From Convolutriloba macropyga (Eukaryota), in NCBI RefSeq assembly GCF_964194025.1, contig NC_134475.1, forward strand, positions 37,076,001-37,140,000: a stretch of 64,000 nucleotides of DNA. Direction: 5' to 3'. The notes under the pieces are model-generated. The model saw nothing but the letters and a program-made list of their open reading frames with translations. It did no database searches and had not been told where the DNA came from. A program made the position numbers and the translations under genes. Position 1 is the stretch's first letter. The number at the start of each line of letters is the position of its first letter. This document shows positions 1 to 64,000 of this stretch, one piece after another.

Positions 1-2605
1 TACCGTAAGGATCCATGTTGATATCAAGATTAACCCAAATTTTGCTGCGCGTCTATCAAAACACCAAATTGTTCAGTGGCTGCAAATTAGATCAATTTTT
101 AATCATAACTTTTCAGTTTGACAAAAACAATTAGTGCCTTTTGTATAATTATCGAGTATGATATTGCAAAAAACTGGCAAAGTTCCAGAAGACACTTAAA
201 GCCAGCAGGAGTACAACTAAATTGCTTTGCAGCTAAAAAAGAATGTTGCTGCAATTTTACGGCGTCTACCTTAGGCAAATTTAAAGCAAGTGCGCCAAAA
301 ATAGCAAATTTGGTCGCATGTTTGACGAAAAAAGTCTGAATTGTGAAAAATTTAGCATAATTTCTTGCCAAAAAACTCGGATCGAACAATTCAGCAACAC
401 TGCTCTATCGTTAGTAATAAAATCAATAAGAAACACTACAGTTAACAATTTAAACATATTTTAGCAAAAATGAAAAAAATTGGTCAAAAATACCGAAAAT
501 GTGAATAAAAACAGCTGATTTACGTCTAATATTCACAAAACTTTGAACCTCGATAAATCCCTATAAAATTGACAAAAAACTTTTTAATTCCATATTCTGC
601 TCTGGACGGGCTTTCTAATGATACCACTCACAACTCTCTGCGATGATTAAATTGATCGGCCAAAACTGTCTGAACAAAAAAACCATTTCAGTATATAGTT
701 CCTCTCCCACTAAAGTGGATTGGAACAAAAAAAAACGTTAATTTTAAAAAGATGGCCTTTTCCCGTGCCATTTGGACTCCTTAGTGTGCGTTATAAACAT
801 TTTTCTGACCATTAATTAAATTTATGACTGAATTTATGAATTCAAACGTATGGAACATATTTTTTGACAAACCGAATGTAGAAGTAAATTTTAAAAAGTT
901 TTAACATTACTCAATTTTGTTGAATAAACTCCTTCAAAATTTTCAAATCGACTTCTGAAAACACTGATCTGTCGCGCCACAAAAGAGACACTATTTCCGT
1001 CGCTTTGGCGTTTTTGGGTGCAGAGAACAGCACAATACCTCTTCGCATCTTCGCATTTTATATTGGCTGTTCTTAATGAAATCTGCCTGTTTTTACTGAG
1101 ACTGCGCCCGAAGTCAAGATAAATAAGAGAAAACAGTGGCAAATTTAAAAAGTTCGCCGAAATTTAAAAAAATATATATAACAAAAGTCATAACAGACAT
1201 TAGAAAACAATTGAAGGAGTTGTGTAGGTTCAATTAAATCTTCAAAAACGCCAACTTAATATTTGATTGGGGACACTCGGTCTTTGGGCTATTAATAGCA
1301 AAACAAATGAGAGCAAAACTTAAGAAGTCCGAATAATTTTCACGAAATATTTCGTCAGAGAATTAAAAGCCATCAGTTTAACTCTGAAACCATATAGAAT
1401 CGCGTTGGGTTTTATTTATTGTTAACATTATCTGTCATTCATTGAGCCCTGGTTTGAAATTTCAGCCACTATTTTACATAAAAAACATTTACAGAGCTGA
1501 AATCTTTTGAAAAAAAAGATCGTGTCCAATTGAAATCTTTTATCGTAAGGATCCATGTTGATATCAAGATTAACCCAAATTTTGCTGCGCGTCTATCAAA
1601 ACACCAAATTGTTCAGTGGCTGCAAATTAGATCAATTTTTAATCTTAACTTTTCAGTTTGACAAAAACAATTAGTGCCTTTTGTATAATTATCGAGTATG
1701 AAAATGCAAAAAACTGGCAAAGTTCCAGAAGACACTTAAAGCCAGCAGGAGTACAACTAAATTGCTTTGCAGCTAAAAAAGAATGTGGCTGCAATTTTAC
1801 GGCGTCTACCTTAGGCAAATTTAAAGCAAGTGCGCCAAAAATAGCAAATTTGGTCGCATGTTTGACGAAAAAAGTCTGAATTGTGAAAAATTTAGCATAA
1901 TTTCTTGCCAAAAAACTCGGATCGAACAATTCAGCAACACTGCTCTATCGTTAGAAATAAAATCAATAAGAAACACTACAGTTAACAATTTAAACATATT
2001 TTAGCAAAAATGAAAAAAATTGGTCAAAAATACCGAAAATGTGAATAAAAACAACTGATTTACGTCTAATATTCACAAAACTTTGAACCTCGATAAATCC
2101 CTATAAAATTGACAAAAAACTTTTTAATTCCATATTCTGCTCTGGACGGGCTTTCTAAGGATACCACTCACAACTCTCTGCGATGATTAAATTGATCGGC
2201 CAAAACTGTCTGAACAAAAAAAACCATTTCAGTATATAGTTCCTCCCCCACTAAAGTGGATTGGAACAAAAAAAAAACCGTTAATTTTAAAAAGATGGCC
2301 TTTTCCCGTGCCATTTGGACTCCTTAGTGTGCGTTATAAACATTTTTCTGACCATTAATTAAATTTATGACTGAATTTATGAATTCAAACGTATGGAACA
2401 TATTTTTTGACAAACTGAATGTAGAAGTAAGTTTTAAAAAGTTTTAACATTATTCAATTTTGTTGAATAAAGTCCTTCAAAATTTTCAAATCGACTTCTG
2501 AAAACACTGATCTGTCGCGCCACAAAAAAAAACACCCTTTCCGTCGTTTTTGCGTTTTTGGGTGCAGAGAACAGCACAATACCTCTTCACATCTTCGCGT
2601 TTTAC
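1..2605. repeat. Tandem duplication, 1540-bp period (window starts inside it; 1541-2605 repeats 1-1065)
   Basis: Near-identical sequence restarts at 1541 (ta[c/t]cgtaaggatccatgttg); the ORF pair at 118 and 1658 is offset by exactly 1540. Confidence 0.95.
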
Positions 2606-3294
2606 ATCTGTAATATGAAGTCTAAAAAGTAGATAATATTTATGAACAGCTGTGATAATAGACGCAGAGGTTTTGTAACTGTTTTCGAGGGTTAAGCTAT
2701 CATCACCGCCATCTATATGCGCTTTTGAGCTTGTAAAAAATGAGCACTCTATGCAAAAATATGCAATTAAAGACTTGTTTTATTATTGACTTTACTTGCT
2801 ATAATGATGTAAAATCAATTGACAATGAACTTGGTTATCATGATAGTCATCAACACAACATATTAGCGGTTTAACTAATTTAATATCAGCAGTCCGTTTT
2901 TTTCTTCATAACAAGAAATAGGCCTCTATTACAATATGCTTTTGTTGTCCCACTTGGGTCAGCTAAGAACAAAAACATGTTATTGGAAGCATTAACATAG
3001 CTAGAGTTCTTTCTTCAGGATACATGCTGTTGTTTTCCGCACAAGCATTGTAGTCAATTTGATTTAAGTTCAATGCCCCCACTCATTGGTTGAGAAAAAC
3101 ATCAGAGCGCTAATAATTGTCGTTAAAATTTGGTGTCCCTACTGATTGGGTGACATATAAAAAAGATTTTTGAATCCATGCGAGTAGATTTTTGAATCAT
3201 GTTTGGTGATAAATATTACCTGACCTTTCTCCGATTAAAAGCTGAACGTCAAAATTTTACTTCAAGGTATAAAATCTCCGTTTTCATAGCGAAA

Positions 3295-4255
3295 CCATCT
3301 CCATTTAGATCTAGTTCCTCTTATGGGCAGATTTGAGGCCCTTAGGATGACAAAATTCAATCTCAGTTTGACCCACTTAATGATAATGATGTAAGGTTTG
3401 TCCCATTTTGAAGCGGGTCGGAGAATTTTGAAGCGAGCCCGACAATCTTCTGAGAAAAACTTTGCTCTCTCTGGCCATCATACCATCAACATTGAAAATT
3501 AACGGAGTAAAGGCGATATGTTTATCTTAACAAGCCTCGGAGTATTTTCTCCTGTTTTCGTCAGCGCAGCTTTTCAGCACATCCTCAGGATTTCTGTTGC
3601 TGTAAGATTTTGCCTCAGTGTCTGTGACACGAATATCAAACGCGGCACTTTCTAGTGGGCTCCAGACACTTCTCGTGAGAAGATCGGCTCTTAACGTTTT
3701 CTGATTCTCAGAATGTTCACGAATTTTTGGATCTTTTCGCGTGTAAGTCAATGCAAGGCACGATAAGTCTCCCAATAAATCTCTAATTTCTTTATGCCTT
3801 TGTGTAATCAAGCCTCCCTTTTGCAAATGAGGGAATGCTGAACATTGAAATATTCACCACAGCCATCACATTTTAGAGGCAGGTTTGTTCGAGGCAAGCC
3901 GTATCTTAGCGCCATAGAATCTTGGAATTCGTTCTGCGACAAAACAAAATAGTCTTTCTCTGAACACTTTTGCTGTTAACAAACAAGAGTTTCCTGTTTT
4001 GAAATTCCGCTTCCTTCTTTTCCTCCCTGATGAGCATGCTTGTTCTAATACTCTGCAGGGACTCGTTTTCAAGATGAAAACTTTGTTTGCTGCTGCGAAC
4101 ATGAGTTTTGTGTGCGTCGGCGTCCAATGTCGTTCCATTCAAAATAGACTCCGTAATTAGGAAAGATGTTATCTTGGACATTTCAAATTGCTCACTTGCT
4201 TTTACCACTGGGTTTGGAATACCTAATCCTCCGTTCTTAGCATATTATGAGCATA
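3295..4255 (-). mobile_element. Decayed non-LTR retrotransposon 3' fragment with restriction-like endonuclease (CRE-like)
   Basis: Minus-strand GGLGIPNP (RT thumb), GGLITQRH.EIRDLL, RADL, FDIRVTDT.A.SY and RRKYSEAC, typical of RLE-type LINE C-termini; frameshifts and an internal deletion. Confidence 0.8.
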
Positions 4256-4949
4256 ATTTTTGCCCAAACGTAGTTAATACATTTAGCCAAGTTAATCACT
4301 GTTTAAAAAAATTTGAATAGCTAATATGCATTCCTCCGGTAATATTACAGCATTTCTAGTGTCTAAACAATTAAAAAATTGACACAAAGTAAAATATTTT
4401 ATCTTTCAATTGAAAAACGTATAAACTCATATCTCCAGAAGATTCTAAAAGTTCCTGTCGACAGTCAGAAGAGTAGTGAAAAGAGTTGACATCTTTTATT
4501 AGCAGTTGCTACTGTAACTAAACTTTAGTTACTGTTGCTACTGTAAAATTGTTGTTACTGTACAAAACTCCATGCTGATAACTGCTAATTTTAGTTATTA
4601 TTCCACAATTTTTGTTAGGAAAATGTTTCATATTTATTCCTCAATCTACAATTATTATGAAATTGCTGTAATCATTTTTATTCCTCATTCACCAATCAAT
4701 GTTAAGAAGCAATTATAACCACATTTATCCGTCGTGCTGACATTTTTGGTTGATTAATCTGTAATGAAAACTTAGTTCACATTTTTTTTTCTTTCTATAG
4801 GTATTGTTAAATACTTTTTTCGGTTTTTGTTTAGCCCTCACTCTACAATTTTTTCATGAGAAAGACGATTTTAAAGAATATCCCAAAAGAGGCCCGCAGA
4901 CCAGCCAAGACAACAGTAGAAGAGAATGCAACCTCCATCTATACCCGCC

Positions 4950-5237
4950 ACACACTAACAGGTAAATATATCAAACGGATAAATTTCAGGTTTAGTTAAG
5001 GCAAAGTTAAGGGATTTTTTAAGGTAATTTTAAGGTAATTATTTAAGGTAATTTTAAGGGAACTTAGAGTAAAATTTAAGGTTTTTTTAAGGTTAGTGAG
5101 GCCTTAACTTTTCAGGTAAAATTCAGGTAAGGTAAGAGTTAGTTAAGGTGAGTTAAGTAAAGGCAAATCTACCTTAACAGTTAATGTGAGTTAGGCTGTT
5201 TCTTAAGGTAAAATTACCTTAACTTTATTTAGTGTGT
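4950..5237. mobile_element. MITE-like element with ACACACTAA/TTAGTGTGT terminal inverted repeats
   Basis: 9-bp TIR at 4950-4958 and 5229-5237; interior built from TTAAGGTAA/TTACCTTAA motifs; no clean TSD. Confidence 0.55.
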
Positions 5238-5459
5238 ACTTCCAATCCATGCCCCACAAACAGGGACGACTATGCCATAGCGGCGAACTCAAGGCGGCTC
5301 ATCATATTAGCTATTTGAAATAGGAACTCCCTAATACAACCCTAGTCTAGATCTGAAGTTCACTAAAAGCCCTAATAATACAAGGTGGGGGTATTGCATT
5401 CAGCTACACAGTCGAAGACCCTAGTTGAAGTCGAGGCTAATTCTTTCCATACCTGGGTC

Positions 5460-5900
5460 GAGGTTTGGCGGTGAATTTTCGTAAGAAATGCGGTGAAATG
5501 TGGTGAAAAAAAAATAATTTTCACCGCGTATTTCGTACATCTTTTTGCGGTGAATGCGGTGAATCGCGGTGAATTATTTTTTTTCACCGCGTTCTCGGTG
5601 GCGGTGAATTATTCTTTTTCACCGCTTAATGCGATGAACTATTTTTTTTCACCGCATCTAGCGGTGAAAAAAAATAATTCACCGCTTGGGAGAAAGCGGT
5701 GAATTATTTTTTTTCACCGCTAGATGCGGTGAAAAAAAATAATTCACCACTTTCTCCCAAGCGTTGAATTATTTTTTTTTCACCGCTAGATGCGGTGAAA
5801 ACAAAATAATTCATCGCATTAAGCGGTGAAAAAAAACAATTAACCGCCACCGAGAACGCGGTGAAAAAAAAATATTGCGCTAAAAAAATATTGCGGTAAA
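5460..5900. repeat. Foldback-type GCGGTGAA/TTCACCGC modular repeat containing a ~300-bp palindrome
   Basis: Arms 5575-5720 and 5726-5874 are near-perfect reverse complements around a tagat loop. Confidence 0.9.
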
Positions 5901-6395
5901 AAAAATTTTAAAAAAATATTGCGCTAAAATCTAAATGAGACAAAACTAGTGATTTAAAAAGATTTATTCTTGTCTTTAGCGGTACCTGATAACGAACCAA
6001 ATATAATGATCTGATTGCTGAAGCCATTTTACTGATAACCTTATTTAGTTGATTTTGGTATGTCAGTTCCCTGTCAATTATTACACCTAAATATCTACAT
6101 TTTTCAGATGCTTCCAATCGGTGTCCCTTGAAATCGACAGTTTCAATGATCGGCAATTTTTCATTCCTGAACACCATTAACTCCGTTTTTTTCTCATTCA
6201 AAGTTAACCTGTTTTGTTTCATATATTGATCTGTCTTGTTTATAATGTATCTTCAGCTATTAGCTGCAAATTAACTTCATTCTTTGCATGACATAGAATT
6301 GCTGTATCATCGGCAAACTGTAATACATCACAATTCGTTGATACAGCTTCACTGAAATCGTTGACATAAAGTATAAAAATTAGAGGCCCTAAGAA
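5890..6395 (-). mobile_element. CR1/L2-like LINE reverse transcriptase fragment
   Basis: Minus strand reads LGPLIFILYVND...LQFADDTAI, then NRLTLNEKKTELMVF and YLGVIIDRELTY; frameshifted. Confidence 0.9.
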
Positions 6396-6404
6396 ACTCG
6401 CTCA

Positions 6405-6750
6405 GCTTGTTGTTACTTATTAGTTTCTTGTGTCATACCGGTGGTTGTTTTGTCGGCGGTTGATCTAGAGGTCGATACGAAAGCTGGTGTAGATGAGCCC
6501 AAGTCCATCTTATCATTAATTGACCGCAAACATCTACGACATTGGTTATAGGAGCCGAAACGCCCCCTTCAAGGGCTACAGAGACTATCATAGCCGTTCA
6601 TTGCCACCCTCGGCTTCTTGATTCTCCCTAGTTTCTCTGTCAGTAGCAGGAGAGGATGAAGATTGTTTCTCGGTTCTGGCCGTTGAACTGAACCTGGCAG
6701 CCAGAGTACTGCTCGCGAGCACTGTCATACTCAGCAGAGAGATTTTCCAG
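6405..6750 (-). mobile_element. Possible tRNA-headed SINE
   Basis: Minus strand has a degenerate A-box (GCTGAGT) and B-box (GGTTCAGTTC) at tRNA spacing, a GC-richer body and a short CAA tail; single copy here. Confidence 0.3.
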
Positions 6751-7199
6751 CAGTACGATGGCATCATTAACTTACAGGTACACTAAACCTCCCTTGAATC
6801 ACCAGTTGTAATAAATTAAGTTGTTGTTGTTGTTGATTATCAGATTTTCTTTGTTCTATTTATGCCAAGATAAACGCGCTAATTGCACATAGCATTCTGC
6901 CAAGTGAAGCTGTTTAGATCGTTGATTCAATTAGGTGATGCTTAATTGACTTCACACAACTGACACAATAACAGACAGATATCAAAATCTCAACTTTTAG
7001 CCAAAATATCATTAAATTGTGAAATACGCTAAAGCCAATAACGTTGGTCAGAGAAAAGCACTGCTTATTTTTTCTGACGTCGCAGGGTCCATATCGATGG
7101 TTTTTAAAGAGCAAAACATCATCCAAAAAATAATCCAAGTATCACCCTTTTCATTAAAAAATCTATCATAATTAATTTTAGATTCTTTTCATAACTCTG

Positions 7200-7630
7200 C
7201 TGGCTTCTCTTTGTTCTTTAGTGCGGAAGAAGTATATGCTCAACTGGTTTTTCTGTTCAAACAATTTTCTCCGATCGATATAATCATCGTACAGGGTTGT
7301 GAGTGGTATCATTAGAAAACTTGTCGAGCGTTGACTTTCAAATTAAAAAAATTGTTGAAATTTTGCTATTTTTCCGAGGAGTTACGAAAGATTAAAAATT
7401 TGTGAACGTTATACTAAATTCCGTTGTTTTGTTCAGATTTTTCGTAACCCTTGCTAAAATTTTGATCAATTTTTGCTAAAAATATGGTAAAAATAATAAC
7501 GATTTTATGTTAAAGGATAGGGAGGAGTTGGTCAACTGTTTAAAAAACTGTGTTGATTAAATTTTCAGCCGACTTTTTAAAAGCTCACACTTTTTCACAA
7601 AAAAAGCAGCAAGTTTGCCTATTTGGCCTG
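7200..7630 (-). repeat. Diverged inverted copy of the dispersed repeat present at ~300-720 and ~1840-2260
   Basis: gttgtgagtggtatcattagaaa (7277-7319 region) is the reverse complement of tttctaatgataccactcacaac (~612); colinear similarity continues on both sides. Confidence 0.7.
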
Positions 7631-10219
7631 TTTTGCCAAGTTTGATTGGTAGTGAATTACAGCATCTCTGCTCGTTATCTTGATTCTATGTCAGCACCAT
7701 TATAGTGAGAGTAAAATATGAGAGTAAAATCATTTCAGGCTTCATCCTATGATCACAACTTATTTACTAGAGTGTATACTGTAAATCTTCGTTACTCACA
7801 TACGGGCTAATTCTAACTCCGGTTCCTACGAAAGTTTTCTAAAAATAACATTTTTGAGGACTCAAGCTCAATTAAAGTGATGTTTAGAAAAAATTCTGTT
7901 CTTGATAATAGGGTTTTTGTTAGCAAAAAAAAACTAATAAACAATTTTTAGATCGAATGCGTTTCTTAACAGCTGCATAACGATAGCAAGGCAAGTCTTG
8001 CTCACAACGTTCAGTTTTGCAAAGGAAAAGAATTCGGGCTGCAATTTGTGTCCGTTCCTTTTTCAGATATTTTTGCAAATTGTTCATTCATGTTACAGGC
8101 AAGTCTGTTTTAATTTAAAAGAGCCCAATTGTGTTTAAATAGTTTCCAGTGAATAGATTTTGTGCTCTGTAAAGCTCATGGTTTTTATGACTCCGACAAT
8201 AAGTTTTCGAACGAGCCTTTTGAATTCATGATTTTTGCCTTTGTTTGATGTTCTTTTATTGGTCTTATGACTGAGTCTAATTAATCAAATGTCTAATTTG
8301 GTATTGAAAGTGTTATTAATAACTTATCTAATGCTATGGGTGATATGTAATGGTTTTTTGGTAATTTAAATCCATAATAATCAAAAAGTTATCACTCTTC
8401 TGATATATTGACACATAGTCAAATTAGCTATTTCAGCAACATTAGGATAAATTGTTTAATGGAAAAGCAGCAATTGCAACACCAGTTTTGGTCTATTTGT
8501 GGAAAATTACCGTTCAAAAAATATTTGTTTAAATTACAGTTCAATATTTGTAAAATTGTTTTGTAATAGATTGCTATAACTTTTTTCGAAACAGTTTTGC
8601 GTTTTTTTTATGTTAGTTACAGATCAGAATGATTTCAAATTAGACCTCAATTATTGATAGGTCAATTTTGCGTCCAAATGAAAGCCAATCAACATAAATG
8701 ATATCTTCAGCGAAAAGTATCTGGCTTCAACATTGTTTGCGTAAAGCTGTTTGTGAAACTTTGAGTTTTGCCTGTTTTCATGATAATTTGTAGCTTTTTG
8801 ACTTAGTTTCGCTAATGGCATGTCTGATGGAATTCCAAAGCAGTAAAAAGTTAGGTCTATTTACCTTTTGTTCTGATACTTACGGTTTTTTTGTCTTACG
8901 GTAAATGGTTTTTTGAGCTGTGCCACTTTTGATGTTATTTCTGCTAAATTTAGCGTAGTTTCTGCAAAGAACGACTTTGCTTTCTTTTTCAGGTGAATTA
9001 TAATCCCGTCTTCCTTTTTTATATAAAATTTGATTTTCCGCGTTGATATTAATTTTTTTTAGGTTTTCGAGTTTTTGGGGTTCTATTTTGCTGTCTTGTC
9101 CGATCCTCACATTGATGTTATATTAATGACAAGTTCCATATCACAGTACTGACGTTGAAAAAAAGCGAATCTCAAAATTGGATTGACTTTTTGATTTTTG
9201 GCTGTATTTGTTCTTTCTGTTGTCTAATGGCATTCTGGATAATGAAAGGTCTCAATACTTTTGATGAGGGTATAGATGAGGCCATTGAATAATTTCAGTT
9301 GATGGTTAACGGCTTTTATGTCTTTGAAATTAATTGTTTTAAAAAAGTGTAAACGCATTTTCTAAGTTTGCCCTTTTTGTTTTCTGTCTACTTGCTAATA
9401 TTTGTTATATTTGCCAATAATTCTTTCCATGCTAATTGGACTTTTTAATTGTATTTTAATAGATAGATATTGAGTTTTGGTCAGATGTTATGCTGCTCTT
9501 TTTATTTGATTTTGTTATTCGTCCTGTCCCTTACTCTCCTTAATTGCGGGTGTCATCGGTCTCTAATCTGTGATTGTTAAATTTGTGTAGTGCTTTGAGC
9601 CTAAAAAAACGATTTTTAAATGGATACACCGCACCAATTTTTTTGAACAATTAATAGTTGTTTGAAAGTTTTCTATCTCTTCCTCGTTTGTTGGACAAAT
9701 AAGTCAAAAACTTGAAAAAACGGATAGGCAGGGTCGGAGCATTATCTGAAAATGCACATTACTGAGTCTCCTTGATTCATTCAATTGACATTTAAATATT
9801 GTGAAATGCAAACAGGTGTCATCATAGGCTTCCAATAGGCACAATTTTCTACACAGTTCTTTTTGAACGCCCAAATAAACATTCATAACCGGAAAAATTA
9901 GAAATAATGAAAGGTGATCGCAAGAACGTCAGTTTGGAATACATTTGTCAGCAAAACAGTATATTAACAATTGCCTTAGTACCATTTCAAGGGGAATAAT
10001 AGTTTATATCTTTCTCTAAAATCTTCTGAAGTGAGCAAGTATTTAAATTCGTTGGCTTTAAATGAGATTGATCAAGAACAAGGATATGGTTTTATCTGAT
10101 ATTTTACGATTCTACTATTCTACGAAATTAGGCCAATCTCTCAAAAACTAAACTTTCTTCGGAAAAAATTGAACTCAATATATCAGAAACCGATACCAAA
10201 TTTAAGCTTCCGAGAACAA

Positions 10220-13200
10220 AATTATTGAAAATTTGACGAGAAAATTTGCTTTTTGAAATGCATCCGGAAAAAAACAATGGAAGAATTTTTTTGTTCGAAG
10301 GTGGAGAAAAACCAAATATTAATTGTGCTTAAGATAAGCTTGACAAGACGCACTACTGTTTTAGAGTATAAGTATACTTGGCTTGATATAAGAAGCCTTG
10401 ATGGACACAAAAAAAAACAAGAAATAAATTTAAGAGATGTCAAGGTTCGAAAGCTCAAGACCTGTTGATGTAATGGCCAAAACAAGCCTTGCAGATAAAA
10501 GATACTATTCAAATCCAGCTGGTCCATTCTCACAGTAGTCTTGCCTGCTCAGTCCCAAACAAACTATGGGCTCAGCAGTTTTCTCAGTCACAAAAATAAT
10601 ATTAAAACAAACTCAGTTTGCTTTTTGACACTGATGACCCTTTTCTGCTTATTTACTTTGTCTTGAAAATTGTTGTGCTCACTCAAATAACAATGGATCA
10701 ACAGATAGTAAAGTTCTCTGCCTACACAGGAAAAGCACAAAGCTTTCCAATATGGAGCACAAGATTTGTGGCAATGATGCAGAACAAGGGGTTGACTAAT
10801 CTAAGGATCTGGACAGCTTCTTCGTCGGAAGACAGGAGAAGCTCACAAGGCGCCCAGAAACAGGGAAAGCAATCTTAGAGCGCCTTTTGAGGCCTTGATT
10901 ATCATTTGTCTGCCAATTAAAATTTAATATATAAAAAAGCTTCAATCCAGCAACAAATTTTACGGATTTTTCATGAACGACCATGCTAGCTTAGCACAAA
11001 AGGACAAGGGACAAAGTCGTTCAGTTGCACTACTGGTGGAGTATGAAATCACGGAGGGACCCAAAAAAATAAACTACCTTTTTTGGGATCCCTGGACATT
11101 TAGCAAATGACTGCAGAAGGAAGATGACAGCGCAGAGAATGAAATATGGGGAGAAAGTTCACCTACACAGGGCATAAAGAGATTGAAAAAACAATTAGTC
11201 AGTGGCTTTAGGTCGACATTTTATTCATCATTCGACGAGAACAGGCAACGCTTACCCAGTTAAAGACAGCAGAAATACCAATGGACTGGTTGTACAAACA
11301 ATCTGGTGACAATCATCCAGGGATTCATCGACTTTGCGCCCATTCAAACAACTGCCAAATATTCCAACGGAGAGGCTTTCAAGGTGGTGTACAGAGGCTG
11401 TATGAGGACAATATTACCCTCAAAAAACGAAAGAAAAATGCGATTTCAAAATTTGGTGTCTCTGAATATTCTTCAGACAGACATCAAATTGCTTTAAATA
11501 TCCATAAATTGCTCTAAATACTCCCGGTCTTCTAGAGTTAAAGATGATTTCCAACCGCGTGAAACTTGAGAGAGCAAATAAGTGGCATAGACGATTAGGT
11601 CAACTAGATTAAGTGGATGTGGTCAGAGTGGATCAAAGTGGATCAAAAGCAAAAGAGAGCATGGACCTGAAAGCTGTGTGAAAAGTGCGCGCATTGACCA
11701 AGATCTTATAGACTCCAGCACCAAAATCTACAAATACCCAGGCAGAGGAGAACTGTAGAGTGCTTTCACCAATGTAGTGGGACCCCTGATTATAGAATTA
11801 ATGTCAGGGTTGTGATTCTGCTTGATAGCAGACAGTACACAAAGTTTTTGGATTTGCTCAAAGCAAGCAGTGAAGTACTGGCAAGCCTAAAGAGCTGAGA
11901 GTTCTCAACGTAGAGATGCCTAAGAAGTTGAGACAAAACGACATAAAGGAGTAACTCTCATTGCAGTAGAGGATGTATTGCTTAGACGCAAGAATTCAAC
12001 AGAAGAAAATATCAGATGCGCGACAACAGGTCAGGATAGCTAATAGGGGCAACCGGATATTGATCGAGATGGGATGATGTTTGCTCATTGATTCAAAAGA
12101 TAAACAGCGTTAGATGAAGCATCTATTGCATCAGAAGGCAGTCGAAGATGCTCAGATCACCTATGAACATTTTAAGAGAAGATTAATTACCACAGAGACT
12201 GATGGATTTATTGACCGTGCACGGGAGCATGTGGAAAGTGACGAGCGCCGACGGGAAACTCAAGCAAAGAAAGCTTGCTACTTTTTTGAAGAAGGCAAGA
12301 CCCACCTTGCTCAGACTGACGTTAGCTACGTGGTACCCAACAGTTTAATAATCCAAGCAAGAGGGTGAGTGTGACCAGTGGCACAAGGCAAACAAAGAAG
12401 ACCTCAGGGCACTCCAGGAGGACAACGCATGGAGCTGGTGATACCATCAACGGCTAGAGATATAATCCCGGGCAATTGGGTCTAGAATGCGAAATTGGGA
12501 CCCATTGGTCAAGTTAAAATAGAACACACGCTGCGAGGCAAATTGTTTGCAAAAAGGGAATGATTGGACTATTATCAGTCTTTTCAGCTTACTTGTGAGC
12601 CAGAGAAATTCAGGACTCTACTTAAGGTATCGGCAATACTGGTGAATGTGATGCACCAGCTTGATGTCCAGAAGAAACAACCACAGTTGCATCTGAAACA
12701 ACCACAGTTTTTTTAGGCTTGGATCAGTTAGAGAAGTTAGAATGTGGACTAATTAAATCAATTTATGGTTTGGAAAAGGCTGTTTACAACTGGTACAAGG
12801 AGTAGGCGAACTTCTTTCTGGAAGAGAAACGGGAAGAATCATTGCCTTTTCACAAGAGCAGAAAAAGATGGTCACACGTTAAAACTGTTCTAGGTTCACG
12901 TCATCACTATCATTTAAGCTTCTTGATGGTACTATGATCCTCGTAGCAAAGGAGGGCCAAGAAGAAACTTTCCACAAGGCTGAGCCTCGGAGTGCGACGA
13001 AAAGACGCTACATGAAGACAAAAATTGAGCGTTTTTAAATGAAAAATTAGGAATACTCAAGAACTCCAGCCGACCTTAACTTGAAACGTTAGACAGCACA
13101 GAATGGAGATGAAGACGTGAATCCGAGACTCTTCATAAGCCTGGTGGGATCACTCCTTTATCTGGCAAAATAGGCTAAGCAAGATGTCATGTTTGAAGTT

Positions 13201-13620
13201 ACTCTTTTGTTCAGACACATGGAAAGACCCGAAAAACAACATTGGCAATGTGCAAAACGACCATTACGATGTCTGCAAAACTCGAAACAATCAAAAATAT
13301 TTATACTTAAGAGGCTGGTTGTAATTTGGGCTGGACATTGACGTAGATTTGTCGGGAGTTGTAGGCAACAGAGAAGAAATAACTATCTCACGCTCAACGA
13401 CCAAGGCATAACACTCAGCTAGGGTGCCAACACGGCAGTAGCAGTTCATGAAGCACTGTACCTAAAAACAACTTCTGGAGGATTTCAGTATGCGAAAGAA
13501 ACATCCAATAAAAATTGAAGAGCTCTAACGTTGAATCAAGCCTTGCCAGAACCCAGCCATGCAAAAGCGAAGTAAAAACAGCGGCAATTTCAATTCATTA
13601 CATTCCTACCAACAAAATAG
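10220..13620 (+). mobile_element. Decayed Ty1/Copia LTR retrotransposon, copy 1 (3'-truncated, ~450-bp internal deletion near 12100)
   Basis: PBS-like tatgggctcag (~10565), gag start MDQQIVKF..FPIWSTRF, knuckle remnant GHLANDCRR, pre-integrase KWHRRLG, RT/RNase H remnants; many stops. Confidence 0.85.
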
Positions 13621-13624
13621 AAGA

Positions 13625-16600
13625 TTAATGAAAATTTGACGAAAAAATTTGCTTTTTGAAATGCACCCGGAAAAAAACAATGGAAGATTTTGTTTGTTCG
13701 AAGGTGGAGAGAGAAAAACCAAATATTAATTGTGCTTAAGATAAGCTTGACAAGACGCACTACTGTTTTAGAGTATAAGTATACTTGGCTTGATATAAGA
13801 AGCCTTGATGGACACAAAAAAAAAACAAGAAATAAATTTAAGAGATGTCAAGGTTCGAAAGCTCAAGACCTGTTGATGTAATGGCCAAAACAAGCCTTGC
13901 AGATAAAAGATACTATTCAAATCCAGCTGGTCCATTCTCACAGTAGTCTTGCCTGCTCAGTCCCAAACAAACTATGGGCTCAGCAGTTTTCTCAGTCACA
14001 AAAATAATATTAAAACAAACTCAGTTTGCTTTTTGACACTGATGACCCTTTTCTGCTTATTTACTTTGTCTTGAAAATTGTTGTGCTCACTCAAATAACA
14101 ATGGATCAACAGATAGTAAAGTTCTCTGCCTACACAGGAAAAGCACAAAGCTTTCCAATATGGAGCACAAGATTTGTGGCAATGATGCAGAACAAGGGGT
14201 TGACTAATCTAAGGATCTGGACAGCTTCCTCGTCGGAAGACAGGAGAAGCTCACAAGGCGCCCAGAAACAGGGAAAGCAATCTTAGAGCGCCTTTTGAGG
14301 CCTTGATTATCATTTGTCTGCCAATTAAAATTTAATATATAAAAAAGCTTCAATCCAGCAACAAATTTTACGGATTTTTCATGAACGACCATGCTAGCTT
14401 AGCACAAAAGGACAAGGGACAAAGTCGTTCAGTTGCACTACTGGTGGAGGGACCCAAGAAAAGAAATTACTTTTTGGGATCCGTGGACATTTAGCAAATG
14501 ACTGCAGAAGGAAGATGACAGCGCAGAGAATCAAAATATGGGGAGAAGGTTCACCTAAACAGGGCATAAAGAGATTGACAAAACAATTAGTCAGTGGCTT
14601 TAGGTCGACATTTTATTCACCATTCGACGAGAACAGGCAACGCTTATCCAGTTAAAGACAGCAGAAATACCAATGGATTGTGGTTGTACAAACAATCTGG
14701 TGACAATCATCCAGGGATTCATCGACTTTGCGCCCATTCAAACAACTGTCAATTATTCCAACGAAGAGGCTTTCAAAGTGGTGTACAGAGGCTGTATGAG
14801 GACAATATTAACCTCAAAAAATGAAAAAAAAGCGATTTCAAAATTTGGTGTCTCTGAATATTCTTCAGACAGACATCAAATCGCTTTAAATATCCATAAA
14901 TTGCTCTAAACACTCCCAGTCTTCTAGAGTTAAAGATGATTTCCAACCGCGTGAAACTTGAGAGAGCAAATAAGTGGCATAGACGATTAGGTCAACTAGA
15001 TTAAGTGGATGTGGTCCAAAAAGCAAAAGATGGCATGGACCTGAAAGCTGTGTGAAAAGTGCGCGCATTGACCAAAATCTTATAGACTCCAGCACCAAAA
15101 TCTACAAATAACCATGCAGAGGAGAACTGTAGAGTGCTTTCACCAATGTAGTGGGACCCCTGATTATAGAATTAATGTCAGGGTTCTGATTCTGCTTGAT
15201 AGCAGACAGTACACAAAGTTTTTGGATTTGCTCAAAGCAAGCAGTGAATTACTGGCAAGCCTGAAGAGCGTAGAGATCTCACCGTAGAGATGCCTAAGAA
15301 GTTGAGACCAAACGACATAAAGGAGTAACTCTCATTGCAGTAGAGTATGTATTGCTTAGACGCAAGCATTCAACAGAAGAAAATATCAGATGCGCGACAA
15401 CAGGTCAGGATAGCTAATAGGGGCAACCGGATATTGATCGAGATGGGATTATGTTTGCTCATTGATTCGAAACAGCAATTCTCCATGCAGCAGTGATCAG
15501 AAACTTGACTGTGAGACGAGAAAAATTTCTCATTGAGCTTGTGCATATTATAAAAAAGATTTATTTTTATTACATTACCTACATTTGGTTGCGCAGTCGG
15601 CTTGAGGAAGCGGGACAGTGAAGTCAGCTAACTTGAACCCAACGCATTGCATGGACATTTTTGTGGGTTACATTGGGTGTAAACCTATACGTCTTGTACA
15701 GGCCAATCTCGTAACATCCAGAAGTCTAAAATGGGTCTAAACCTAACAAAACAGACGCAGCATCAGAACAATTGTAAATCTGGCACTCAGATGATGATAA
15801 TCGCGGTAAGGACAAAATAAGAGACATGCACATCTAATGCAATAAAAGATGAGTCTCATTACTCAGAGACCGTGAAACCTCAAGAAAAAACACAAAGATC
15901 AGAAGCCTACGATGTTAGAGAAACAGCGTAAGATGAAGCATCTATTGCATCAGGAGGCAGTCGAAGATGCTCAGAGCACCTATGAACATTTTAAGAGAAG
16001 ACTACTCAACCACAGCGACTGATGGATTTTTTGACCGTGCACGGGAGCATGTGGAAAGTGACGAGCGCCGACGGGAAACACAAGCAAAGAATGCTTGCTA
16101 CTTTTTTGAAAAAGGCAAGACCCACCTTGCTCAGACTGACGTTAACTACGTGGTACCCAACAGTTTATCAATCCAAGCAAGGGGGTGATTGTGACCAGTG
16201 GCACAAGGCAATGAAAGAATACTTCAGGGCACTCCAGGAGGACAACGCATGGATCTGGTCATACCATCCACGGCCAGAGATATAATCCCGGGCAATTGGG
16301 TCTAGAATGCGAAATTGGGACCCATTGGTCAAGTTAAAATAGAACACACGCTGCGAGGCAAACTGTTTAAAAAAAGGGAATGATTGGACTACTATCAGTC
16401 TTTTCAGCCTACTTGTGAGCCAGAGAAATTCAGGACTCTACTTAAAGTATCGGCAAAACTGGTGAATGCGATGCACCAGCTTGATGTCCAGAAGAAAGAA
16501 ACAACCACAGTTGCATCTGAAACAACCACAGTTTTTTTTAAGCTTGGATCAGTTAGAGAAGTTAGAAAGTGGACTAATTAAATCAATTTATGGTTTAGAA

Positions 16601-17600
16601 AAAGCTGTTTACAACTGGTACAAGGAGTAGGCGAGCTTCTTTCTGGAAGAGAAACGAGAAGAATCATTTTATGTTCACAAGAGCAGAAAAAGATGGTCAC
16701 ACGTTAATACTGTTCTAGGTTCACGTCATCACTATCCTTTAAGCTTCTTGATGGCACTATGATCCCCGTTGCAAAGGAGGGCCAAGAAGAAACTTTCCAC
16801 AAGGCTGAGCCTCGGAGTGCGACGAGAAGACGCTACATGAAGACAAAAATTGAGCGTTTTTAAATGAAAAATTAGGAATACTCAAGAACTCCAGTCGATC
16901 TTAACTTGAAACGTTAGACAGCACAGAATGGAGATGAAGACGTGAATCCGAGACTCTTCATAAGCCTGGTGGGATCACTCCTTTATCTGGCAAAATAGGC
17001 TAAGCAAGATGTCATGTTTAAAGTTACTCTTGTGTCCAGACACATGGAAAGACCCGAAAAACAACATTGGCAATGTGCAAAACCACCGTTACGATGTCTG
17101 CAAAGTTCGAAACAATCAAAAATATTTATACTAAAGAGGCTGGTTGTAATTTGGGCTGGACAGTGACGTAGATTTGTCGGGAGTTGAAAGCGACAGAGAA
17201 GAAATAACTATCTCACGCTCAACGAGCAAGGCATAACACTCAGCTAGGGTGCCAACACGGCAGTAGCAGTTCATGAAGCACTGTACCTAAAACCAACTTC
17301 TGGATGATTTCAGTATGCGACAGAAACATCCAATAAAAATTGAAGAGCTCTAACGTTGAATCAAGCCTTGCCAGAACCCAGCCATGCAAAAGCGAAGTAA
17401 ACACAGCGGCAATTTCAATTCATTACATTCCTACCAACAAAATGGCAGCTGGTCTCTTCACGAAACTCTGGCCATTGAATGTGGCAACATTCAGAACAGT
17501 CTTCATGGGAAGACTACGCAATTAGATAAGTCAGACTGAGTGGGGGTGTCAGAATTTCATTTCAAAATTCAGTCTTATAATTAGTTGGAAATATGAAAAT
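13625..17600 (+). mobile_element. Decayed Ty1/Copia LTR retrotransposon, copy 2
   Basis: Same motifs offset by ~3408 bp; protease-like DCGCTN; RNase H end IHYIPTNKMAAGLFTK; PPT gagtggggg followed by TG (~17546). Confidence 0.85.
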
Positions 17601-17949
17601 TTCTAATATACCATTTTAATCAGACAATAGCAAATTGATTTAGGTCATTAAATAAATATAAATTTTAAAAAGCTGCTTAGAATCAATTTTCGGTTCAAAC
17701 TGATGAATCTATATAGCTATTGCATGAGAACTATTTGACGTAAAATCTTCTTAGCATGTTTTGAATGATTCTGATACCTCTCAAAGTGGGAATGAGTTCT
17801 TCGAAAAATGAAAATGCGTACTATTTAAAGTTTCCCTGGCAGACTTCCGGGAAATTTGTAAAAGCAAACATTATTTGGTAAGCCTTACGACCTCCGCGAT
17901 AAATCATGGTGCTGTTTAGTATTCTAACTGGATTTTTCTTACTGATAAT

Positions 17950-17951
<2 letters not shown>

Positions 17952-18018
<67 letters not shown>

Positions 18019-18022
18019 TATA
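17952..18022. repeat. (TA)n microsatellite
   Basis: Directly visible, with two AA interruptions. Confidence 0.98.
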
Positions 18023-18314
18023 CTCGGGGAAGTTTGTGAGCCTCACAAAACCGAATCACGATTTTGATCTTTTAATCAGATCTCTTCTGCAAGTATCTAA
18101 ATTCTTCTGTAAAAATCATTTTGTTTTTCTCTCATTCTTGAAAAGTTCATTTTTCTAACTTCGTCAAAAACGCTTTTAACCCGCCTGCGGAAATTCAGAT
18201 ACCAGAAAGGTATTTGAGTTTGTAATTACTGTACCCAATATCGTATGATTTACAATACATATAGTAACAGCTCATCTTTTCAGACCAATCCGGACAATTT
18301 CAGGAGATGGGGTT

Positions 18315-18400
18315 TCATCAGACCTTTCGTGCGTTGATGTCCAGACTTTCGTGCGTTCATCAGACCTTTCGTGCGTTCATGTCCAGACTTTCGTGCGTTT
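18315..18400. repeat. ~20-bp minisatellite (cagac(c)tttcgtgcgttcat) x4
   Basis: Directly visible tandem units. Confidence 0.85.
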
Positions 18401-18581
18401 TTCCTTGTTTCCAGACCATGTAAATTTGAACGCACGACAACGCCGTCGTGCGTTCATCTGGGTCTGGACATATCGACTTTCCGTCTGGGACCTCAACCTG
18501 GGAAGGCTGTGTATTGGATGATACCAATTTTCAAATATACAAAAAACAGTCTCGTAGTCAATATTAACTTGGTATGGTACT

Positions 18582-18587
18582 TTTATT
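18582..18587 (-). terminator. Candidate polyadenylation signal (AATAAA) of the ZNFX1-like gene
   Basis: TTTATT on + strand ~330 nt past the stop codon; the motif is common in AT-rich DNA. Confidence 0.35.
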
Positions 18588-18914
18588 TGAGATCTTAATC
18601 GTATATAAAAATTTGAGATAGTGTAATATAAAACTTTGAGCCGTTTCCCGTTTTTTCCATTACGAAAAAAAAAGATTGATTGTAAATAAACGGCTCCACC
18701 TTAATCAGTTGAAGGGGAATTTTCAAATTCATCGTTCATGAAATGACTCAAAATCAAAACGTGCTTCGGTGAAAAGTTGCCAGGAAATGATAGGGTTTTT
18801 CCCACTATATCCCCCTTATGGTATATTTATGGTAATGGCGGCTATACCTTACATGCTAAGCTACCCACTAAGCTACGGGGTGGGGGCTATAGTGGAAGAT
18901 TAGATAGCTCAGAA

Positions 18915-21900
18915 TTATTTGAATAAACACCGGAATGTTATCAATGGAATTGTTTGACCAGAAGTGCTATTTTGGATTGTAAACATTCTCTTTTGCTTGT
19001 CCTCGTGGCTGTCGTGCACTGTGCATCTTTTTCCGCTCTTGAAATTAGAGCATTCTGATTGATCAACGCAAGCACCAATCGGCACTCTCCACACGGTTAC
19101 TTGCTGTTCCTTCACTCCCAGTTCTTCAGATGCCCGTGGAATCCTCTCGGAAAATTGCAGTACGTTAATGCCCTTCTGGGTTGAACTACCCACTCTTATT
19201 AGCAATCTTTCGTTGGCATTATTCAATCGGTCAAACTTCTCTTTGTACGACTTCAGCACCTTTGTTGAAATAGAAATTGTAGCGCCTTTGATAACCACTT
19301 CAAGCCCGGATTTTTGACCAGCAGAGATCAGAACCTGTAATCCTATGTCAAAAAGTTGCTGCTCAAAATAAGAGAAATTGATCTCATTTGTTGGGTCCAG
19401 ATTCAGTGAGCAAGTTGGATTGCCTGATGCCAAAATCTCTTCATCGATCGCCTCAAGCAGGTCATTCAAAGGTTCCAGAAGCAATGAGACATACCCAGTC
19501 ACGTATATGTAGTAAGGATCGTATATGCAATAAGTTGAGCGGATGACGTCATCAGAGTCTTTTGTGTCTTGACGGATAGAATCAAAGCGCCCTTTGATTG
19601 AATTGTTATTAGAGGGTGCGGATGAATTGTAAACTACATTGCATCTACCAATTAGGACATCGCAAATTAGAACATTTAAAATTTGACCATGGCATGTTTC
19701 TCCGATCGTCACACTATTTTTAGGGAATTTAATGGGAAGACCAGCTCCGTTCTGAGCTTTCCTATGGAACCCGAACTCACAAAACGATATTGGCTCTCGC
19801 GAAGCTTCTTGACTGTAATAGCAGAGAGTTTCAACATTTCTCGGATCTCTGATTTCTTTCTGTTTTTCCAGAAAAGCTCTTTTAGCAGCAACGTAATTAA
19901 CTATAGAAACCTTACTGACGCGAGCTACCAAATTTTTATAGAGAGACACAAAATTGAGAGCTTGTCCTTTCATAACAGAAACTATTTGCAGGTCTGACTC
20001 ATGAAGGAATGATGCATTGTCAATGTCAATGTCTGAGATGGAGAATCGGGACAGACGTAACGAGGGCAACTGTTCGATTTGAGCTTGAATCAGTTCAATT
20101 TTTTGTCTTTTTTCTGCCAAATCTCTAGTATCTACAGTTATTCGTGAACAAATTTTACTTCGGCTTCGGCTCCGTTCACGTCCTTTAATCCCTCTCCTTT
20201 TAGCTTCTTCACATTTTCCACATTTCGATTCGTCACATTCTTCGAAGCACTTTTTCCCACATTTATGTTGACAGGGCAGAATTTTATCGCAACCTAATTC
20301 GCACTGGAATTTATCTTTGCCGACGTTACATTTCAATTCAGAAAGGCGGTTGCATTTTTTGCATTTATGTTTGACGTTGGCCGAGCATGTCACTTCATGT
20401 TCGCTTTCGTGACATTTGCGCTGTAATTTTGAATCACATTTGCGGCATTTGAAGTTCACGTTTTGTTGACATTCGTACAAATGATCGTGATTCGATCCAC
20501 ATTTCCTAACACACTGATGACCGCATGGCAACTTGCAAGAGCATTTTCCAGGACAGTCATAGCTCTTTTTACCCTCATCGTAGCAAGGAACTCTCAGAAC
20601 AGTTCCGCAGTGATGTAAAATTTCCACAATTTGATCACAAGCTCTGCTATCATTATGATAATGCTCCTCTCCGCATTTCTTACGGCACAAGTGATGGCAT
20701 CTATCCAATTTCTTCCCACAAACTTCGTCGCATTCGGGCCTCTTAAAATCTGTGTTTTTATAACATTCAACTAATGCCGCATGTCCGCAACCAGGTCGTT
20801 CATACATCACTGTTTTGTCACATTTGACGTCTTTGATAGACTTCCAACATTCCCTTTTCAAACCTTTGCCGCATTCCAGACACTTGTCGTCAATCTGGAC
20901 CTTGCATCGAATTTTGTCGTGCCTATGAGCGGGTTCGCAAGACTCACTGCACGTGTGGCCACACTTGAGTTCCTGAGAACAGTCGTACTTGCATACGATG
21001 TCCGATTCCTTCTGGTAGCACTTCCGCTTAAGTCTATTCCCACAACGGTGCTCAAAATGTTTCAGTGCCTCGCAGTTCTGGTTGTCGTGGGAGTGTTTGC
21101 TGCTGCATGGCTTCTGACACGCATCTCCACAAGGATACAGCTTTTGTCCACATGTGAATCGACATGGTATGTTCAACTTGTCTTTGAAACATTCTGCTTG
21201 ACCGAAATGACGACCACATCTCAACTTGAACTCGACTGTGTTCCAGCATTGAACTAAAGCCGCCTTTTGGTAGCACAACTTCGATCCAAGCTGACCACAG
21301 TCCGGACAGATGTATTCCACTTGAAATGAGCATTCTGTAATTTGGCTGTTATGAGAGTGGGGAGGGTCGCATTCTTTCGGACACGGATGCCCACAAGGTT
21401 TCAAAGTAGCTGAACACTGCTCAATGCAAACTATATTAGTGTAATCTTGATGACACAACTTAATTCCTTGGTGCTTACCACAAGCATAAATGAAGGGAAC
21501 TTTTTCTTTGCATTTTTGAGGCAAATCCTTTTCAAAGCAATTCGTCTCTATTTGATGCAACTCAGCATCACACCAAACTTTTACGCGTTCAGTGCATACA
21601 ACATGGAAGTGTTTATCGCCACATTGCCGCTTGCATCGGTGCTGTATGGATTCTGCCGACTCCATATTGGCTTTTAGTGCCGAATCCGAAGTGCTTGTTG
21701 CATTGCCAGTACCTGTTGAATGATACACGTACTCACAAGGAGCGTTGCATTTGACCTCGTGCGCTTCTTGATAGCATTTCTTAGTGCCATTATGAACTCC
21801 ACAGACATGAGTAAACTCAACAGGAGCTGTACACTTGACAACCCGAGGTTCTTCATAGCATTTCTTGACACCATTATGACCACAAGGATGAACTATTTCC

Positions 21901-24567
21901 ACTTGTTCATAGCATATCTTATGATCATAGTGGAACGGTTGACATGGTAGACCACAAATGTGCAATCCACAATCCATTTGTGTACCACACGGCACAAAAC
22001 AGAAATTAGTCGAGGCAAAAGGCTCTCCCCCGACAACCACACCCTTCTTAACATCAAGATGCTTACTACAATTCAAAATAAGCTTCTTCCCAAAGCAACC
22101 TTCCTGTCTTAACCTGTTCAAAAACGGAGTCCAAACTTCACAACTTCTTTTCTGACGCTCAAGTGTGGCAGCATTGCCTAAAAATATGACACCGGACTTT
22201 CCTCGACTTTGGGCAACACAGCGTCGATTGAGAACCCCAATGAAGCCCGATGTTGCGTTTGTGTTGCTTCGCACCAGCGATACAATCACGATATCATTTT
22301 CGTCACCCTGGAAGTTGTCTATTGTCTGAACATCGATCCATTTACCTGTCAGTCTCGGGTCAGATCTCATCAAACGTCTGAGTTCTCCAGTTTGTCCTTG
22401 ATACCCTGCTAAAACTGTTAAGCTTTTAGGGTTGTAGCCATTTGCATTGATGAGGTAGGATACCAGCTCTACTACTGCTTTCGCTTCAACTCGATTGCAG
22501 TAGCTTCGACCTCCAGTTTCTGAATAATCATGATCCCAGAAGAAACAGTTAGTTGCCAAACCCCGGACAGAAGGGTTTAAGGAAACACGAGGGTGATCTC
22601 TCAATTTTGGGTATATATCTGTCAAGTACATAGAAATATCGGGTCTCATTCTATTCTGGGTTTCTAGAGTAGAAAACTCGATGTCGTTGTTGATCAATCG
22701 TTCCATCATGCTTATATCGAAATGAAACTTGTGAACCAAATCATAGCATTCTACATTTGGTCTTAATTGCTTATGATCACCTATCATAACCAAATGCTTT
22801 ACGTGGTTCCCAAGTAGAGCTATCAGCTGCGCTTCATTAATTTCTGCGGCTTCTTCTACAATGATGACTTGAGGTTGGACAACATTCAATAAATCAGCGC
22901 GCATTGCAGCTCCGGTAGTTGTCATTGCAATCACTCTCGCTTTCTTCACTGCAACTGCCTCTCTCTGCAGTCTCATTTTGGTGCGTTGCTCTATCTTCAC
23001 ATGCAGCTGCTCAAACAACTCATCCATATCATTTAAAGCCCGTTCTCTTTGTTTCCAAACAAGATATTGAACTAAATGCAACCTGTTTGCTTCCTGTAAT
23101 GTCCAAATATCTTTCACCTTCCTCAGTGACCAAAAATCCGTTCTTTTTGCCAAAATCTCAGTTGCAGACCCAAGGAACTCCATGCATTTAGGACTGCCGT
23201 GACTGCTGCCATAGGGGTCAAATTTTGGACCCACCAAGTCGCTTTCCTGGACAATAGTTTGGGTCGTGAAATCGTTTTTTAAGCCAGCAGCCTCAAATCT
23301 TTCTTCTATCAACTTTTCCGTTTCAAGGGCCAATTCCAAGTCTTGTTCATCAGTATCATTATCAGTAGTAGAATTGCTATACAGAAACCTACTTTTGTCT
23401 CGTTTTGAGCTCAACTGCTTGATTTCCGTCTCTAAATGCTGCAGCTCTCTCTGGGCTGAGAGGGTAAAAGTGTCAGAAGGCAGCCATTGATCCAAAGATT
23501 CTACTACCTTTTCCACCAGGTAGTTAATTGCAGAGTAAAACTTCCTAGTATTTAAGTGATCGAAAATTGCCTCCCCCATCAATTCGATGCAACTGTAAGC
23601 TTTCAAATGGGTTTGCAGGTCGTAGTCACTTATTTTGTCCCGTAACATATTTGCAAGTTGCAATGAATCGAAGCACTTGAGGAGCACATCAACCTCTAGG
23701 GGACTCTCGACAATTTTTCGGAATTTCTTAAAAGCTGCGTTTATTTTCAAGTTCAAATCATCTATTTCGTGGCAAATTCTCAATTCAAACTCACTTGGTT
23801 TACCTAAGACATTCTTGAGCGAATACTGGGCCATTGTGTTATCTTTTGACTGTCCACCCAGACGCAAGAAACAACCCGGAGTTTGCAAAAAATTTGTACG
23901 CAATATCGCTCGAGAGAATTCATCCAGTGCATGATTCTTATAAGTGAGTACTAAAATTGGAGAGGTCACTGCTGGACCCGTTCTAAAGTCGGCTTTCTCA
24001 CTCAATTTAAGATCGAGCAACACGTTCGTTAAATGGACACCAAGGTATGTCTTCCCAGTTCCAGGAGGTCCCTGCACAATTGAAACACGGGTCTTCAACA
24101 TGTGTTTCATAGCCTCAAACTGGCTTCCATCCAATATACAATTTGACGAGTGTTCTGCTTCATGGAAAAAATTGTCAACATTTATTGCCGTGTCTCCATC
24201 TGTATATAGCTTGTTTAAACTAAACGTTGCGCCAGCATGGGCCGAAAATCTGAAGGGAAGCGCCTGAGCTAATATCAACTCATTACGAAATGCAAAATTT
24301 GCCGATGTCAGGTCTTGCATTGATTTCAGTACTGGTTGGTAGGAGGCAAACATTGTGGGAGCTTCTACTATAACTAACGAGCCATTTCTGGACACCAAAG
24401 TTTGCAAATCCTTGGCAAAAGTAGTGTTAGGAACGTCAATATACTCCACGACAACAGTGATAGAGCCATTTGCAAATTCATCGCTTCGTCTTTGTACTGC
24501 TCCCCACACAACATCCTCAGCAAAATTAGTTGCCGACACTGCCACCAGATTCCCTCGCAGAAAGTAC
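18915..24567 (-). CDS. ZNFX1: ZNFX1-like helicase, coding exon 2 (SF1 UPF1-like helicase, NF-X1 zinc fingers, two PARP-like domains)
   Basis: Uninterrupted ORF with GPPGTGKT, VEEAAE, IGDHKQLRP, QNRM, TIDNFQGDEND, CVAQSRGK and a long Cys/His array; acceptor tttttcacgcag|G at 24568/24567 in the phase needed to join exon 1. Confidence 0.93.
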
Positions 24568-26152
24568 CTGCGTGAAAAATGACTCTGGTTAATCGGATGC
24601 GCTATAAAAGCTGACAATGAAGATCGATAATGACCGGTCGTATATAATGTTCCAACATTGCATATGCAGATTAATTTATCAAAACTTGGAATCGTAAAAC
24701 TTCTTTAACTTCTTAAGAATAAGGTGTTCACCCTTAGCTCTTATTAACTGCTGTCTAGTGGCCGCAGGGCATCACAAAGAATACAGCCGCCACTTTTCTT
24801 ATTTTTGTTCCGGTTTTGTTTATAATTTGAGAAAATCTGGTCTTCAGAAGCTAAACTCTATTTCTCGTGCACAAAGATTAAGTATCACACTCATGGTGAC
24901 AAAAAACAAACTGAGCTGGGTAAAAAAATATGGTACCAAAAAGCTACGTACCACATAATTTCTACGCTTAAAGCATGATTAGAGCTTCATAAGCATTATT
25001 TGCGCAAAAGCGTGAAAAAAGTGTGAAATTTAAAAGTTTTAAGAAAAATTTCATTCTCAATTTCTCCGCTTGAACGGAAAAAGTGGCTAAACTGCTTTGA
25101 AAATTTTTTACGCTACGAGATGTCGGATTTTCATGACCAAAAATACAAAAACAACTCAACTTGAAACAAGGATCTAGTTCACAGTATATATACAAAGGTT
25201 ACCTAAAAATAACAGTTTCGAGGACAAAAAAATCTAGCGCAAGACCGCCAAAAATGTTCAAAAAACCCAAAAAGGAGTTAACGATGTTTTAACAGACCCC
25301 CAAAAACCTCACTGCAGCGTATTGAAGTGACTTCTCCTATATATTAAACGCGTGAGCTCTAAAGTGAGACAAAAATTTTTGCATGTTTAAGGGGCCTCTC
25401 GAAGTGCATGTTAAAAGCCGCATTGAGCAGCATGGTTAAGCGAACATATAGAGAGAGGTCAATGAAATAAAAGGAATAAAGTAGATGGGTGAGAACCGAA
25501 CCTGGAACAAAAGACTGTTAACCAGGCGCAGTTACGAAAAGGCTCAGAAGGTTTGAAAGTATGCTCAACCAGAGGGAGGATTTACTGTCCTGGGTACTAC
25601 GTGTTTCTTAAATGCTTCCGAACTAGAATTGAAGTTCTTATTGTAAACGTGTGTTTTCTGCAAAGTTTTAGCTTTACAGATTCTGCGCTTTTCTAGAATA
25701 CTCTTAGCTTTCAACTAAGTTTTTTACGCTTAATTTTGATTTTTGTGTGATCTCAAATGCTCTCAATCTTGAAATACTTTTATTGATACAATAAAAGCGA
25801 TTTTGAGAAACGGGGGTATGTAGTCGTTATAGTGCAGTTGGTAAGATGGAGGACTGCTATTCTGAGGGTCGAAGGTTCGAACTCGTGTTCAGTACCATTG
25901 CTGGTGTAAATGTTTAATCAACAGCATGCCACCAGTTGCTCGAGAGCACTTCTTGCGACGCTGATTCGTTTTATGTTCCTGTGTGTGCTTGGGGGATGAA
26001 AAATGTTAATCCTATATATTAAACGCGTGAGCTCTAAAATTGGACAAAATTTTGCGTGTTTAAGGGCCTTCTCGAAAGGTTTGTTTAAGAGCCGCATTGA
26101 GCAGAATGTTAACGAACATATCGAGAGAAGTTAATGACCGAAAAGCCTCAAA

Positions 26153-26224
26153 GTAGATGGGTGAGAACCGAACCTGGAACAAAACACTGTTAGTCAGGTG
26201 CAGTTACCACGAGGCTAAGAGGGC
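26153..26224 (-). pseudogene. Second tRNA-derived module, opposite strand (representative; in all units except the deleted last one)
   Basis: Minus strand GCCCTCT-TAGCCTCGTGGTAA...CTGA-CTAACAG...CCAGGTTCGGTTC followed by a T-run; the B-box has decayed to GGTTAGG in central units. Confidence 0.6.
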
Positions 26225-27166
26225 TTGAAAATATGCTCGCCAAGAGCGAGGATTTACTCTCTTGCGTACAACGTGTTTTGTAAATGCTCCCGAACTAAAG
26301 TTGAAGCTCTTACCGTAAACGTGTGTTTTCTGCAAACTTTTAGCTTTACAGATTGAGCGCTATTCTAGAGCACTCTTAGCTTTCAACTAAGTTTTTCACG
26401 CTTAAATTTGATTTCTGTGTGATCAAATGCTCTCAATCTGAAATATTTTTGATACAATAAACGCGATTTTGAGAAACGGTGGTATGTAGTTTTTAGAGTG
26501 CAGTTGGTAATATGCACGACTGCTACTCTGAGGGTCGATATTTCGATCCCTCGTTGGGTACCCTCCCTTTTGTGGACATGAAAAATTCTAATCAACCCAT
26601 GCCGCCTGTTTTTCGAGAGCAGATCTTGCAACGCTGAGTCGTATTATGTTCCTGTATGTGTGAGAGATGAGAAATGCTAGTCTTATGTATTAAAAGCGTG
26701 AGCTCTAAAGCCGTGTAAAATTTTTGCAAGTATAAGGGGCCTCTCGAAACGCTTGTTTAGCAGCCGCATTGAGCAGCATGGTTAACGAACATATCGAGAG
26801 AGGTCAATTACCTAAAACGCTCAAAGTAGATGGGCGAGAACCTAACCTGGAATAAAAGACCGTTAGTCAGGTGCAGTTACAACGAGGCTAAGAGGGCTTG
26901 AAAATATGCTCGCCCAGAAGGAGGAGTTACTCACCTGGGTAAAACGCGTTTTTTAAATGCACCCGAGCTAAGGTTGAAATTCTTGTAGTAAACGTGTGTT
27001 TTCTACAAAATTTCAGTTTTACAGATTCTGCGCTATTCTAGAACACTCTTAGCTTTCAACTAAGTTTTTTAAGCTTAATTTTGAATTTTGTGGGATCTCA
27101 AAGGCTCTCAATCTGAAATACAATTATTGATACAATGGACGCGATTTTGAGAAACAGTGATATGTA

Positions 27167-27239
27167 GTTGTTATAGTGCAGTTGGTAATATGTGAGACTG
27201 CTACTCTGAGGGTCGATAGTTCGAACCCTTGTTGGGTAT
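27167..27239 (+). pseudogene. tRNA-derived module (representative; one per array unit)
   Basis: A-box TAGTGCAGTTGG and B-box GTTCGAACC at tRNA spacing, TTTT just downstream; stems mispair, so not a functional tRNA. Confidence 0.8.
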
Positions 27240-30200
27240 CCTCCCTTTTGTGGACATGAAAATTTCTAATCAACCCATGCCGCCTGTTTTTCGAGAGCAG
27301 GTCTTGCAACGCTGAGTCGTTTTATCTTCCTGTATGTGTGAGAGATGAGAAATCCTAGTCCTATATATTAAAAGCGTGAGCTCTAAAGCGGTACAAAACT
27401 TTTGCAAGTATAAGGGGCCTCTCGAAACGCTTGTTTAGGAGCCGCATTGAGCAGCATGGTTAACGAACATATCGAGAGAGGTCAATCACCTAAAAAACTC
27501 AAAGTAGATGGGTGAGTACCTAAACTAGAATAAAAGACCGTTAGTCAGGTGCAGTTACAACGAAGTTAAAAGGGCTTGAAAATATGCTCGCCCAGAAGGA
27601 GGAGTTATTCTCCTGGGTAAAACGTGTTTTTTAAATGCTCCCGAACTAAGGTTGAAATTCTTGTAGTAAACGTGTGTTTTCTACAAAATTTCAGTTTTAC
27701 AGATTCTGCGCTATTCTAGAACACTCTTAGCTTTCAACTAAGTTTTTTAAGCTTAATTTTGAATTTTGTGTGATCTCAAAGGCTCTCAATCTGAAATACA
27801 ATTATTGATACAATGGACGCGATTTTGAGAAACAGTGATATGTAGTTGTTATAGTGCAGTTGGTAATATGTGAGACTGCTACTCTGAGGGTCGATAGTTC
27901 GAACCCTTGTTGGGTATCCTCCCTTTTGTGGACATGAAAATTTCTAATCAACCCATGCCGCCTGTTTTTCGAGAGCAGGTCTTGCAACGCTGAGTCGTTT
28001 TATCTTCCTGTATGTGTGAGAGATGAGAAATGCTAGTCCTATATATTAAAAGCGTGAGCTCTAAAGCGGTACAAAACTTTTGCAAGTATAAGGGGCCTCT
28101 CGAAACGCTTGTTTAGGAGCCGCATTGAGCAGCATGGTTAACGAACATATCGAGAGAGGTCAATCACCTAAAAAACTCAAAGTAGATGGGTGAGTACCTA
28201 AACTAGAATAAAAGACCGTTAGTCAGGTGCAGTTACAACGAAGTTAAAAGGGCTTGAAAATATGCTCGCCCAGAAGGAGGAGTTATTCTCCTGGGTAAAA
28301 CGTGTTTTTTAAATGCTCCCGAACTAAGGTTGAAATTCTTATAGTAAACGTGTGTTTCCTGCGAAACTTTAGTTTCACAGATTCTGCGCTATTCTAGAAC
28401 ACTCTTAGCTTTCAACTAAGTTTTTTAAGCTTAATTTTGATTTTTGTGTGATCTCAAATTCTCTCAATCTGAAATACTTTTTATTGGTACAATGAACGCG
28501 ATTTTGAGAAACGGTGATATGTAGTTGTTATAGTGCAGTTGGTAATATGCACGACTGCTACTCTGAGGGTCGATAGTTCGAACCCTCGTTGGGTACCCTC
28601 CCTTTTGTGGACATGAAAATTTCTAATCAACCCATGCCGCCTGTTTTTCGAGAGCAGGTCTTGCAACGCTGAGTCGTTTTATCTTCCTGTATGTGTGAGA
28701 GATGAGAAATGCTAGTCCTATATATTAAAAGCGTGAGCTCTAAAGCGGTACAAAACTTTTGCAAGTATAAGGGGCCTCTCGAAACGCTTGTTTAGGAGCC
28801 GCATTGAGCAGCATGGTTAACGAACATATCGAGAGAGGTCAATCACCTAAAAAACTCAAAGTAGATGGGTGAGTACCTAAACTAGAATAAAAGACCGTTA
28901 GTCAGGTGCAGTTACAACGAAGTTAAAAGGGCTTGAAAATATGCTCGCCCAGAAGGAGGAGTTATTCTCCTGGGTAAAACGTGTTTTTTAAATGCTCCCG
29001 AACTAAGGTTGAAATTCTTATAGTAAACGTGTGTTTCCTGCGAAACTTTAGTTTCACAGATTCTGCGCTATTCTAGAACACTCTTAGCTTTCAACTAAGT
29101 TTTTTAAGCTTAATTTTGATTTTTGTGTGATCTCAAATTCTCTCAATCTGAAATACTTTTTATTGGTACAATGAACGCGATTTTGAGAAACGGTGATATG
29201 TAGTTGTTATAGTGCAGTTGGTAATATGCACGACTGCTACTCTGAGGGTCGATAGTTCGAACCCTCGTTGGGTACCCTCCCTTTTGTGGACATGAAAATT
29301 TCTAATCAACCCATGCCGCCTCTTTTTCGAGAGCAGATCTTGTAACGCTGAGTCGTATTATGTTACTGTATGTGTGAGAGATGAGAAACGCTAATCCTAT
29401 ATAATAAACGCGTGAGCTCTAAGGCGGGACAAAAATTTTGCAAGTACAAGGGGCCTCTCGAAACGCTTGTTTAGGAGCCGCATTGAGCAGCATGGCTAAC
29501 GAACATATCGAGAGAGGTCAATCACCTAAAACGCTCAAAGTAGATGGGGGGTGAGAACCTAAACTAGAATAAAAGACCGTTAGTCAGGTGCAGTTACAAC
29601 GAAGTTAAGAGGGCTTGAAAATATGCTCGCCCAGAAGGAGGAGTTATTCTCCTGGGTAAAACGTGTTTTTTAACTGCTCCCGAACTAAGGTTGAAATTCT
29701 TATAGTAAACGTGTGTTTCCTGCGAAACTTTAGTTTCACAGATTCCGCGCTATTCTAGAACACTCTTAGCTTTCAACTAAGTCTTTTAAGCTTAATTTTG
29801 AATTTTGTGTGATCTCAAAGGCTCTCTATCTGAAATACAATTATTGATACAATGGACGCGATTTTGAGAAACAGTGATATGTAGTTGTTATAGTGCAGTT
29901 GGTAATATGTGAGACTGCTACTCTGAGGGTCGATAGTTCGAACCCTTGTTGGGTATCCACCCTTTTGTGGACATGAAAACTTCTAATCAACCCTTGCCGC
30001 CTGTTTTTCGAGAGCAGTTCCTGCAACGCTGAGTCGTTTTATGTTCCTGTATTTGTGAGAGAGGAGAAATGCTAATCCTATATAATAAACGCGTGAGCTC
30101 TAAAGCGGTACAAAACTTTTGCAGGTGCAAGGGGCCTCTCGAAACGCTTGTTTAGGAGCCGCATTGAGCAGCATGGTTAACGAACAAATCGAGAGAGGTC

Positions 30201-33200
30201 AATCACCTAAAAAGCTCAAAGTAGATGGGTGAGAACCTAACCTGGAATAAAAGGCCATTAGTCAGGTGCAGTTACAACGAGGCTAAGAGGGCTTGAAAAT
30301 ATACTCGCACAGAAGGAGGAGTTACTCTCCTGGGTAAAACGTGTTTTTTTAATGCTCCCGAACAGAAGTTGAAATTCTTATAGTAAACGTGTGTTTTCTA
30401 CAAAATTTTAGTTTTACAGATTCTGCGCTATTCTAGAACACTCTTAGCTTTCAACTAAGTTATTTATGCTTAATTTTGATTTTTGTGTGATCTCAAATGA
30501 TCTCAATCTGAAATACTTTAATTGATACAATGAACGCGATTTTGAGAAACGGTGATATGTAGTTGTTATAGTGCAGTTGGTAATATGTACGACTGCAACT
30601 CTGAGGGTCGAGAGTTCAAACCCGCGTTGGGTACTCTGGCTTTTGTGGACATGAAAATTTCTAATCAACCCATGCCGCCTGTTTTTCGAGAGCAGTTCTT
30701 GCGACGCTGAGTCGTATTATGTTCCTGTATGTGTGAGAGATGAGAAATGCTAGTCTTATATATTAAAAGCGTGAGCTCTAAAGCCGTGTAAAATTTTTGC
30801 AAGTATAAGGGGCCTCTCGAAACGCTTGTTTAGGAGCCACATTGAGCAGCATGATTAACGAACATATCGAGAGAGGTCAATCACCTAAAAAGCTCAAAGT
30901 AGATGGGTGAGAACCTAACCTGGAATAAAAGACCATTAGTCAGGTGCAGTTACAACGAGGCTAAGAGGGCTTGAAAATATACTCGCACAGAAGGAGGAGT
31001 TACTCTCCTGGGTAAAACGTGTTTTTTAAATGCTCCCGAACTGAGGTTGAAATTCTTATAGTAAACGTGTGTTTTCTGCAAAATTTTAGTTTTACAGATT
31101 CTGCGCTATTCTAGAACACTCTTAGCTTTCAACTAAGTTTTTCAAGCTTAATTTTGATTTTTGTGTGATCTCAAATTCTCTCAATCTGAAATACTTTTAT
31201 TGATACAATGAACGCGATTTTGAGAAACGGTAATATGTAGTTGTTATAGTGCAGTTGGTAATATGTGAGACTGCTACTCTGGGGGTCAATAGTTCGAACC
31301 CTTGTTGGGTACCCGCCCTTTTGTGGACATGAAAATTTCTAATCAACCCATGCCGCCTGTTTTTAGAGAGAAGTTCTTGCAATGCTGAGTCGATTTATGT
31401 TCCTGTGTGTTTGAGGGATGAGAGATACTAATACTATGTATTAAACGCGTGAGCTCTAAGATGGGATAAAGCTTTTGCATTTTTAAGTGGACTCTCCGAG
31501 CGCATGTTTAAGAGTCGCATTGAGCAGCATGTTTAAGAGGTCATATCGAAAGAGGTCAATGACCTAAAAGACTCAAAGTAGATGGGTGAGAACCTAACCT
31601 GGAATAAAAGACCATTAGTCAGGTGCAGTTACAACGAGGCTAAGAGGGCTTGAAAATATACTCGCACAGAAGGAGGAGTTACTCTCCTGGGTAAAACGTG
31701 TTTTTTAAATGCTCCCGAACTGAGGTTGAAATTCTTATAGTAAACGTGTGTTTTCTGCACAAATTTAGTTTTACAGATTCTGCGCTATACTAGAACACTC
31801 TTAGCTTTCAACTAAGTTTTTTAAGCTTAATTTTGATTTTTGTGTGATCTCAAATTCTCTCAATCTGAAAAACTTTTTTTGATACAATGAACGCGATTTT
31901 GAGAAACGGTAATATGTAGTTGTTATAGTGCAGTTGGTAATATGTGAGACTGCTACTCTGGGGGTCAATAGTTCGAACCCTTGTTGGGTACCCGCCCTTT
32001 TGTGGACATGAAAATTTCTAATCAACCCATGCCGCCTGTTTTTAGAGAGCAGTTCTTGCAATGCTGAGTCGTTTTACCTTCCTGTATGTGTGAGAGATGA
32101 GAAATGCTAGTCCTATATATTAAAAACGTGAGCTCTAAAGCGGTACAAAACTTTTGCAAGTATAAGGGGCCTCTCGAAACGCTTCTTTAGGAGCCGCATT
32201 GAGCAGCATGGTTAACGAACATATCGAGAGAGGTCAATCACCTAAAAAGCTCAAAGTGGATGGGTGACAACCTAACCTAGAATAAAAGACCGTTAGTCAG
32301 GTGCAGTTACAACGAAGTTAAGAGGGCTTGAAAATATGCTTGCCCAGAAGGAGGAGTTACTCCCCTGGGTAAAACCTGTTTTTTAAATGCTCCCAAACTA
32401 AGGTTGAAATACTTATATTAAACGTGTGTTTCCTGCAAAATTTTAGTTTTACAGATTCTGCGCTATTCTAGAACACTCTTAGCTTTCAACTAAGTTTTTT
32501 AAGTTTAATTTTGATTTTTGTGTGATCTCAAATTCTCTCAAAATCTGAAATACTTGTATTGATACAACGAACGCGATTTCGAGAAACGGTGATATGTAGT
32601 TGTTATAGTGCAGTTGGTAATATGTGAGACTGCTACTCTGGGGGTCGATAGTTCGAACCCTTGTTGGGTTCCCGCCCTTTTGTGGACATGAAAATTTCTA
32701 ATCAACCAATGCGCCTGTTTTTCGAGAGCAGTTCTTGCAACGCTGAGTCGTTTTATGTTCCTTTATGTGTGAGACGAGAAATGCTAATCCTATATATTAA
32801 ACGCGTGAGCTCTAAAGCGGTACAAACATTTTGCAAGTGTAAGGGGCCTCTCTAAACGCTTGTTTAGGAGCCGCATTGAGCAGCATGGTTAACGAACATA
32901 TCGAGAGAGGTCAATCACCTCAAAAGCTCAAAGTGGATGGGTGAGAACCTAACCTGGAATAAAAGAACATTAGTCAGGTGCAGTTACAACGAGGCTAAGA
33001 GGGCTTGAAAATATACTCGCACAGAAGGAGGAGTTACTCTCCTGGGTAAAACGTGTTTTTTAAATGCTCCCGAACTGAGGTTGAAATTCTTAGAGTAAAC
33101 GTTGTTTTCTGCAAAATTTTAGTTTTACAGATTCTGCGCTATTCTAGAACACTCTTAGCTTTCAACTAAGTTTTTTAAGCTTAATTTTGATTTTTGTGTG

Positions 33201-36200
33201 ATCTCAAATTCTCTCAATCTGATATACTTTTATTGATGCAATGAACGCGATTTCGAGAAACGGTGATATGTAGTTGTTATAGTGCAGTTGGTAATATGTG
33301 AGACTGCTACTCTGGGGGTCGATAGTTCGGACCCTTGTTGGGTACCCGCCCTTTTGTGGACATGAAAATTTCTTATCAACCCTTGCCGCCTGTTTTTCGA
33401 GAGCACTTCTTGCAATGCTGAGTCGTTTTATGTTCCTGTATGTGTGAGAGACGAGAAAAGCTAATCCTATATATTAAACGCGTGAGCTCTAAAGCGGTAC
33501 AAACATTTTGCAAGTGTAAGGGGCCTCTCGAAACGCTTGTTTAGGAGCCGCATTGAGCAGCATGGTTAACGAACAAATCGAGAGAGGTCAATCACCTAAA
33601 AAGCTCAAAGTGGATTGGTGAGAATCTAACCGGGAATAAAAGACCATTAGTCAGGTGCAGTTACAACGAGGCTAAGGGGGCTTGAAAATATACTCGCACA
33701 GAAGGAGGAGTTACTCTCCTGGGTAAAACGTGTTTTTTAAATGCTCCCGAACTGAGGTTGAAATTCTTAGAGTAAACGTGTGTTTTCTGCAAAATTTTAG
33801 TTTTACAGATTCTGCGCTATTCTAGAACACTCTTAGCTTTCAACTAAGTATTTTAAGCTTAATTTTGATTTTTGTGTGATCTCAAATTCTCTCAATCTGA
33901 TATACTTTTATTGATACAATGAACGCGATTTCGAGAAACGGTGATATGTAGTTGTTATAGTGCAGTTGGTAATATGTGAGACTGCTACTCTGGGGGTCGA
34001 TAGTTCGAACCCTTGTTGGGTACCCGCCCTTTTGTGGACATGGAAATTTCTAATCAACCCATGCCGCCTGTTTTTCGAGAGCAGTTCTTGCAACGCTGAG
34101 TCGTTTTATGTTCCTGTATGTGTGAGCGACGAGAAATGCTAATCCTATATATTAAACGCGTGAGCTCTAAAGCGGTACAAACATTTTGCAAGTGTAAGGG
34201 GCCTCTCGAAACGCTTGTTTAGGAGCCGCATTGAGCAGCATGGTTAACGAACATATCGAGAGAGGTCAATCACCTAAAAAGCTCAAAATGGATGGGTGAG
34301 AACCTAACCTGGAATAAAAGACCATTAGTCAGGTGCAGTTACAACGAGGCTAAGAGGGCTTGAAAATACACTCGCACAGAAGGAGGAGTTACTCTCCTGG
34401 GTAAAACGTGTTTTTTAAATGCTCCCGAACTGGGGTTGAAATTCTTATAGTAAACGTGTGTTTTCTGCAAAATTTTAGTTTTACAGATTCTGCGCTATTC
34501 TAGAACACTCTTAGCTTTCAACTAAGTTTTTCAAGCTTAATTTTGATTTTTGTGTGATCTCAAATTCTCTCAATCTGATATACTTTTATTGATACAATGA
34601 ACGCGATTTCGAGAAAAGGTGATATGTAGTTGTTATAGTGCAGTTGATAATATGTGAGACTGCTACTCTGGGGGTCGATAGTTCGAACCCTTGTTGGGTA
34701 CCCGCCCTTTTGTGGACATGAAAATTTCTAATCAACCCATGCCGCCTGTTTTTCGAGAGCAGTTCTTGCAACGCTGAGTCGTTTTATGTTCCGTTATGTG
34801 TGAGAGACGAGAAATGCTAATCCTATATATTAAACGCGTGAGCTCTAAAGCGGTACAAACATTTTGCAAGTGTAAGGGGCCTCTCGAAACGCTTGTTTAG
34901 GAGCCGCATCGAGCAGCATGGTTAACGAGCAGATCGAGAGAGGTCAACCACCTAAAAAGCTCAAAGTGGATGGGTGAGAACCTAACCTGGAATAAAAGAC
35001 CATTAGTCAGGTGCAGTTACAACGAGGCTAAGAGGGCTTGAAAATATACTCGCACAGAAGGAGGAGTTACTCTCCTGGGTAAAACGTGTTTTTTAAATGC
35101 TCCCGAACTGAGGTTGAAATTCTTAGAGTAAACGTTGTTTTCTGCAAAATTTTAGTTTTACAGATTCTGCGCTATTCTAGAACACTCTTAGCTTTCAACT
35201 AAGTTTTTTAAGCTTAATTTTGATTTTTGTGTGATCTCAAATTCTCTCAATCTGATATACTTTTTTTGATACAATGAACGCGATTTCGAGAAACGGTGAT
35301 ATGTAGTTGTTATAGTGCAGTTGGTAATATGTGAGACTGCTACTCTGGGGGTCGATAGTTCGAACCCTTGTTGGGTACCCGCCCTTTTGTGGACATGAAA
35401 ATTTCTTATCAACCCTTGCCGCCTGTTTTTCGAGAGCACTTCTTGCAACGCTGAGTCGTTTTATGTTCCTGTATGTGTGAGAGACGAGAAATACTAATCC
35501 TATATATTAAACGCGTGAGCTCTAAAGCGGTACAAACATTTTGCAAGTGTAAGGGGCCTCTCGAAACGCTTGTTTAGGAGCCGCATTGAGCAGCATGGTT
35601 AACGAACATATCGAGAGAGGTCAATCACCTGAAAAGCTCAAAGTGGATGGGTGAGAACCTAACCTGGAATAAAAGACCATTAGTCAGGTGCAGTTACAAC
35701 GAGGCTAAGAGGGCTTGAAAATATACTCGCACAGAAGGACGAGTTACTCTCCTGGGTAAAACGCAATTTTTAAATGCTCCCGAACTGAGGTTGAAATTCT
35801 CATAGTAAACGTGTGTTTTCTGCAAAATTTTAGTTTTACAGATTGTGCGCTATTCTAGAACACTCTTAGTTTTCAACTAAGTTTTTTAAGCTTAATTTTG
35901 ATTTTTGTGTGATCTCAAATTCTCTCAATCTGATATCCTTTTATTGATACAATGAACGGGATTTCGAGAAACGGTGATATGTAGTTGTTATAGTGCAGTT
36001 GGTAATATGTGAGACTGCTACTCTGGGGGTCGATGGTTCGAACCCTTGTTCGGTACCCGCCCTTTTGTGGACATGAAAATTTCTAATCAACCCTTGCCGC
36101 CTGTTTTTCGAGAGCAATTCTTGCAACGCTGAGTCGTTTTATGTTCCTGTATGTGTGACAGACGAGAAATGCTATTCCTATATATTAAACGCGTGAGCTC

Positions 36201-39200
36201 TAAAGCGGTACAAACACTTTGCAAGTGTAATGGGCCTCTCGAAACGCTTGTTTAGGAGCCGCATTGAGCAGCATGGTTAACGAACATATCGAGAGAGGTC
36301 AATCACCTAAAAAGCTCAAAGTGGATGGGTGAGAACTTAACCTGGAATAAAAGACCATTAGTCAGGTGCAGTTACAACGAGGCTAAGAGGGCTTGAAAAT
36401 ATACCTGCACAGAAGGAGGAGTTACTCTCCTGGGTAAAACGTGTTTTTTAAATGCTCCCGAACTGAGGTTGAAATTCTTATAGTAAACGTGTGTTTTCTC
36501 CAAAATTTTAGTTTTACAGATTTTGCGCTATTCTAGAACACTCTTAGTTTTCAACTAAGTTTTTTAAGCTTAATTTTGATTTTTGTGTGATCTCAAATTC
36601 TCTCAATCTGATATACTTTTATTGATACAATGAACGCGATTTCGAGAAACGGTGATATGTAGTTGTTATAGTGCAGTCGGTAATATGTGAGACTGCTACT
36701 CTGGGGGTCGATAGTTTAAACCCTTGTTGGGTACCCGCCCTTTTGTGGACATGAAAAATTCTAATCAACCCATGCCGCCTGTTTTTCGAGAGCAGTTCTT
36801 GCAACGCTGAGTCCTTTTATGTTCCTGAATGTGTGAGAGACGAGAAATGCGAATCCTATATATTAAACGCGTGAGCTCTAAAGCGGTACGAACATTTTGC
36901 AAGTGTAAAGGGCCTCTCGAAACGCTTAATTAGGAGCCGCATTGAGCAGCATGGTTAACGAACATATCGAGAGAGGTCAATCACCTAAAAAGCTCAAAGT
37001 GGATGGGTGAGAACCTAACCTGTAATAAAAGACCATTAGTCAGGTGCAGTTACAACAAGGCTAAGAGGGCTTGAAAATATACTCGCACAGAAGGAGGAGT
37101 TACTCTCCTGGGTAGAACTTGTTTTTTAAATGCTCCCGAACTGAGGTTGAAATTCCTATAGTAAACGTGTGTTTTCTGCAAAAATTTAGTTTTACAGATT
37201 CGGCGCTATTCTAGAACACTCTTAGTTTTCAACTAAGTTTTTTAAGCTTAATTTTGATTTTTGTGTGATCTCAAATTCTCTCAATCTGATATCCTTTTAT
37301 TGATACAATGAACGGGATTTCGAGAAACGGTGATATGTAGTTGTTATAGTGCAGTTGGTAATATGTGAGACTGCTACTCTGGGGGTCGATGGTTCGAACC
37401 CTTGTTCGGTACCCGCCCTTTTGTGGACATGAAAATTTCTAATCAACCCTTGCCGCCTGTTTTTCGAGAGCAATTCTTGCAACGCTGAGTCGTTTTATGT
37501 TCCTGTATGTGTGACAGACGAGAAATGCTATTCCTATATATTAAACGCGTGAGCTCTAAAGCGGTACAAACACTTTGCAAGTGTAATGGGCCTCTCGAAA
37601 CGCTTGTTTAGGAGCCGCATTGAGCAGCATGGTTAACGAACATATCGAGAGAGGTCAATCACCTAAAAAGCTCAAAGTGGATGGGTGAGAACTTAACCTG
37701 GAATAAAAGACCATTAGTCAGGTGCAGTTACAACGAGGCTAAGAGGTCTTGAAAATATACTCGCACAGAAGGAGGAGTTACTCTCCTGGGTAAAACGTGT
37801 TTTTTAAATGCTCCCGAACTGAGGTTGAAATTCTTATAGTAAACGTGTGTTTTCTCCAAAATTTTAGTTTTACAGATTTTGCGCTATTCTAGAACACTCT
37901 TAGTTTTCAACTAAGTTTTTTAAGCTTAATTTTGATTTTTGTGTGATCTCAAATTCTCTCAATCTGATATACTTTTATTGATACAATGAACGCGATTTCG
38001 AGAAACGGTGATATGTAGTTGTTATAGTGCAGTCGGTAATATGTGAGACTGCTACTCTGGGGGTCGATAGTTTAAACCCTTGTTGGGTACCCGCCCTTTT
38101 GTGGACATGAAAAATTCTAATCAACCCATGCCGCCTGTTTTTCGAGAGCAGTTCTTGCAACGCTGAGTCCTTTTATGTTCCTGTATGTGTGAGAGACGAG
38201 AAATGCGAATCCTATATATTAAATGCGTGAGCTCTAAAGCGGTACGAACATTTTGCAAGTGTAAAGGGCCTCTCGAAACGCTTAATTAGGAGCCGCATTG
38301 AGCAGCATGGTTAACGAACATATCGAGAGAGGTCAATCACCTAAAAAGCTCAAAGTGGATGGGTGAGAACCTAACCTGTAATAAAAGACCATTAGTCAGG
38401 TGCAGTTACAACAAGGCTAAGAGGGCTTGAAAACATACTCGCACAGAAGGAGGAGTTACTCTCCTGGGTAGAACTTGTTTTTTAAATGCTCCCGAACTGA
38501 GGTTGAAATTCCTATAGTAAACGTGTGTTTTCTGCAAAAATTTAGTTTTACAGATTCGGCGCTATTCTAGAACACTCTTAGTTTTCAACTAAGTTTTTTA
38601 AGCTTAATTTTGATTTTTGTGTGATCTCAAATTCTCTCAATCTGATATCCTTTTATTGATACAATGAACGGGATTTCGAGAAACGGTGATATGTAGTTGT
38701 TATAGTGCAGTTGGTAATATGTGAGACTGCTACTCTGGGGGTCGATGGTTCGAACCCTTGTTCGGTACCCGCCCTTTTGTGGACATGAAAATTTCTAATC
38801 AACCCTTGCCGCCTGTTTTTCGAGAGCAATTCTTGCAACGCTGAGTCGTTTTATGTTCCTGTATGTGTGACAGACGAGAAATGCTATTCCTATATATTAA
38901 ACGCGTGAGCTCTAAAGCGGTACAAACACTTTGCAAGTGTAATGGGCCTCTCGAAACGCTTGTTTAGGAGCCGCATTGAGCAGCATGGTTAACGAACATA
39001 TCGAGAGAGGTCAATCACCTAAAAAGCTCAAAGTGGATGGGTGAGAACTTAACCTGGAATAAAAGACCATTAGTCAGGTGCAGTTACAACGAGGCTAAGA
39101 GGGCTTGAAAATATACTCGCACAGAAGGAGGAGTTACCCTCCTGGGTAAAACGTGTTTTTTAAATGCTCCCGAACTGAGGTTGAAATTCTTATAGTAAAC

Positions 39201-42002
39201 GTGTGTTTTCTCCAAAATTTTAGTTTTACAGATTTTGCGCTATTCTAGAACACTCTTAGTTTTCAACTAAGTTTTTTAAGCTTAATTTTGATTTTTGTGT
39301 GATCTCAAATTCTCTCAATCTGATATACTTTTATTGATACAATGAACGCGATTTCGAGAAACGGTGATATGTAGTTGTTATAGTGCAGTCGGTAATATGT
39401 GAGACTGCTACTCTGGGGGTCGATAGTTTAAACCCTTGTTGGGTACCCGCCCTTTTGTGGACATGAAAAATTCTAATCAACCCATGCCGCCTGTTTTTCG
39501 AGAGCAGTTCTTGCAACGCTGAGTCCTTTTATGTTCCTGTATGTGTGAGAGACGAGAAATGCGAATCCTATATATTAAACGCGTGAGCTCTAAAGCGGTA
39601 CGAACATTTTGCAAGTGTAAAGGGCCTCTCGAAACGCTTAATTAGGAGCCGCATTGAGCAGCATGGTTAACGAACATATCGAGAGAGGTCAATCACCTAA
39701 AAAGCTCAAAGTGGATGGGTGAGAACCTAACCTGTAATAAAAGACCATTAGTCAGGTGCAGTTACAACAAGGCTAAGAGGGCTTGAAAATATACTCGCAC
39801 AGAAGGAGGAGTTACTCTCCTGGGTAGAACTTGTTTTTTAAATGCTCCCGAACTGAGGTTGAAATTCCTATAGTAAACGTGTGTTTTCTGCAAAAATTTA
39901 GTTTTACAGATTCGGCGCTATTCTAGAACACTTTTAGCTTTCCACTATGTTTTTTACGCATAATTTTGGTTTTTATGATCTCAAATGCTCTCAATCTGAA
40001 ATACTTTTATTGATACAATAAACGCAATTTTGAGAAACGGTGATATGAAGTTGTTATAGTGCAGTTGGTAATATGTACGACTGCAACTCTGAGGGTCGAG
40101 AGTTCAAACCCGTGTTGGGTACCCTGGCTTTTGTGAACATGAAAACTTCTAATCAACCCACGCCGCCTGTTTTTCGAGAGCAGTTCTACCGACGCTGAGT
40201 CGATTTATGTTCCTGTGTGTTTGAGGGATGAGAAATGCCAATCCTATGTATGAAACGCGTGAGCTCTAAGATGGGACAAAACTTTTGCATTTTTAAGTGA
40301 ACTCTCCGAGCGCATTTTTAAGAGCCGCATTGAGCAGCATGGTTAAGAGATCATACCGAAAGAGGTCAATGACCTAAAATACTCAATGTAGATGGGTGAG
40401 ATCCGAACTTGGGACGAAAGACTGTTAGTCAGGTGCAGTTACCAAGAAGTTAAAAGGGCTTGAACATATGCTCGCTTGGAAGGAGAGGTTACTCTCCTGG
40501 GTACAACGTGTTTTTTAAATGCTCCCGAACTAAAGTTGAAGTTCTTATTGTAATTGTGTGTTTTCTGCAAAAATTTAGTTTTACAGATTCTGCACTATTC
40601 TAGAACACTCTTAGCTTTCAACTACAATTTTTACGCTTAATTTCGATTTTTGTGTGATCTCAAATGCTCTCAATCTGAATTATTTTTATTGATACAATAA
40701 ACAAGATTTTGAGAAGCGGGTACATGTAGTTGTTACAGTGCAGTTGGTAATATGTACGACTGCTACTCTGAGGGTCGAGAGTTTAAACCCGTGTTGGGTA
40801 CCCTACCTTTTGTGGACATGAAAATCTCTAATCAACCCATGCCGCCTGTTTTTCGAGAGCAGTTTTTGCGAAGCTGAGTCGTTTTATGTTCCTGTGTGTT
40901 TGATGGATGAGAAATGCTAATCCTATATATTATACGCGTGAGCTCTAAGATGGGACAAAATTTTTCCATTTTTAAGGGGCCTCCAGGAGCTTATGTTTAA
41001 AAGCCGCATTGAGCAGCATGGTTAAGTGAACATATCGATAGATGTCAATGACCTAAAAGACTTAATGTAGATGGGTGAGATCCGAAAATGGGACGAAAGA
41101 CTGTTAGTCAGGTGCAGTTACCATGAGGCCTAGAGGGCTTGAGCATATGCTCGCTTAGAAGGAGAAGTTACTCTCCTGGGTACGTGTTCTTTAAATGCTC
41201 CCGAACTAAATTTGGAGTTCTTATAGTAATTGTGTGTTTTCTGCAAAATTATAGTTTAACAGATTCTGCGCTACTCTAGAACACTCTTAGCTTTCAACTA
41301 AGTTTTTTACGTATAATTTTGTTTTTTAGTGATCTCAAATGCTCTCAATCTGAAATACTTTTATTGATACAATAAACGCGATTTTGAGAAACGGGGGTAT
41401 GTAGTTCTTTTAGTGCAGTTGGTAATATGTCGGACTGCTACTCGGAGGGTTGATAGTTCGAATCAGTGCTTGTAAGCCTCCCTTTTGTGGACATGAAAAT
41501 TTCTAATCAACCCATGCCGCCTGTTTTTCGAGAGCAGTTCTTGCGACGCTGAGTCATTTTATGTTCCTGTGTGTTTGAGGGATGAGAAATGCTAATCCTA
41601 TATATTAAACGCTTGAGCTCTCAGATGGAACAAAATTTTTGCTTTTTTAAGGGCCTCTCAAAGCGCATGTTTAAGAGCCCCATTAGGAGAACTTTCAACT
41701 AAAGTTTACACGCTTTACTTTTTGGTTTTGTGTGATCTCAAATGCTCTCAATCTGAAATATGTTGAATGATACGATAAAAGTGATTGTAAGAAACGTTGG
41801 TATGTAGTCGTTATAGTGCAGTTTGTAAGATGGAGGACTGCCACTCTGAAGGTCGAAGGTTCGAATCCGTGTCGGATAACCTCATTTTTGTAGACATATA
41901 AATTTCTAATCAACACCATGCCCCCTGTTGTTCGAGAGCACTTCTTGCGACGCTGAGTCGTTTTATGTTCCTGTGTTTGTGTTTGGGGGATGAAAATACT
42001 AA

Positions 42003-43250
42003 TATAATATATTAAAATTAACTCGCGCTCGAACGCAATGGTTAACTACGCTCCTGACTTCACATGTTTTAACGATCCTTAAACTTGCAGCCTATACAGC
42101 CATGCTTAAGTGCCTGATCTGCAAATTCTTTGTTGCTCTTTAGCCGTACAGCTTAGCAAAAATAGCGAGACAAAAAATCAATTGACCAAAATCTTGCCTA
42201 TGTAGCCACCACCGATAGACAACAGCAACAGGCGTCGGTAGCTCAAAAGAATAGATCTGTAGATGTGAAGAGAGGGGAATGGGTTCGAGCCCGAGTAGGG
42301 GAGGAAAAGTTTTCATAATGTACGGGGATGAAAAATGTACGCGGAGTTGGTTGTCTTTTTTCACTTCTTCATTTGTTTGCTTTTATTTTTTACTTATATC
42401 TTCGTTTCCTTCTTTCTCTTAGCCTTCATCTTTTATATCTTTCTCCATTTCTTTCTCTTCCTTTTATCTAATATATTAAATGTAAGTCGAAATTGAGCGC
42501 ATTGATTAACAGCGCTCCTATCGTCATATGTTTTAACAATCCTTAAACATGCAACCTACACGACCATTCTTAAGCGCCTGATCTGCAAATGTTTTTTACT
42601 CATTAAGCATACAGCTTGGCAAAAACAATCGAGACCAAAAGGCCATTGACCAAAGTTTTGAGTATGAAGCCACTTCTTTAGACAACAGCAACAGGCGTCG
42701 GTAGTACAAGGGATTAGAAATGTGGCTGTGAAGAGAGGGTCAAGGATTCGATCCCTAGTAGGTGCGAAAAAGGATGCATAGTGTACTGGGATAAAAAATG
42801 GGGAAATGAGTTTCCCTTACCCTTCATTTTTTGCTTTTATTTGTTACTTGTTTATAGTAATTATCAGTCGCAATTGAGCACAATGGTCAACAGCACTCCT
42901 ATCGCAATGTGTTTTAGGGGTCCTTAATGATGCATCCTAGCGTAATAAATGCGTTTTGAGACGCGCTTTACCATCATTTTTAAGCTCCTATTACGCACAT
43001 TTTTTTCGCACTCATTAGGCATGCGGTATAGCAAAGAAGCAAGTCACAAACGCCATTGTCCAGAAATTTGCTGTAGAAAGACAAGTGCAATATGTATAGA
43101 TAGCTTAGGTGGTGAGACCTATGGTTGTTGAGCGAGGGGCATGGGTTCCAGATCGAGTTGGTGCGAAACAGAAACCTTTACGAAACCTTCTTTTGAAACT
43201 TCCAATCTTGTAAATGATTTTCTTATGATTTTACGTGCCCGCTAGTAACA
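42003..43250 (+). repeat. Three diverged ~400-465-bp sister units, each with a tRNA-like module
   Basis: Units at ~42003, ~42467 and ~42850; tRNA-like segments at ~42232-42303 (GGTTCGAGCCC), ~42695-42767 and ~43092-43165; a CTAG|T occurs at ~43242-43246. Confidence 0.75.
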
Positions 43251-44077
43251 TTGAAGTGTCTCATTTTCAGGACCCTAGTTTTCAAAAACATAACGCCCTG
43301 TTCAGAAACCGAAGCGTACTGACTATTTTGTGTCCAAGAAAAGCAATAGAAGGCCAAGAAAAGGTCGGTGAAAGGAGTAGAGCTCGGATCCTAATCCTAT
43401 TGAAAATTTATTTGTAATTTTGAGGAAGCAGTTACCAAAACATAGATTTCGAGGCATCAATTACGAAAACAGACAATTACGAAAACAAGCAGCAAACACG
43501 AAAGCAGACATAAAATTTGAAATCAAAATGCAATTTTTGATGTTTGAAATGCTTTTTAAAAAATCTTTCGTTTTACGTAGCTTTTTGGTACCATAGTGTA
43601 CCGAAGGCTGCCCTATTGAACCTTGTTTGGTTGCCACCAAAATATAACAAACTATAACGCTAAATATAACAGCCTTATGACGTACTAGCCTAAGTAGAGA
43701 AAAAAATGTGAGCCTAGTCTTCCAAAACTTCTATTTCTCCTATGGCGAAACACATCTCGCAACATGAAGCGTAAGAAGCCGACTTTTAAACCAACTTTTG
43801 TGTAAAATTTCAAACGGGTTCTCTAAAATAATAAGAAAAAAGATTCTTCATGCCCTTGACTCTATTTCAAACTAGGTTTCAGACAACTCTCTATGGATGT
43901 CCAAAACTTCAGATTTAAGCTACATGTCGACATTTTTTAAATATTTCAAGAATTTCTCCGTTTCTTTGCAAATATCGGAAAAATCTAATATCAATTTTAA
44001 TATACACAAAACTAATATCAATTTTAAAACAAAAACACTGCAAACCGCAAATTATTTACGTTGAACGTATTATAAAA

Positions 44078-46877
44078 AATAATAGGATATAAAAAACATT
44101 CAGAAAGGTTTACTGAAATTGTCAAATTTTATAGAATTGATACTGTAAGTCCAAGGTGACTATTTTCGTGCCTAGCATCAAATGCTACTAGCCTCAAAAT
44201 AAAATTGTTTTTCAAGATTCAGGAAAGCGTTTATTCTAGGGGAAACCGTAAATGTAATCTTCAGGCAACAAGGCAACAAAGACGGCCAAAAATTGAAATA
44301 AGTTCGTTTTTTTCCTTGAAAACCTTGAAACCGTTAACAAACAGTTACTGTTCTAAAACAAAAATTTTTTTGAAAAAGAAACAAAAACGAGAAGAAAACA
44401 AAACAAATTAAAAAAATTTTACTTACTGTTTTCAATGATTTCACGTCTCCTTTCATCAATTGCAACCAATTCCACAAAAAAGATTTTTGCTGTTTTCACA
44501 AGATAAAGTTTTCAAAAAGAGAGTCCAATTAAAGCAGAAGCGACAGTAAACTCAACACAAGTTCTAAAAAGATCCTAGCTCGTCGACAACTTTTGTAGTT
44601 TTGGAGCAATTTGGACACCAAGACAGTTAAGCAGGGATTGATGCTGCATCTCTCAAAAATTTATGTTTTATCCAATTTCAATTGAGTACGATCATTATCA
44701 CGTTCTTCGAAAAAAAAAACAACAAAGAGGTCTTGTTTTGGTAAAAATACTATATTAAATGCAATCATTGACAATGGCTCGATCCAAACTACCTTTGAAA
44801 CTATGTTTATTTTTTTCTTTGGATTCACTTGAGTTTAGTTTGCATCAACTATCTCGAAACAAAAATTTTCAGTTTCGTCTTAATATTGATTAGATTGCTT
44901 TGAGTGTGATTGATGCTTAAGTATTTTTAAACTCTTGGAGTCTTTGCGTTGAGATTATTAGAGTGAAAAGGCAAACATTTGAATCGGCTCGAGAAAAAAA
45001 TGTTTCTTTCTTTGTAAATTTTGGGCAAGACATTTGCTCTAGAAAAAAACATTGCAGAGAAATTGTTAAATAGAAACAACGCACAAAATTACAAAAACGA
45101 ACCAAAAAGACAATTTTAACCTACGTACTCCTATAATGCATTTAGGGTACTGCTAAGGTTAATTCAGGTAATGAAAACCCAGATTATGGCAGAATTCTCG
45201 AGAGAATCATTCTATTTAGAGTTAAGGAAAAAGATATTTGACCTCAGTTAAGTTGAAATAACGAGCAGTTGACAGCGTTTTTAGTGAACAGAAAATTAAT
45301 TCCTTTTACCCTCGAATAGCTGTTACGGTATTTTTACGCAATTCAAGCTAGCTAACGTAGGTAAAGGCTACGCTGAAATGTCATTCAAGCGGGGAAAGTC
45401 TTTGCTAGAGTAAGAGGCTAGAGCATTTTATGGGAAGTCAAATTCGCATTCGCTTTACCGTTATCCCAAATTAGTAAAGGTGAACCTATTAGATAAAAAA
45501 TAGGCTATGAAAAATATGCAGATAGGGCTACTGAAATTCTCAAATTGTATAGAATTGATACTATAGGTTCAAGGTGATTATTTTCGTGCCTAGCATCAAA
45601 TGCTACTAGCCTCATAATAAAATTGTTTTTCAAGATTCAGGAAAGCGATTATTCTAGGGGAAACCGTAAATGTAATCTTCAGGCAACAAGGCAACAAAGC
45701 GGGCCAAAATTTGAAATAAGTTCATTTTCTTCCTTGAAAACCTTGAAACAGTTAACAGACAGTTAATGTTCTAAAACAAAATTTTTTTTGAAAAAGAAAC
45801 GAAAACGAGAAAACAAAACAAAAAAATTTTACTTACTGTGTTCAATGATTTCACGTCTCCTTTCATCACACGCAACCAATTCCACAAAAAAGAATTTTGC
45901 TATTTTCACAAGATAAAATTTTCAAAGTGTCCAGTTAAAGCAGAAGCCGCAGTAACCTCATTCAACCCCAGTTTCAAAGAGACCCTAGCTCGTCGAAAAC
46001 TTTTGCAGTTCTTGAGCAATTCGGACACCAAGACAGTTAAGCAGGGATTGAAGCTGCATCTCTCACAAACTTTTTTTTATCCAATTTCAATTGATTACGA
46101 TCATTATCACATATCACGTTCTTCGAAAGAAAACAACAAAGAGGTCTTGTTTTGGTAAAAACACTATATTAAATGCAGTCATTGATCAATGACTCGATGC
46201 AAACTACCTTTGAAACTATGTTGATTTTCTTTCTTTGGATTCACTTTAGTTTAGTTTGCATCAACTATCTCGAAACAAAAATTTTCATCAGTTTCGTCTT
46301 AATATTCACCAGAATACTTTGAGTGTGATGTTGATTAAGTATTTTTAAACTCTTGGAGTCTTTGCGTTGCGATTATTAGAGTAAAAATGTAAACATCAGA
46401 ATCCGCTCGAAAAAACAAGTTTCCGTTCTTTGTAAGTTTTGAACAAGAGAGTTGCTCTATAAAAACATTGAAGAGAAATGGTTCAATAGAAACAACGCAC
46501 AAAATTACAAAAACGAACCAAAAAGACGATTTCACCTTACGTACTCCTATAATGCATTTTAGGTACAGCTAAGGTTCATTCAGGTAATGAAAATCCAAAT
46601 TAAGGCAGAACTCTCCAGAATCTCATTTTTACTAGAGTTAAGGAAAAATTTTACTTGACCTCAGTTGTGAAATAACGAGCAGTTGACAGCGTTTTTTAGT
46701 GATCAGAAAATTAAGAAAGAAAATTACCATCGAATAACTGCTAAGGTATTTTTACGCAGTTCAAGGAAGTTAACATGGGTAAAGGTTAAGCTGAGATGTT
46801 TTTCAAGCGGGGAAAGTCTTCGCTAGTGTAAGAGGTTAGAGCATTTTATGGGAAGTTAAATTCACTTTACCGTTAGG
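44078..46877. repeat. Diverged tandem duplication, ~1.42-kb period, intronic
   Basis: gcctagcatcaaatgctactagcc at 44170 and 45588; colinear throughout. Confidence 0.92.
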
Positions 46878-46973
46878 TTTTTAGAGTAAATTTACTTATC
46901 TTGTATTTAGCTTGAGACACATTCAGTCCCTCGAGATACCCTCAATTTTGGGAGCTTGTTACAATAAACGTAC

Positions 46974-48631
46974 CTGCTCTCCAACGAGTGTTCGGATACA
47001 TATGGCTTCATGTGAATTTTGGCAGTGACTGAGAATGTTTTGCTGTTCGAGCCAGTGTCCAAGTGGAGCCCAGCAACAGTTCCATCAGTAGCCAGATTCA
47101 TATCCCTCTCCTCGCGATGACCCTGGACCAAATTTCGGATTCCTTTCATAATCAAATAGAAACAGTCATGTCTGAGAAGTTGAAAGTACGTCTGAAGGTA
47201 CTCGTCCAAAGATGAGTAGGGACCCTGGATTCGAACTGGTTTCAAGTTCAACAGCAGCTCGCTTTCGTTTTCTATGAACAGATGCAATTCACCCGCTGTG
47301 GGAGCCAAGCTCAGGTCCGAATTGGGATTAGTTTGCCCTGAGCTGATACCGTACAAGTGTCTGGTCTTGTATACATTTTCAAACTTGGCATTTTGGGCCA
47401 TTAATTGTTCGCATTTTTCCGAGTACTCTGGCAACAACCGGTTAAGAAGACTTAAAATATTCAAAAGTCTACCAGCTGGAATCACTGAGGAGTTGTCGTA
47501 ACTGCCCAGGAATCGTGACAACAGACTATCATGTGTGAAGAATTTATTGGCAGCCATAAATGACAGCAATTCTTTGGTTGTTGTGTCGCCTAAATGAGCT
47601 TCCGCAAAATCCAGCAAAACTAAAATGGCTCTGAGAATATTCTCAACTCTTACACCAGCAAATGTTGCATAACGCAGTAATGCTGTAACAATTGCTTTTG
47701 TGGGGCTATCTACTGCAAAATGCTGCGCAATTGTGCTCATGCCCTCAGATTGTTGGTCAGATTTCGTCTTAGCAAAAAATGTAACTGTTTCTAGAGCAAT
47801 AAAATTGATAGACGTTGGCTTGCGACCCTTTTCATCGAAGTTGAACTTCTTAAGGAACGCTTTTGATACGGGTGGGTTGAAATTAGGATTGTTTCGGTAT
47901 AACTGGACAGTTTGCGGGTCAAAAAAGGCTGTTAATACATCGCCTTCGATAAGTTGGTTACCCAAACTGAACAAATTCCTTAGCTCAAGTTTGCACAGTT
48001 TACTTTTAAAGCAACTCTGGTCGATTTTAGAAGTGTCAACAGTTACAAAGCAGTAGGACTTCCCCTTCGGAATTGACTGAACTTCGGCTTCGCAAGTTAA
48101 GTAGTTCGTCAACTTGGTGGAATCGTTCAAATTTAAGTCACTCTTGATGGAGTGGAACATTTCCTCTTCATCTCTCGACCGTCGAACTACAAATTCCTTC
48201 AGCTCAACGTTTTTTCTTTCTTCGCATACCTGAACAGAACATATAACTTCATCTGATTTGCTTAACAGCGTTCGTGATAGTCCACTAATCCATGATGCGT
48301 TGTGTTTTCGCATTTCGAATTCCAGCGTGGAGTTGATTCCCGATTCCTCAAAGATATGCAACGCTTTCTGATGTTGGTCCACAGACTTGTCAAGATGCAA
48401 CGTCAGTTGTCCGGTTCCATCTTTCTTAACTCGCTCAATTCTCGCTGGGATATTTGCAACTGTCTCAAACTCAGGCTCATTTTTGTTGTTGTTTTCATCT
48501 GCTATTACCACACTCACATGTTCACTCTGATCCATCAGTTTCAGGTGTTCGAGCGCAAACATCACCTGACTTGGTTTTCCCCTTTTTCCTCCCCGCTTGC
48601 CCCCGCCAACGTGATTCCACTCACCCACCAT
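46974..48631 (-). CDS. ZNFX1: ZNFX1-like helicase, coding exon 1 (N-terminal region)
   Basis: First ATG after an in-frame TGA is at 48631 (48640 in the track is GTG); PTAGEL and PVRIQGPYSSLDEYLQTYFQLLRHD match the ZNFX1 pre-helicase motif; ends at a strong donor. Confidence 0.88.
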
Positions 48632-48799
48632 TCTCGTCACTCAATGCCGGATTGTTCGCAGAGCCTATCAAATGTTCAGTTGTGTTAAAATGATTATCAA
48701 TGATAAGTAATATATAATGTGATTAAAACAATAGTTAAAATATTGCTATCATTACGCGTTGTGCATACTGCATTTTTTCCTAGTTAATATTTTGTTCTA

Positions 48800-51700
48800 C
48801 TGAATCTTGATATCTTTCCCAAAAAGCAATCTCAGGATAGATGCAGAGAAGTAATTGTCAATTAAAGCTTAAATTAATTAACTAAAACGAACGTTTTCGA
48901 ACATTGCATTCATCGTCAGGTTTAAAAATTGAATGAAATCATTTACAAAGTATATAAATTTGTCTTTGACTATAATTCTAAGAAATGAGTTAAGATAACA
49001 TCAAATTTTTGAAATTATTTACAGTTAAAATCACATTTACATTTTATTTACACTTTTTACACTAAAATCAATTCATTTTTTATTCCAGATGTTATGAAAA
49101 TCCCGGGTATAATGCTTTCTATTCCTGAAAAAGGGATTTTACTTTCATTCCTATCTGTTTTTATTTTTTTACTTTTTGGGGTTGACAAAATTTCGAATTA
49201 ACATGTACCAGAATATTTTTTGGATTTCAAAAGTCAAATTTTTGTATTTGAACTAGCACTTCAATGTCAATTCCCACCCCCGATACCCATCGCGCGTATT
49301 TAATTGCGGTTTCAGTTTTTTGATGTAGATCGCTTCTATCGTCATTAGTTTTTCAGCCCCGCGACATGCATCAAGAATCTCCCATTTTACGTTATGCGTT
49401 GTACCACAACATTCAACAAGGTGTTGTCCAACAGCGGAATCCTTCTTTTGATGCTCTGAAATTCTAGTGGTAACATGTCGGCTGGTTTGGCCAACATAGA
49501 TGGAACTGCATCCATTACATGTAACTTTATATACCACATGGGATTTCAGATTCTTATCAAAAGGTGATTTCAGGGTGGGCAAGCAAGATCTTAGCTTTCT
49601 TGTTGTGAAAATGATTTAAATATCACACAATTTTTTCAGTCTACTTGCAAAATTTTGCGTGATATTTCCTCTGTATTGAACAAAAAACCAAGGTTAAGGC
49701 TCCCTATTGTTAAAACTTTTAACTTTTTTATGATGTTGATCATTTTGGGGTTGTTTTGCTGTGACCTTTTCCTTCGTGAATATTTCATCCAACGTCTCAT
49801 TAACAATACTGGAGGACCACTCCGTTGGGTATTGATTTTCAGTCCAGATCTCTTGATTTTTCTTAAGAGCTACATCAAAGGATTGCCAGTCACTGGTCGC
49901 ATTAAAAATCCTATGCACAGTCCCTTGAATCACACATCTCTTATGTTGCAACGGTGCACAGCTACGTAAATTTAGGATTATGCCGGTATCGGTTGATTTT
50001 TGATACCAATAACAGCTTATTTTTCTATCTTCGTTTAGGTTTATGTTTAGATCTAGGAATGCCAGGTCTCCACTTCCGTTTGGTGTCTCAAAAGTGAATT
50101 GTAAGTTCTTGTGAAGAGAATTTGCATACTCAAGGTAATCTAGAGGGTTCCTCTTTACCATGCACACTATGTCATCCACATACCTCTTGAATAACTTCAA
50201 TTCCAGTGTGTCCTCTTTTCTACCTTTTTCTGCACAATAGGAACAGATCCAAACAATGTCCTGCATGGTCTGATATTCTGTGTCTGTGATACTTTGGCAT
50301 TTTGCATTAAACCAGTTTTTGCATGATTTGCACTCGACTCCTTTCCCTCGGAAAGTAACGCGTCCGTTACAGTCAATGCATACAACCTTTGTGTCAGGAG
50401 TTTTGATCTCCCCTCCCCTTTTTTGGTTTCTGCAAAAATTTTTCACAGGATTTCATCCACAAATTTGCCAAAATTACCGCCAGAGAAGCACCCATTGCTA
50501 AACCGTTCAATTGAGTGCACCACATTTTTTATTACACTTACAGTGAATATTCATTACGGCTAGTCTCAAAAGGCTCTTCATAGCTGACCTCGGAATCTCA
50601 GGTACCTCGTCACTGGAGTACAGTTTTTAAGCGCAATTTCAATTGCCTCCTCAACCGTTACATTGGTGTACAAGCTTTTTACATCGAGAGATCCCATTAG
50701 CTCATCTTCATCCAATTTGGTAGCCTCTAGAGCTGCTCTGGCGTCTTTCGAGTTAGTCTCAATATTTGCACCTGGTAACTTCCAAAAAAAGGGAGAGAAA
50801 AATTTATTGAGGTTCTCGTAACTGCTACCGGGTACTGACAGAACAGGTCCAAGCGGCGTACCAATTTTATGTACCTTGGCAAGTCCATAAAGCGTGGCCG
50901 GTTGCAATCCAGTTGTCCTGAGCCTGTGATAAATCTTTTCACTTATCTTTCCCTGTTTCATTAAGTGATCCAAACTGCTATTTATCAGTTTATCCGTTCT
51001 TATTGTTAGATCATCACTTTCTCCATTACGAGGCTCAAACTGACTGGAGCTCAGGATTTCATTTAGCTTATCCGAGTATGTTGTCTGTTTCATAACACTA
51101 AAACCGCAACCTTTATGAAAAGGTACAGCTAGAAGTTTTTGATCTTTCAAAAAATCATTAGCTTTTTTAACCCCTCTATCCATTGGTGTCTCACGTACAT
51201 TCTTGGCGTACCATTTGGCAGACGATTCTATTTCACATAACTTTTCACCATCAGTGTTGTTCTCCCTTAACTCACGAACTAATCTGTCTACATCCGCAAG
51301 GAAGTGCACTTCATTAAATTTGTCCCTGACTGGATGCTTTGGACCTAACGATAAAACGTCCAGGACAAATTTCGGCAGTTCAACACCGTCCAGTGTAACA
51401 ACACTATTATGAGATCCATTCCGCAAAGGCCTGTCTTGTCTCTCAGACAGCTTCACTAACTTGTCATTAAGTCTTTTACGAATCAATTCGGAATGATCTC
51501 TCATTTCCTTTCTAATGCTGTACACAATTGAAAGTAATAGTTCTTTTTTCACCTCTTTCCTGAGAATGCCCCTATCCTCTCCAAGTTTTTCCTCGAACAA
51601 TCTACGGCCTTGTTCCGCACGACTTATTTCTTTCCTTAAGAGCTTAAGCTGAAAGCTGTGCACCGCTTGATCTGAAAAAACTTCGTTTTTGGGAATTCGG

Positions 51701-51960
51701 AACCTCAATAAATCCGGAATGATATTGTTATTACAGTTTTTCAAAAAATCTAATCGATATTTACAGTTTAACAGTTTATTTGAAGATTTTACATAGTTTA
51801 GGAATTGTTTTAGGGAGTTGGTGTGCCTGAGAATGTATCTGAGCCATGGTTGTGGTAGAATGTCACACATCACGCAAGCTCGCTCAAGGACAGCTGGCAA
51901 TGAAGCCCTATTGTTCAGGAGCTACACTCTTGTTTTGTGACCTTTCTGACAGTCTTAGCT
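48800..51960 (-). mobile_element. Penelope-like retroelement (RT + GIY-YIG), frameshifted; ends approximate
   Basis: LYGLAKVHK, SLDVKSLYTNV, GLAMGASLAVILANLWM, RYVDDI, FLDL, WYQKST; GIY-YIG VVYKVTCNGCSSIYVGQTSR...RISEH at 49253-49582. Confidence 0.93.
48878..48925 (-). ncRNA. Minimal hammerhead-ribozyme-like motif in the Penelope 3' region
   Basis: Minus strand AAC-CTGACGA-tGAAtgcaatgTTC-GAAA-ACGTTcg...GTT: both core boxes, short stem II, palindromic AACGTT; stem III/I pairing imperfect. Confidence 0.45.
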
Positions 51961-52519
51961 TTGCTCTCGCCTTCCTCTGTCGTTTTCCGAGATTCTTCCC
52001 TTTTCTTTTTTGAGCAGAGCTTTCAGTTTTCCTTGATAGCGCAGGACAATGTCCAAATGATTTGATCTCACGTACCTGTTACTGGTGGAGCACTCTGTAT
52101 TCTCCCAGCTGTTTTTCCCCTTCCGTTTCGATATCAGGTGCTTTGTCACCCTCAGAACCAGTATCCCAGTGCTCAACAACTCTTTGAAAATATCAGGGGT
52201 TCCCGTGCGCTGACAGTATACCAGCGCTTTAAACTTGTTGATATTCGTGGTCAAGTAATTTGTTTGCTCTTGTACACTACTTGGTCTGTAGTTATTCGAT
52301 TTGTGGCTTGAGATACTGTTGTTTATTAGATAAAGCCACACAACAATGTTGGTCCTTGTGCTCAATCTGCCCTTGACCAGAAGATTCTGTGCGTTTTTCA
52401 ACCGATTCTTTGTATTGGGGTTGAAAGAAAGTCCAGGTACTTTTATTATGAAACCAATCTCAAGATAGTTGCCCAGGATGTTTACCATTTGATGAGACCA
52501 ACTGAGTACAAATGTGGTC

Positions 52520-55500
52520 AAAGAAACAAACCTTGGGCAGCCAGAACAGGCTTAGTTTTGACGCTCAGCGGTAAAATGCCAAAAAAAATTTGCAACCACA
52601 ATTAGTGCTACAACAGTTTTCGCAAGCTGATGAAATGTTTATAGAGCACGTCAAAAAATGGTGGGAAATGAAAGCCTGTGCTTCAAATTGTAAAAGATCA
52701 GATAGCTCAAAGGACGACAACGAAGCTACAAAGAACAGCAACCTTCGACGGTGAGCCTTACGAAGTTGGTATGTTATGGAACGATAATGCGAGTCATTTG
52801 CCTAATATTTTTTTCTCAGCAATGGGTCAGTTTAAATCACTAGAAAAGGGATTTGAAAAAGACCTAGAGTTGAACGACAGATACGAGGAGACAATCAAGA
52901 CCGATCATGCAAAAGGATTTGTCAGAGAACTCGCACTAGTAGAAATAGAAAGTACGGCCAAGTGTCCCCAGTGGTACTTGCCACACCATCCAGCAGCAAA
53001 GCCTCACAAGCCGAAAAAAGTGAGAAGGGTTTGCAATGCTGCTGCCAAGTATACTGGAATTTCATTGAATGACAAATTAATGCCAGGTCCTGATCTTTTG
53101 AACAGCTTACTCGGAATAAAATTCAGATTTCGAGAAAGTTTCATCGCGATGACAATGGATATCGAGTTCAAGTTTCTCCAGGTGGCTGTTGCAAAAGACG
53201 AATGCAAATTCATCAAATTTCACAGGCAACCTAACCCAACTCAAACAGTTGATGTGTATGAGTATAAGAGACATGTTTTTGGGGCAAGAAGTTCTCCTAC
53301 TTGTGTGAAATATGCACTACGAAAGGCAGCAGAAGATAGCAAAAATCATTACCCAAAAGCGTTAGAATTTGAACGAAGTAATTTTTAAATGGACGACTTC
53401 ATTATGTCCGTGCCGTCTGAGCCAGAAGCTATAAGTGTTTTTGAGGAAATAATTAGTTGCCTCAAAGAAAAAGGATTCGAATTTAAGAAATGGATTTGTA
53501 TTCCTAAGCGTATTATGAGTCAAATCCCGATAAAACTTCAATCAGACGCAATAATAAAAAACAATTGAGCTAAAACCTCTCAATTCGCCAACCTTGGTAC
53601 TGAAATGGAATGTGGAGAGCGTTTCGCTGGAAATTTCCAGAGGGCAACAAAAAGAAATCCCAGCAGTTTTTGATCAACTAGGTTTGTTTGCACCTTATAC
53701 AATGGGAATTAGGATTCTTCTCAAGACAGTTTGCAAGCAAGCAGGACAAGAGTGGGAAAAATTTTGCAAGACGAAGATGTTGTAGTTTTGATGCATGGGC
53801 AGAAGAACTGAACCTAGTCAAAGAGTTTTCTTTACGGCGTCAGTAATTCGCCAAGAGCTGTTCAAATTATGAATTACACGTGTTCGCTGACGCCTCGCTC
53901 GACGTAATGTGCATGGTTGCCTACCTTTGAAACCAAAATGACATCGACAATTAGTTGTCTTTTGTCATCGGAAAACGCGGCCCCGATGAAACAACTGTCT
54001 ATTCCTAGACTTGAGCTTCAAGCAGCTCTGTATGCAGTGCGCTTAAGGCACCTTATCAGTTCTAACCATGACATGAGGACTGAAACTCTCTATAACTGGA
54101 CAGACTCAGTAACAGTGCTTCATTGGTAACATGCAGCAAATAAGAAGCAAACAGTTTTTGTTGCAAATTGTGATGCCGAAATACTGGAAACGTCAACAAT
54201 TGAGTGGAAATCCGTAAATGGAAAATTAAACCCTGCAGATAGCTGCAAACGTGGGACAACGGTCAATGGATTACTGTGCCGACTTGATTGAAGTCAGATA
54301 GCTCAGATTGGCCAGTACAACCAGAAGTTGTCGAGCCTGGAGAAAACGAAACAGAAGAAGCCTCTCTGTCGGCAGAGTCGAATCCGCACAGTAGCAGCAT
54401 ACTCGACTGGTCACGATACAGCAAATTCAATCAGTTAATAAATTTAATTGAAAAAAGTTTACGGTTTAGCAAACTAAGCGTTTGACTCTGTCTGATCAGC
54501 ATAGGTTGGCGGAAAAAAAGTTTTTAAAATGATACAAACAGACGCTTTTCAGTCCGAACAAGCGATAAATCAAACAGTAGTGCCAAACTCCAAATTAAAA
54601 AAATCAGCGCCGTTCATAGGCAGTGAGGGTTTAATGCGAGCCAAAGGCAGGTCCAAGCAATCAGAATTACCTTTTGACCAAAAACACCCAATTAGCTTGC
54701 CGTTTAATCACATAGCAGTTCAACTGTTTGTTGAACAAGAACATAAAGCGAATAATCACGAAGGCATTGAGTACGTAAGAAGTGTGATTCAACAGAAAAA
54801 CTGGGTTATTGGCCTAAAATATCTGTTACAAAGAAATAAGTTAAATTGTGATCTATGTCGAAAACGAGACATAGGAATTTTTCAACCTCAGATGGCAGAT
54901 TTACCTATTGAGCGAACTTTGAGCCATATTTATCCATTTGAGAACACAGGCGTTGATTATTTTGGGCCTCTGGAAATGAAGTTACTTCGAAGGAGTCTCA
55001 AGAGATAGGTATGTTTGTTCAGCAGTTTATCTCCTAGAGCAATACATTTAGAGGTTGCTCACTCTCGATACTGAATCGTGCCTGGCAGCAATTAATAGAT
55101 TCATTGCAAGACGCGGCAAGCCAAACACGCGTGATTAGAGACAATGACAGTATTTTTCTTGGGTCGGCTACAGAACTAAAGGAGCAATTAGCGTCGTGGA
55201 ATAAACGAATGATTGAAGAAAAATTAGCCCTCAAAGACATAACATGGAAATTGAATCCACCTGCAGCCCCTCACTTTGGTGGTGCATGAGAATGTTCGGT
55301 TAAATGTTGCAAGCTAGCCATGTTTGCAATTCTTGAAGGCAGATCGTTAACGGACGAAATCTTGAGTACAACAATGTGTCTAGTCGAACAGACATTAAAC
55401 GCCCGTCCTTTAACGCCTGTGAGTGATGATCCAAACGACTTGGAAGCACTTACTTCAAATCATTTTCTCTTGGGTCGATCAAACATTGCTATTCTTTGCT

Positions 55501-55870
55501 TAACATCAGCGGAATGCTACACTGATTTACGCAGAAACCTCCGAACAGCTCAAGCTTACAGTAATATGATATATGATTTGGCAACGCTGGATGAAAGAAC
55601 ATTTAGCTCAGAAACAAACGCGAAACAAATGGAGTAAAAATTAGCAACCAACTTTGTCAGTGGGTGAGGTATTATGGATGGTGGAGGAGGATACCAAGAA
55701 AAGTGATTACCAAATGGCGCGCGTTGTAGAAATACATCCAGGAAAAGATGACATTTTACGTTCAGTCACTGTGAAAACTGCGAAAACAACTTATAAACGG
55801 CCCGTTGTTAAATTAGCGCCAATTCTGTCGAAAGATGGTTTTTGAGCCAAGCCCTAAACAGGGACAGCCA
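52520..55870 (+). mobile_element. Decayed BEL/Pao LTR retrotransposon (RT, RNase H, integrase; 5'-truncated)
   Basis: YLPHHP, SLND.LMPGPDLLNSL, RHVFGARSSPTC, LHVFADAS, IPRLELQAAL, WTDS, TGVDYFGP, NPPAAPHFGG, NARPL, RSVTVKT; multiple stops and frameshifts. Confidence 0.93.
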
Positions 55871-58464
55871 TTTTGGCGCTCATGATTAAAGGAGGAAAAC
55901 CATAAGCTTGTGAGCTTTTGAAACATTAATTTTAAAAAATTTAGTTTTTGTGTTATTTTAAGTCCCCCCTGTTTATTTCTCATTCATTGCAGTTTCTTGA
56001 GTTTTGTATCGTTGTATAGCATGGAATATTGCCTCCACGCTGATTTTTCTTGTTCATCAAATTTAATATTGGTTATCGAGATAATCATATTTCTCTTTAA
56101 AAAATTTATATGACACATTTGAGATAACTTAAGTTCATAAAGTCTGTTAAGTTTATATTTCCAAATGTCAAGCAGTAAAAAAATTATCTGAAATCAACGG
56201 ATGCTAATAAAGAGCAATATCAATTTATATAAAGATTCCTTATATTAAGATTCCTTATAAAGATATACTTATATGGTACCCGTATAGCCTTATAATAGCA
56301 AATATTTGTGTAAACTTGTTTAGAGCTTACTCTCAACTGTTGTAGAGAAAGGTTGCTTGAAGTTTTCAATAGATTCTACTCCAGTTTTTCCATTTCTTGA
56401 GCCTAGCATTAGCTCATAGAATTTAACACAGTTAATAAAACTTTGAAAGATTGAACCAAAAATTCTTCAGGTTAAAATTTTGTTTGCGTTCCCCATTTTT
56501 AGTTAGGAAGTTTTTTCTAACAAAACTCTGTTACGATTGATTGATAAGACCCTTACAAAGGACTGTACTTCGAGAAAATTTCAGATTTCATTTCATAGTT
56601 TGAGAAATAACAGGAAATAGTGGACGACCAGGTCCGGTTTAAAGGGTCGATAAATAATAGTTATTGATCAGCCGTTACATTAATTGTCATAATCGACCGG
56701 CATGCGGGGAAGATCGGTGGAAGGGGCCTCACTACTATCCACTAAAAACTACAATATAATGGCACATTAAAGGATTTTAATCAAATATTAAACCGAAGTT
56801 TGAATGGTTCTAATATCCTGCATTTGATGTCTGGGAGGGTACACCCCGGAGACAAGAATTTTCGAATCGTATTTCGACAACTTCACTCCGGGCATGATTC
56901 GATGAATTTAAACGTTACTGCAATAACGCTTTTAATACTAAATTCTCATTAATTTATTTTGAAATTTTTTTCGGCTATACTTTTGACGTCTTGCCGACTA
57001 TTTTTGACGTTGTTTAGGACCGTTTTTTGACTGCCAAGAATTTGAATCAAAATTTCAAGCCTTGACCAAGACATGCTCAAGACTGATAGGTGGGAAAAGT
57101 GACATGATCATAGCTCTGATCATAGCTAATTGCAAGTCTAATATCAGTACTGATTCAGAGCTATCATCATGTGACTTGCCAAGTACTGATATTGACTTGC
57201 CGTTGGGTCCGGGTAGCAGATTGCTTTTAAATTGAAGCGTAAAAATGGCGCAACCGAATTATTCTACTAAATAATAAACTTACCGTTTTCAACTCTCTCT
57301 CGTTTATTCGACGACGAATGTTAAATTTTGTAACTGATTGGTTTCGATAATATGGCTTCAAATTACAATCAAAGAATATGAATTTGCTGCTTAAAAGCTT
57401 CACAAGTAGTTGTATCTATATGCAATATCATGTTATCTAAGCTTAGATTATTCGCAGTGTAGTACGTACAGCTTTACAAATCTGCCAAAAAGCTTTGCCA
57501 AAGAGCAAAAAAGAGCAACAAGCATTTGTTTTGCATATTTCTGAGAAATACTGCTTACATGTATTCTTAAATGCTTTCAAATTGAGCAGTTAGATGCGCT
57601 GTTCATTTGTAATGCGCATATATTATTCCTGCTTTTTTCTGGGGCGTCTTACAAAAATAGCACAATATGTAAAAAGATCTTTTCTGTTATTGTAAATGCC
57701 GTGTTTAATAGAAACGGCTGCAATAATGACGCGCAGTAAACTTTTGAAAATAGGGTATAAACGTTAATTAAACTTTAACAGACAAAGAATAATGCGTGTT
57801 TCAAGTTTTTATTGGAGCTTATCTTTCATAGGAATAGCTTTATGACACTGATCCTTCTTTGATACCCGCGGAAACGAAATACGTCCAATCGTCAACCGGT
57901 GCCGGAATTATTATCACTAAAGGACTTATTGTTTTTAAGGACCCAAAAGTACATATCGTTCATCTTAAGGTTGCCGTAAGGATTTAACCTTCGATCAGAA
58001 AATGGCATTTAACTTTCCGTGCAAGAAATAATTTTGGTGAGGTGGTGGAAACATGAATTGAAAATTAGAGTCTGGGGGGGGGGGGGGGGTGTGTAACCCT
58101 CCAAGACGATAATTCCATGGTCTGGATCGTACTTTTTGTCGCACAAATTCAAATCATATTTGCGTTATTTCGAATCTTAAGCTGACACTTTCGGACAGTA
58201 TCGCTCTAATTCGATTGATAGATTGATAGAACCCGCAGTTTCTAACAATCGACTTAATTTTCAGGCAGTGCCCCCCCCCCTTGGTACCAACTATAGAAGT
58301 GCCCTCTTTTGGTGTGCTAGGTTACGACAATACTACTTGGATAAAAATTTGATCACCTACCCAGTGAGGCCTCTTTTAAAATGAATTATGAAAATACCCA
58401 CCCACGCAATATTTGCTTATCAAAATACCCAGGTAGACCAACATCACCTATAAACCAGACTTTG

Positions 58465-58917
58465 GGTGGCGGTCAAGCAAGCCGATAGGTAAGCAAGCCA
58501 AATTTTGAAAATCAGGTCAATTAAGCCGAAAAATTTTGAGATTTAAGCCGAAAAATTTTGAGAAAATTAAGCCGCAAAATTACGGCCTAATTGACCTGAT
58601 TCTCTCTTGGGCGCGCTTCGCGGGCGTCGCGGCTTTGCCGCGATAACCGGCCCGCGGTTTCCGGATTATATACCACAGCGGATGAGAGGCATGGCCATGG
58701 ACAGCGGTCCGCTGAAGCCCGTAACCCCTAGAGGTCTGAAAATTGACGTATTTTTGTTTCTTTGGTGCATTGGAATACATTATGCTGTGTAATACTGCGC
58801 CTTGTTGATTGTAACGGTTAACAATGTATTATTTCTGATAGATTAGATAACTATTACATAACTTTCGGCTTGCTTTAATGTCGGCTTACTTTTCCTTCGG
58901 CTTGCTTTGCGTTCACC
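58465..58917. mobile_element. MITE with 9-bp TSD (Mutator/Merlin-like)
   Basis: CAGACTTTG at 58456-58464 and 58918-58926; imperfect TIR GGTG.....AAGCAAGCCGA; internal AAGCCG/CGGCTT repeats. Confidence 0.8.
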
Positions 58918-61900
58918 CAGACTTTGGCGCGTTCAAATTTTCGGCTCGTTCATGTGCTCGTTCAAAAATCCTTTTACTTTAAGACCGATCTTTAAAACAG
59001 TCCATGATGTGAACTTTAAAATATTTTTCTCAATTGATCAGGCTGTCGATTGAATTTGTTTTTTGCCCTCTATTTTCATGAGTTAACTCAATTATTGTAC
59101 TTCTCTGATTATAGAATTATAGAAAACGTTCTTTGTATTTAGAAAACATTCAGTCTGTCTTATTACTGTTCAGTTGGGTCCAGGCAGCTCAAAGCAATAA
59201 AACAAGAAACAACAGCGTCTGTAATCTGATAAGCAAAAATAGTCCGTTATTTGAGGGATTTTGAATTGAGCAATATTGAATTTTTTTGAATCGCGGTTCA
59301 GACTCTCGCCTTTCAGACTTTCAGTCTTTTTCAGATAAAGCATTCGAAGTATAATTCTTATCTACTCTGATGAAACTGTGATTATCAATTTTGTTAAATT
59401 ACAACAACTAACAGTTCCAATTTTTTGAGATTCGTAATCGTGCTGCTGATGTTACTGATGACACCAGAGAAATTCAAAAACCTTTCAGTCGACCAAGAAG
59501 ATGAGTACTATTTCATCATATACAAATTATTCAGTTCTTTTGGTAACGATGATACAGTCCCGTGTTCAGGAATTTTACTTTTCAGTTGTAAGAAATCTTC
59601 CGTTTTTAATCGTTTTCATTAGACAAAAACCATCAAAGCCCTTACGTGGTAACCGTCGTTTTGTTCGTTATTTTTTGTCATTTTTATGTAGGAAATGATC
59701 GTTTTTTCAAAAAACGACTAAAAAATGTACTCACAGCGTGGATTCGAACCATTGAACTCCCGATACATTACCTGATGCTTTGACCACTGCTCTATCAGGT
59801 CGTAATACAATTATGCCAAAACGATCTAATAGAGAAAAACTAGTCCAAGAGCAATTAAACGACGAAAAAACGATCAAAAAACGACGATTTCTTTTGAAAA
59901 AAAAACGACGTAAGAAACGACAAAAAAACGACAAAAAACAATTAAAAACGATTTCATTTGACAAAACGACGCACGAAACGACAGAAGAACGACGAAGAAA
60001 CAATCATTTCTTACACTTAAAAGACGACTTAAACGACGGATAGAAATGAAAACGAAGAAAACGACGAAAACTACAATTTATTACACAATATTGTCGCTTT
60101 TTCGTCGTTGTCTTCAACACGGGGCAACAGGGAGGGGGAATTCAGGGTAGCGCCAAGCTGGCCTATAGGATCCTGTCACAATCCAACCAAAAAACGTTCC
60201 TGACGGTACTAACAACTTAATTGTTCGCCCGGATATCAATATCAGGACTCCCAAATGACATCATGATTCACTCATGCAGATTCGCCATTACTGGCGATAA
60301 AATGGAAGCGATCAGAAAATACAAGGAGGTACACTTGCGACCAGTAACCTTACAAGAAGGCATCATTTCACTAACAAGGGAGCTTTATAAACCTAACAAG
60401 TGATCAGCTTGTACGAACCAAAAATCAGGTGGAACGCTACTCATTGTGAGAAAAAGTTAAATATGAAACTCTGGAGAAGATCTTAATTATCTTAGGCCGT
60501 CTCATTTGAAAAAAATGTGTCGAGTTCAATTCTACAGCTAAGTAGCAACAACGATTTATTATTGGTCCAGCCTACAAATAACCATAATAGTACCAAAACT
60601 TGTTCATTAGTGATCTACTTAAAAGAATTGACCGCGTATCCTGCGTTGGCGTGAAGTAATTCTTTTAGGTGATATCATTTGCAGAATAAAAAGGGAACAA
60701 AAAGCTGTAGGGATTGTTCCGTACGCATTAGATATTAGTAACAAAAAAATCAACTAGAAAACTAACAATGTATTATTTCTGATAGATTTGATAATTATTA
60801 CATAACTTTCGGCATGCTTTTATGTCGGCTTACTTTTCCTTCGGCTTGCTTTGCGTTCACCCAGACTTTGGCGCGTTCAAATTTTCGGCTCGTTTATGTG
60901 CTCGATCAAAAATCCTTTTACTTTAAGACCGATCTTTAAAACAGTCCATGATGTGAACTTTAAAATATTTTTCTCAATTGATCAGGCTGTCGATTGAACT
61001 TGTTTTTGCCCTCTATTTTCATGAGTTAACTCAATTTTTGTACTTCTCTGATTATAGAATTATAGAAAACGTTCTTTGTATTTAGAAAACATTCAGTCTG
61101 TCTTATTACTGTTCAGTTGGGTCCAGGCAGCTCAAAGCAATAAAACAAGAAACAACAGCGTCTGTAATCTGATAAGCAAAAATAGTCCGTTATTTGAGGG
61201 ATTATGAATTGAGCAATATTGAATTTTTTTGAATCGCGGTTCAGAATCTCGCCTTTCAGACTTTCAGTCTTTTTCAGATAAAGCAATCGAAGTATAATTC
61301 TTATCTACTCTGATGAAACTGTGATTATCAATTTTGTTAAATTACAACAACTAACAGTTCCAATTTTTTGAGATTCGTAATCGTGCTGCTGATGTTACTG
61401 ATGACACCAGAGAAATTCAAAAACCTTTCAGTCGACCAAGAAGATCAGTACTATTTCATCATATACAAATTATTCAGTTCATTTGGTAACGATGATACAG
61501 TCCCGTGTTGAGGAATTTTACTTTTCAGTTGTAAGAAATCGTCCGTTTTTAATCGTTTTCATTAGACAAAAACCATCAAAGCCCTTACGTGGTAACCGTC
61601 GTTTTGTTCGTTATTTTTTGTCATTTTTATGTAGGAAATGATCGTTTTTTCAAAAAACGACTAAAAAATGTACTCACAGCGTGGATTCGAACCATTGAAC
61701 TCCCGATACATTACCTGATGCTTTGACCACTGCTCTATCAGGTCGTAATACAATTATGCCAAAACGATCTAATAGAGAAAAACTAGTCCAAGAGCAATTA
61801 AACGACGAAAAAACGATCAAAAAACGACGATTTCTTTTGAAAAAAAAACAACGTAAGAAACGACAAAAAAACGACGAAAAAACTATTAAAAAACGATTTC

Positions 61901-62705
61901 ATTTGACAAAAACGACGCAAGAAACGACAACAGAACGACGAAGAAACGATCATTTCATACACTTATAAGACGACTTAAACGACGGAAAGAAATGAAAACG
62001 ACGAAAACTACAATTTCTTACAAAATATTGTCGCTTTTTCGTCGTTGTCCTCAACACGGGGCAACAGGGAGGGGGAATTCAGGGTAGCGCCAAGCTGGCC
62101 TATGGGATCCTGTCACAATCCAACCAAAAAACGTTCCTCACGGTACTAACAACTTAATTGTTCGCCCGGATATCAATATCAGGACTCCCAAATGACATCA
62201 TGATTCACTCATGCAGATTCGCCATTATTGGCGATAAAATGGTAGCGATCAGAAAATACAAGGAGGTACATTTGCGACCAGTAACCTTACAAGAAGGCAT
62301 CAATTCACTAACAAGGGAGCTTTATAAACCTAACAAGTGATCAGCTTGTACGAATCAAAAATCAGGAGGTGGAACGCTACTCATTGTGAGAAAAAGTTAA
62401 ATATGAAACTCTGGAGAAGATTTTAATTATCTTAGGCCGTCTCATTTGAAAAAAATGTGTCGAGTTCAATTCTACAGCTAAGTAGCAACAACGATTTAGT
62501 ATTGGTCCAGCCTACAAATAACCATAATAGTACCAAAACTTGTTCATTAGTGATCCACTTAAAAGAATTGACCGCGTATCATGCGATGGCGTGAAGTAAT
62601 TCTTTTAGGTGATATCATTTCCACAATAAAAAGGGAACAAAAAGCTGCAGTGATTGTTCCGTACGCATTAGATATTAGTAACCAAAAATCAACTGGACAC
62701 AGTAA
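58819..62705. repeat. Tandem duplication, ~1.94-kb period
   Basis: taacaatgtattatttctgatagat at 58819 and 60763; ORFs at 59780 and 61723 are offset by 1943. Confidence 0.95.
59559..60123. mobile_element. CCC...GGG TIR MITE with internal tRNA-like module (second copy at 61502-62060)
   Basis: 13-bp TIR CCCGTGTTGAGGA (perfect in copy 2); (AAACGA)n interior; minus-strand TAGAGCAGTGG...GGTTCGAATCC at ~59727-59801. Confidence 0.7.
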
Positions 62706-63549
62706 CGACGGTAGTACAGTTCTTGGCTACTGCAGAACAAAAAAAAACGTTCGTTTCCAAGAAAAGCCCTTGTTTTGGAAACACTGTTTGCTCTCAGATC
62801 ATTACACAGTTCTTTTTGTATCTAATCTCACTTGTTGCGAAGAGTAAGTATGTAGGAGTAATAATTTTCGGTAAATCAAAATACAGTGTAAAACAATTGC
62901 AGCAGGCTCCATGGCATCCAGTTAAAAGAGAAACTAACCGAACCCGCTTGTTTTATTTTTGCCCAAGCAGTTTTCAAAATGTCCTACAAAACTGCTCACC
63001 TTTGACTGAAAGTCTGCAAAATTCAGAGTCGAGAAAAACGCAGGGAAAAATTGTGAAAAAAGGAAAAATTTGAACTATTAAAATGTGATCTCTGCCTAAA
63101 AAATATTTGCACAGTCAAGGTAGGTCCACCATCAATAAATATTGTTAGCAGGATTACGAACACTGTAGCGCAACAACCCCGATGAGGCGGGACGGGTTTT
63201 GGCACGTTAGAGATTGAAGCTGTTAAAGCTCAAAAGATATTTGAGAGAATAAGAATTTATTTTAGGAGATTCAAAAGAGATGAAAATTGTAAAGATTTTA
63301 GCAAAAATCAGCGGTATATATATTCTAAAAGATAAATATAATCTTTACAGTGTACATTTGTTAAAAGGTTAACGTATCAAAAATCAGGCGATTTTGGGGC
63401 GTATGAGTGGGCGTCATTTCATTATTACATACAAAATTTACTTCACTTGAGATGGTTCACAAAGTGGCATTTCCTATTCAGTATTAGTAGATAAATATCA
63501 ATATTTGACAAACATACAGATCTCAACTGATTTACATTCATTTTCTAAA

Positions 63550-64000
63550 TTGTGAGCTACAGTTGTCGTTATAAATCTGGTAAGTTTGTTTTCTTTCTGA
63601 GTTTATCAACATAAGTTAAGTTTCTAAGCTCTAAGATACTTTCTAAGTTCTTTTCTGTGCTCCAATACCCCCCACTCAGATTGTTGCCGCTAGGTAAGAA
63701 TCTGGACTCGCCCAATAATTGTTCTCGATGTTGTTCTACTTTCTGCTGTGGCAAAGATTTTGTCAGAAGATCTGCTGCCATTTCATCTGTTGGCGTGTAG
63801 ATTAATTTGATTGAGTTGTCATCAACTCGTTCTCGGATGAAATGATAATTCGTGTCGATGTGTTTAGATCGTTTGTGAAGCACCGGGTTAGTTGCAAGCT
63901 TTATGCAACTCTGGTTGTCCTCTCCAATGGTTGTGGGCTCAAACTGTTCGTACCCCAGTTCTCTAAGAAGACCACGCAAGAAGATGGCTTCTTGCACCGC
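63550..64000 (-). mobile_element. Ty1/Copia element 3' end (RNase H, PPT, start of LTR); continues beyond window
   Basis: EDNQSCIKLATNPVLHKRSKHID..YHFIRE, MAADLLTKSL; PPT GAGTGGGGGG at 63677-63668. Confidence 0.93.

Follow-up and report, generated by a model that had tools for sequence, protein, structure and literature searches.

A ZNFX1-like RNA helicase of the acoel worm Convolutriloba macropyga ending in two tandem PARP-derived domains devoid of catalytic residues

In vertebrates, ZNFX1 is an RNA helicase of innate immunity. Its structure (PDB 9q9z) revealed an SF1 helicase with regulatory insertions followed by a stalk of Cys/His fingers, and in human ZNFX1 the C-terminus is formed by a Miz-like domain and an RZ finger, giving an E3 ubiquitin ligase (bioRxiv 10.1101/2025.10.14.682297). 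In the 64,000 nucleotides of Convolutriloba macropyga DNA analysed here (the window), a gene is present that codes for a helicase of this type and a Cys/His-rich finger stalk, but ends in a different tail of about 380 residues.

The gene is located on the minus strand, like all features described below, and consists of two exons. Exon 1 (46974..48631), located by tblastn of XP_075252692.1, has its start codon at 48631 and a GT donor after 46974, and contains the codons for residues 1-552 and two bases of codon 553. It is joined to exon 2 (18915..24567), which encodes residues 553-2436 and includes the stop codon at 18915-18917, across an intron of 22,406 nt (24568..46973), whose GT-AG splice sites were read off the sequence. 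XP_075252692.1, a C. macropyga protein of 2436 aa carried in RefSeq as 'uncharacterized', is the exact translation of the spliced coding sequence with 0 differences. The whole tail is spanned by a single intact ORF of 1900 codons (18915-24617), and ORF numbering is used in the following; protein numbering is obtained by adding 536. An unexpressed or mis-modelled pseudogene from which no protein is ever made would fit with the satellite DNA that fills the 22-kb intron, and with the sequencing runs holding the locus, among which no run of an established RNA kind was found. However, the spliced frame of 2436 codons is perfect and its intron has canonical GT-AG sites, the ORF is conserved in the second haplotype, and intact paralogs and orthologs exist. 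In addition, a contig of 7336 nt extends 2215 nt beyond position 24400, and by its arithmetic this extension would be explained more readily by exon 1 with a 5' UTR than by an assembly of satellite sequence, so that a pseudogene is considered extremely unlikely.

The helicase core (22170..24134, ORF aa 162-816) is of the ZNFX1-type SF1 (UPF1-like) class, with Pfam matches to AAA_11 (79 bits) and AAA_12 (107.5 bits). Among solved structures, human ZNFX1 (9q9z) was the top sequence match, with 312 bits and an E-value of 5.7e-92, while UPF1, SEN1 and aquarius reached about 100 bits or less, which bears out the ZNFX1-like character proposed in the initial annotation of this DNA. The core is followed by a Cys/His-rich finger stalk, putatively of the NFX1 type (20178..22070, ORF aa 850-1480), recognized by its Cys/His density and its repeated C-x-H-x-C...C...H-x-H units. 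The stalk is alignable to those of the relatives described below, while Pfam zf-NF-X1 reported no match in it. A basic linker, which is probably helical as judged from its sequence and its alignment to the relatives, connects the stalk to the tail (20052..20177, ORF aa 1481-1522). The Pfam ZNFX1 domain (PF25396), present in canonical relatives, was not reported in the full 2436-aa protein; reading of the sequences by eye suggests that its motif is still present near the start of exon 2.

For the C-terminal Miz-like domain and the RZ finger of the E3 ligase, no Pfam match was obtained, the RZ finger being absent at E<=1, and the protein stops one residue beyond the final strand of the second tail domain. 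The absence of an RZ finger, as noted initially, thus holds, and the entire tail is filled by two domains with a predicted PARP fold. The motif strings on which these had been recognized are all present in the minus-strand translation inside the intact ORF, and each aligns to the matching PARP motif of the relatives. The initial placement of the domains was about right, but with boundaries taken from the structure models both begin earlier, pseudo-PARP domain 1 comprising 19464..20051 (ORF aa 1523-1718) and pseudo-PARP domain 2 comprising 18921..19415 (ORF aa 1735-1899). Between them lies a short helical linker (19416..19463, ORF aa 1719-1734), corresponding to helix 198-212 of the model.

Direct searches with the tail were largely silent. 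Pfam, including PF00644, gave nothing at E<=1 for the tail or either half, and phmmer against the PDB sequences gave nothing at E<=10. A word-indexed homolog search retrieved the second haplotype only, and exhaustive phmmer retrieved four clusters only, one of them belonging to a group designated P0004 (sequences from ENA ERZ26859043). A search with the P0004 tail led to canonical relatives in which both domains match PF00644. The PF00644 and Foldseek comparisons that had been suggested for the tail gave a divided result, with no match to the Pfam family and PARP-fold matches for both domains on the level of the predicted models. Both structure models were built from alignments dominated by canonical PARP sequences, which could impose the family fold on domain 2 even if it has ceased to fold in this manner.

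Domain 1 is clearly PARP-derived. Against a profile of 49 non-acoel tails, the window tail scored 42.4 bits, the maximum of 1000 shuffles being 7.3 bits. The domain 1 model has a pLDDT of 82-98 and superposes on the catalytic domain of tankyrase with a Z of about 17 and an rmsd of 2.7 Å over 176 residues (VIA-align). Foldseek returned 362 matches in the PDB at E<=1e-3, the best 50 of which were all PARP catalytic domains, and the features of a single-sequence language model placed domain 1 at 0.93 to PARP clusters. In the alignment, ETLCYYSQ falls on the ..KFHGT of the relatives, GLPIKF on GIYFA, VLICDVLIG on LLLCEVLLG, FDSI on YDSL and YCIYDP on EYVIYNP. A PDB search with a profile of six acoel-clade domain 1 sequences placed PARP12 and SRO1 (7plq) on top, with E-values of 0.6-1.1 that are not significant.

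For domain 2, the initial assignment stood only by way of intermediates. Its score against a canonical-only PARP profile was 0.9 bits and lay inside the shuffle range, and a claim of direct homology was therefore given up. However, it is alignable with its counterpart in the P0004 group, which passes PF00644 (53.4 bits against a cut-off of 26.7), and it scored 17.9 bits against the profile of this group, with a shuffle maximum of 6.6. Domain 2 is linked to PARP only transitively, by way of the P0004 group, the position in a collinear architecture and the resemblance of the model. The model of domain 2 alone has a pLDDT of 83, and its best Foldseek matches were the TASOR pseudo-PARP, PARP1, RCD1 and PARP14/15, with E-values from 6e-5 to 1e-3 and TM values of 0.55-0.63. 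In the alignment, LLIRVG falls on LAFHGT, VWRVPIG on LLCKVLPG, HDS on YDS, MFTI on EIVIF and QTIPLITF on QILPCYVI. About 17-22 residues are deleted, by which the Tyr-bearing loop is gone, and the pLDDT drops to 48-63 at the deletion site. Domain 2 is far more decayed than domain 1.

In at least 94 protein clusters, a ZNFX1-like helicase is combined with canonical PARP domains in tandem, while an RZ finger is missing. These clusters were identified in horseshoe crabs, a jellyfish, Artemia, Macrostomum, an annelid, conifers and protists; examples are Tachypleus tridentatus (P0025), Limulus LOC106460493 (P0030), Rhopilema esculentum (P0067), Paralvinella (P0110) and Cryptomeria japonica (P0090). 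P0025, P0067 and P0090 each match PF00644 in two stretches, with 122-136 bits, and AlphaFold DB matches span both tail domains. Some members carry automatic names such as 'NFX1-type zinc finger-containing protein 1-like' or 'Poly [ADP-ribose] polymerase'. Like the window protein, the canonical members consist, in collinear order, of helicase, finger stalk, helical linker, PARP domain, linker and PARP domain, again with no RZ finger. Their tails align end to end with the window tail, and the window protein nests in the same tree, in a clade with 100% support inside the family sample. In contrast to the window protein, which has no Pfam match for PARP, cold-shock or ZNFX1 domains, they often have N-terminal cold-shock domains and the Pfam ZNFX1 domain.

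The proposal of a rare or new invertebrate architecture is contradicted by this distribution. Since the architecture occurs across animals, conifers and protists, the 'swap' for the RZ finger must be ancient, and what sets the present lineage apart is that its catalytic residues have been lost. The window protein is a decayed local version of a eukaryote-wide helicase-PARP-PARP family, which is apparently unstudied. The survey of ZNFX1 homologs that had been advised thus showed the architecture to be widespread, while among open papers none was found that describes the family or brings NFX1-type zinc fingers together with a PARP catalytic domain. No helicase fusion is mentioned in Citarelli 2010 on PARP evolution, nor is PARP mentioned in the ZNFX1 reviews or in the ZNFX1 structure paper (bioRxiv 10.1101/2025.10.14.682297).

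In the 49 canonical sequences, the catalytic columns of domain 1 hold His in 44, Tyr in 48 and Glu in 47, and those of domain 2 hold His and Tyr in all 49, so that canonical members show H-Y-E in domain 1 and H-Y with E, M, I or other residues in domain 2. In the window protein, the positions of domain 1 are occupied by S1602 (or its neighbour Y1601), K1630 and T1695; at the His column the MAFFT alignment may be shifted by one residue, and neither of the two candidates is His. In domain 2, the His position is V1809, the Tyr is lost with the deleted loop and the third position is M1878. The lack of an H-Y-E triad in both domains, as read initially, is thereby confirmed.

The tree places the window protein, a C. 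macropyga paralog and the Symsagittifera protein as a clade sister to the P0004 group, with 100% local support. The P0004 group has kept H-Y-M in domain 2, the paralog stops behind domain 1, the 4 kb downstream of its stop codon holding no domain 2 remnant, and domain 2 of Symsagittifera is badly truncated. By parsimony on this tree, an ancestral module of the old eukaryotic family, in which domain 1 carried H-Y-E and domain 2 carried H-Y together with E, M or a different residue, would have lost the triad of domain 1 on the stem of the clade comprising Convolutriloba, Symsagittifera and the P0004 group. The His and the Tyr loop of domain 2 would then have been lost in the Convolutriloba/Symsagittifera branch, and in the C. 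macropyga paralog domain 2 would finally have been dropped entirely.

Whether one or both domains might still ADP-ribosylate, or bind NAD+ or ADP-ribose, through non-canonical residues has to be weighed against these replacements. The ART fold of domain 1 is confidently predicted, and since H-Y-M is still present in domain 2 of the sister group, activity would have been lost only recently in this lineage, both of which would favour a residual function. In domain 1 of the window protein, however, the His, both Tyr and the Glu are all replaced, the His of domain 2 is replaced as well, and the strand-loop carrying the nicotinamide-stacking Tyr is deleted. PARP13, TASOR and RCD1 are PARP-fold proteins with such changes and are reported to be inactive. 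Residual activity is therefore regarded as very unlikely.

A tail that has lost its catalytic residues could also be a decaying relic, with both domains functionless and the helicase working without them. For domain 2, this is in line with its absence from the paralog, its truncation in Symsagittifera and the identity of only 10-32% for domain 2 and its linker. The second haplotype, in which the ORF is intact at 98% identity with an overall dN/dS of 0.39, gave 0.53 for the tail as compared to 0.21 for the helicase; the tail changes (7 synonymous, 13 non-synonymous) are too few to measure selection. For domain 1 the picture is different: it gave a dN/dS of 0.21 and is present in nine of nine clade members at a conservation equal to that of the finger stalk, with identities to the paralog, Symsagittifera and P0004 of 40, 35 and 33% for domain 1 and of 44, 39 and 37% for the stalk. 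About 380 tail codons are open in both haplotypes, and in contigs from four runs (three samples) no length variant was found in the 5.7-kb CDS, whereas six were identified in the adjoining 3' UTR, all 3' of the stop codon. These data are suggestive of selection keeping domain 1, and selection keeping domain 2 appears weak or absent. A relic comprising both domains is considered unlikely.

The explanation we regard as probable is that of a ZNFX1-type RNA helicase in which the place of the RZ/Miz output is held by two PARP-derived domains that would no longer bind or use NAD+ and would form a non-catalytic adaptor module, with domain 1 constrained and domain 2 eroding. The helicase and finger stalk would engage RNA, and domain 1, conserved about like the rest of the protein, would offer a surface for docking or regulation without catalysis, the role that is proposed for the inactive PARP domains of ZAP-L/PARP13, TASOR, PARP9 and plant RCD1. 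Domain 2, under weaker constraint, is probably being eroded. By analogy with vertebrate ZNFX1, a part in immunity may be envisaged for the protein, and a small-RNA function might likewise be considered.

TASOR (6tl1), ZAP/PARP13 (4x52), Arabidopsis RCD1 (5ngo) and SRO1 resemble the window protein in having a PARP fold that lacks the catalytic triad, the fold of the window protein being a predicted one. TASOR and RCD1 were among the best structural matches for domain 2 and PARP13 was among the best for the whole-tail model, and in ZAP, too, a dead PARP domain is joined to a module that binds RNA. However, these proteins have independent origins, contain a single pseudo-PARP each with different partners (CCCH fingers, SPOC, WWE/RST), and share only 12-16% sequence identity with the window tail. 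PARP12 was the best PDB sequence match for domain 2 of the P0004 group; it is active, as are tankyrase 1/2 and PARP4, in contrast to the window protein with no H-Y-E, PF00644 match, ankyrin, SAM or WWE domains.

More broadly, the ZNFX1 chassis may carry two alternative outputs in eukaryotes, either the Miz/RZ ubiquitin ligase or the tandem PARP pair, and the acoel pair may have been turned stepwise into a selected non-catalytic adaptor; this is put forward tentatively, as a somewhat doubtful reading. If both parts were true, the protein would represent a new kind among the RNA-sensing helicases, one whose output comes from a pseudo-enzyme, in parallel with ZAP-L and TASOR, and RNA-helicase sensors would be tied to the interplay of ubiquitin and ADP-ribose. 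Taken alone, the window gene is a modest addition of one further pseudo-PARP. The locus has, however, led to a large and apparently unstudied sister architecture of ZNFX1, in which the same chassis bears two PARP domains and the H-Y-E of domain 1 is complete. The acoel genes also provide a natural series, in which both domains are active-looking (canonical members), the first is dead but the second intact (P0004 group), both are dead (window protein), or domain 1 is present alone (paralog). This series can be used to ask what role the PARP module has on the helicase, and whether such a domain, once dead, retains a scaffolding function as in ZAP-L, TASOR and RCD1.

The open frame of 1900 codons at 18915-24617 on the minus strand was identified as exon 2 of a two-exon gene. 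Splicing of the exons 48631-46974 and 24567-18915 yields a 2436-residue protein, which is identical (0 differences) to XP_075252692.1, the 'uncharacterized protein LOC142344706' of the acoel Convolutriloba macropyga (ORF residue n corresponds to protein residue n+536). The sole intron (24568-46973, minus strand; 22,406 nt) has canonical GT-AG borders, and a satellite array of about 16 kb (25.3-42 kb) sits inside it. On the minus strand, exon 2 codes for an SF1 helicase (ORF 162-816; Pfam AAA_11 and AAA_12), a Cys/His-rich finger stalk (ORF ~850-1480), a basic linker (ORF 1481-1522) and the tail (ORF ~1523-1900). Among all solved-structure sequences, human ZNFX1 (9q9z) was the top match to the protein (E 5.7e-92, 312 bits), whereas UPF1, SEN1 and aquarius reached about 100 bits or below; the chassis is therefore of the ZNFX1 type, as the initial annotation had proposed.

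The tail itself has no Pfam match at E<=1. In an exhaustive phmmer search of 1.8 billion representatives, it matched only four protein clusters: P0001, the second haplotype with 98% identity across the ORF; P0002, the C. macropyga paralog XP_075238973.1, which ends directly after pseudo-PARP domain 1; P0003, a Symsagittifera roscoffensis 'NFX1-type zinc finger-containing protein 1-like'; and P0004, from ENA assembly ERZ26859043. Domain 2 of P0004 does pass the Pfam PARP model PF00644 (53 bits, cut-off 26.7) and can be aligned to domain 2 of the window protein column by column. Judged by sequence, P0004 is the key intermediate.

For domain 1 (19464-20051), four lines of evidence concur that it is PARP-derived, which bears out the fold assigned to the first segment. 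Against a profile of 49 non-acoel tails, the window tail scored 42.4 bits over domain 1 and the inter-domain linker, compared to a maximum of 7.3 bits for shuffled controls (n=1000). With the tail of the horseshoe crab Tachypleus as BLASTP query, its PARP domain 1 aligned to ORF 1579-1702. An AlphaFold2 model of ORF 1520-1900, built from a 60-sequence alignment (pLDDT 85.9, pTM 0.82), gave 362 Foldseek matches in the PDB at E<=1e-3, and the best 50 of the 362 were all PARP catalytic domains; tankyrase superposes on model residues 4-199 with Z ~17 and an rmsd of 2.7 A over 176 residues (VIA-align). Language-model features, which are independent of any alignment, placed domain 1 alone at 0.93 to PARP clusters.

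Domain 2 (18921-19415) is, on indirect evidence, probably also PARP-derived, although the profile of canonical relatives, ZNFX1-like proteins which keep the PARP catalytic residues, failed to recognise it (0.9 bits; shuffles up to 6.1). A profile of the six P0004-group sequences (P0004 and P0017-P0021) scored 17.9 bits against a shuffle maximum of 6.6, and the position of the domain matches that of PARP domain 2 in the collinear architecture of the relatives. The domain-2-only model (pLDDT 83) has the TASOR pseudo-PARP as top match (6tl1, E 5.7e-5), followed by PARP1, Arabidopsis RCD1 and PARP14/15; like that of the tail, it was built from an alignment of mostly canonical sequences, and pLDDT falls to about 50 at the domain 2 deletion. 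Between two strands of domain 2, a Cys...Cys-x2-His-Asp-Ser-His pattern (18990-19080; ORF ~1847-1876) is common to the window protein and the three P0004-group members aligned, while the Cys pair is absent in the canonical relatives aligned. It could form a small zinc site, somewhat like the zinc motif of tankyrase catalytic domains.

The residues required for NAD+ use by known PARPs are kept in neither domain. In domain 1, the H of 44 of the 49 canonical tails is T or P in the P0004 group and S1602 in the window protein (Y1601 if the register shifts by one), the Y (48/49) corresponds to C, E or T and to K1630, and the E (47/49) to E, R, K or S and to T1695, respectively. In domain 2, H and Y are present in all 49 canonical tails and in the P0004 group; the window protein has V1809 for the former, and the loop bearing the latter is gone in a deletion of about 17-22 residues. 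The third position (E in 23, M in 15 and others in 11 canonical tails) is M in the P0004 group and M1878 here. Given this residue loss, calling both domains catalytically dead is a well-founded inference.

A quick FastTree phylogeny of 43 full-length proteins, with midpoint rooting only, joined the window protein and its paralog with Symsagittifera, as sister to the P0004 group, each node having 99-100% local support. The six paralog-like proteins of this group (ENA ERZ26859043 and other ENA contigs) are, from their sequences, a natural intermediate state, in which domain 1 is dead while domain 2 has H-Y-M and passes Pfam PARP. By parsimony, domain 1 would have died once, on the stem of these nine proteins, and domain 2 later, on the Convolutriloba/Symsagittifera branch, Symsagittifera retaining a truncated copy and the C. 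macropyga paralog none. No domain 2 remnant was found within 4 kb downstream of this paralog (L003, ENA ERZ25071359, ctg23824). Two pseudo-PARP domains together seem to occur in a small acoel clade only.

Identity to the paralog, Symsagittifera and P0004 was 40%, 35% and 33% in domain 1 and 44%, 39% and 37% in the finger stalk, and was lower (10-32%) in the linker and domain 2. Between haplotypes, the helicase and domain 1 each had a dN/dS of 0.21 and domain 2 one of 0.53, from tiny counts. Contigs from four runs of three samples place all length variants 3' of the stop codon, leaving the coding sequence free of them. Taken together, these data support a gene that is functional, with domain 1 under constraint and domain 2 relaxing.

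The main interest lies in the family to which this gene points. Searches with the P0004 PARP domain and then the horseshoe-crab tail identified at least 94 clusters, nearly all with AAA_11/AAA_12 and PF00644 and many with cold-shock domains and the Pfam ZNFX1 domain as well. An RZ finger is listed for none of them, and in the three members scanned, PF00644 matches twice, in tandem. Animal members include Tachypleus and Limulus (horseshoe crabs), Rhopilema (Cnidaria), Artemia, Macrostomum and Paralvinella. Since members also occur on chromosome-scale scaffolds of the conifers Cryptomeria japonica (P0090) and Taxus chinensis (P0100) and in EukProt protist transcriptomes (P0072, P0103), the family looks pan-eukaryotic rather than an invertebrate invention, the tree placement of these members being unsure due to long branches. 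The supposed poorly described invertebrate architecture is thus common and carries automatic names in public databases, which is half of what the initial annotation named as refuting its novelty; no paper describing it was found in a literature search that did not cover Blasi et al. 2022 on metazoan ZNFX1. In P0075-P0078 of Artemia franciscana, dsRNA-binding (PF00035) and JAZ-type C2H2 finger domains accompany the AAA_12 half of the helicase and the tandem PARP tail; one isoform additionally lists PCI/eIF3 domains and may be a gene-model fusion.

In human ZNFX1, the C-terminal Miz-like domain and RZ finger constitute a two-step E3 ligase (bioRxiv 10.1101/2025.10.14.682297). The PARP-bearing family has two ART domains in place of this output, and in the acoel gene the ART replacement would have turned non-catalytic. 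The inactive PARP domains of ZAP-L, TASOR, PARP9 and RCD1 are understood as docking or regulatory surfaces. By analogy, the pseudo-PARP tail would most likely provide such a surface on a helicase that engages RNA. From ZNFX1 of vertebrates and C. elegans, an antiviral or small-RNA role might be extrapolated, and an RNA-directed role of the family fits the dsRNA-binding domains of the Artemia relatives.

At the 3' edge of the gene, about 400 nt downstream of the stop codon, 18400-18505 had a contig word depth of about 42,000-122,000 in three of four runs, compared to 15-113 over the gene, with numerous loose ends and an opposite-strand joint at 18418/18464. This element is short and either very high-copy or very highly expressed.

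Follow-up and report, generated by a model that had tools for sequence, protein, structure and literature searches.

How a 17-kb block of tandem repeats came to lie within an intron of a helicase gene, and whether its repeat unit stems from a mobile element, are the questions raised by this locus of Convolutriloba macropyga. The window, i.e. the whole stretch of 64,000 nucleotides that was analysed, contains a gene with the following parts:

18915 to 24567, minus strand: downstream exon with a long ORF for a ZNFX1-like SF1 helicase (AAA_11/AAA_12)
24568 to 46973, minus strand: host intron of 22,406 bp with GT..AG borders, defined by a spliced contig of run X1
46974 to 48640, minus strand: upstream exon, lying in the frame of a 577-aa ORF and joined in frame to the helicase exon

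The spliced contig, the GT-AG sites and the in-frame exon join, with a split codon composed of bases 46975, 46974 and 24567, confirm the earlier assumption that the array is intronic. It runs antisense to the host gene and occupies 74% of the intron. A neighbouring ORF of 1900 aa was considered as a Helitron RepHel gene and rejected, as it encodes an Upf1-like helicase with AAA_11/AAA_12 rather than Helitron_like_N/PIF1 domains. No RepHel gene was detected within the window. At three paralogous helicase loci (L002-L004; 71 kb from the same or a related ENA assembly) neither the 678-bp unit nor the flank repeat was found.

The array itself was resolved into these elements:

25335 to 42002, plus strand: tandem array of 24 full units (670-681 bp) and one internally deleted last unit, arranged head to tail without spacer
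35498 to 39565, plus strand: two-unit higher-order repeat (1356 bp) of units 16-21, in which alternate units are 99-100% identical
41596 to 42002, plus strand: last unit, lacking unit positions ~92-373 and ending in ...ACTAA, followed by T and an AT-rich flank

All 25 copies of the non-coding unit of ~678 bp have the plus orientation. A BLAST comparison of one unit with the window gave 24 consecutive full-length plus-strand matches from position 25335, followed by the last unit, and no further copies outside the array. TRF missed the array because the longest period it covers is 500. No ORF longer than 86 aa was identified in the unit. The joints read CTA(A or G)/TCCTATATATTAAA (the slash marks the joint) and are free of spacers. 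TC is preceded by CTAA in 11 cases, by CTAG in 6, by CTAT and CGAA in 3 each and by CCAA and TTAA once each. A CTRR terminus (CTAA or CTAG) closes the array and is present at 17 of its 24 internal joints; the other seven (CTAT, CGAA, CCAA, TTAA) carry one-base variants. Every CTAG/TC joint listed in the preliminary description ends where it had been placed (26680, 28036, 28715, 30753 and 32110), and the variant assigned to 27358 is a cCTAG that indeed ends there.

The phase of the unit is fixed independently of any motif by the array start, the array end and contigs with foreign flanks. The BLAST alignment begins at position 25335 with the T of TC, which is the T of TCCTATATATTAAA and exactly the start proposed before, and the array ends with CTAA, followed by T. 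The 80 nt upstream of 25335 are unlike the 3' end of the unit. Logan contigs of runs X2-X4 break at 25335. Among the Logan contigs of run X1, six have loose ends before 25335 and three before 26009, with flanks that are heterogeneous, unrelated and AT-rich; their consensus has an A before TC. Several foreign flanks adjoin the unit's 5' end at other loci with the same TC start, and no complete solo copy with both ends was seen. At the locus itself, the first TC is preceded in both haplotypes by C instead of A, a base that had been raised as a caveat.

The left end of the unit was compared with that of the experimentally active bat Helitron Helraiser, whose left end is TCCTATATAATAAAAG and whose circle joint is CTAG/TCCTATATAATAAAAG (paper supplements). 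Three positions illustrate the resemblance:

25335 to 25350, plus strand: 5' end of the first unit, TCCTATATATTAAACG, similar to a Helitron left end and the true start of the array
27355 to 27374, plus strand: example of a joint, CTAG/TCCTATATATTAAAAG, agreeing with the Helraiser circle junction at 19/20 bases and repeated at 28033 and 28712
29395 to 29408, plus strand: variant 5' end TCCTATATAATAAA, agreeing with the Helraiser left end at 14/14 bases and found again at 30076

The 5' end that had been quoted as common in animal Helitrons is real and present at both positions for which it was claimed (29395 and 30076); a text search of the main texts of the papers returned nothing relevant, the string being given in the supplements as the left end of Helraiser. 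The unit consensus matches TCCTATATAATAAA at 13/14 bases, units 7 and 8 at all 14. Across the array, the unit joints share 14-19 bases with the Helraiser 20-mer, compared to a single best value of 15/20 when both strands of the remaining window were scanned. In the old edge units, conservation is among the highest in columns 1-20 (0.96 vs 0.86 overall). The likeness to Helraiser ends after ~16 nt.

A weak, decayed hairpin near the 3' end had also been suggested. The underlying string (ttcct-gtgtgtttg-aggga) does occur in some edge units, but folding energies do not support a hairpin: the 3'-terminal 60 nt of six units are no more stably folded than shuffled sequences (z +0.6 to +1.3 in five, -0.9 in one), and the last 50 nt of the consensus have a folding energy of -0.3 kcal/mol. 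A long internal hairpin at unit positions 293-342 was considered as an old right end and not adopted; units 3-4 are the only ones in which it is strong (z ~ -6). A more widespread, smaller one of 9 bp at ~329-352 has a CTAG 13 nt further on, though this is followed by A and its folding energies are weak. As to inverted repeats, the first 40 nt, when reverse-complemented, match only 6-mers within the unit, none were found between the unit ends or at the array edges, and the asymmetric terminal inverted repeat of Helentron/Helitron2 elements (5' end complementary to subterminal 3' sequence) was not found in the unit. The array has no target-site duplication; a T opens its AT-rich 3' flank, in keeping with the preference of Helraiser (PMC4778049). 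The first 15-35 nt past the array weakly resemble the unit start (12/15; 14 of 500 shuffles reach this score), and therefore the 3' end of the array may not lie exactly at CTAA.

The left end of the unit (TCCTATATA[T/A]TAAA...) is intact and of Helitron type, and its right end is CTAA or CTAG, devoid of the terminator hairpin. Each right end abuts precisely on the next left end, the arrangement seen at the junction of a Helitron circle. It is probable that the array is a Helitron-derived satellite, built from a non-autonomous, non-coding element that bears Helitron ends and later underwent ordinary satellite turnover. Of the original proposal that a non-autonomous Helitron of 678 bp seeded a 17-kb intronic satellite, the Helitron-type ends, the high copy number and the position in an intron stood the analysis; the hairpin and, at this locus, the A at the 5' side did not. 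The first precise head-to-tail joint may have been made by the chemistry of a Helitron transposase, for which two routes are conceivable. Helraiser requires its left end; its hairpin, which serves as terminator, is dispensable (PMC4778049). As this structure is missing here, a failure of termination on a circular or tandem template would be plausible. On the other hand, a second element could have inserted into the site between A and T that is formed by a CTAA end followed by T. Later growth and homogenisation occurred by unequal exchange, as in ordinary satellite DNA, giving rise to old diverged edges, a young core, the higher-order repeat and the reordered second haplotype.

How much of the array was produced in a single step can be judged from the divergence of its units. 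Units at the edges have 80-88% identity to the others, those in the core 91-100%. Within the higher-order repeat of units 16-21, the joints alternate between CTAT/TC and CGAA/TC. The second haplotype (L001) has the same array start site and orthologous edge units (96-97% identity), but its interior units have no 1:1 partner and their order differs. The array is older than the separation of the two haplotypes, which are 3-4% diverged. The idea that all 25 units represent one rolling-circle concatemer, integrated in a single event, agrees with the precise joints and with the integral number of units from TC to CTAA, and the absent hairpin would favour run-on synthesis. However, one burst predicts approximately equal divergence of all units, which contrasts with the differences between edges, core and alternate units, and with a second haplotype that keeps the edge units in spite of its different interior. 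The gradient from edge to core and the haplotype reorder form a pattern of unequal exchange, and this origin of the whole array is accordingly unlikely. Most of today's 17 kb arose by unequal exchange, as is shown by the pairwise identities of the units, the higher-order repeat of two units and the rearranged interior of the second haplotype. Hallmarks of a satellite are all present, namely a long head-to-tail array, high copy number, a homogenised core with diverged edges, a higher-order repeat and polymorphic unit order.

Both sides of the array are bordered by other repeats:

24888 to 25334, no strand assigned: 5' flank of the array, itself a repeat with ~100-140x unique depth and unrelated to the 3' end of the unit
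42003 to 43180, plus strand: 3' flank with three diverged copies (76-80%) of a different repeat of 385-464 bp

Each copy of the 3'-flank repeat starts with a sequence similar to TATA(A)TATATTAAA. Searches with nhmmer and relaxed BLAST revealed no homology of the unit body to the adjacent 385-bp repeats or to the 5' flank. A scan of the flank for bacterial promoters and terminators was uninformative. These surroundings bear on the question whether the array is internal tandem-repeat cargo of a larger composite element with its ends in the flanks, such as a carrier of the oyster Helentron type, a foldback or a TIR element. Carriers of the Helitron or Helentron type with internal tandem repeats are known from the literature, the 5' flank is itself repeated ~100-fold, and a perfect inverted repeat of 22 nt (24929-24950 / 43574-43595), weakly extended to ~190 bp, brackets the array together with the 385-bp repeats. 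Nevertheless, such a composite element is very unlikely. Since contigs break at 25335 and other loci differ before TC, the 5' flank and the unit are not a fixed pair. Moreover, the depth of the flank is ~10-20x below that of the unit, and the unit's 5' end forms no asymmetric terminal inverted repeat.

The unit reaches 1,000-2,700x unique depth, corresponding to ~1,000-2,700 unit equivalents genome-wide, a figure that was summed from contigs and is only a rough copy number. Two metagenome scans, with the 5' end of the unit and with a conserved 24-mer from its interior, yielded 0 matches each, and a search for other genomic copies by means of the peptide from the longest ORF of the unit gave no candidate. 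With about a thousand or more unit equivalents elsewhere, the family was not born at this locus. This affects the assumption of an ordinary satellite whose junction is Helitron-like by chance and whose first duplication took place locally between short direct repeats (TATATATTAAA). By our own estimate, CTRR followed by TC is expected by chance in a unit of 678 bp about half the time. The direct repeat is found at the unit start and just past the array, where 11 nt of the unit start recur in the 3' flank, and classic satellite features are evident in the array. Yet the motif is situated at an independently defined array boundary, the best joints reach 19/20 bases of a real Helitron joint against a background maximum of 15/20, and other loci start at the same base next to different flanks, so that a chance junction appears quite improbable.

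It is highly improbable that the unit is a tandemised tRNA-derived SINE, even though motifs resembling an A box and a B box were recognized by eye 44 nt apart (unit positions ~487-561) and ARAGORN at 80% of its threshold called a tRNA-like fold at this place in 13 of 26 sequences (25 units plus consensus), because default ARAGORN and Rfam found no tRNA, even when E values up to 10 were allowed on a 111-nt slice, the element begins at position 1 with the tRNA-like part internal, and tail and target duplication are both absent. Rfam, applied at gathering and permissive thresholds, gave only near-hits (mir-722, E 0.61), which are regarded as chance.

Head-to-tail arrays of Helitrons are known from bats, plants, Drosophila and Xenopus. 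With the canonical Helitron1 elements Helibat1/Helraiser and HelibatN of vespertilionid bats, in whose genomes tandem head-to-tail arrays have been reported (PMC4778049, PMC5876387), the unit shares the 5'-TC and CTAG/CTRR-3' ends. Over its first 14-16 nt, the left end is identical to that of Helraiser (TCCTATATAATAAA[AG]), the joint CTAG/TCCTATATA is precise as in Helraiser circles, and the lack of inverted repeats and a 3' flank of T plus AT-rich sequence are further common features. By contrast, the 19-bp palindrome located 11 nt before the 3' end of Helraiser is absent from the 678-bp unit, the identity ends at ~16 nt, and the first array unit follows C, not A. In Drosophila, head-to-tail Helitron copies likewise form satellite-like blocks, as in the Helitron-1_DPe clusters on the large Y of D. 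pseudoobscura and the DINE-TR1/pvB370 satellites of the D. virilis group. However, these elements are autonomous or contain internal tandem repeats and reside in heterochromatin or on the Y, whereas in the array described here the whole element is the unit and the site is a euchromatic gene intron. The Helitron-derived arrays of Xenopus laevis (Heli1Xen1, Heli2Xen) have monomers of 121-1,996 nt, and Heli1Xen1 resembles the unit in its TC...CTAG ends and TA-rich left end (TATATAAA) (PMC12001565). Those arrays comprise 2-7 copies with a clear right-end hairpin, unlike the 25 copies without hairpin and with signs of long satellite-type turnover found here. The Helentron/Helitron-associated satellites of the Pacific oyster (Cg170 and others) are also genome-wide tandem repeats tied to rolling-circle elements. 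They are internal cargo between Helentron ends, while the 678-bp unit itself bears Helitron-type ends and has no asymmetric inverted repeat.

The array probably adds a case to the known route by which Helitrons give rise to satellite DNA. It does not open a new category, since transitions of this kind have already been documented. It is a clean case insofar as a whole short element serves as the repeat unit, with circle-type joints, 14-16 nt of left-end identity to the one Helitron of known biochemistry and an absent terminator hairpin. Furthermore, a 17-kb antisense repeat block is tolerated here within an intron of an expressed ZNFX1-like helicase gene. Rather tentatively, the unit may represent a natural 'terminator-less' Helitron: upon loss of the hairpin, the transposase would run past CTRR, and multimers with perfect joints would integrate as ready-made arrays, in which the joints stay cleavable so that the arrays act as donors with multiple origins. 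The combination of features renders testable the idea that terminator loss drives concatemer formation. If this reading is true, it would directly tie, at the sequence level, the terminator function that Helraiser showed in cell culture to the emergence and dispersal of a satellite in nature.

A BLAST search of the window with one unit gave 24 full-length matches in an unbroken series from 25335 on the plus strand, followed by a 25th unit (41596-42002) without unit positions of about 92-373. Outside the array, no further copies were found in the 64-kb window. The units are 670-681 bp long, adjoin without spacer and contain no ORF longer than 86 aa. Since the longest period of TRF (500) is below the unit length of 678 bp, the array was not reported by this program. 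The 4-mers preceding each TC are CTAA (11), CTAG (6), CTAT (3), CGAA (3), CCAA (1) and TTAA (1). The coordinates of the preliminary description proved correct: TCCTATATATTAAA opens the array at 25335, the CTAG of CTAG/TC joints ends at 26680, 28036, 28715, 30753 and 32110, a variant joint (cCTAG) ends at 27358 and the 5′ variant TCCTATATAATAAA is present at 29395 and 30076.

Features of the array and its surroundings
25335-42002, plus strand: array of 25 units
25818-25895 and 41800-41880: examples of the tRNA-like segment of the unit
42003-43180: different repeat directly 3′ of the array, three diverged tandem copies (76-80%) of 385-464 bp each
18915-24567 and 46974-48640, minus strand: host gene, a ZNFX1-like SF1 helicase with two very long exons
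49694-52521, minus strand: three long ORFs (250, 440 and 188 aa) upstream of the first seen exon of the helicase gene

A tandem repeat has no defined phase unless something else fixes it, and by a rough estimate the chance of CTRR/TC, the Helitron termini, occurring anywhere in 678 bp is about half. Here, four independent observations fix the phase. In BLAST, the array alignment opens at the T of TC (25335), and the 80 nt 5′ of the array show no similarity to the 3′ end of the unit (score below the shuffle mean). Contigs of four public sequencing runs (X1-X4) were placed on 24400-28035. Those of X2, X3 and X4 break exactly at 25335, and X1 contigs have loose ends, six before 25335 and three before 26009, whose upstream sequences are long, AT-rich and different from each other, with A as the consensus base before TC. 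Given these foreign flanks and the breaks at TC, the family therefore starts at the same base at other loci. The array terminates with ...ACTAA at 42002, after which come T and very AT-rich sequence. The first 15 nt past this end match the unit start at 12 of 15 positions, and between the first 40 nt and the first 31 nt of the unit there is a weak alignment, whose score was reached by 14 of 500 shuffles. This stretch may be the stub of a 26th unit; alternatively, it is part of the neighbouring 385-464 bp repeat, whose copies all open with a similar AT-rich motif (TATA(A)TATATTAAA-like). Overall homology between that repeat and the unit was not found. Each of its copies contains a tRNA-like A-box/B-box pair, e.g., GGTAGCTCAA ... 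GGGTTCGAGCCC at about 42237-42295.

It is possible, if weakly so, that the array lies inside a larger composite carrier element. The 5′ flank (24888-25334) is itself repeated roughly 100-fold, and the region lies between the arms of a perfect 22-nt inverted repeat (24929-24950 and 43574-43595), but this flank and the unit do not always occur together. In the genome, the flank is repeated about 100-140 times; many copies leave the window sequence at 25108 and share a different upstream sequence. The inverted repeat weakly extends to about 190 bp (24814-25008 versus 43705-43516), encloses the array and the 385-bp repeats, and may derive from a single element present as two fragments in opposite orientation, or mark the termini of a larger element.

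The left end of Helraiser, an experimentally active bat Helitron, is printed as TCCTATATAATAAAAGAGAAAC... in the paper's supplement (PMC4778049), and a circle-junction oligonucleotide in the supplement of the follow-up paper reads ...CTAG/TCCTATATAATAAAAGAGAA (PMC5876387). These sequences bear out the Helitron 5′ end TCCTATATAATAAA of the preliminary description. Units 7 and 8 are identical to the Helraiser left end over their first 14 nt. Compared to the first 20 nt of the Helraiser circle joint, the unit joints match at 14-19 positions, those of units 4-6 at 19, while the best non-joint 20-mer in the window (both strands) reaches 15/20 and occurs only once. An ordinary satellite with a Helitron-like joint arisen by chance is unlikely, since the 19/20 match sits at an independently fixed boundary and foreign flanks meet the unit at the same base. 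The likeness to Helraiser ends after about 16 nt, which is the usual case between Helitron families. Within the four old edge units, conservation is among the highest in alignment columns 1-20 (0.96 versus 0.86 overall), an inverted copy of the 5′ end was not found within the unit, and neither target duplication nor tail was found at the array. These properties and the AT-rich 3′ flank agree with a Helitron. Helraiser favours AT-rich DNA, above all next to its 3′ end, and its AT target is not absolute (PMC4778049, PMC5876387).

Some features do not fit. Canonical Helitrons possess a short palindrome 10-20 nt 5′ of CTRR. In six units, the oldest ones among them, the last 60 nt folded no better than dinucleotide shuffles (z of +0.6 to +1.3 in five units, -0.9 in one), and the last 50 nt of the consensus gave a folding energy of -0.3 kcal/mol. 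Thus, ttcct...aggga, previously taken for a weak hairpin, is not a hairpin. A Rep-helicase gene was not detected in the window; the 1900-aa ORF adjoining the array has AAA_11/AAA_12 domains and is related to ZNFX1-like proteins. Because of the missing palindrome, the lack of a Rep-helicase in the window and the C, not A, before the first TC (a caveat already raised, and seen both in the window and in a second haplotype), the unit would, judged by its sequence, be classed as Helitron-derived (Helitron-ended), short of a proven Helitron family member. A small 9-bp hairpin (CTGC-AAAAT-TTTA-GTTTT-ACAG) is located at unit positions of about 329-360 (e.g., 27009-27042), with two variants that look compensatory (units 1 and 5-7) and CTAG 13 nt past it, in one of the most highly conserved stretches of the old edge units. 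Read-through past a former right end could explain it, but A follows the internal CTAG and the hairpin energies are weak. A tRNA-SINE origin of the unit is not supported, as its tRNA-like segment (positions of about 487-561; TAGTGCAGTTGG and GGTTCGAAC spaced 44 nt), which may be a captured tRNA or SINE fragment, had no match in Rfam and was called by ARAGORN only at the 80% threshold, in 13 of 26 sequences (25 units and the consensus).

The intronic position of the array was confirmed by a 7.7-kb X1 contig that follows the ORF to 24571 and continues with a 30-mer unique to 46978-47007. An 8-nt overlap, GTACCTGC, is present on both sides, and the join can be placed so that 24568-46973 drops out, with minus-strand splice sites CAG/GTACGT ... 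tttttcacgcAG/G. One codon is formed by bases 46975, 46974 and 24567; hence, the frame of the 577-aa ORF (46907-48640) enters that of the 1900-aa ORF in frame. X1 depth was 55 on the exon versus 0 to 0.75 in the adjacent intron, and thus this run, whose kind is only guessed, behaves like RNA. The array makes up 74% of the 22,406-bp intron and is antisense to the host gene, which encodes at least about 2,400 aa. Many paralogues (33-50% identity), some with a PARP domain, occur on other contigs of the ENA assembly that contains the second haplotype. The ORFs at 49694-52521, for which no family match except a weak PHD finger was found, may be further helicase exons or another gene. The window and the second haplotype share a tandem duplication (about 3.4 kb, 10218-13618 and 13621-17443; about 95% identity) downstream of the helicase gene. 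Arrays of 30-65 bp units from the palindrome GCGGTGAA-TTATTTTTTTT-CACCGC at 5566-5929 (TRF score up to 249) look like a foldback or MITE-like repeat.

In a unit-by-unit matrix, unit 1 is 80-82% identical to all remaining units, unit 2 84-88%, units 23-24 83-88% and the core units 91-100%; among units 16-21, alternate units are 99-100% identical, giving a two-unit higher-order repeat. This matrix differs from the expected residue of a single rolling-circle burst. The second haplotype (or close relative) is a 250-kb ENA contig, reached via a protein with 98% identity to the neighbouring ORF. It is colinear with the window, and its array occupies the same site and likewise starts at C/TC. Its identity to the window is 98.9% in the exon, 96.7% in the intron flank, 95.9% in unit 1 and 97.0% in unit 2. 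Interior units have no one-to-one partners (best 88-96%) and their order differs. Hence, the array predates the split from the second haplotype; at its edges it evolves as neutral single-copy DNA would, and unequal exchange drives the turnover of its interior.

In X2-X4, the adjacent unique sequence had a word depth of about 27-60. Depth summed over four units gave about 1,000-2,700 unit equivalents, an order of magnitude only because summed contig depth is not copy number, and the present array would thus be about 1-2% of the family. At three other loci of the same or a related assembly (71 kb), no unit copies were found. Of the 31-mers of two core units, 19% and 5% were found in X7 and X8, runs labelled as two other organisms. 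Therefore, the family is common to more than the source species and in part nearly identical.

The array has Helitron-type ends, circle-type joints, high copy number and satellite-type turnover. The most likely mechanism is mobilisation in trans of a short non-autonomous Helitron, with the transposase producing an initial head-to-tail dimer or multimer whose joint was perfect. This might have occurred by run-on synthesis along a circular or tandem template. The hairpin of Helraiser acts as a terminator, the loss of which leads to bypass of the 3′ end, and is dispensable for circle formation and for transposition from circles (PMC4778049, PMC5876387); the 678-bp unit, by contrast, lacks such a hairpin. 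Another route would be a second insertion at the A/T site made by a CTAA end and the following T. The Helitron concatemer proposed in the preliminary description therefore stands with respect to ends, joints and intronic site, but the identity matrix and the reordered haplotype speak against the present 17 kb as a rolling-circle product; rolling-circle chemistry may account for the precise first joint. Helitron head-to-tail arrays are known from bats, plants, Drosophila pseudoobscura and Xenopus, and tandem repeats tied to Helitron/Helentron carriers are well known from oysters and Drosophila. The array is a Helitron-derived satellite within an intron, of a kind already known.

What the first reader, a model, noticed from the sequence alone, without database searches (positions are those of the whole stretch)
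25480..41885. Each unit carries two back-to-back tRNA-derived Pol III-like modules
Seen: a + strand module (e.g. 27167-27239; A-box, B-box, then TTTT) and a - strand module (e.g. 26224-26153; a T5 run follows in many units). They point away from each other within a unit and toward each other across each unit junction. The + module is colinear without gaps with metazoan tRNA-Lys(UUU) as I recall it (AGACT..TA.TCTGAGGGTC.A..GTTC), but its loop reads GCT/GCA/GCC and stems mispair. Inference: about 49 A/B-box modules could give short Pol III RNAs or act as clustered TFIIIC/insulator sites, and may be how the element secures transcription or open chromatin.
Basis: partly seen in the sequence, partly recalled or inferred. 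Interest (0 to 1): 0.72.

Follow-up and report, generated by a model that had tools for sequence, protein, structure and literature searches.

The report
Decayed tRNA cassettes inside Helitron-like repeats
Each 678-base unit of this repeat array carries a worn-out tRNA gene copy that keeps the layout of an RNA polymerase III gene, plus a far more eroded second one on the other strand. Both are inherited parts of a rolling-circle (Helitron-like) jumping-gene family, and nothing yet shows that they are used.

Summary
The array (window 25335-41996) holds 24 full and one internally deleted 678-bp unit, with 25 plus-strand and 24 minus-strand modules, 49 in all, at the stated places and orientations.

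- **Plus module:** it is clearly tRNA-derived. A covariance model built from this genome's own tRNAs hits all 25 copies (8.5-26.3 bits). Rfam tRNA gives 16 bits against a cut-off of 29. It aligns without gaps to the genome's tRNA-Lys, though the isotype is only weakly resolved. Its cloverleaf is broken. 18 of 25 copies keep all B-box invariants and 24 of 25 a T4 run.
- **Minus module:** it gets no covariance signal in any copy. A58 is changed in all 24 units and C56 in 20 of 24. Only at family level is its box pair plus T-run unlikely by chance (about 0.1%).
- **Context:** the units belong to a dispersed, non-coding Helitron-like family (5' TC, 3' CTAG, A|T target). The copy here spans 25335-43245. 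The plus cassette is the only internal stretch shared with a second unit type.
- **Expression:** it could not be tested, because the only public runs found are DNA.

The scan has already noted tRNA-like cassettes in other mobile elements of this genome (Convolutriloba macropyga). I class this as a new variant of a known kind, with function unproven.

The parts
25335..43245 (+). Whole non-coding Helitron-like element: starts with TC (TCCTATATATTAAA...), ends with ...CGCTAG, followed by T
   Evidence: The 5' end is shared by 18 independent loci. The 3' CTAG|T end is shared by 9 independent loci plus the window.
25335..41996 (+). Tandem array of 24 full 678-bp units plus one internally deleted unit (41599-41996)
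   Evidence: A 2-unit higher-order repeat at 35.5-39.6 kb is seen.
25823..41881 (+). The 25 plus-strand tRNA-derived cassettes, one per unit. Starts: 25823, 26489, 27167, 27845, 28524, 29203, 29884, 30562, 31240, 31919, 32599, 33273, 33951, 34629, 35306, 35984, 36662, 37340, 38018, 38696, 39374, 40050, 40729, 41404, 41807. Each is about 74 nt.
   Evidence: Model R1 hits all 25 at 8.5-26.3 bits.
35984..36066 (+). Best-scoring plus cassette: A-box 35991-36002, anticodon-loop position 36015-36021 (CTGCTAC), B-box 36035-36045, T4 at 36063-36066
   Evidence: R1 gives 26.3 bits. Rfam RF00005 gives 16 bits against a cut-off of 29. The sequence is shown.
25481..41138 (-). The 24 minus-strand box-pair relics, one per full unit. 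Low coordinates: 25481, 26153, 26826, 27504, 28182, 28861, 29543, 30221, 30899, 31578, 32256, 32933, 33610, 34288, 34966, 35643, 36321, 36999, 37677, 38355, 39033, 39711, 40388, 41067. Each is about 72 nt and read right to left.
   Evidence: Motif anchors come and box states. No covariance hit.
35632..35714 (-). Example minus relic: A-box-like 35707->35697, B-box-like 35664->35654 (GGTTAGGTTCT, key C changed to A), T-run 35635->35632
41997..43245 (+). Three units of a second, roughly 400-470-bp type that end the element. Each has its own plus-strand tRNA-like cassette (about 42233-42305, 42695-42766, 43094-43165).
   Evidence: Sequence. R1 gives 5.2-6.5 bits, which is borderline. The cassette is the only significant similarity to the 678-bp unit. 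The same tail is present in other loci.

Best explanation
The modules are relics of tRNA genes that belong to the repeat unit of a non-coding, Helitron-like (rolling-circle) mobile-element family of the acoel Convolutriloba macropyga. They did not evolve in this array. They came with the element and were multiplied passively when the unit was amplified in tandem.

The plus cassette descends from a class-I tRNA gene, with Lys the best match. It has lost its cloverleaf but keeps the type-2 Pol III layout of A-box, B-box and T-run in about 18 of 25 units. Those copies could still bind TFIIIC and might give an RNA of about 80 nt.

The minus relic is much older or more decayed. It lacks B-box invariants in every unit and is most likely inert here.

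My inference, not shown: the plus cassette was kept by the element lineage because a TFIIIC/Pol III entry site helps the element, for example by keeping its chromatin open or shielded. Within this array the copies are drifting without visible constraint.
For: - **tRNA origin of the plus cassette.** All 25 copies are hit by a model built from the genome's own tRNAs, filters off, and in the window only 2 further hits at E<=1 lie outside the array. RF00005 gives 16 bits. The cassette is the single peak in a both-strand scan of the unit for tRNA similarity, with a score of 25 against a median of 10. It aligns without gaps to tRNA-Lys at 45/73.
- **Gene-like layout.** The T-run lies within the distance seen at real tRNA genes here, where 159 of 178 have T4+ within 40 nt.
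- **Inherited, not local.** The same modules are in the family consensus built from 48 units at about 25 other loci. The family is dispersed on many chromosomes.
- **Helitron-like ends.**
- **Retention in the lineage.** The cassette is the only internal stretch with significant similarity (E=1e-5) between the 678-bp unit and the tail unit type.
- **Drift in the array.** Units with a dead B-box (AGTTTAAACCC) were amplified alongside intact ones in a 2-unit higher-order repeat.
- **Minus relic.** At family level the box pair plus T-run is expected in about 0.1% of random units.
Against: - No RNA or chromatin data exist, so use by Pol III or TFIIIC is untested.
- After insertion the plus A- and B-boxes are no better conserved than the rest of the unit: 41st and 20th percentile across 22 independent loci.
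- The similarity between unit types could reflect two separate captures of similar tRNAs, or recombination, rather than retention.
- The Lys assignment is weak. Arg scores 43/73, and only 7 isotypes could be sampled.
- The autonomous Helitron partner was not identified.
- The minus relic has no support beyond motifs.
Confidence: 0.6

Rival explanations
1. One reading: both modules are working Pol III units or TFIIIC sites, so the array is a cluster of about 49 such sites that gives short RNAs or insulates and opens chromatin for the element.
For: - The plus cassette has near-consensus boxes, correct spacing and a terminator.
- The minus region is the best-conserved part of the unit across 22 independent loci, at the 95th percentile.
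- Earlier notes of this scan report similar cassettes in several other mobile-element classes of this genome. I did not check them.
- TFIIIC binding to SINE and Alu boxes with chromatin effects is documented in mammals (PMC3744447, PMC7014570).
Against: - The minus module has A58 changed in all units and in the family consensus, C56 changed in 20/24 units, and A14 lost.
- It gets no covariance signal anywhere.
- 7 of 25 plus modules have lost a B-box invariant.
- There is no constraint on the plus boxes after insertion.
- No expression data are available.
Confidence: 0.2
2. Pure cargo: the rolling-circle element once picked up one or two tRNA genes or pseudogenes, as Helitrons pick up host fragments. 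These have been neutral passengers ever since, with no role for the element or the host.
For: - The cloverleaf is lost and predicted folding is no better than shuffled sequence (z -1.2 and -0.4).
- The boxes decay at the average rate after insertion.
- Dead and intact copies are amplified alike in the array.
Against: - The cassette is the one internal segment shared by two otherwise diverged unit types.
- No flanking similarity to present tRNA-Lys loci shows a recent capture.
- By the scan's unchecked notes the pattern recurs in many element classes of this genome.
Confidence: 0.3
3. The modules are heads of tRNA-derived SINEs that inserted into an ancestral unit, the minus one in reverse. They are SINE fragments rather than tRNA gene copies.
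For: - A broken cloverleaf with kept boxes is typical of SINE heads.
- In a rough alignment, the minus relic lies in a segment absent from the second unit type, as an insertion would.
Against: - A T-run follows each module within about 5-10 nt, as at tRNA genes. A SINE would have a body and tail there.
- No poly(A) or simple-repeat tail and no duplication flank the modules.
- No separate SINE family with these heads was looked for successfully.
Confidence: 0.12
4. The minus module is not tRNA-derived at all. It is a chance pair of box-like motifs in a conserved part of the unit that serves something else.
For: - No covariance signal.
- 30/73 identity at best to any sampled tRNA.
- 6/21 threaded pairs.
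- In the array consensus the motif pair occurs in 3.5% of random units.
- A perfect 13-nt palindrome sits next to it in the family consensus.
Against: In the family consensus, the A-box with 1 mismatch, the B-box with 2, the right spacing and a T-run together occur in about 0.1% of random units. That threshold was chosen after seeing the data.
Confidence: 0.3

Closest known systems
TRIMp3 elements: Cassandra (5S-derived), Helenus (tRNA-derived) and Ajax (PMC10886601). Cassandra also forms long tandem arrays (PMC7215508).
   Same: A non-coding mobile element carries a small-RNA-gene-derived stretch whose Pol III boxes are kept while the RNA fold is lost. Copy numbers are high and tandem arrays occur.
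   Different: Those are LTR retrotransposons that need an RNA template, so a Pol III promoter has an obvious use. Here the carrier has Helitron-type ends, with no LTRs. It should move as DNA, and it carries a second, opposed relic.
tRNA-derived SINE heads and SINE-derived satellites (PMC10702118)
   Same: A degenerate tRNA with A- and B-boxes, amplified to many copies. Satellites can arise from such sequence.
   Different: The cassette is internal (unit 488-561), not at the 5' end of a retroposed unit. It is followed at once by a T-run. The unit boundaries are TC...CTAG, not a LINE-type tail with target duplications.
Non-autonomous Helitrons with tandem or concatemeric structure and captured host fragments
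   Same: 5' TC, 3' CTAG, insertion next to A and T, head-to-tail units, non-coding cargo.
   Different: I found no report of a Helitron family whose repeat unit carries a tRNA-derived Pol III-type cassette. The library searches found none, but the library is incomplete.
Tandem tRNA gene clusters, such as the silenced Arabidopsis Ser/Tyr cluster (PMC12308677, PMC7544208), and this genome's own tRNA clusters
   Same: Many tRNA-type Pol III units in head-to-tail repeats.
   Different: Those encode real tRNAs scoring 60-76 bits. These score 8-26 bits, have no valid cloverleaf and no coherent anticodon.
tDNA, ETC and SINE-borne TFIIIC sites acting on chromatin (PMC3395662, PMC3744447, PMC7014570)
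   Same: A B-box alone can recruit TFIIIC with effects on chromatin.
   Different: Nothing has been measured in this animal. Only about 18 plus modules keep the needed residues.

Membership tests
Functional tRNA gene | Cloverleaf scoring above the Rfam RF00005 cut-off (29 bits), or detected by ARAGORN | tested here: not met
   ARAGORN finds none in the window. RF00005 gives 16 bits for the best plus copy and nothing for the minus one. Real tRNAs of this genome score 44-76 bits.
Functional tRNA gene | Paired stems and an anticodon coherent with the body | tested here: not met
   10-12 of 21 pairs by threading against 21 of 21 for real tRNAs. The loop reads GCT, GCA or GCC on a Lys-like body.
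Type-2 Pol III promoter cassette (tRNA-type) | A-box and B-box with the invariant residues, about 30-60 nt apart | tested here: met
   Plus module: the A-box has at most 1 mismatch in nearly all units, and the B-box invariants G53 T54 T55 C56 A58 C61 are kept in 18/25. Minus module: not met. A58 is changed in 24/24 and C56 in 20/24.
Type-2 Pol III promoter cassette (tRNA-type) | T-run terminator shortly downstream | tested here: met
   T4 follows in 24/25 plus modules and T4-T6 in 24/24 minus modules. The distances match those at real tRNA genes here.
Type-2 Pol III promoter cassette (tRNA-type) | Transcription by Pol III or binding of TFIIIC | not testable with these tools
   No RNA runs were found. 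The four runs holding the sequence show an even depth of about 50-fold over unique DNA, so they are DNA.
tRNA-derived SINE | tRNA-like head at the 5' end of the mobile unit, LINE-type or A-rich tail, target-site duplication | tested here: not met
   The head is internal. The unit and element ends are TC...CTAG with an A|T target. No A-rich tail is present.
Helitron (non-autonomous) | 5' TC and 3' CTRR ends | tested here: met
   18 of 18 loci start with TCC(T)ATA.... 9 of 9 independent 3' ends, plus the window, read CTAG.
Helitron (non-autonomous) | Insertion between A and T without target duplication | tested here: inconclusive
   T follows CTAG in 9/9 loci and A precedes TC in 14/18. In the window the preceding base is C. 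No empty sites were compared.
Helitron (non-autonomous) | Subterminal 3' hairpin, and a RepHel-coding partner with the same ends | not tested
   Only a short GC-rich near-palindrome (GCGGGCCTGC) was seen before CTAG. Helitron Rep domains are present in the genome, 90 matches with some open frames of about 2500 aa.
TRIMp3 (Cassandra, Helenus, Ajax) | Two LTRs that carry the small-RNA-derived stretch and flank an internal region with primer-binding site and polypurine tract | tested here: not met
   The units abut head to tail. Loci start at unit position 1 and end in a non-repeated tail with CTAG. I did not search for a primer-binding site.

The most novel reading that the evidence does not exclude
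In this acoel, mobile elements of unrelated classes routinely carry a tRNA-derived TFIIIC/Pol III entry site as a working part. That would include rolling-circle DNA elements, which need no RNA copy to move. The site would keep their chromatin open or shield them from silencing. Arrays like this one would then place about 18 clustered TFIIIC sites just upstream of, or within, a ZNFX1-like helicase gene.
Probability: 0.15. Interest if true: 0.8.

Novelty: new variant of a known kind. Interest (0 to 1): 0.5.

Why it matters
Small-RNA-gene-derived promoters are known in elements that move through RNA: SINEs, Cassandra and Helenus. There the promoter makes the template. A rolling-circle DNA element has no such need. 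A tRNA-type cassette kept in its repeat unit, and shared by two diverged unit types, therefore points either to repeated neutral capture or to a different use of the Pol III machinery, such as open chromatin, boundary function or protection from silencing. The family has roughly a thousand unit copies (a rough depth ratio), and the scan's notes report similar cassettes in other element classes of this genome. One Pol III/TFIIIC occupancy experiment or one small-RNA library in this animal could therefore settle the question for many families at once.

Tried and rejected
- **Standard tRNA and RNA-family scans.** ARAGORN at default settings and Rfam at gathering scores found nothing in the window. 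Rfam at E<=10 on 17.5 kb and on 681 nt also gave no tRNA hit. A hit appeared only on a 106-nt search.
- **ARAGORN with relaxed thresholds.** At 85% it picks up 6 plus modules as Ser(GCT), close to the 1-4 hits seen in shuffled sequence.
- **Retroelement reading.** At first the copies seemed to have one constant and one variable end, which suggested a Penelope-like or retrozyme repeat on the other strand. I rejected this. No hammerhead or other ribozyme match was found. The "variable end" proved to be an internally deleted last unit followed by a shared tail of about 1 kb ending in CTAG|T.
- **Recent capture of a tRNA-Lys gene with its flanks.** Similarity to tRNA-Lys loci stops at the tRNA body.
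- **A stable alternative RNA fold.** Neither module folds better than shuffles.
- **Expression.** The four runs that hold the array are DNA.
- **TRF** misses the array because its longest period is 500.
Full report
**What is there**

The window is eukaryotic DNA. Its assembly size, 1,175,981,408 bases, matches the published Convolutriloba macropyga assembly of 1,175.98 Mb (PMC13650328). From 25335 to 41996 a 678-bp unit is repeated head to tail, 24 full units and one internally deleted unit. TRF missed it only because its period limit is 500. In unit coordinates the minus module runs 218->147 and the plus module 488-561. They diverge within a unit and converge across junctions.

**The plus module**

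ARAGORN and Rfam at curated thresholds find no tRNA. I took real tRNAs from the same genome (178 genes read out with ARAGORN, 86 distinct sequences). I aligned 16 of them and built a cloverleaf covariance model, R1.

- With filters off, R1 hits all 25 plus modules at 8.5-26.3 bits, for example 27167-27241 at 24.6 bits.
- Over the whole 64-kb window only two other hits reach E<=1.
- Rfam's general tRNA model gives 16 bits (cut-off 29) when only 106 nt are searched.

A both-strand sliding scan of the unit against the genome's tRNAs shows one peak, on the plus module (score 25; median 10; 95th percentile 14.6; best partner tRNA-Lys CUU). Threaded without gaps, the family consensus matches tRNA-Lys(UUU) at 45/73, Lys(CUU) at 43/73 and Arg(UCG) at 43/73. 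So the gapless alignment to tRNA-Lys is real, but the isotype is only weakly resolved, and I could sample only seven isotypes.

The cloverleaf is broken: 10-12 of 21 pairs by threading, against 21 of 21 for real tRNAs. The RNA folds no better than shuffles. The anticodon position reads GCT in 22 units, GCA in 2 and GCC in 1.

The promoter layout survives:
- The A-box is TAGTGCAGTTGG in 18 units.
- All six T-arm residues that never vary in this genome's tRNAs are kept in 18 of 25 units.
- T4 lies 5 nt past the end in 24 of 25 units. This matches real tRNA genes here, of which 159 of 178 have T4+ within 40 nt.

**The minus module**

The motif pair and a T4-T6 run are present in all 24 units, but the evidence for a tRNA origin is weak.

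- R1 gives no hit at these positions, in the window or in 13 other loci of the family.
- RF00005 gives nothing at E<=10 on 106 nt.
- The similarity scan shows no peak.
- The best threaded identity is 30/73.
- Only 6 of 21 pairs form.
- A58 is G in every unit and in the family consensus. C56 is changed in 20 of 24 units, with only the four edge units keeping it. A14 is lost.

In Markov-simulated units, a box pair as good as the array consensus with a T-run appears in 3.5% of cases. One as good as the family consensus appears in about 0.1% (thresholds chosen after seeing the data). I read it as a probable, much more decayed tRNA-gene relic that is inert in this array.

**Context: what the unit belongs to**

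The unit is dispersed. A search of the assembly gave 111 matches from 717 candidates on many chromosomes, at 76-85% identity. Summed contig depth on the unit is about a thousand times that of flanking unique DNA (a rough figure).

- Every locus starts at unit position 1, TCC(T)ATATATTAAA, preceded by A in 14 of 18 loci.
- After one to eight units comes an internally deleted unit. Then comes a shared tail of about 1 kb with a CT-rich tract and a second, roughly 400-bp unit type.
- The element ends in ...GCCTGCTAG followed by T, then unrelated DNA, in nine independent loci and in the window at 43242-43246.

These are Helitron-type ends, and the copy here spans 25335-43245. The termini tests above are my own.

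The genome holds at least 90 Helitron Rep-domain matches, some in open frames of about 2500 aa. The array also grew in place. R1 scores alternate 26.3/20.1 with 1356-nt spacing between 35.5 and 39.6 kb, which is a 2-unit higher-order repeat.

**Does the cassette matter to the element?**

- *For.* The second unit type has its own plus-strand cassette (42233-42305, 42695-42766, 43094-43165; borderline R1 scores of 5-6.5 bits here and up to 16 bits in another locus). That cassette is the only internal stretch with significant similarity to the 678-bp unit (71% over 62 nt, E=1e-5). The next best stretch is at E 0.2-0.55.
- *Against.* Across 22 independent loci the plus A- and B-boxes are no better conserved than the rest of the unit (41st and 20th percentile). 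The minus region is slightly better conserved (95th percentile), but the whole range is narrow, 0.87-0.96. In the array, dead B-box variants were amplified as readily as intact ones.

There is thus a hint of retention at the level of the element lineage and none of constraint after insertion.

**Expression**

The run search found four runs from one study, none on record as RNA. Laid on 20400-26007, they cover exon and non-coding unique DNA evenly at about 45-55-fold with single long contigs, so they are DNA. Whether any RNA is made remains open.

**Comparison with known systems**

Small-RNA-derived Pol III promoters are known in SINEs and in the LTR elements Cassandra, Helenus and Ajax. There the boxes are conserved while the RNA fold is lost (PMC10886601), and Cassandra forms tandem arrays (PMC7215508). 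SINE-derived satellites are described (PMC10702118). TFIIIC sites on tDNAs, ETC sites and SINEs affect chromatin (PMC3395662, PMC3744447, PMC7014570). Full-text searches found no Helitron family with such a cassette, but the library is incomplete.

The scan's earlier, mostly unchecked notes report tRNA-like cassettes in other Helitron-like arrays, MITEs, LTR elements, LINE leaders and Polintons of this same genome. So the scan has seen this theme before on other DNA. In this window I saw one more case myself: a 1.94-kb tandem duplicate at 58.8-62.7 kb with a minus-strand cassette in each copy.

**Verdict**

The plus module holds in full. The minus module holds only as a motif relic.
The tRNA origin and the Pol III layout of the plus cassette hold. 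At most about 18 modules are plausible sites, not 49. Function is untested.
- I class it as a new variant of a known kind: a small-RNA-gene-derived cassette carried by a rolling-circle-type DNA element.

Noticed in passing
window 58819-62666 (cassettes at 59729-59798 and 61672-61741, minus strand): A second tandem duplicate of about 1.94 kb. Each copy carries a tRNA-like cassette (R1 17.8 bits) with A-box TAGAGCAGTGG, B-box GGTTCGAATCC and a T6 run. It is not related to the 678-bp family.
   Followed up: partly
unit positions 122-134, e.g. window 35618-35630; family loci L031-L060: The family consensus holds a perfect 13-nt palindrome, AGGTCAATGACCT, shaped like an inverted-repeat nuclear-receptor site. 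It lies next to the minus relic. It is exact in 20 of 48 family units and has one change (AGGTCAATCACCT) in 15 array units.
   Followed up: partly
window 35497-39564: A two-unit (1356-bp) higher-order repeat within the array, in which intact and dead B-box variants alternate. It shows growth in place by unequal exchange rather than only by rolling-circle concatenation.
   Followed up: partly
L046, L049, L053, L055, L057 (array on contig C16) and the ends of most loci: Mini-units of about 117 nt join unit positions 1-7 directly to about 565-678, right after the plus cassette. Five dispersed copies also stop at position 566. This looks like a recurrent breakpoint at the cassette's 3' edge.
   Followed up: no
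window 18915-24617, minus strand: A 1900-aa open frame of a ZNFX1-like helicase ends about 720 bp from the array's start. The array lies upstream of this frame or in an intron of the gene. Which of the two was not resolved.
   Followed up: no
window 24888-25261: Another high-copy repeat directly left of the element, with summed contig depth in the thousands against about 50 on unique DNA.
   Followed up: no
L044:3556-3637 (minus) and L061:8932-9004 (plus): Further tRNA-like sequences near other copies of the family, scoring 35 and 27 bits with R1. They belong to other elements or pseudogenes.
   Followed up: no
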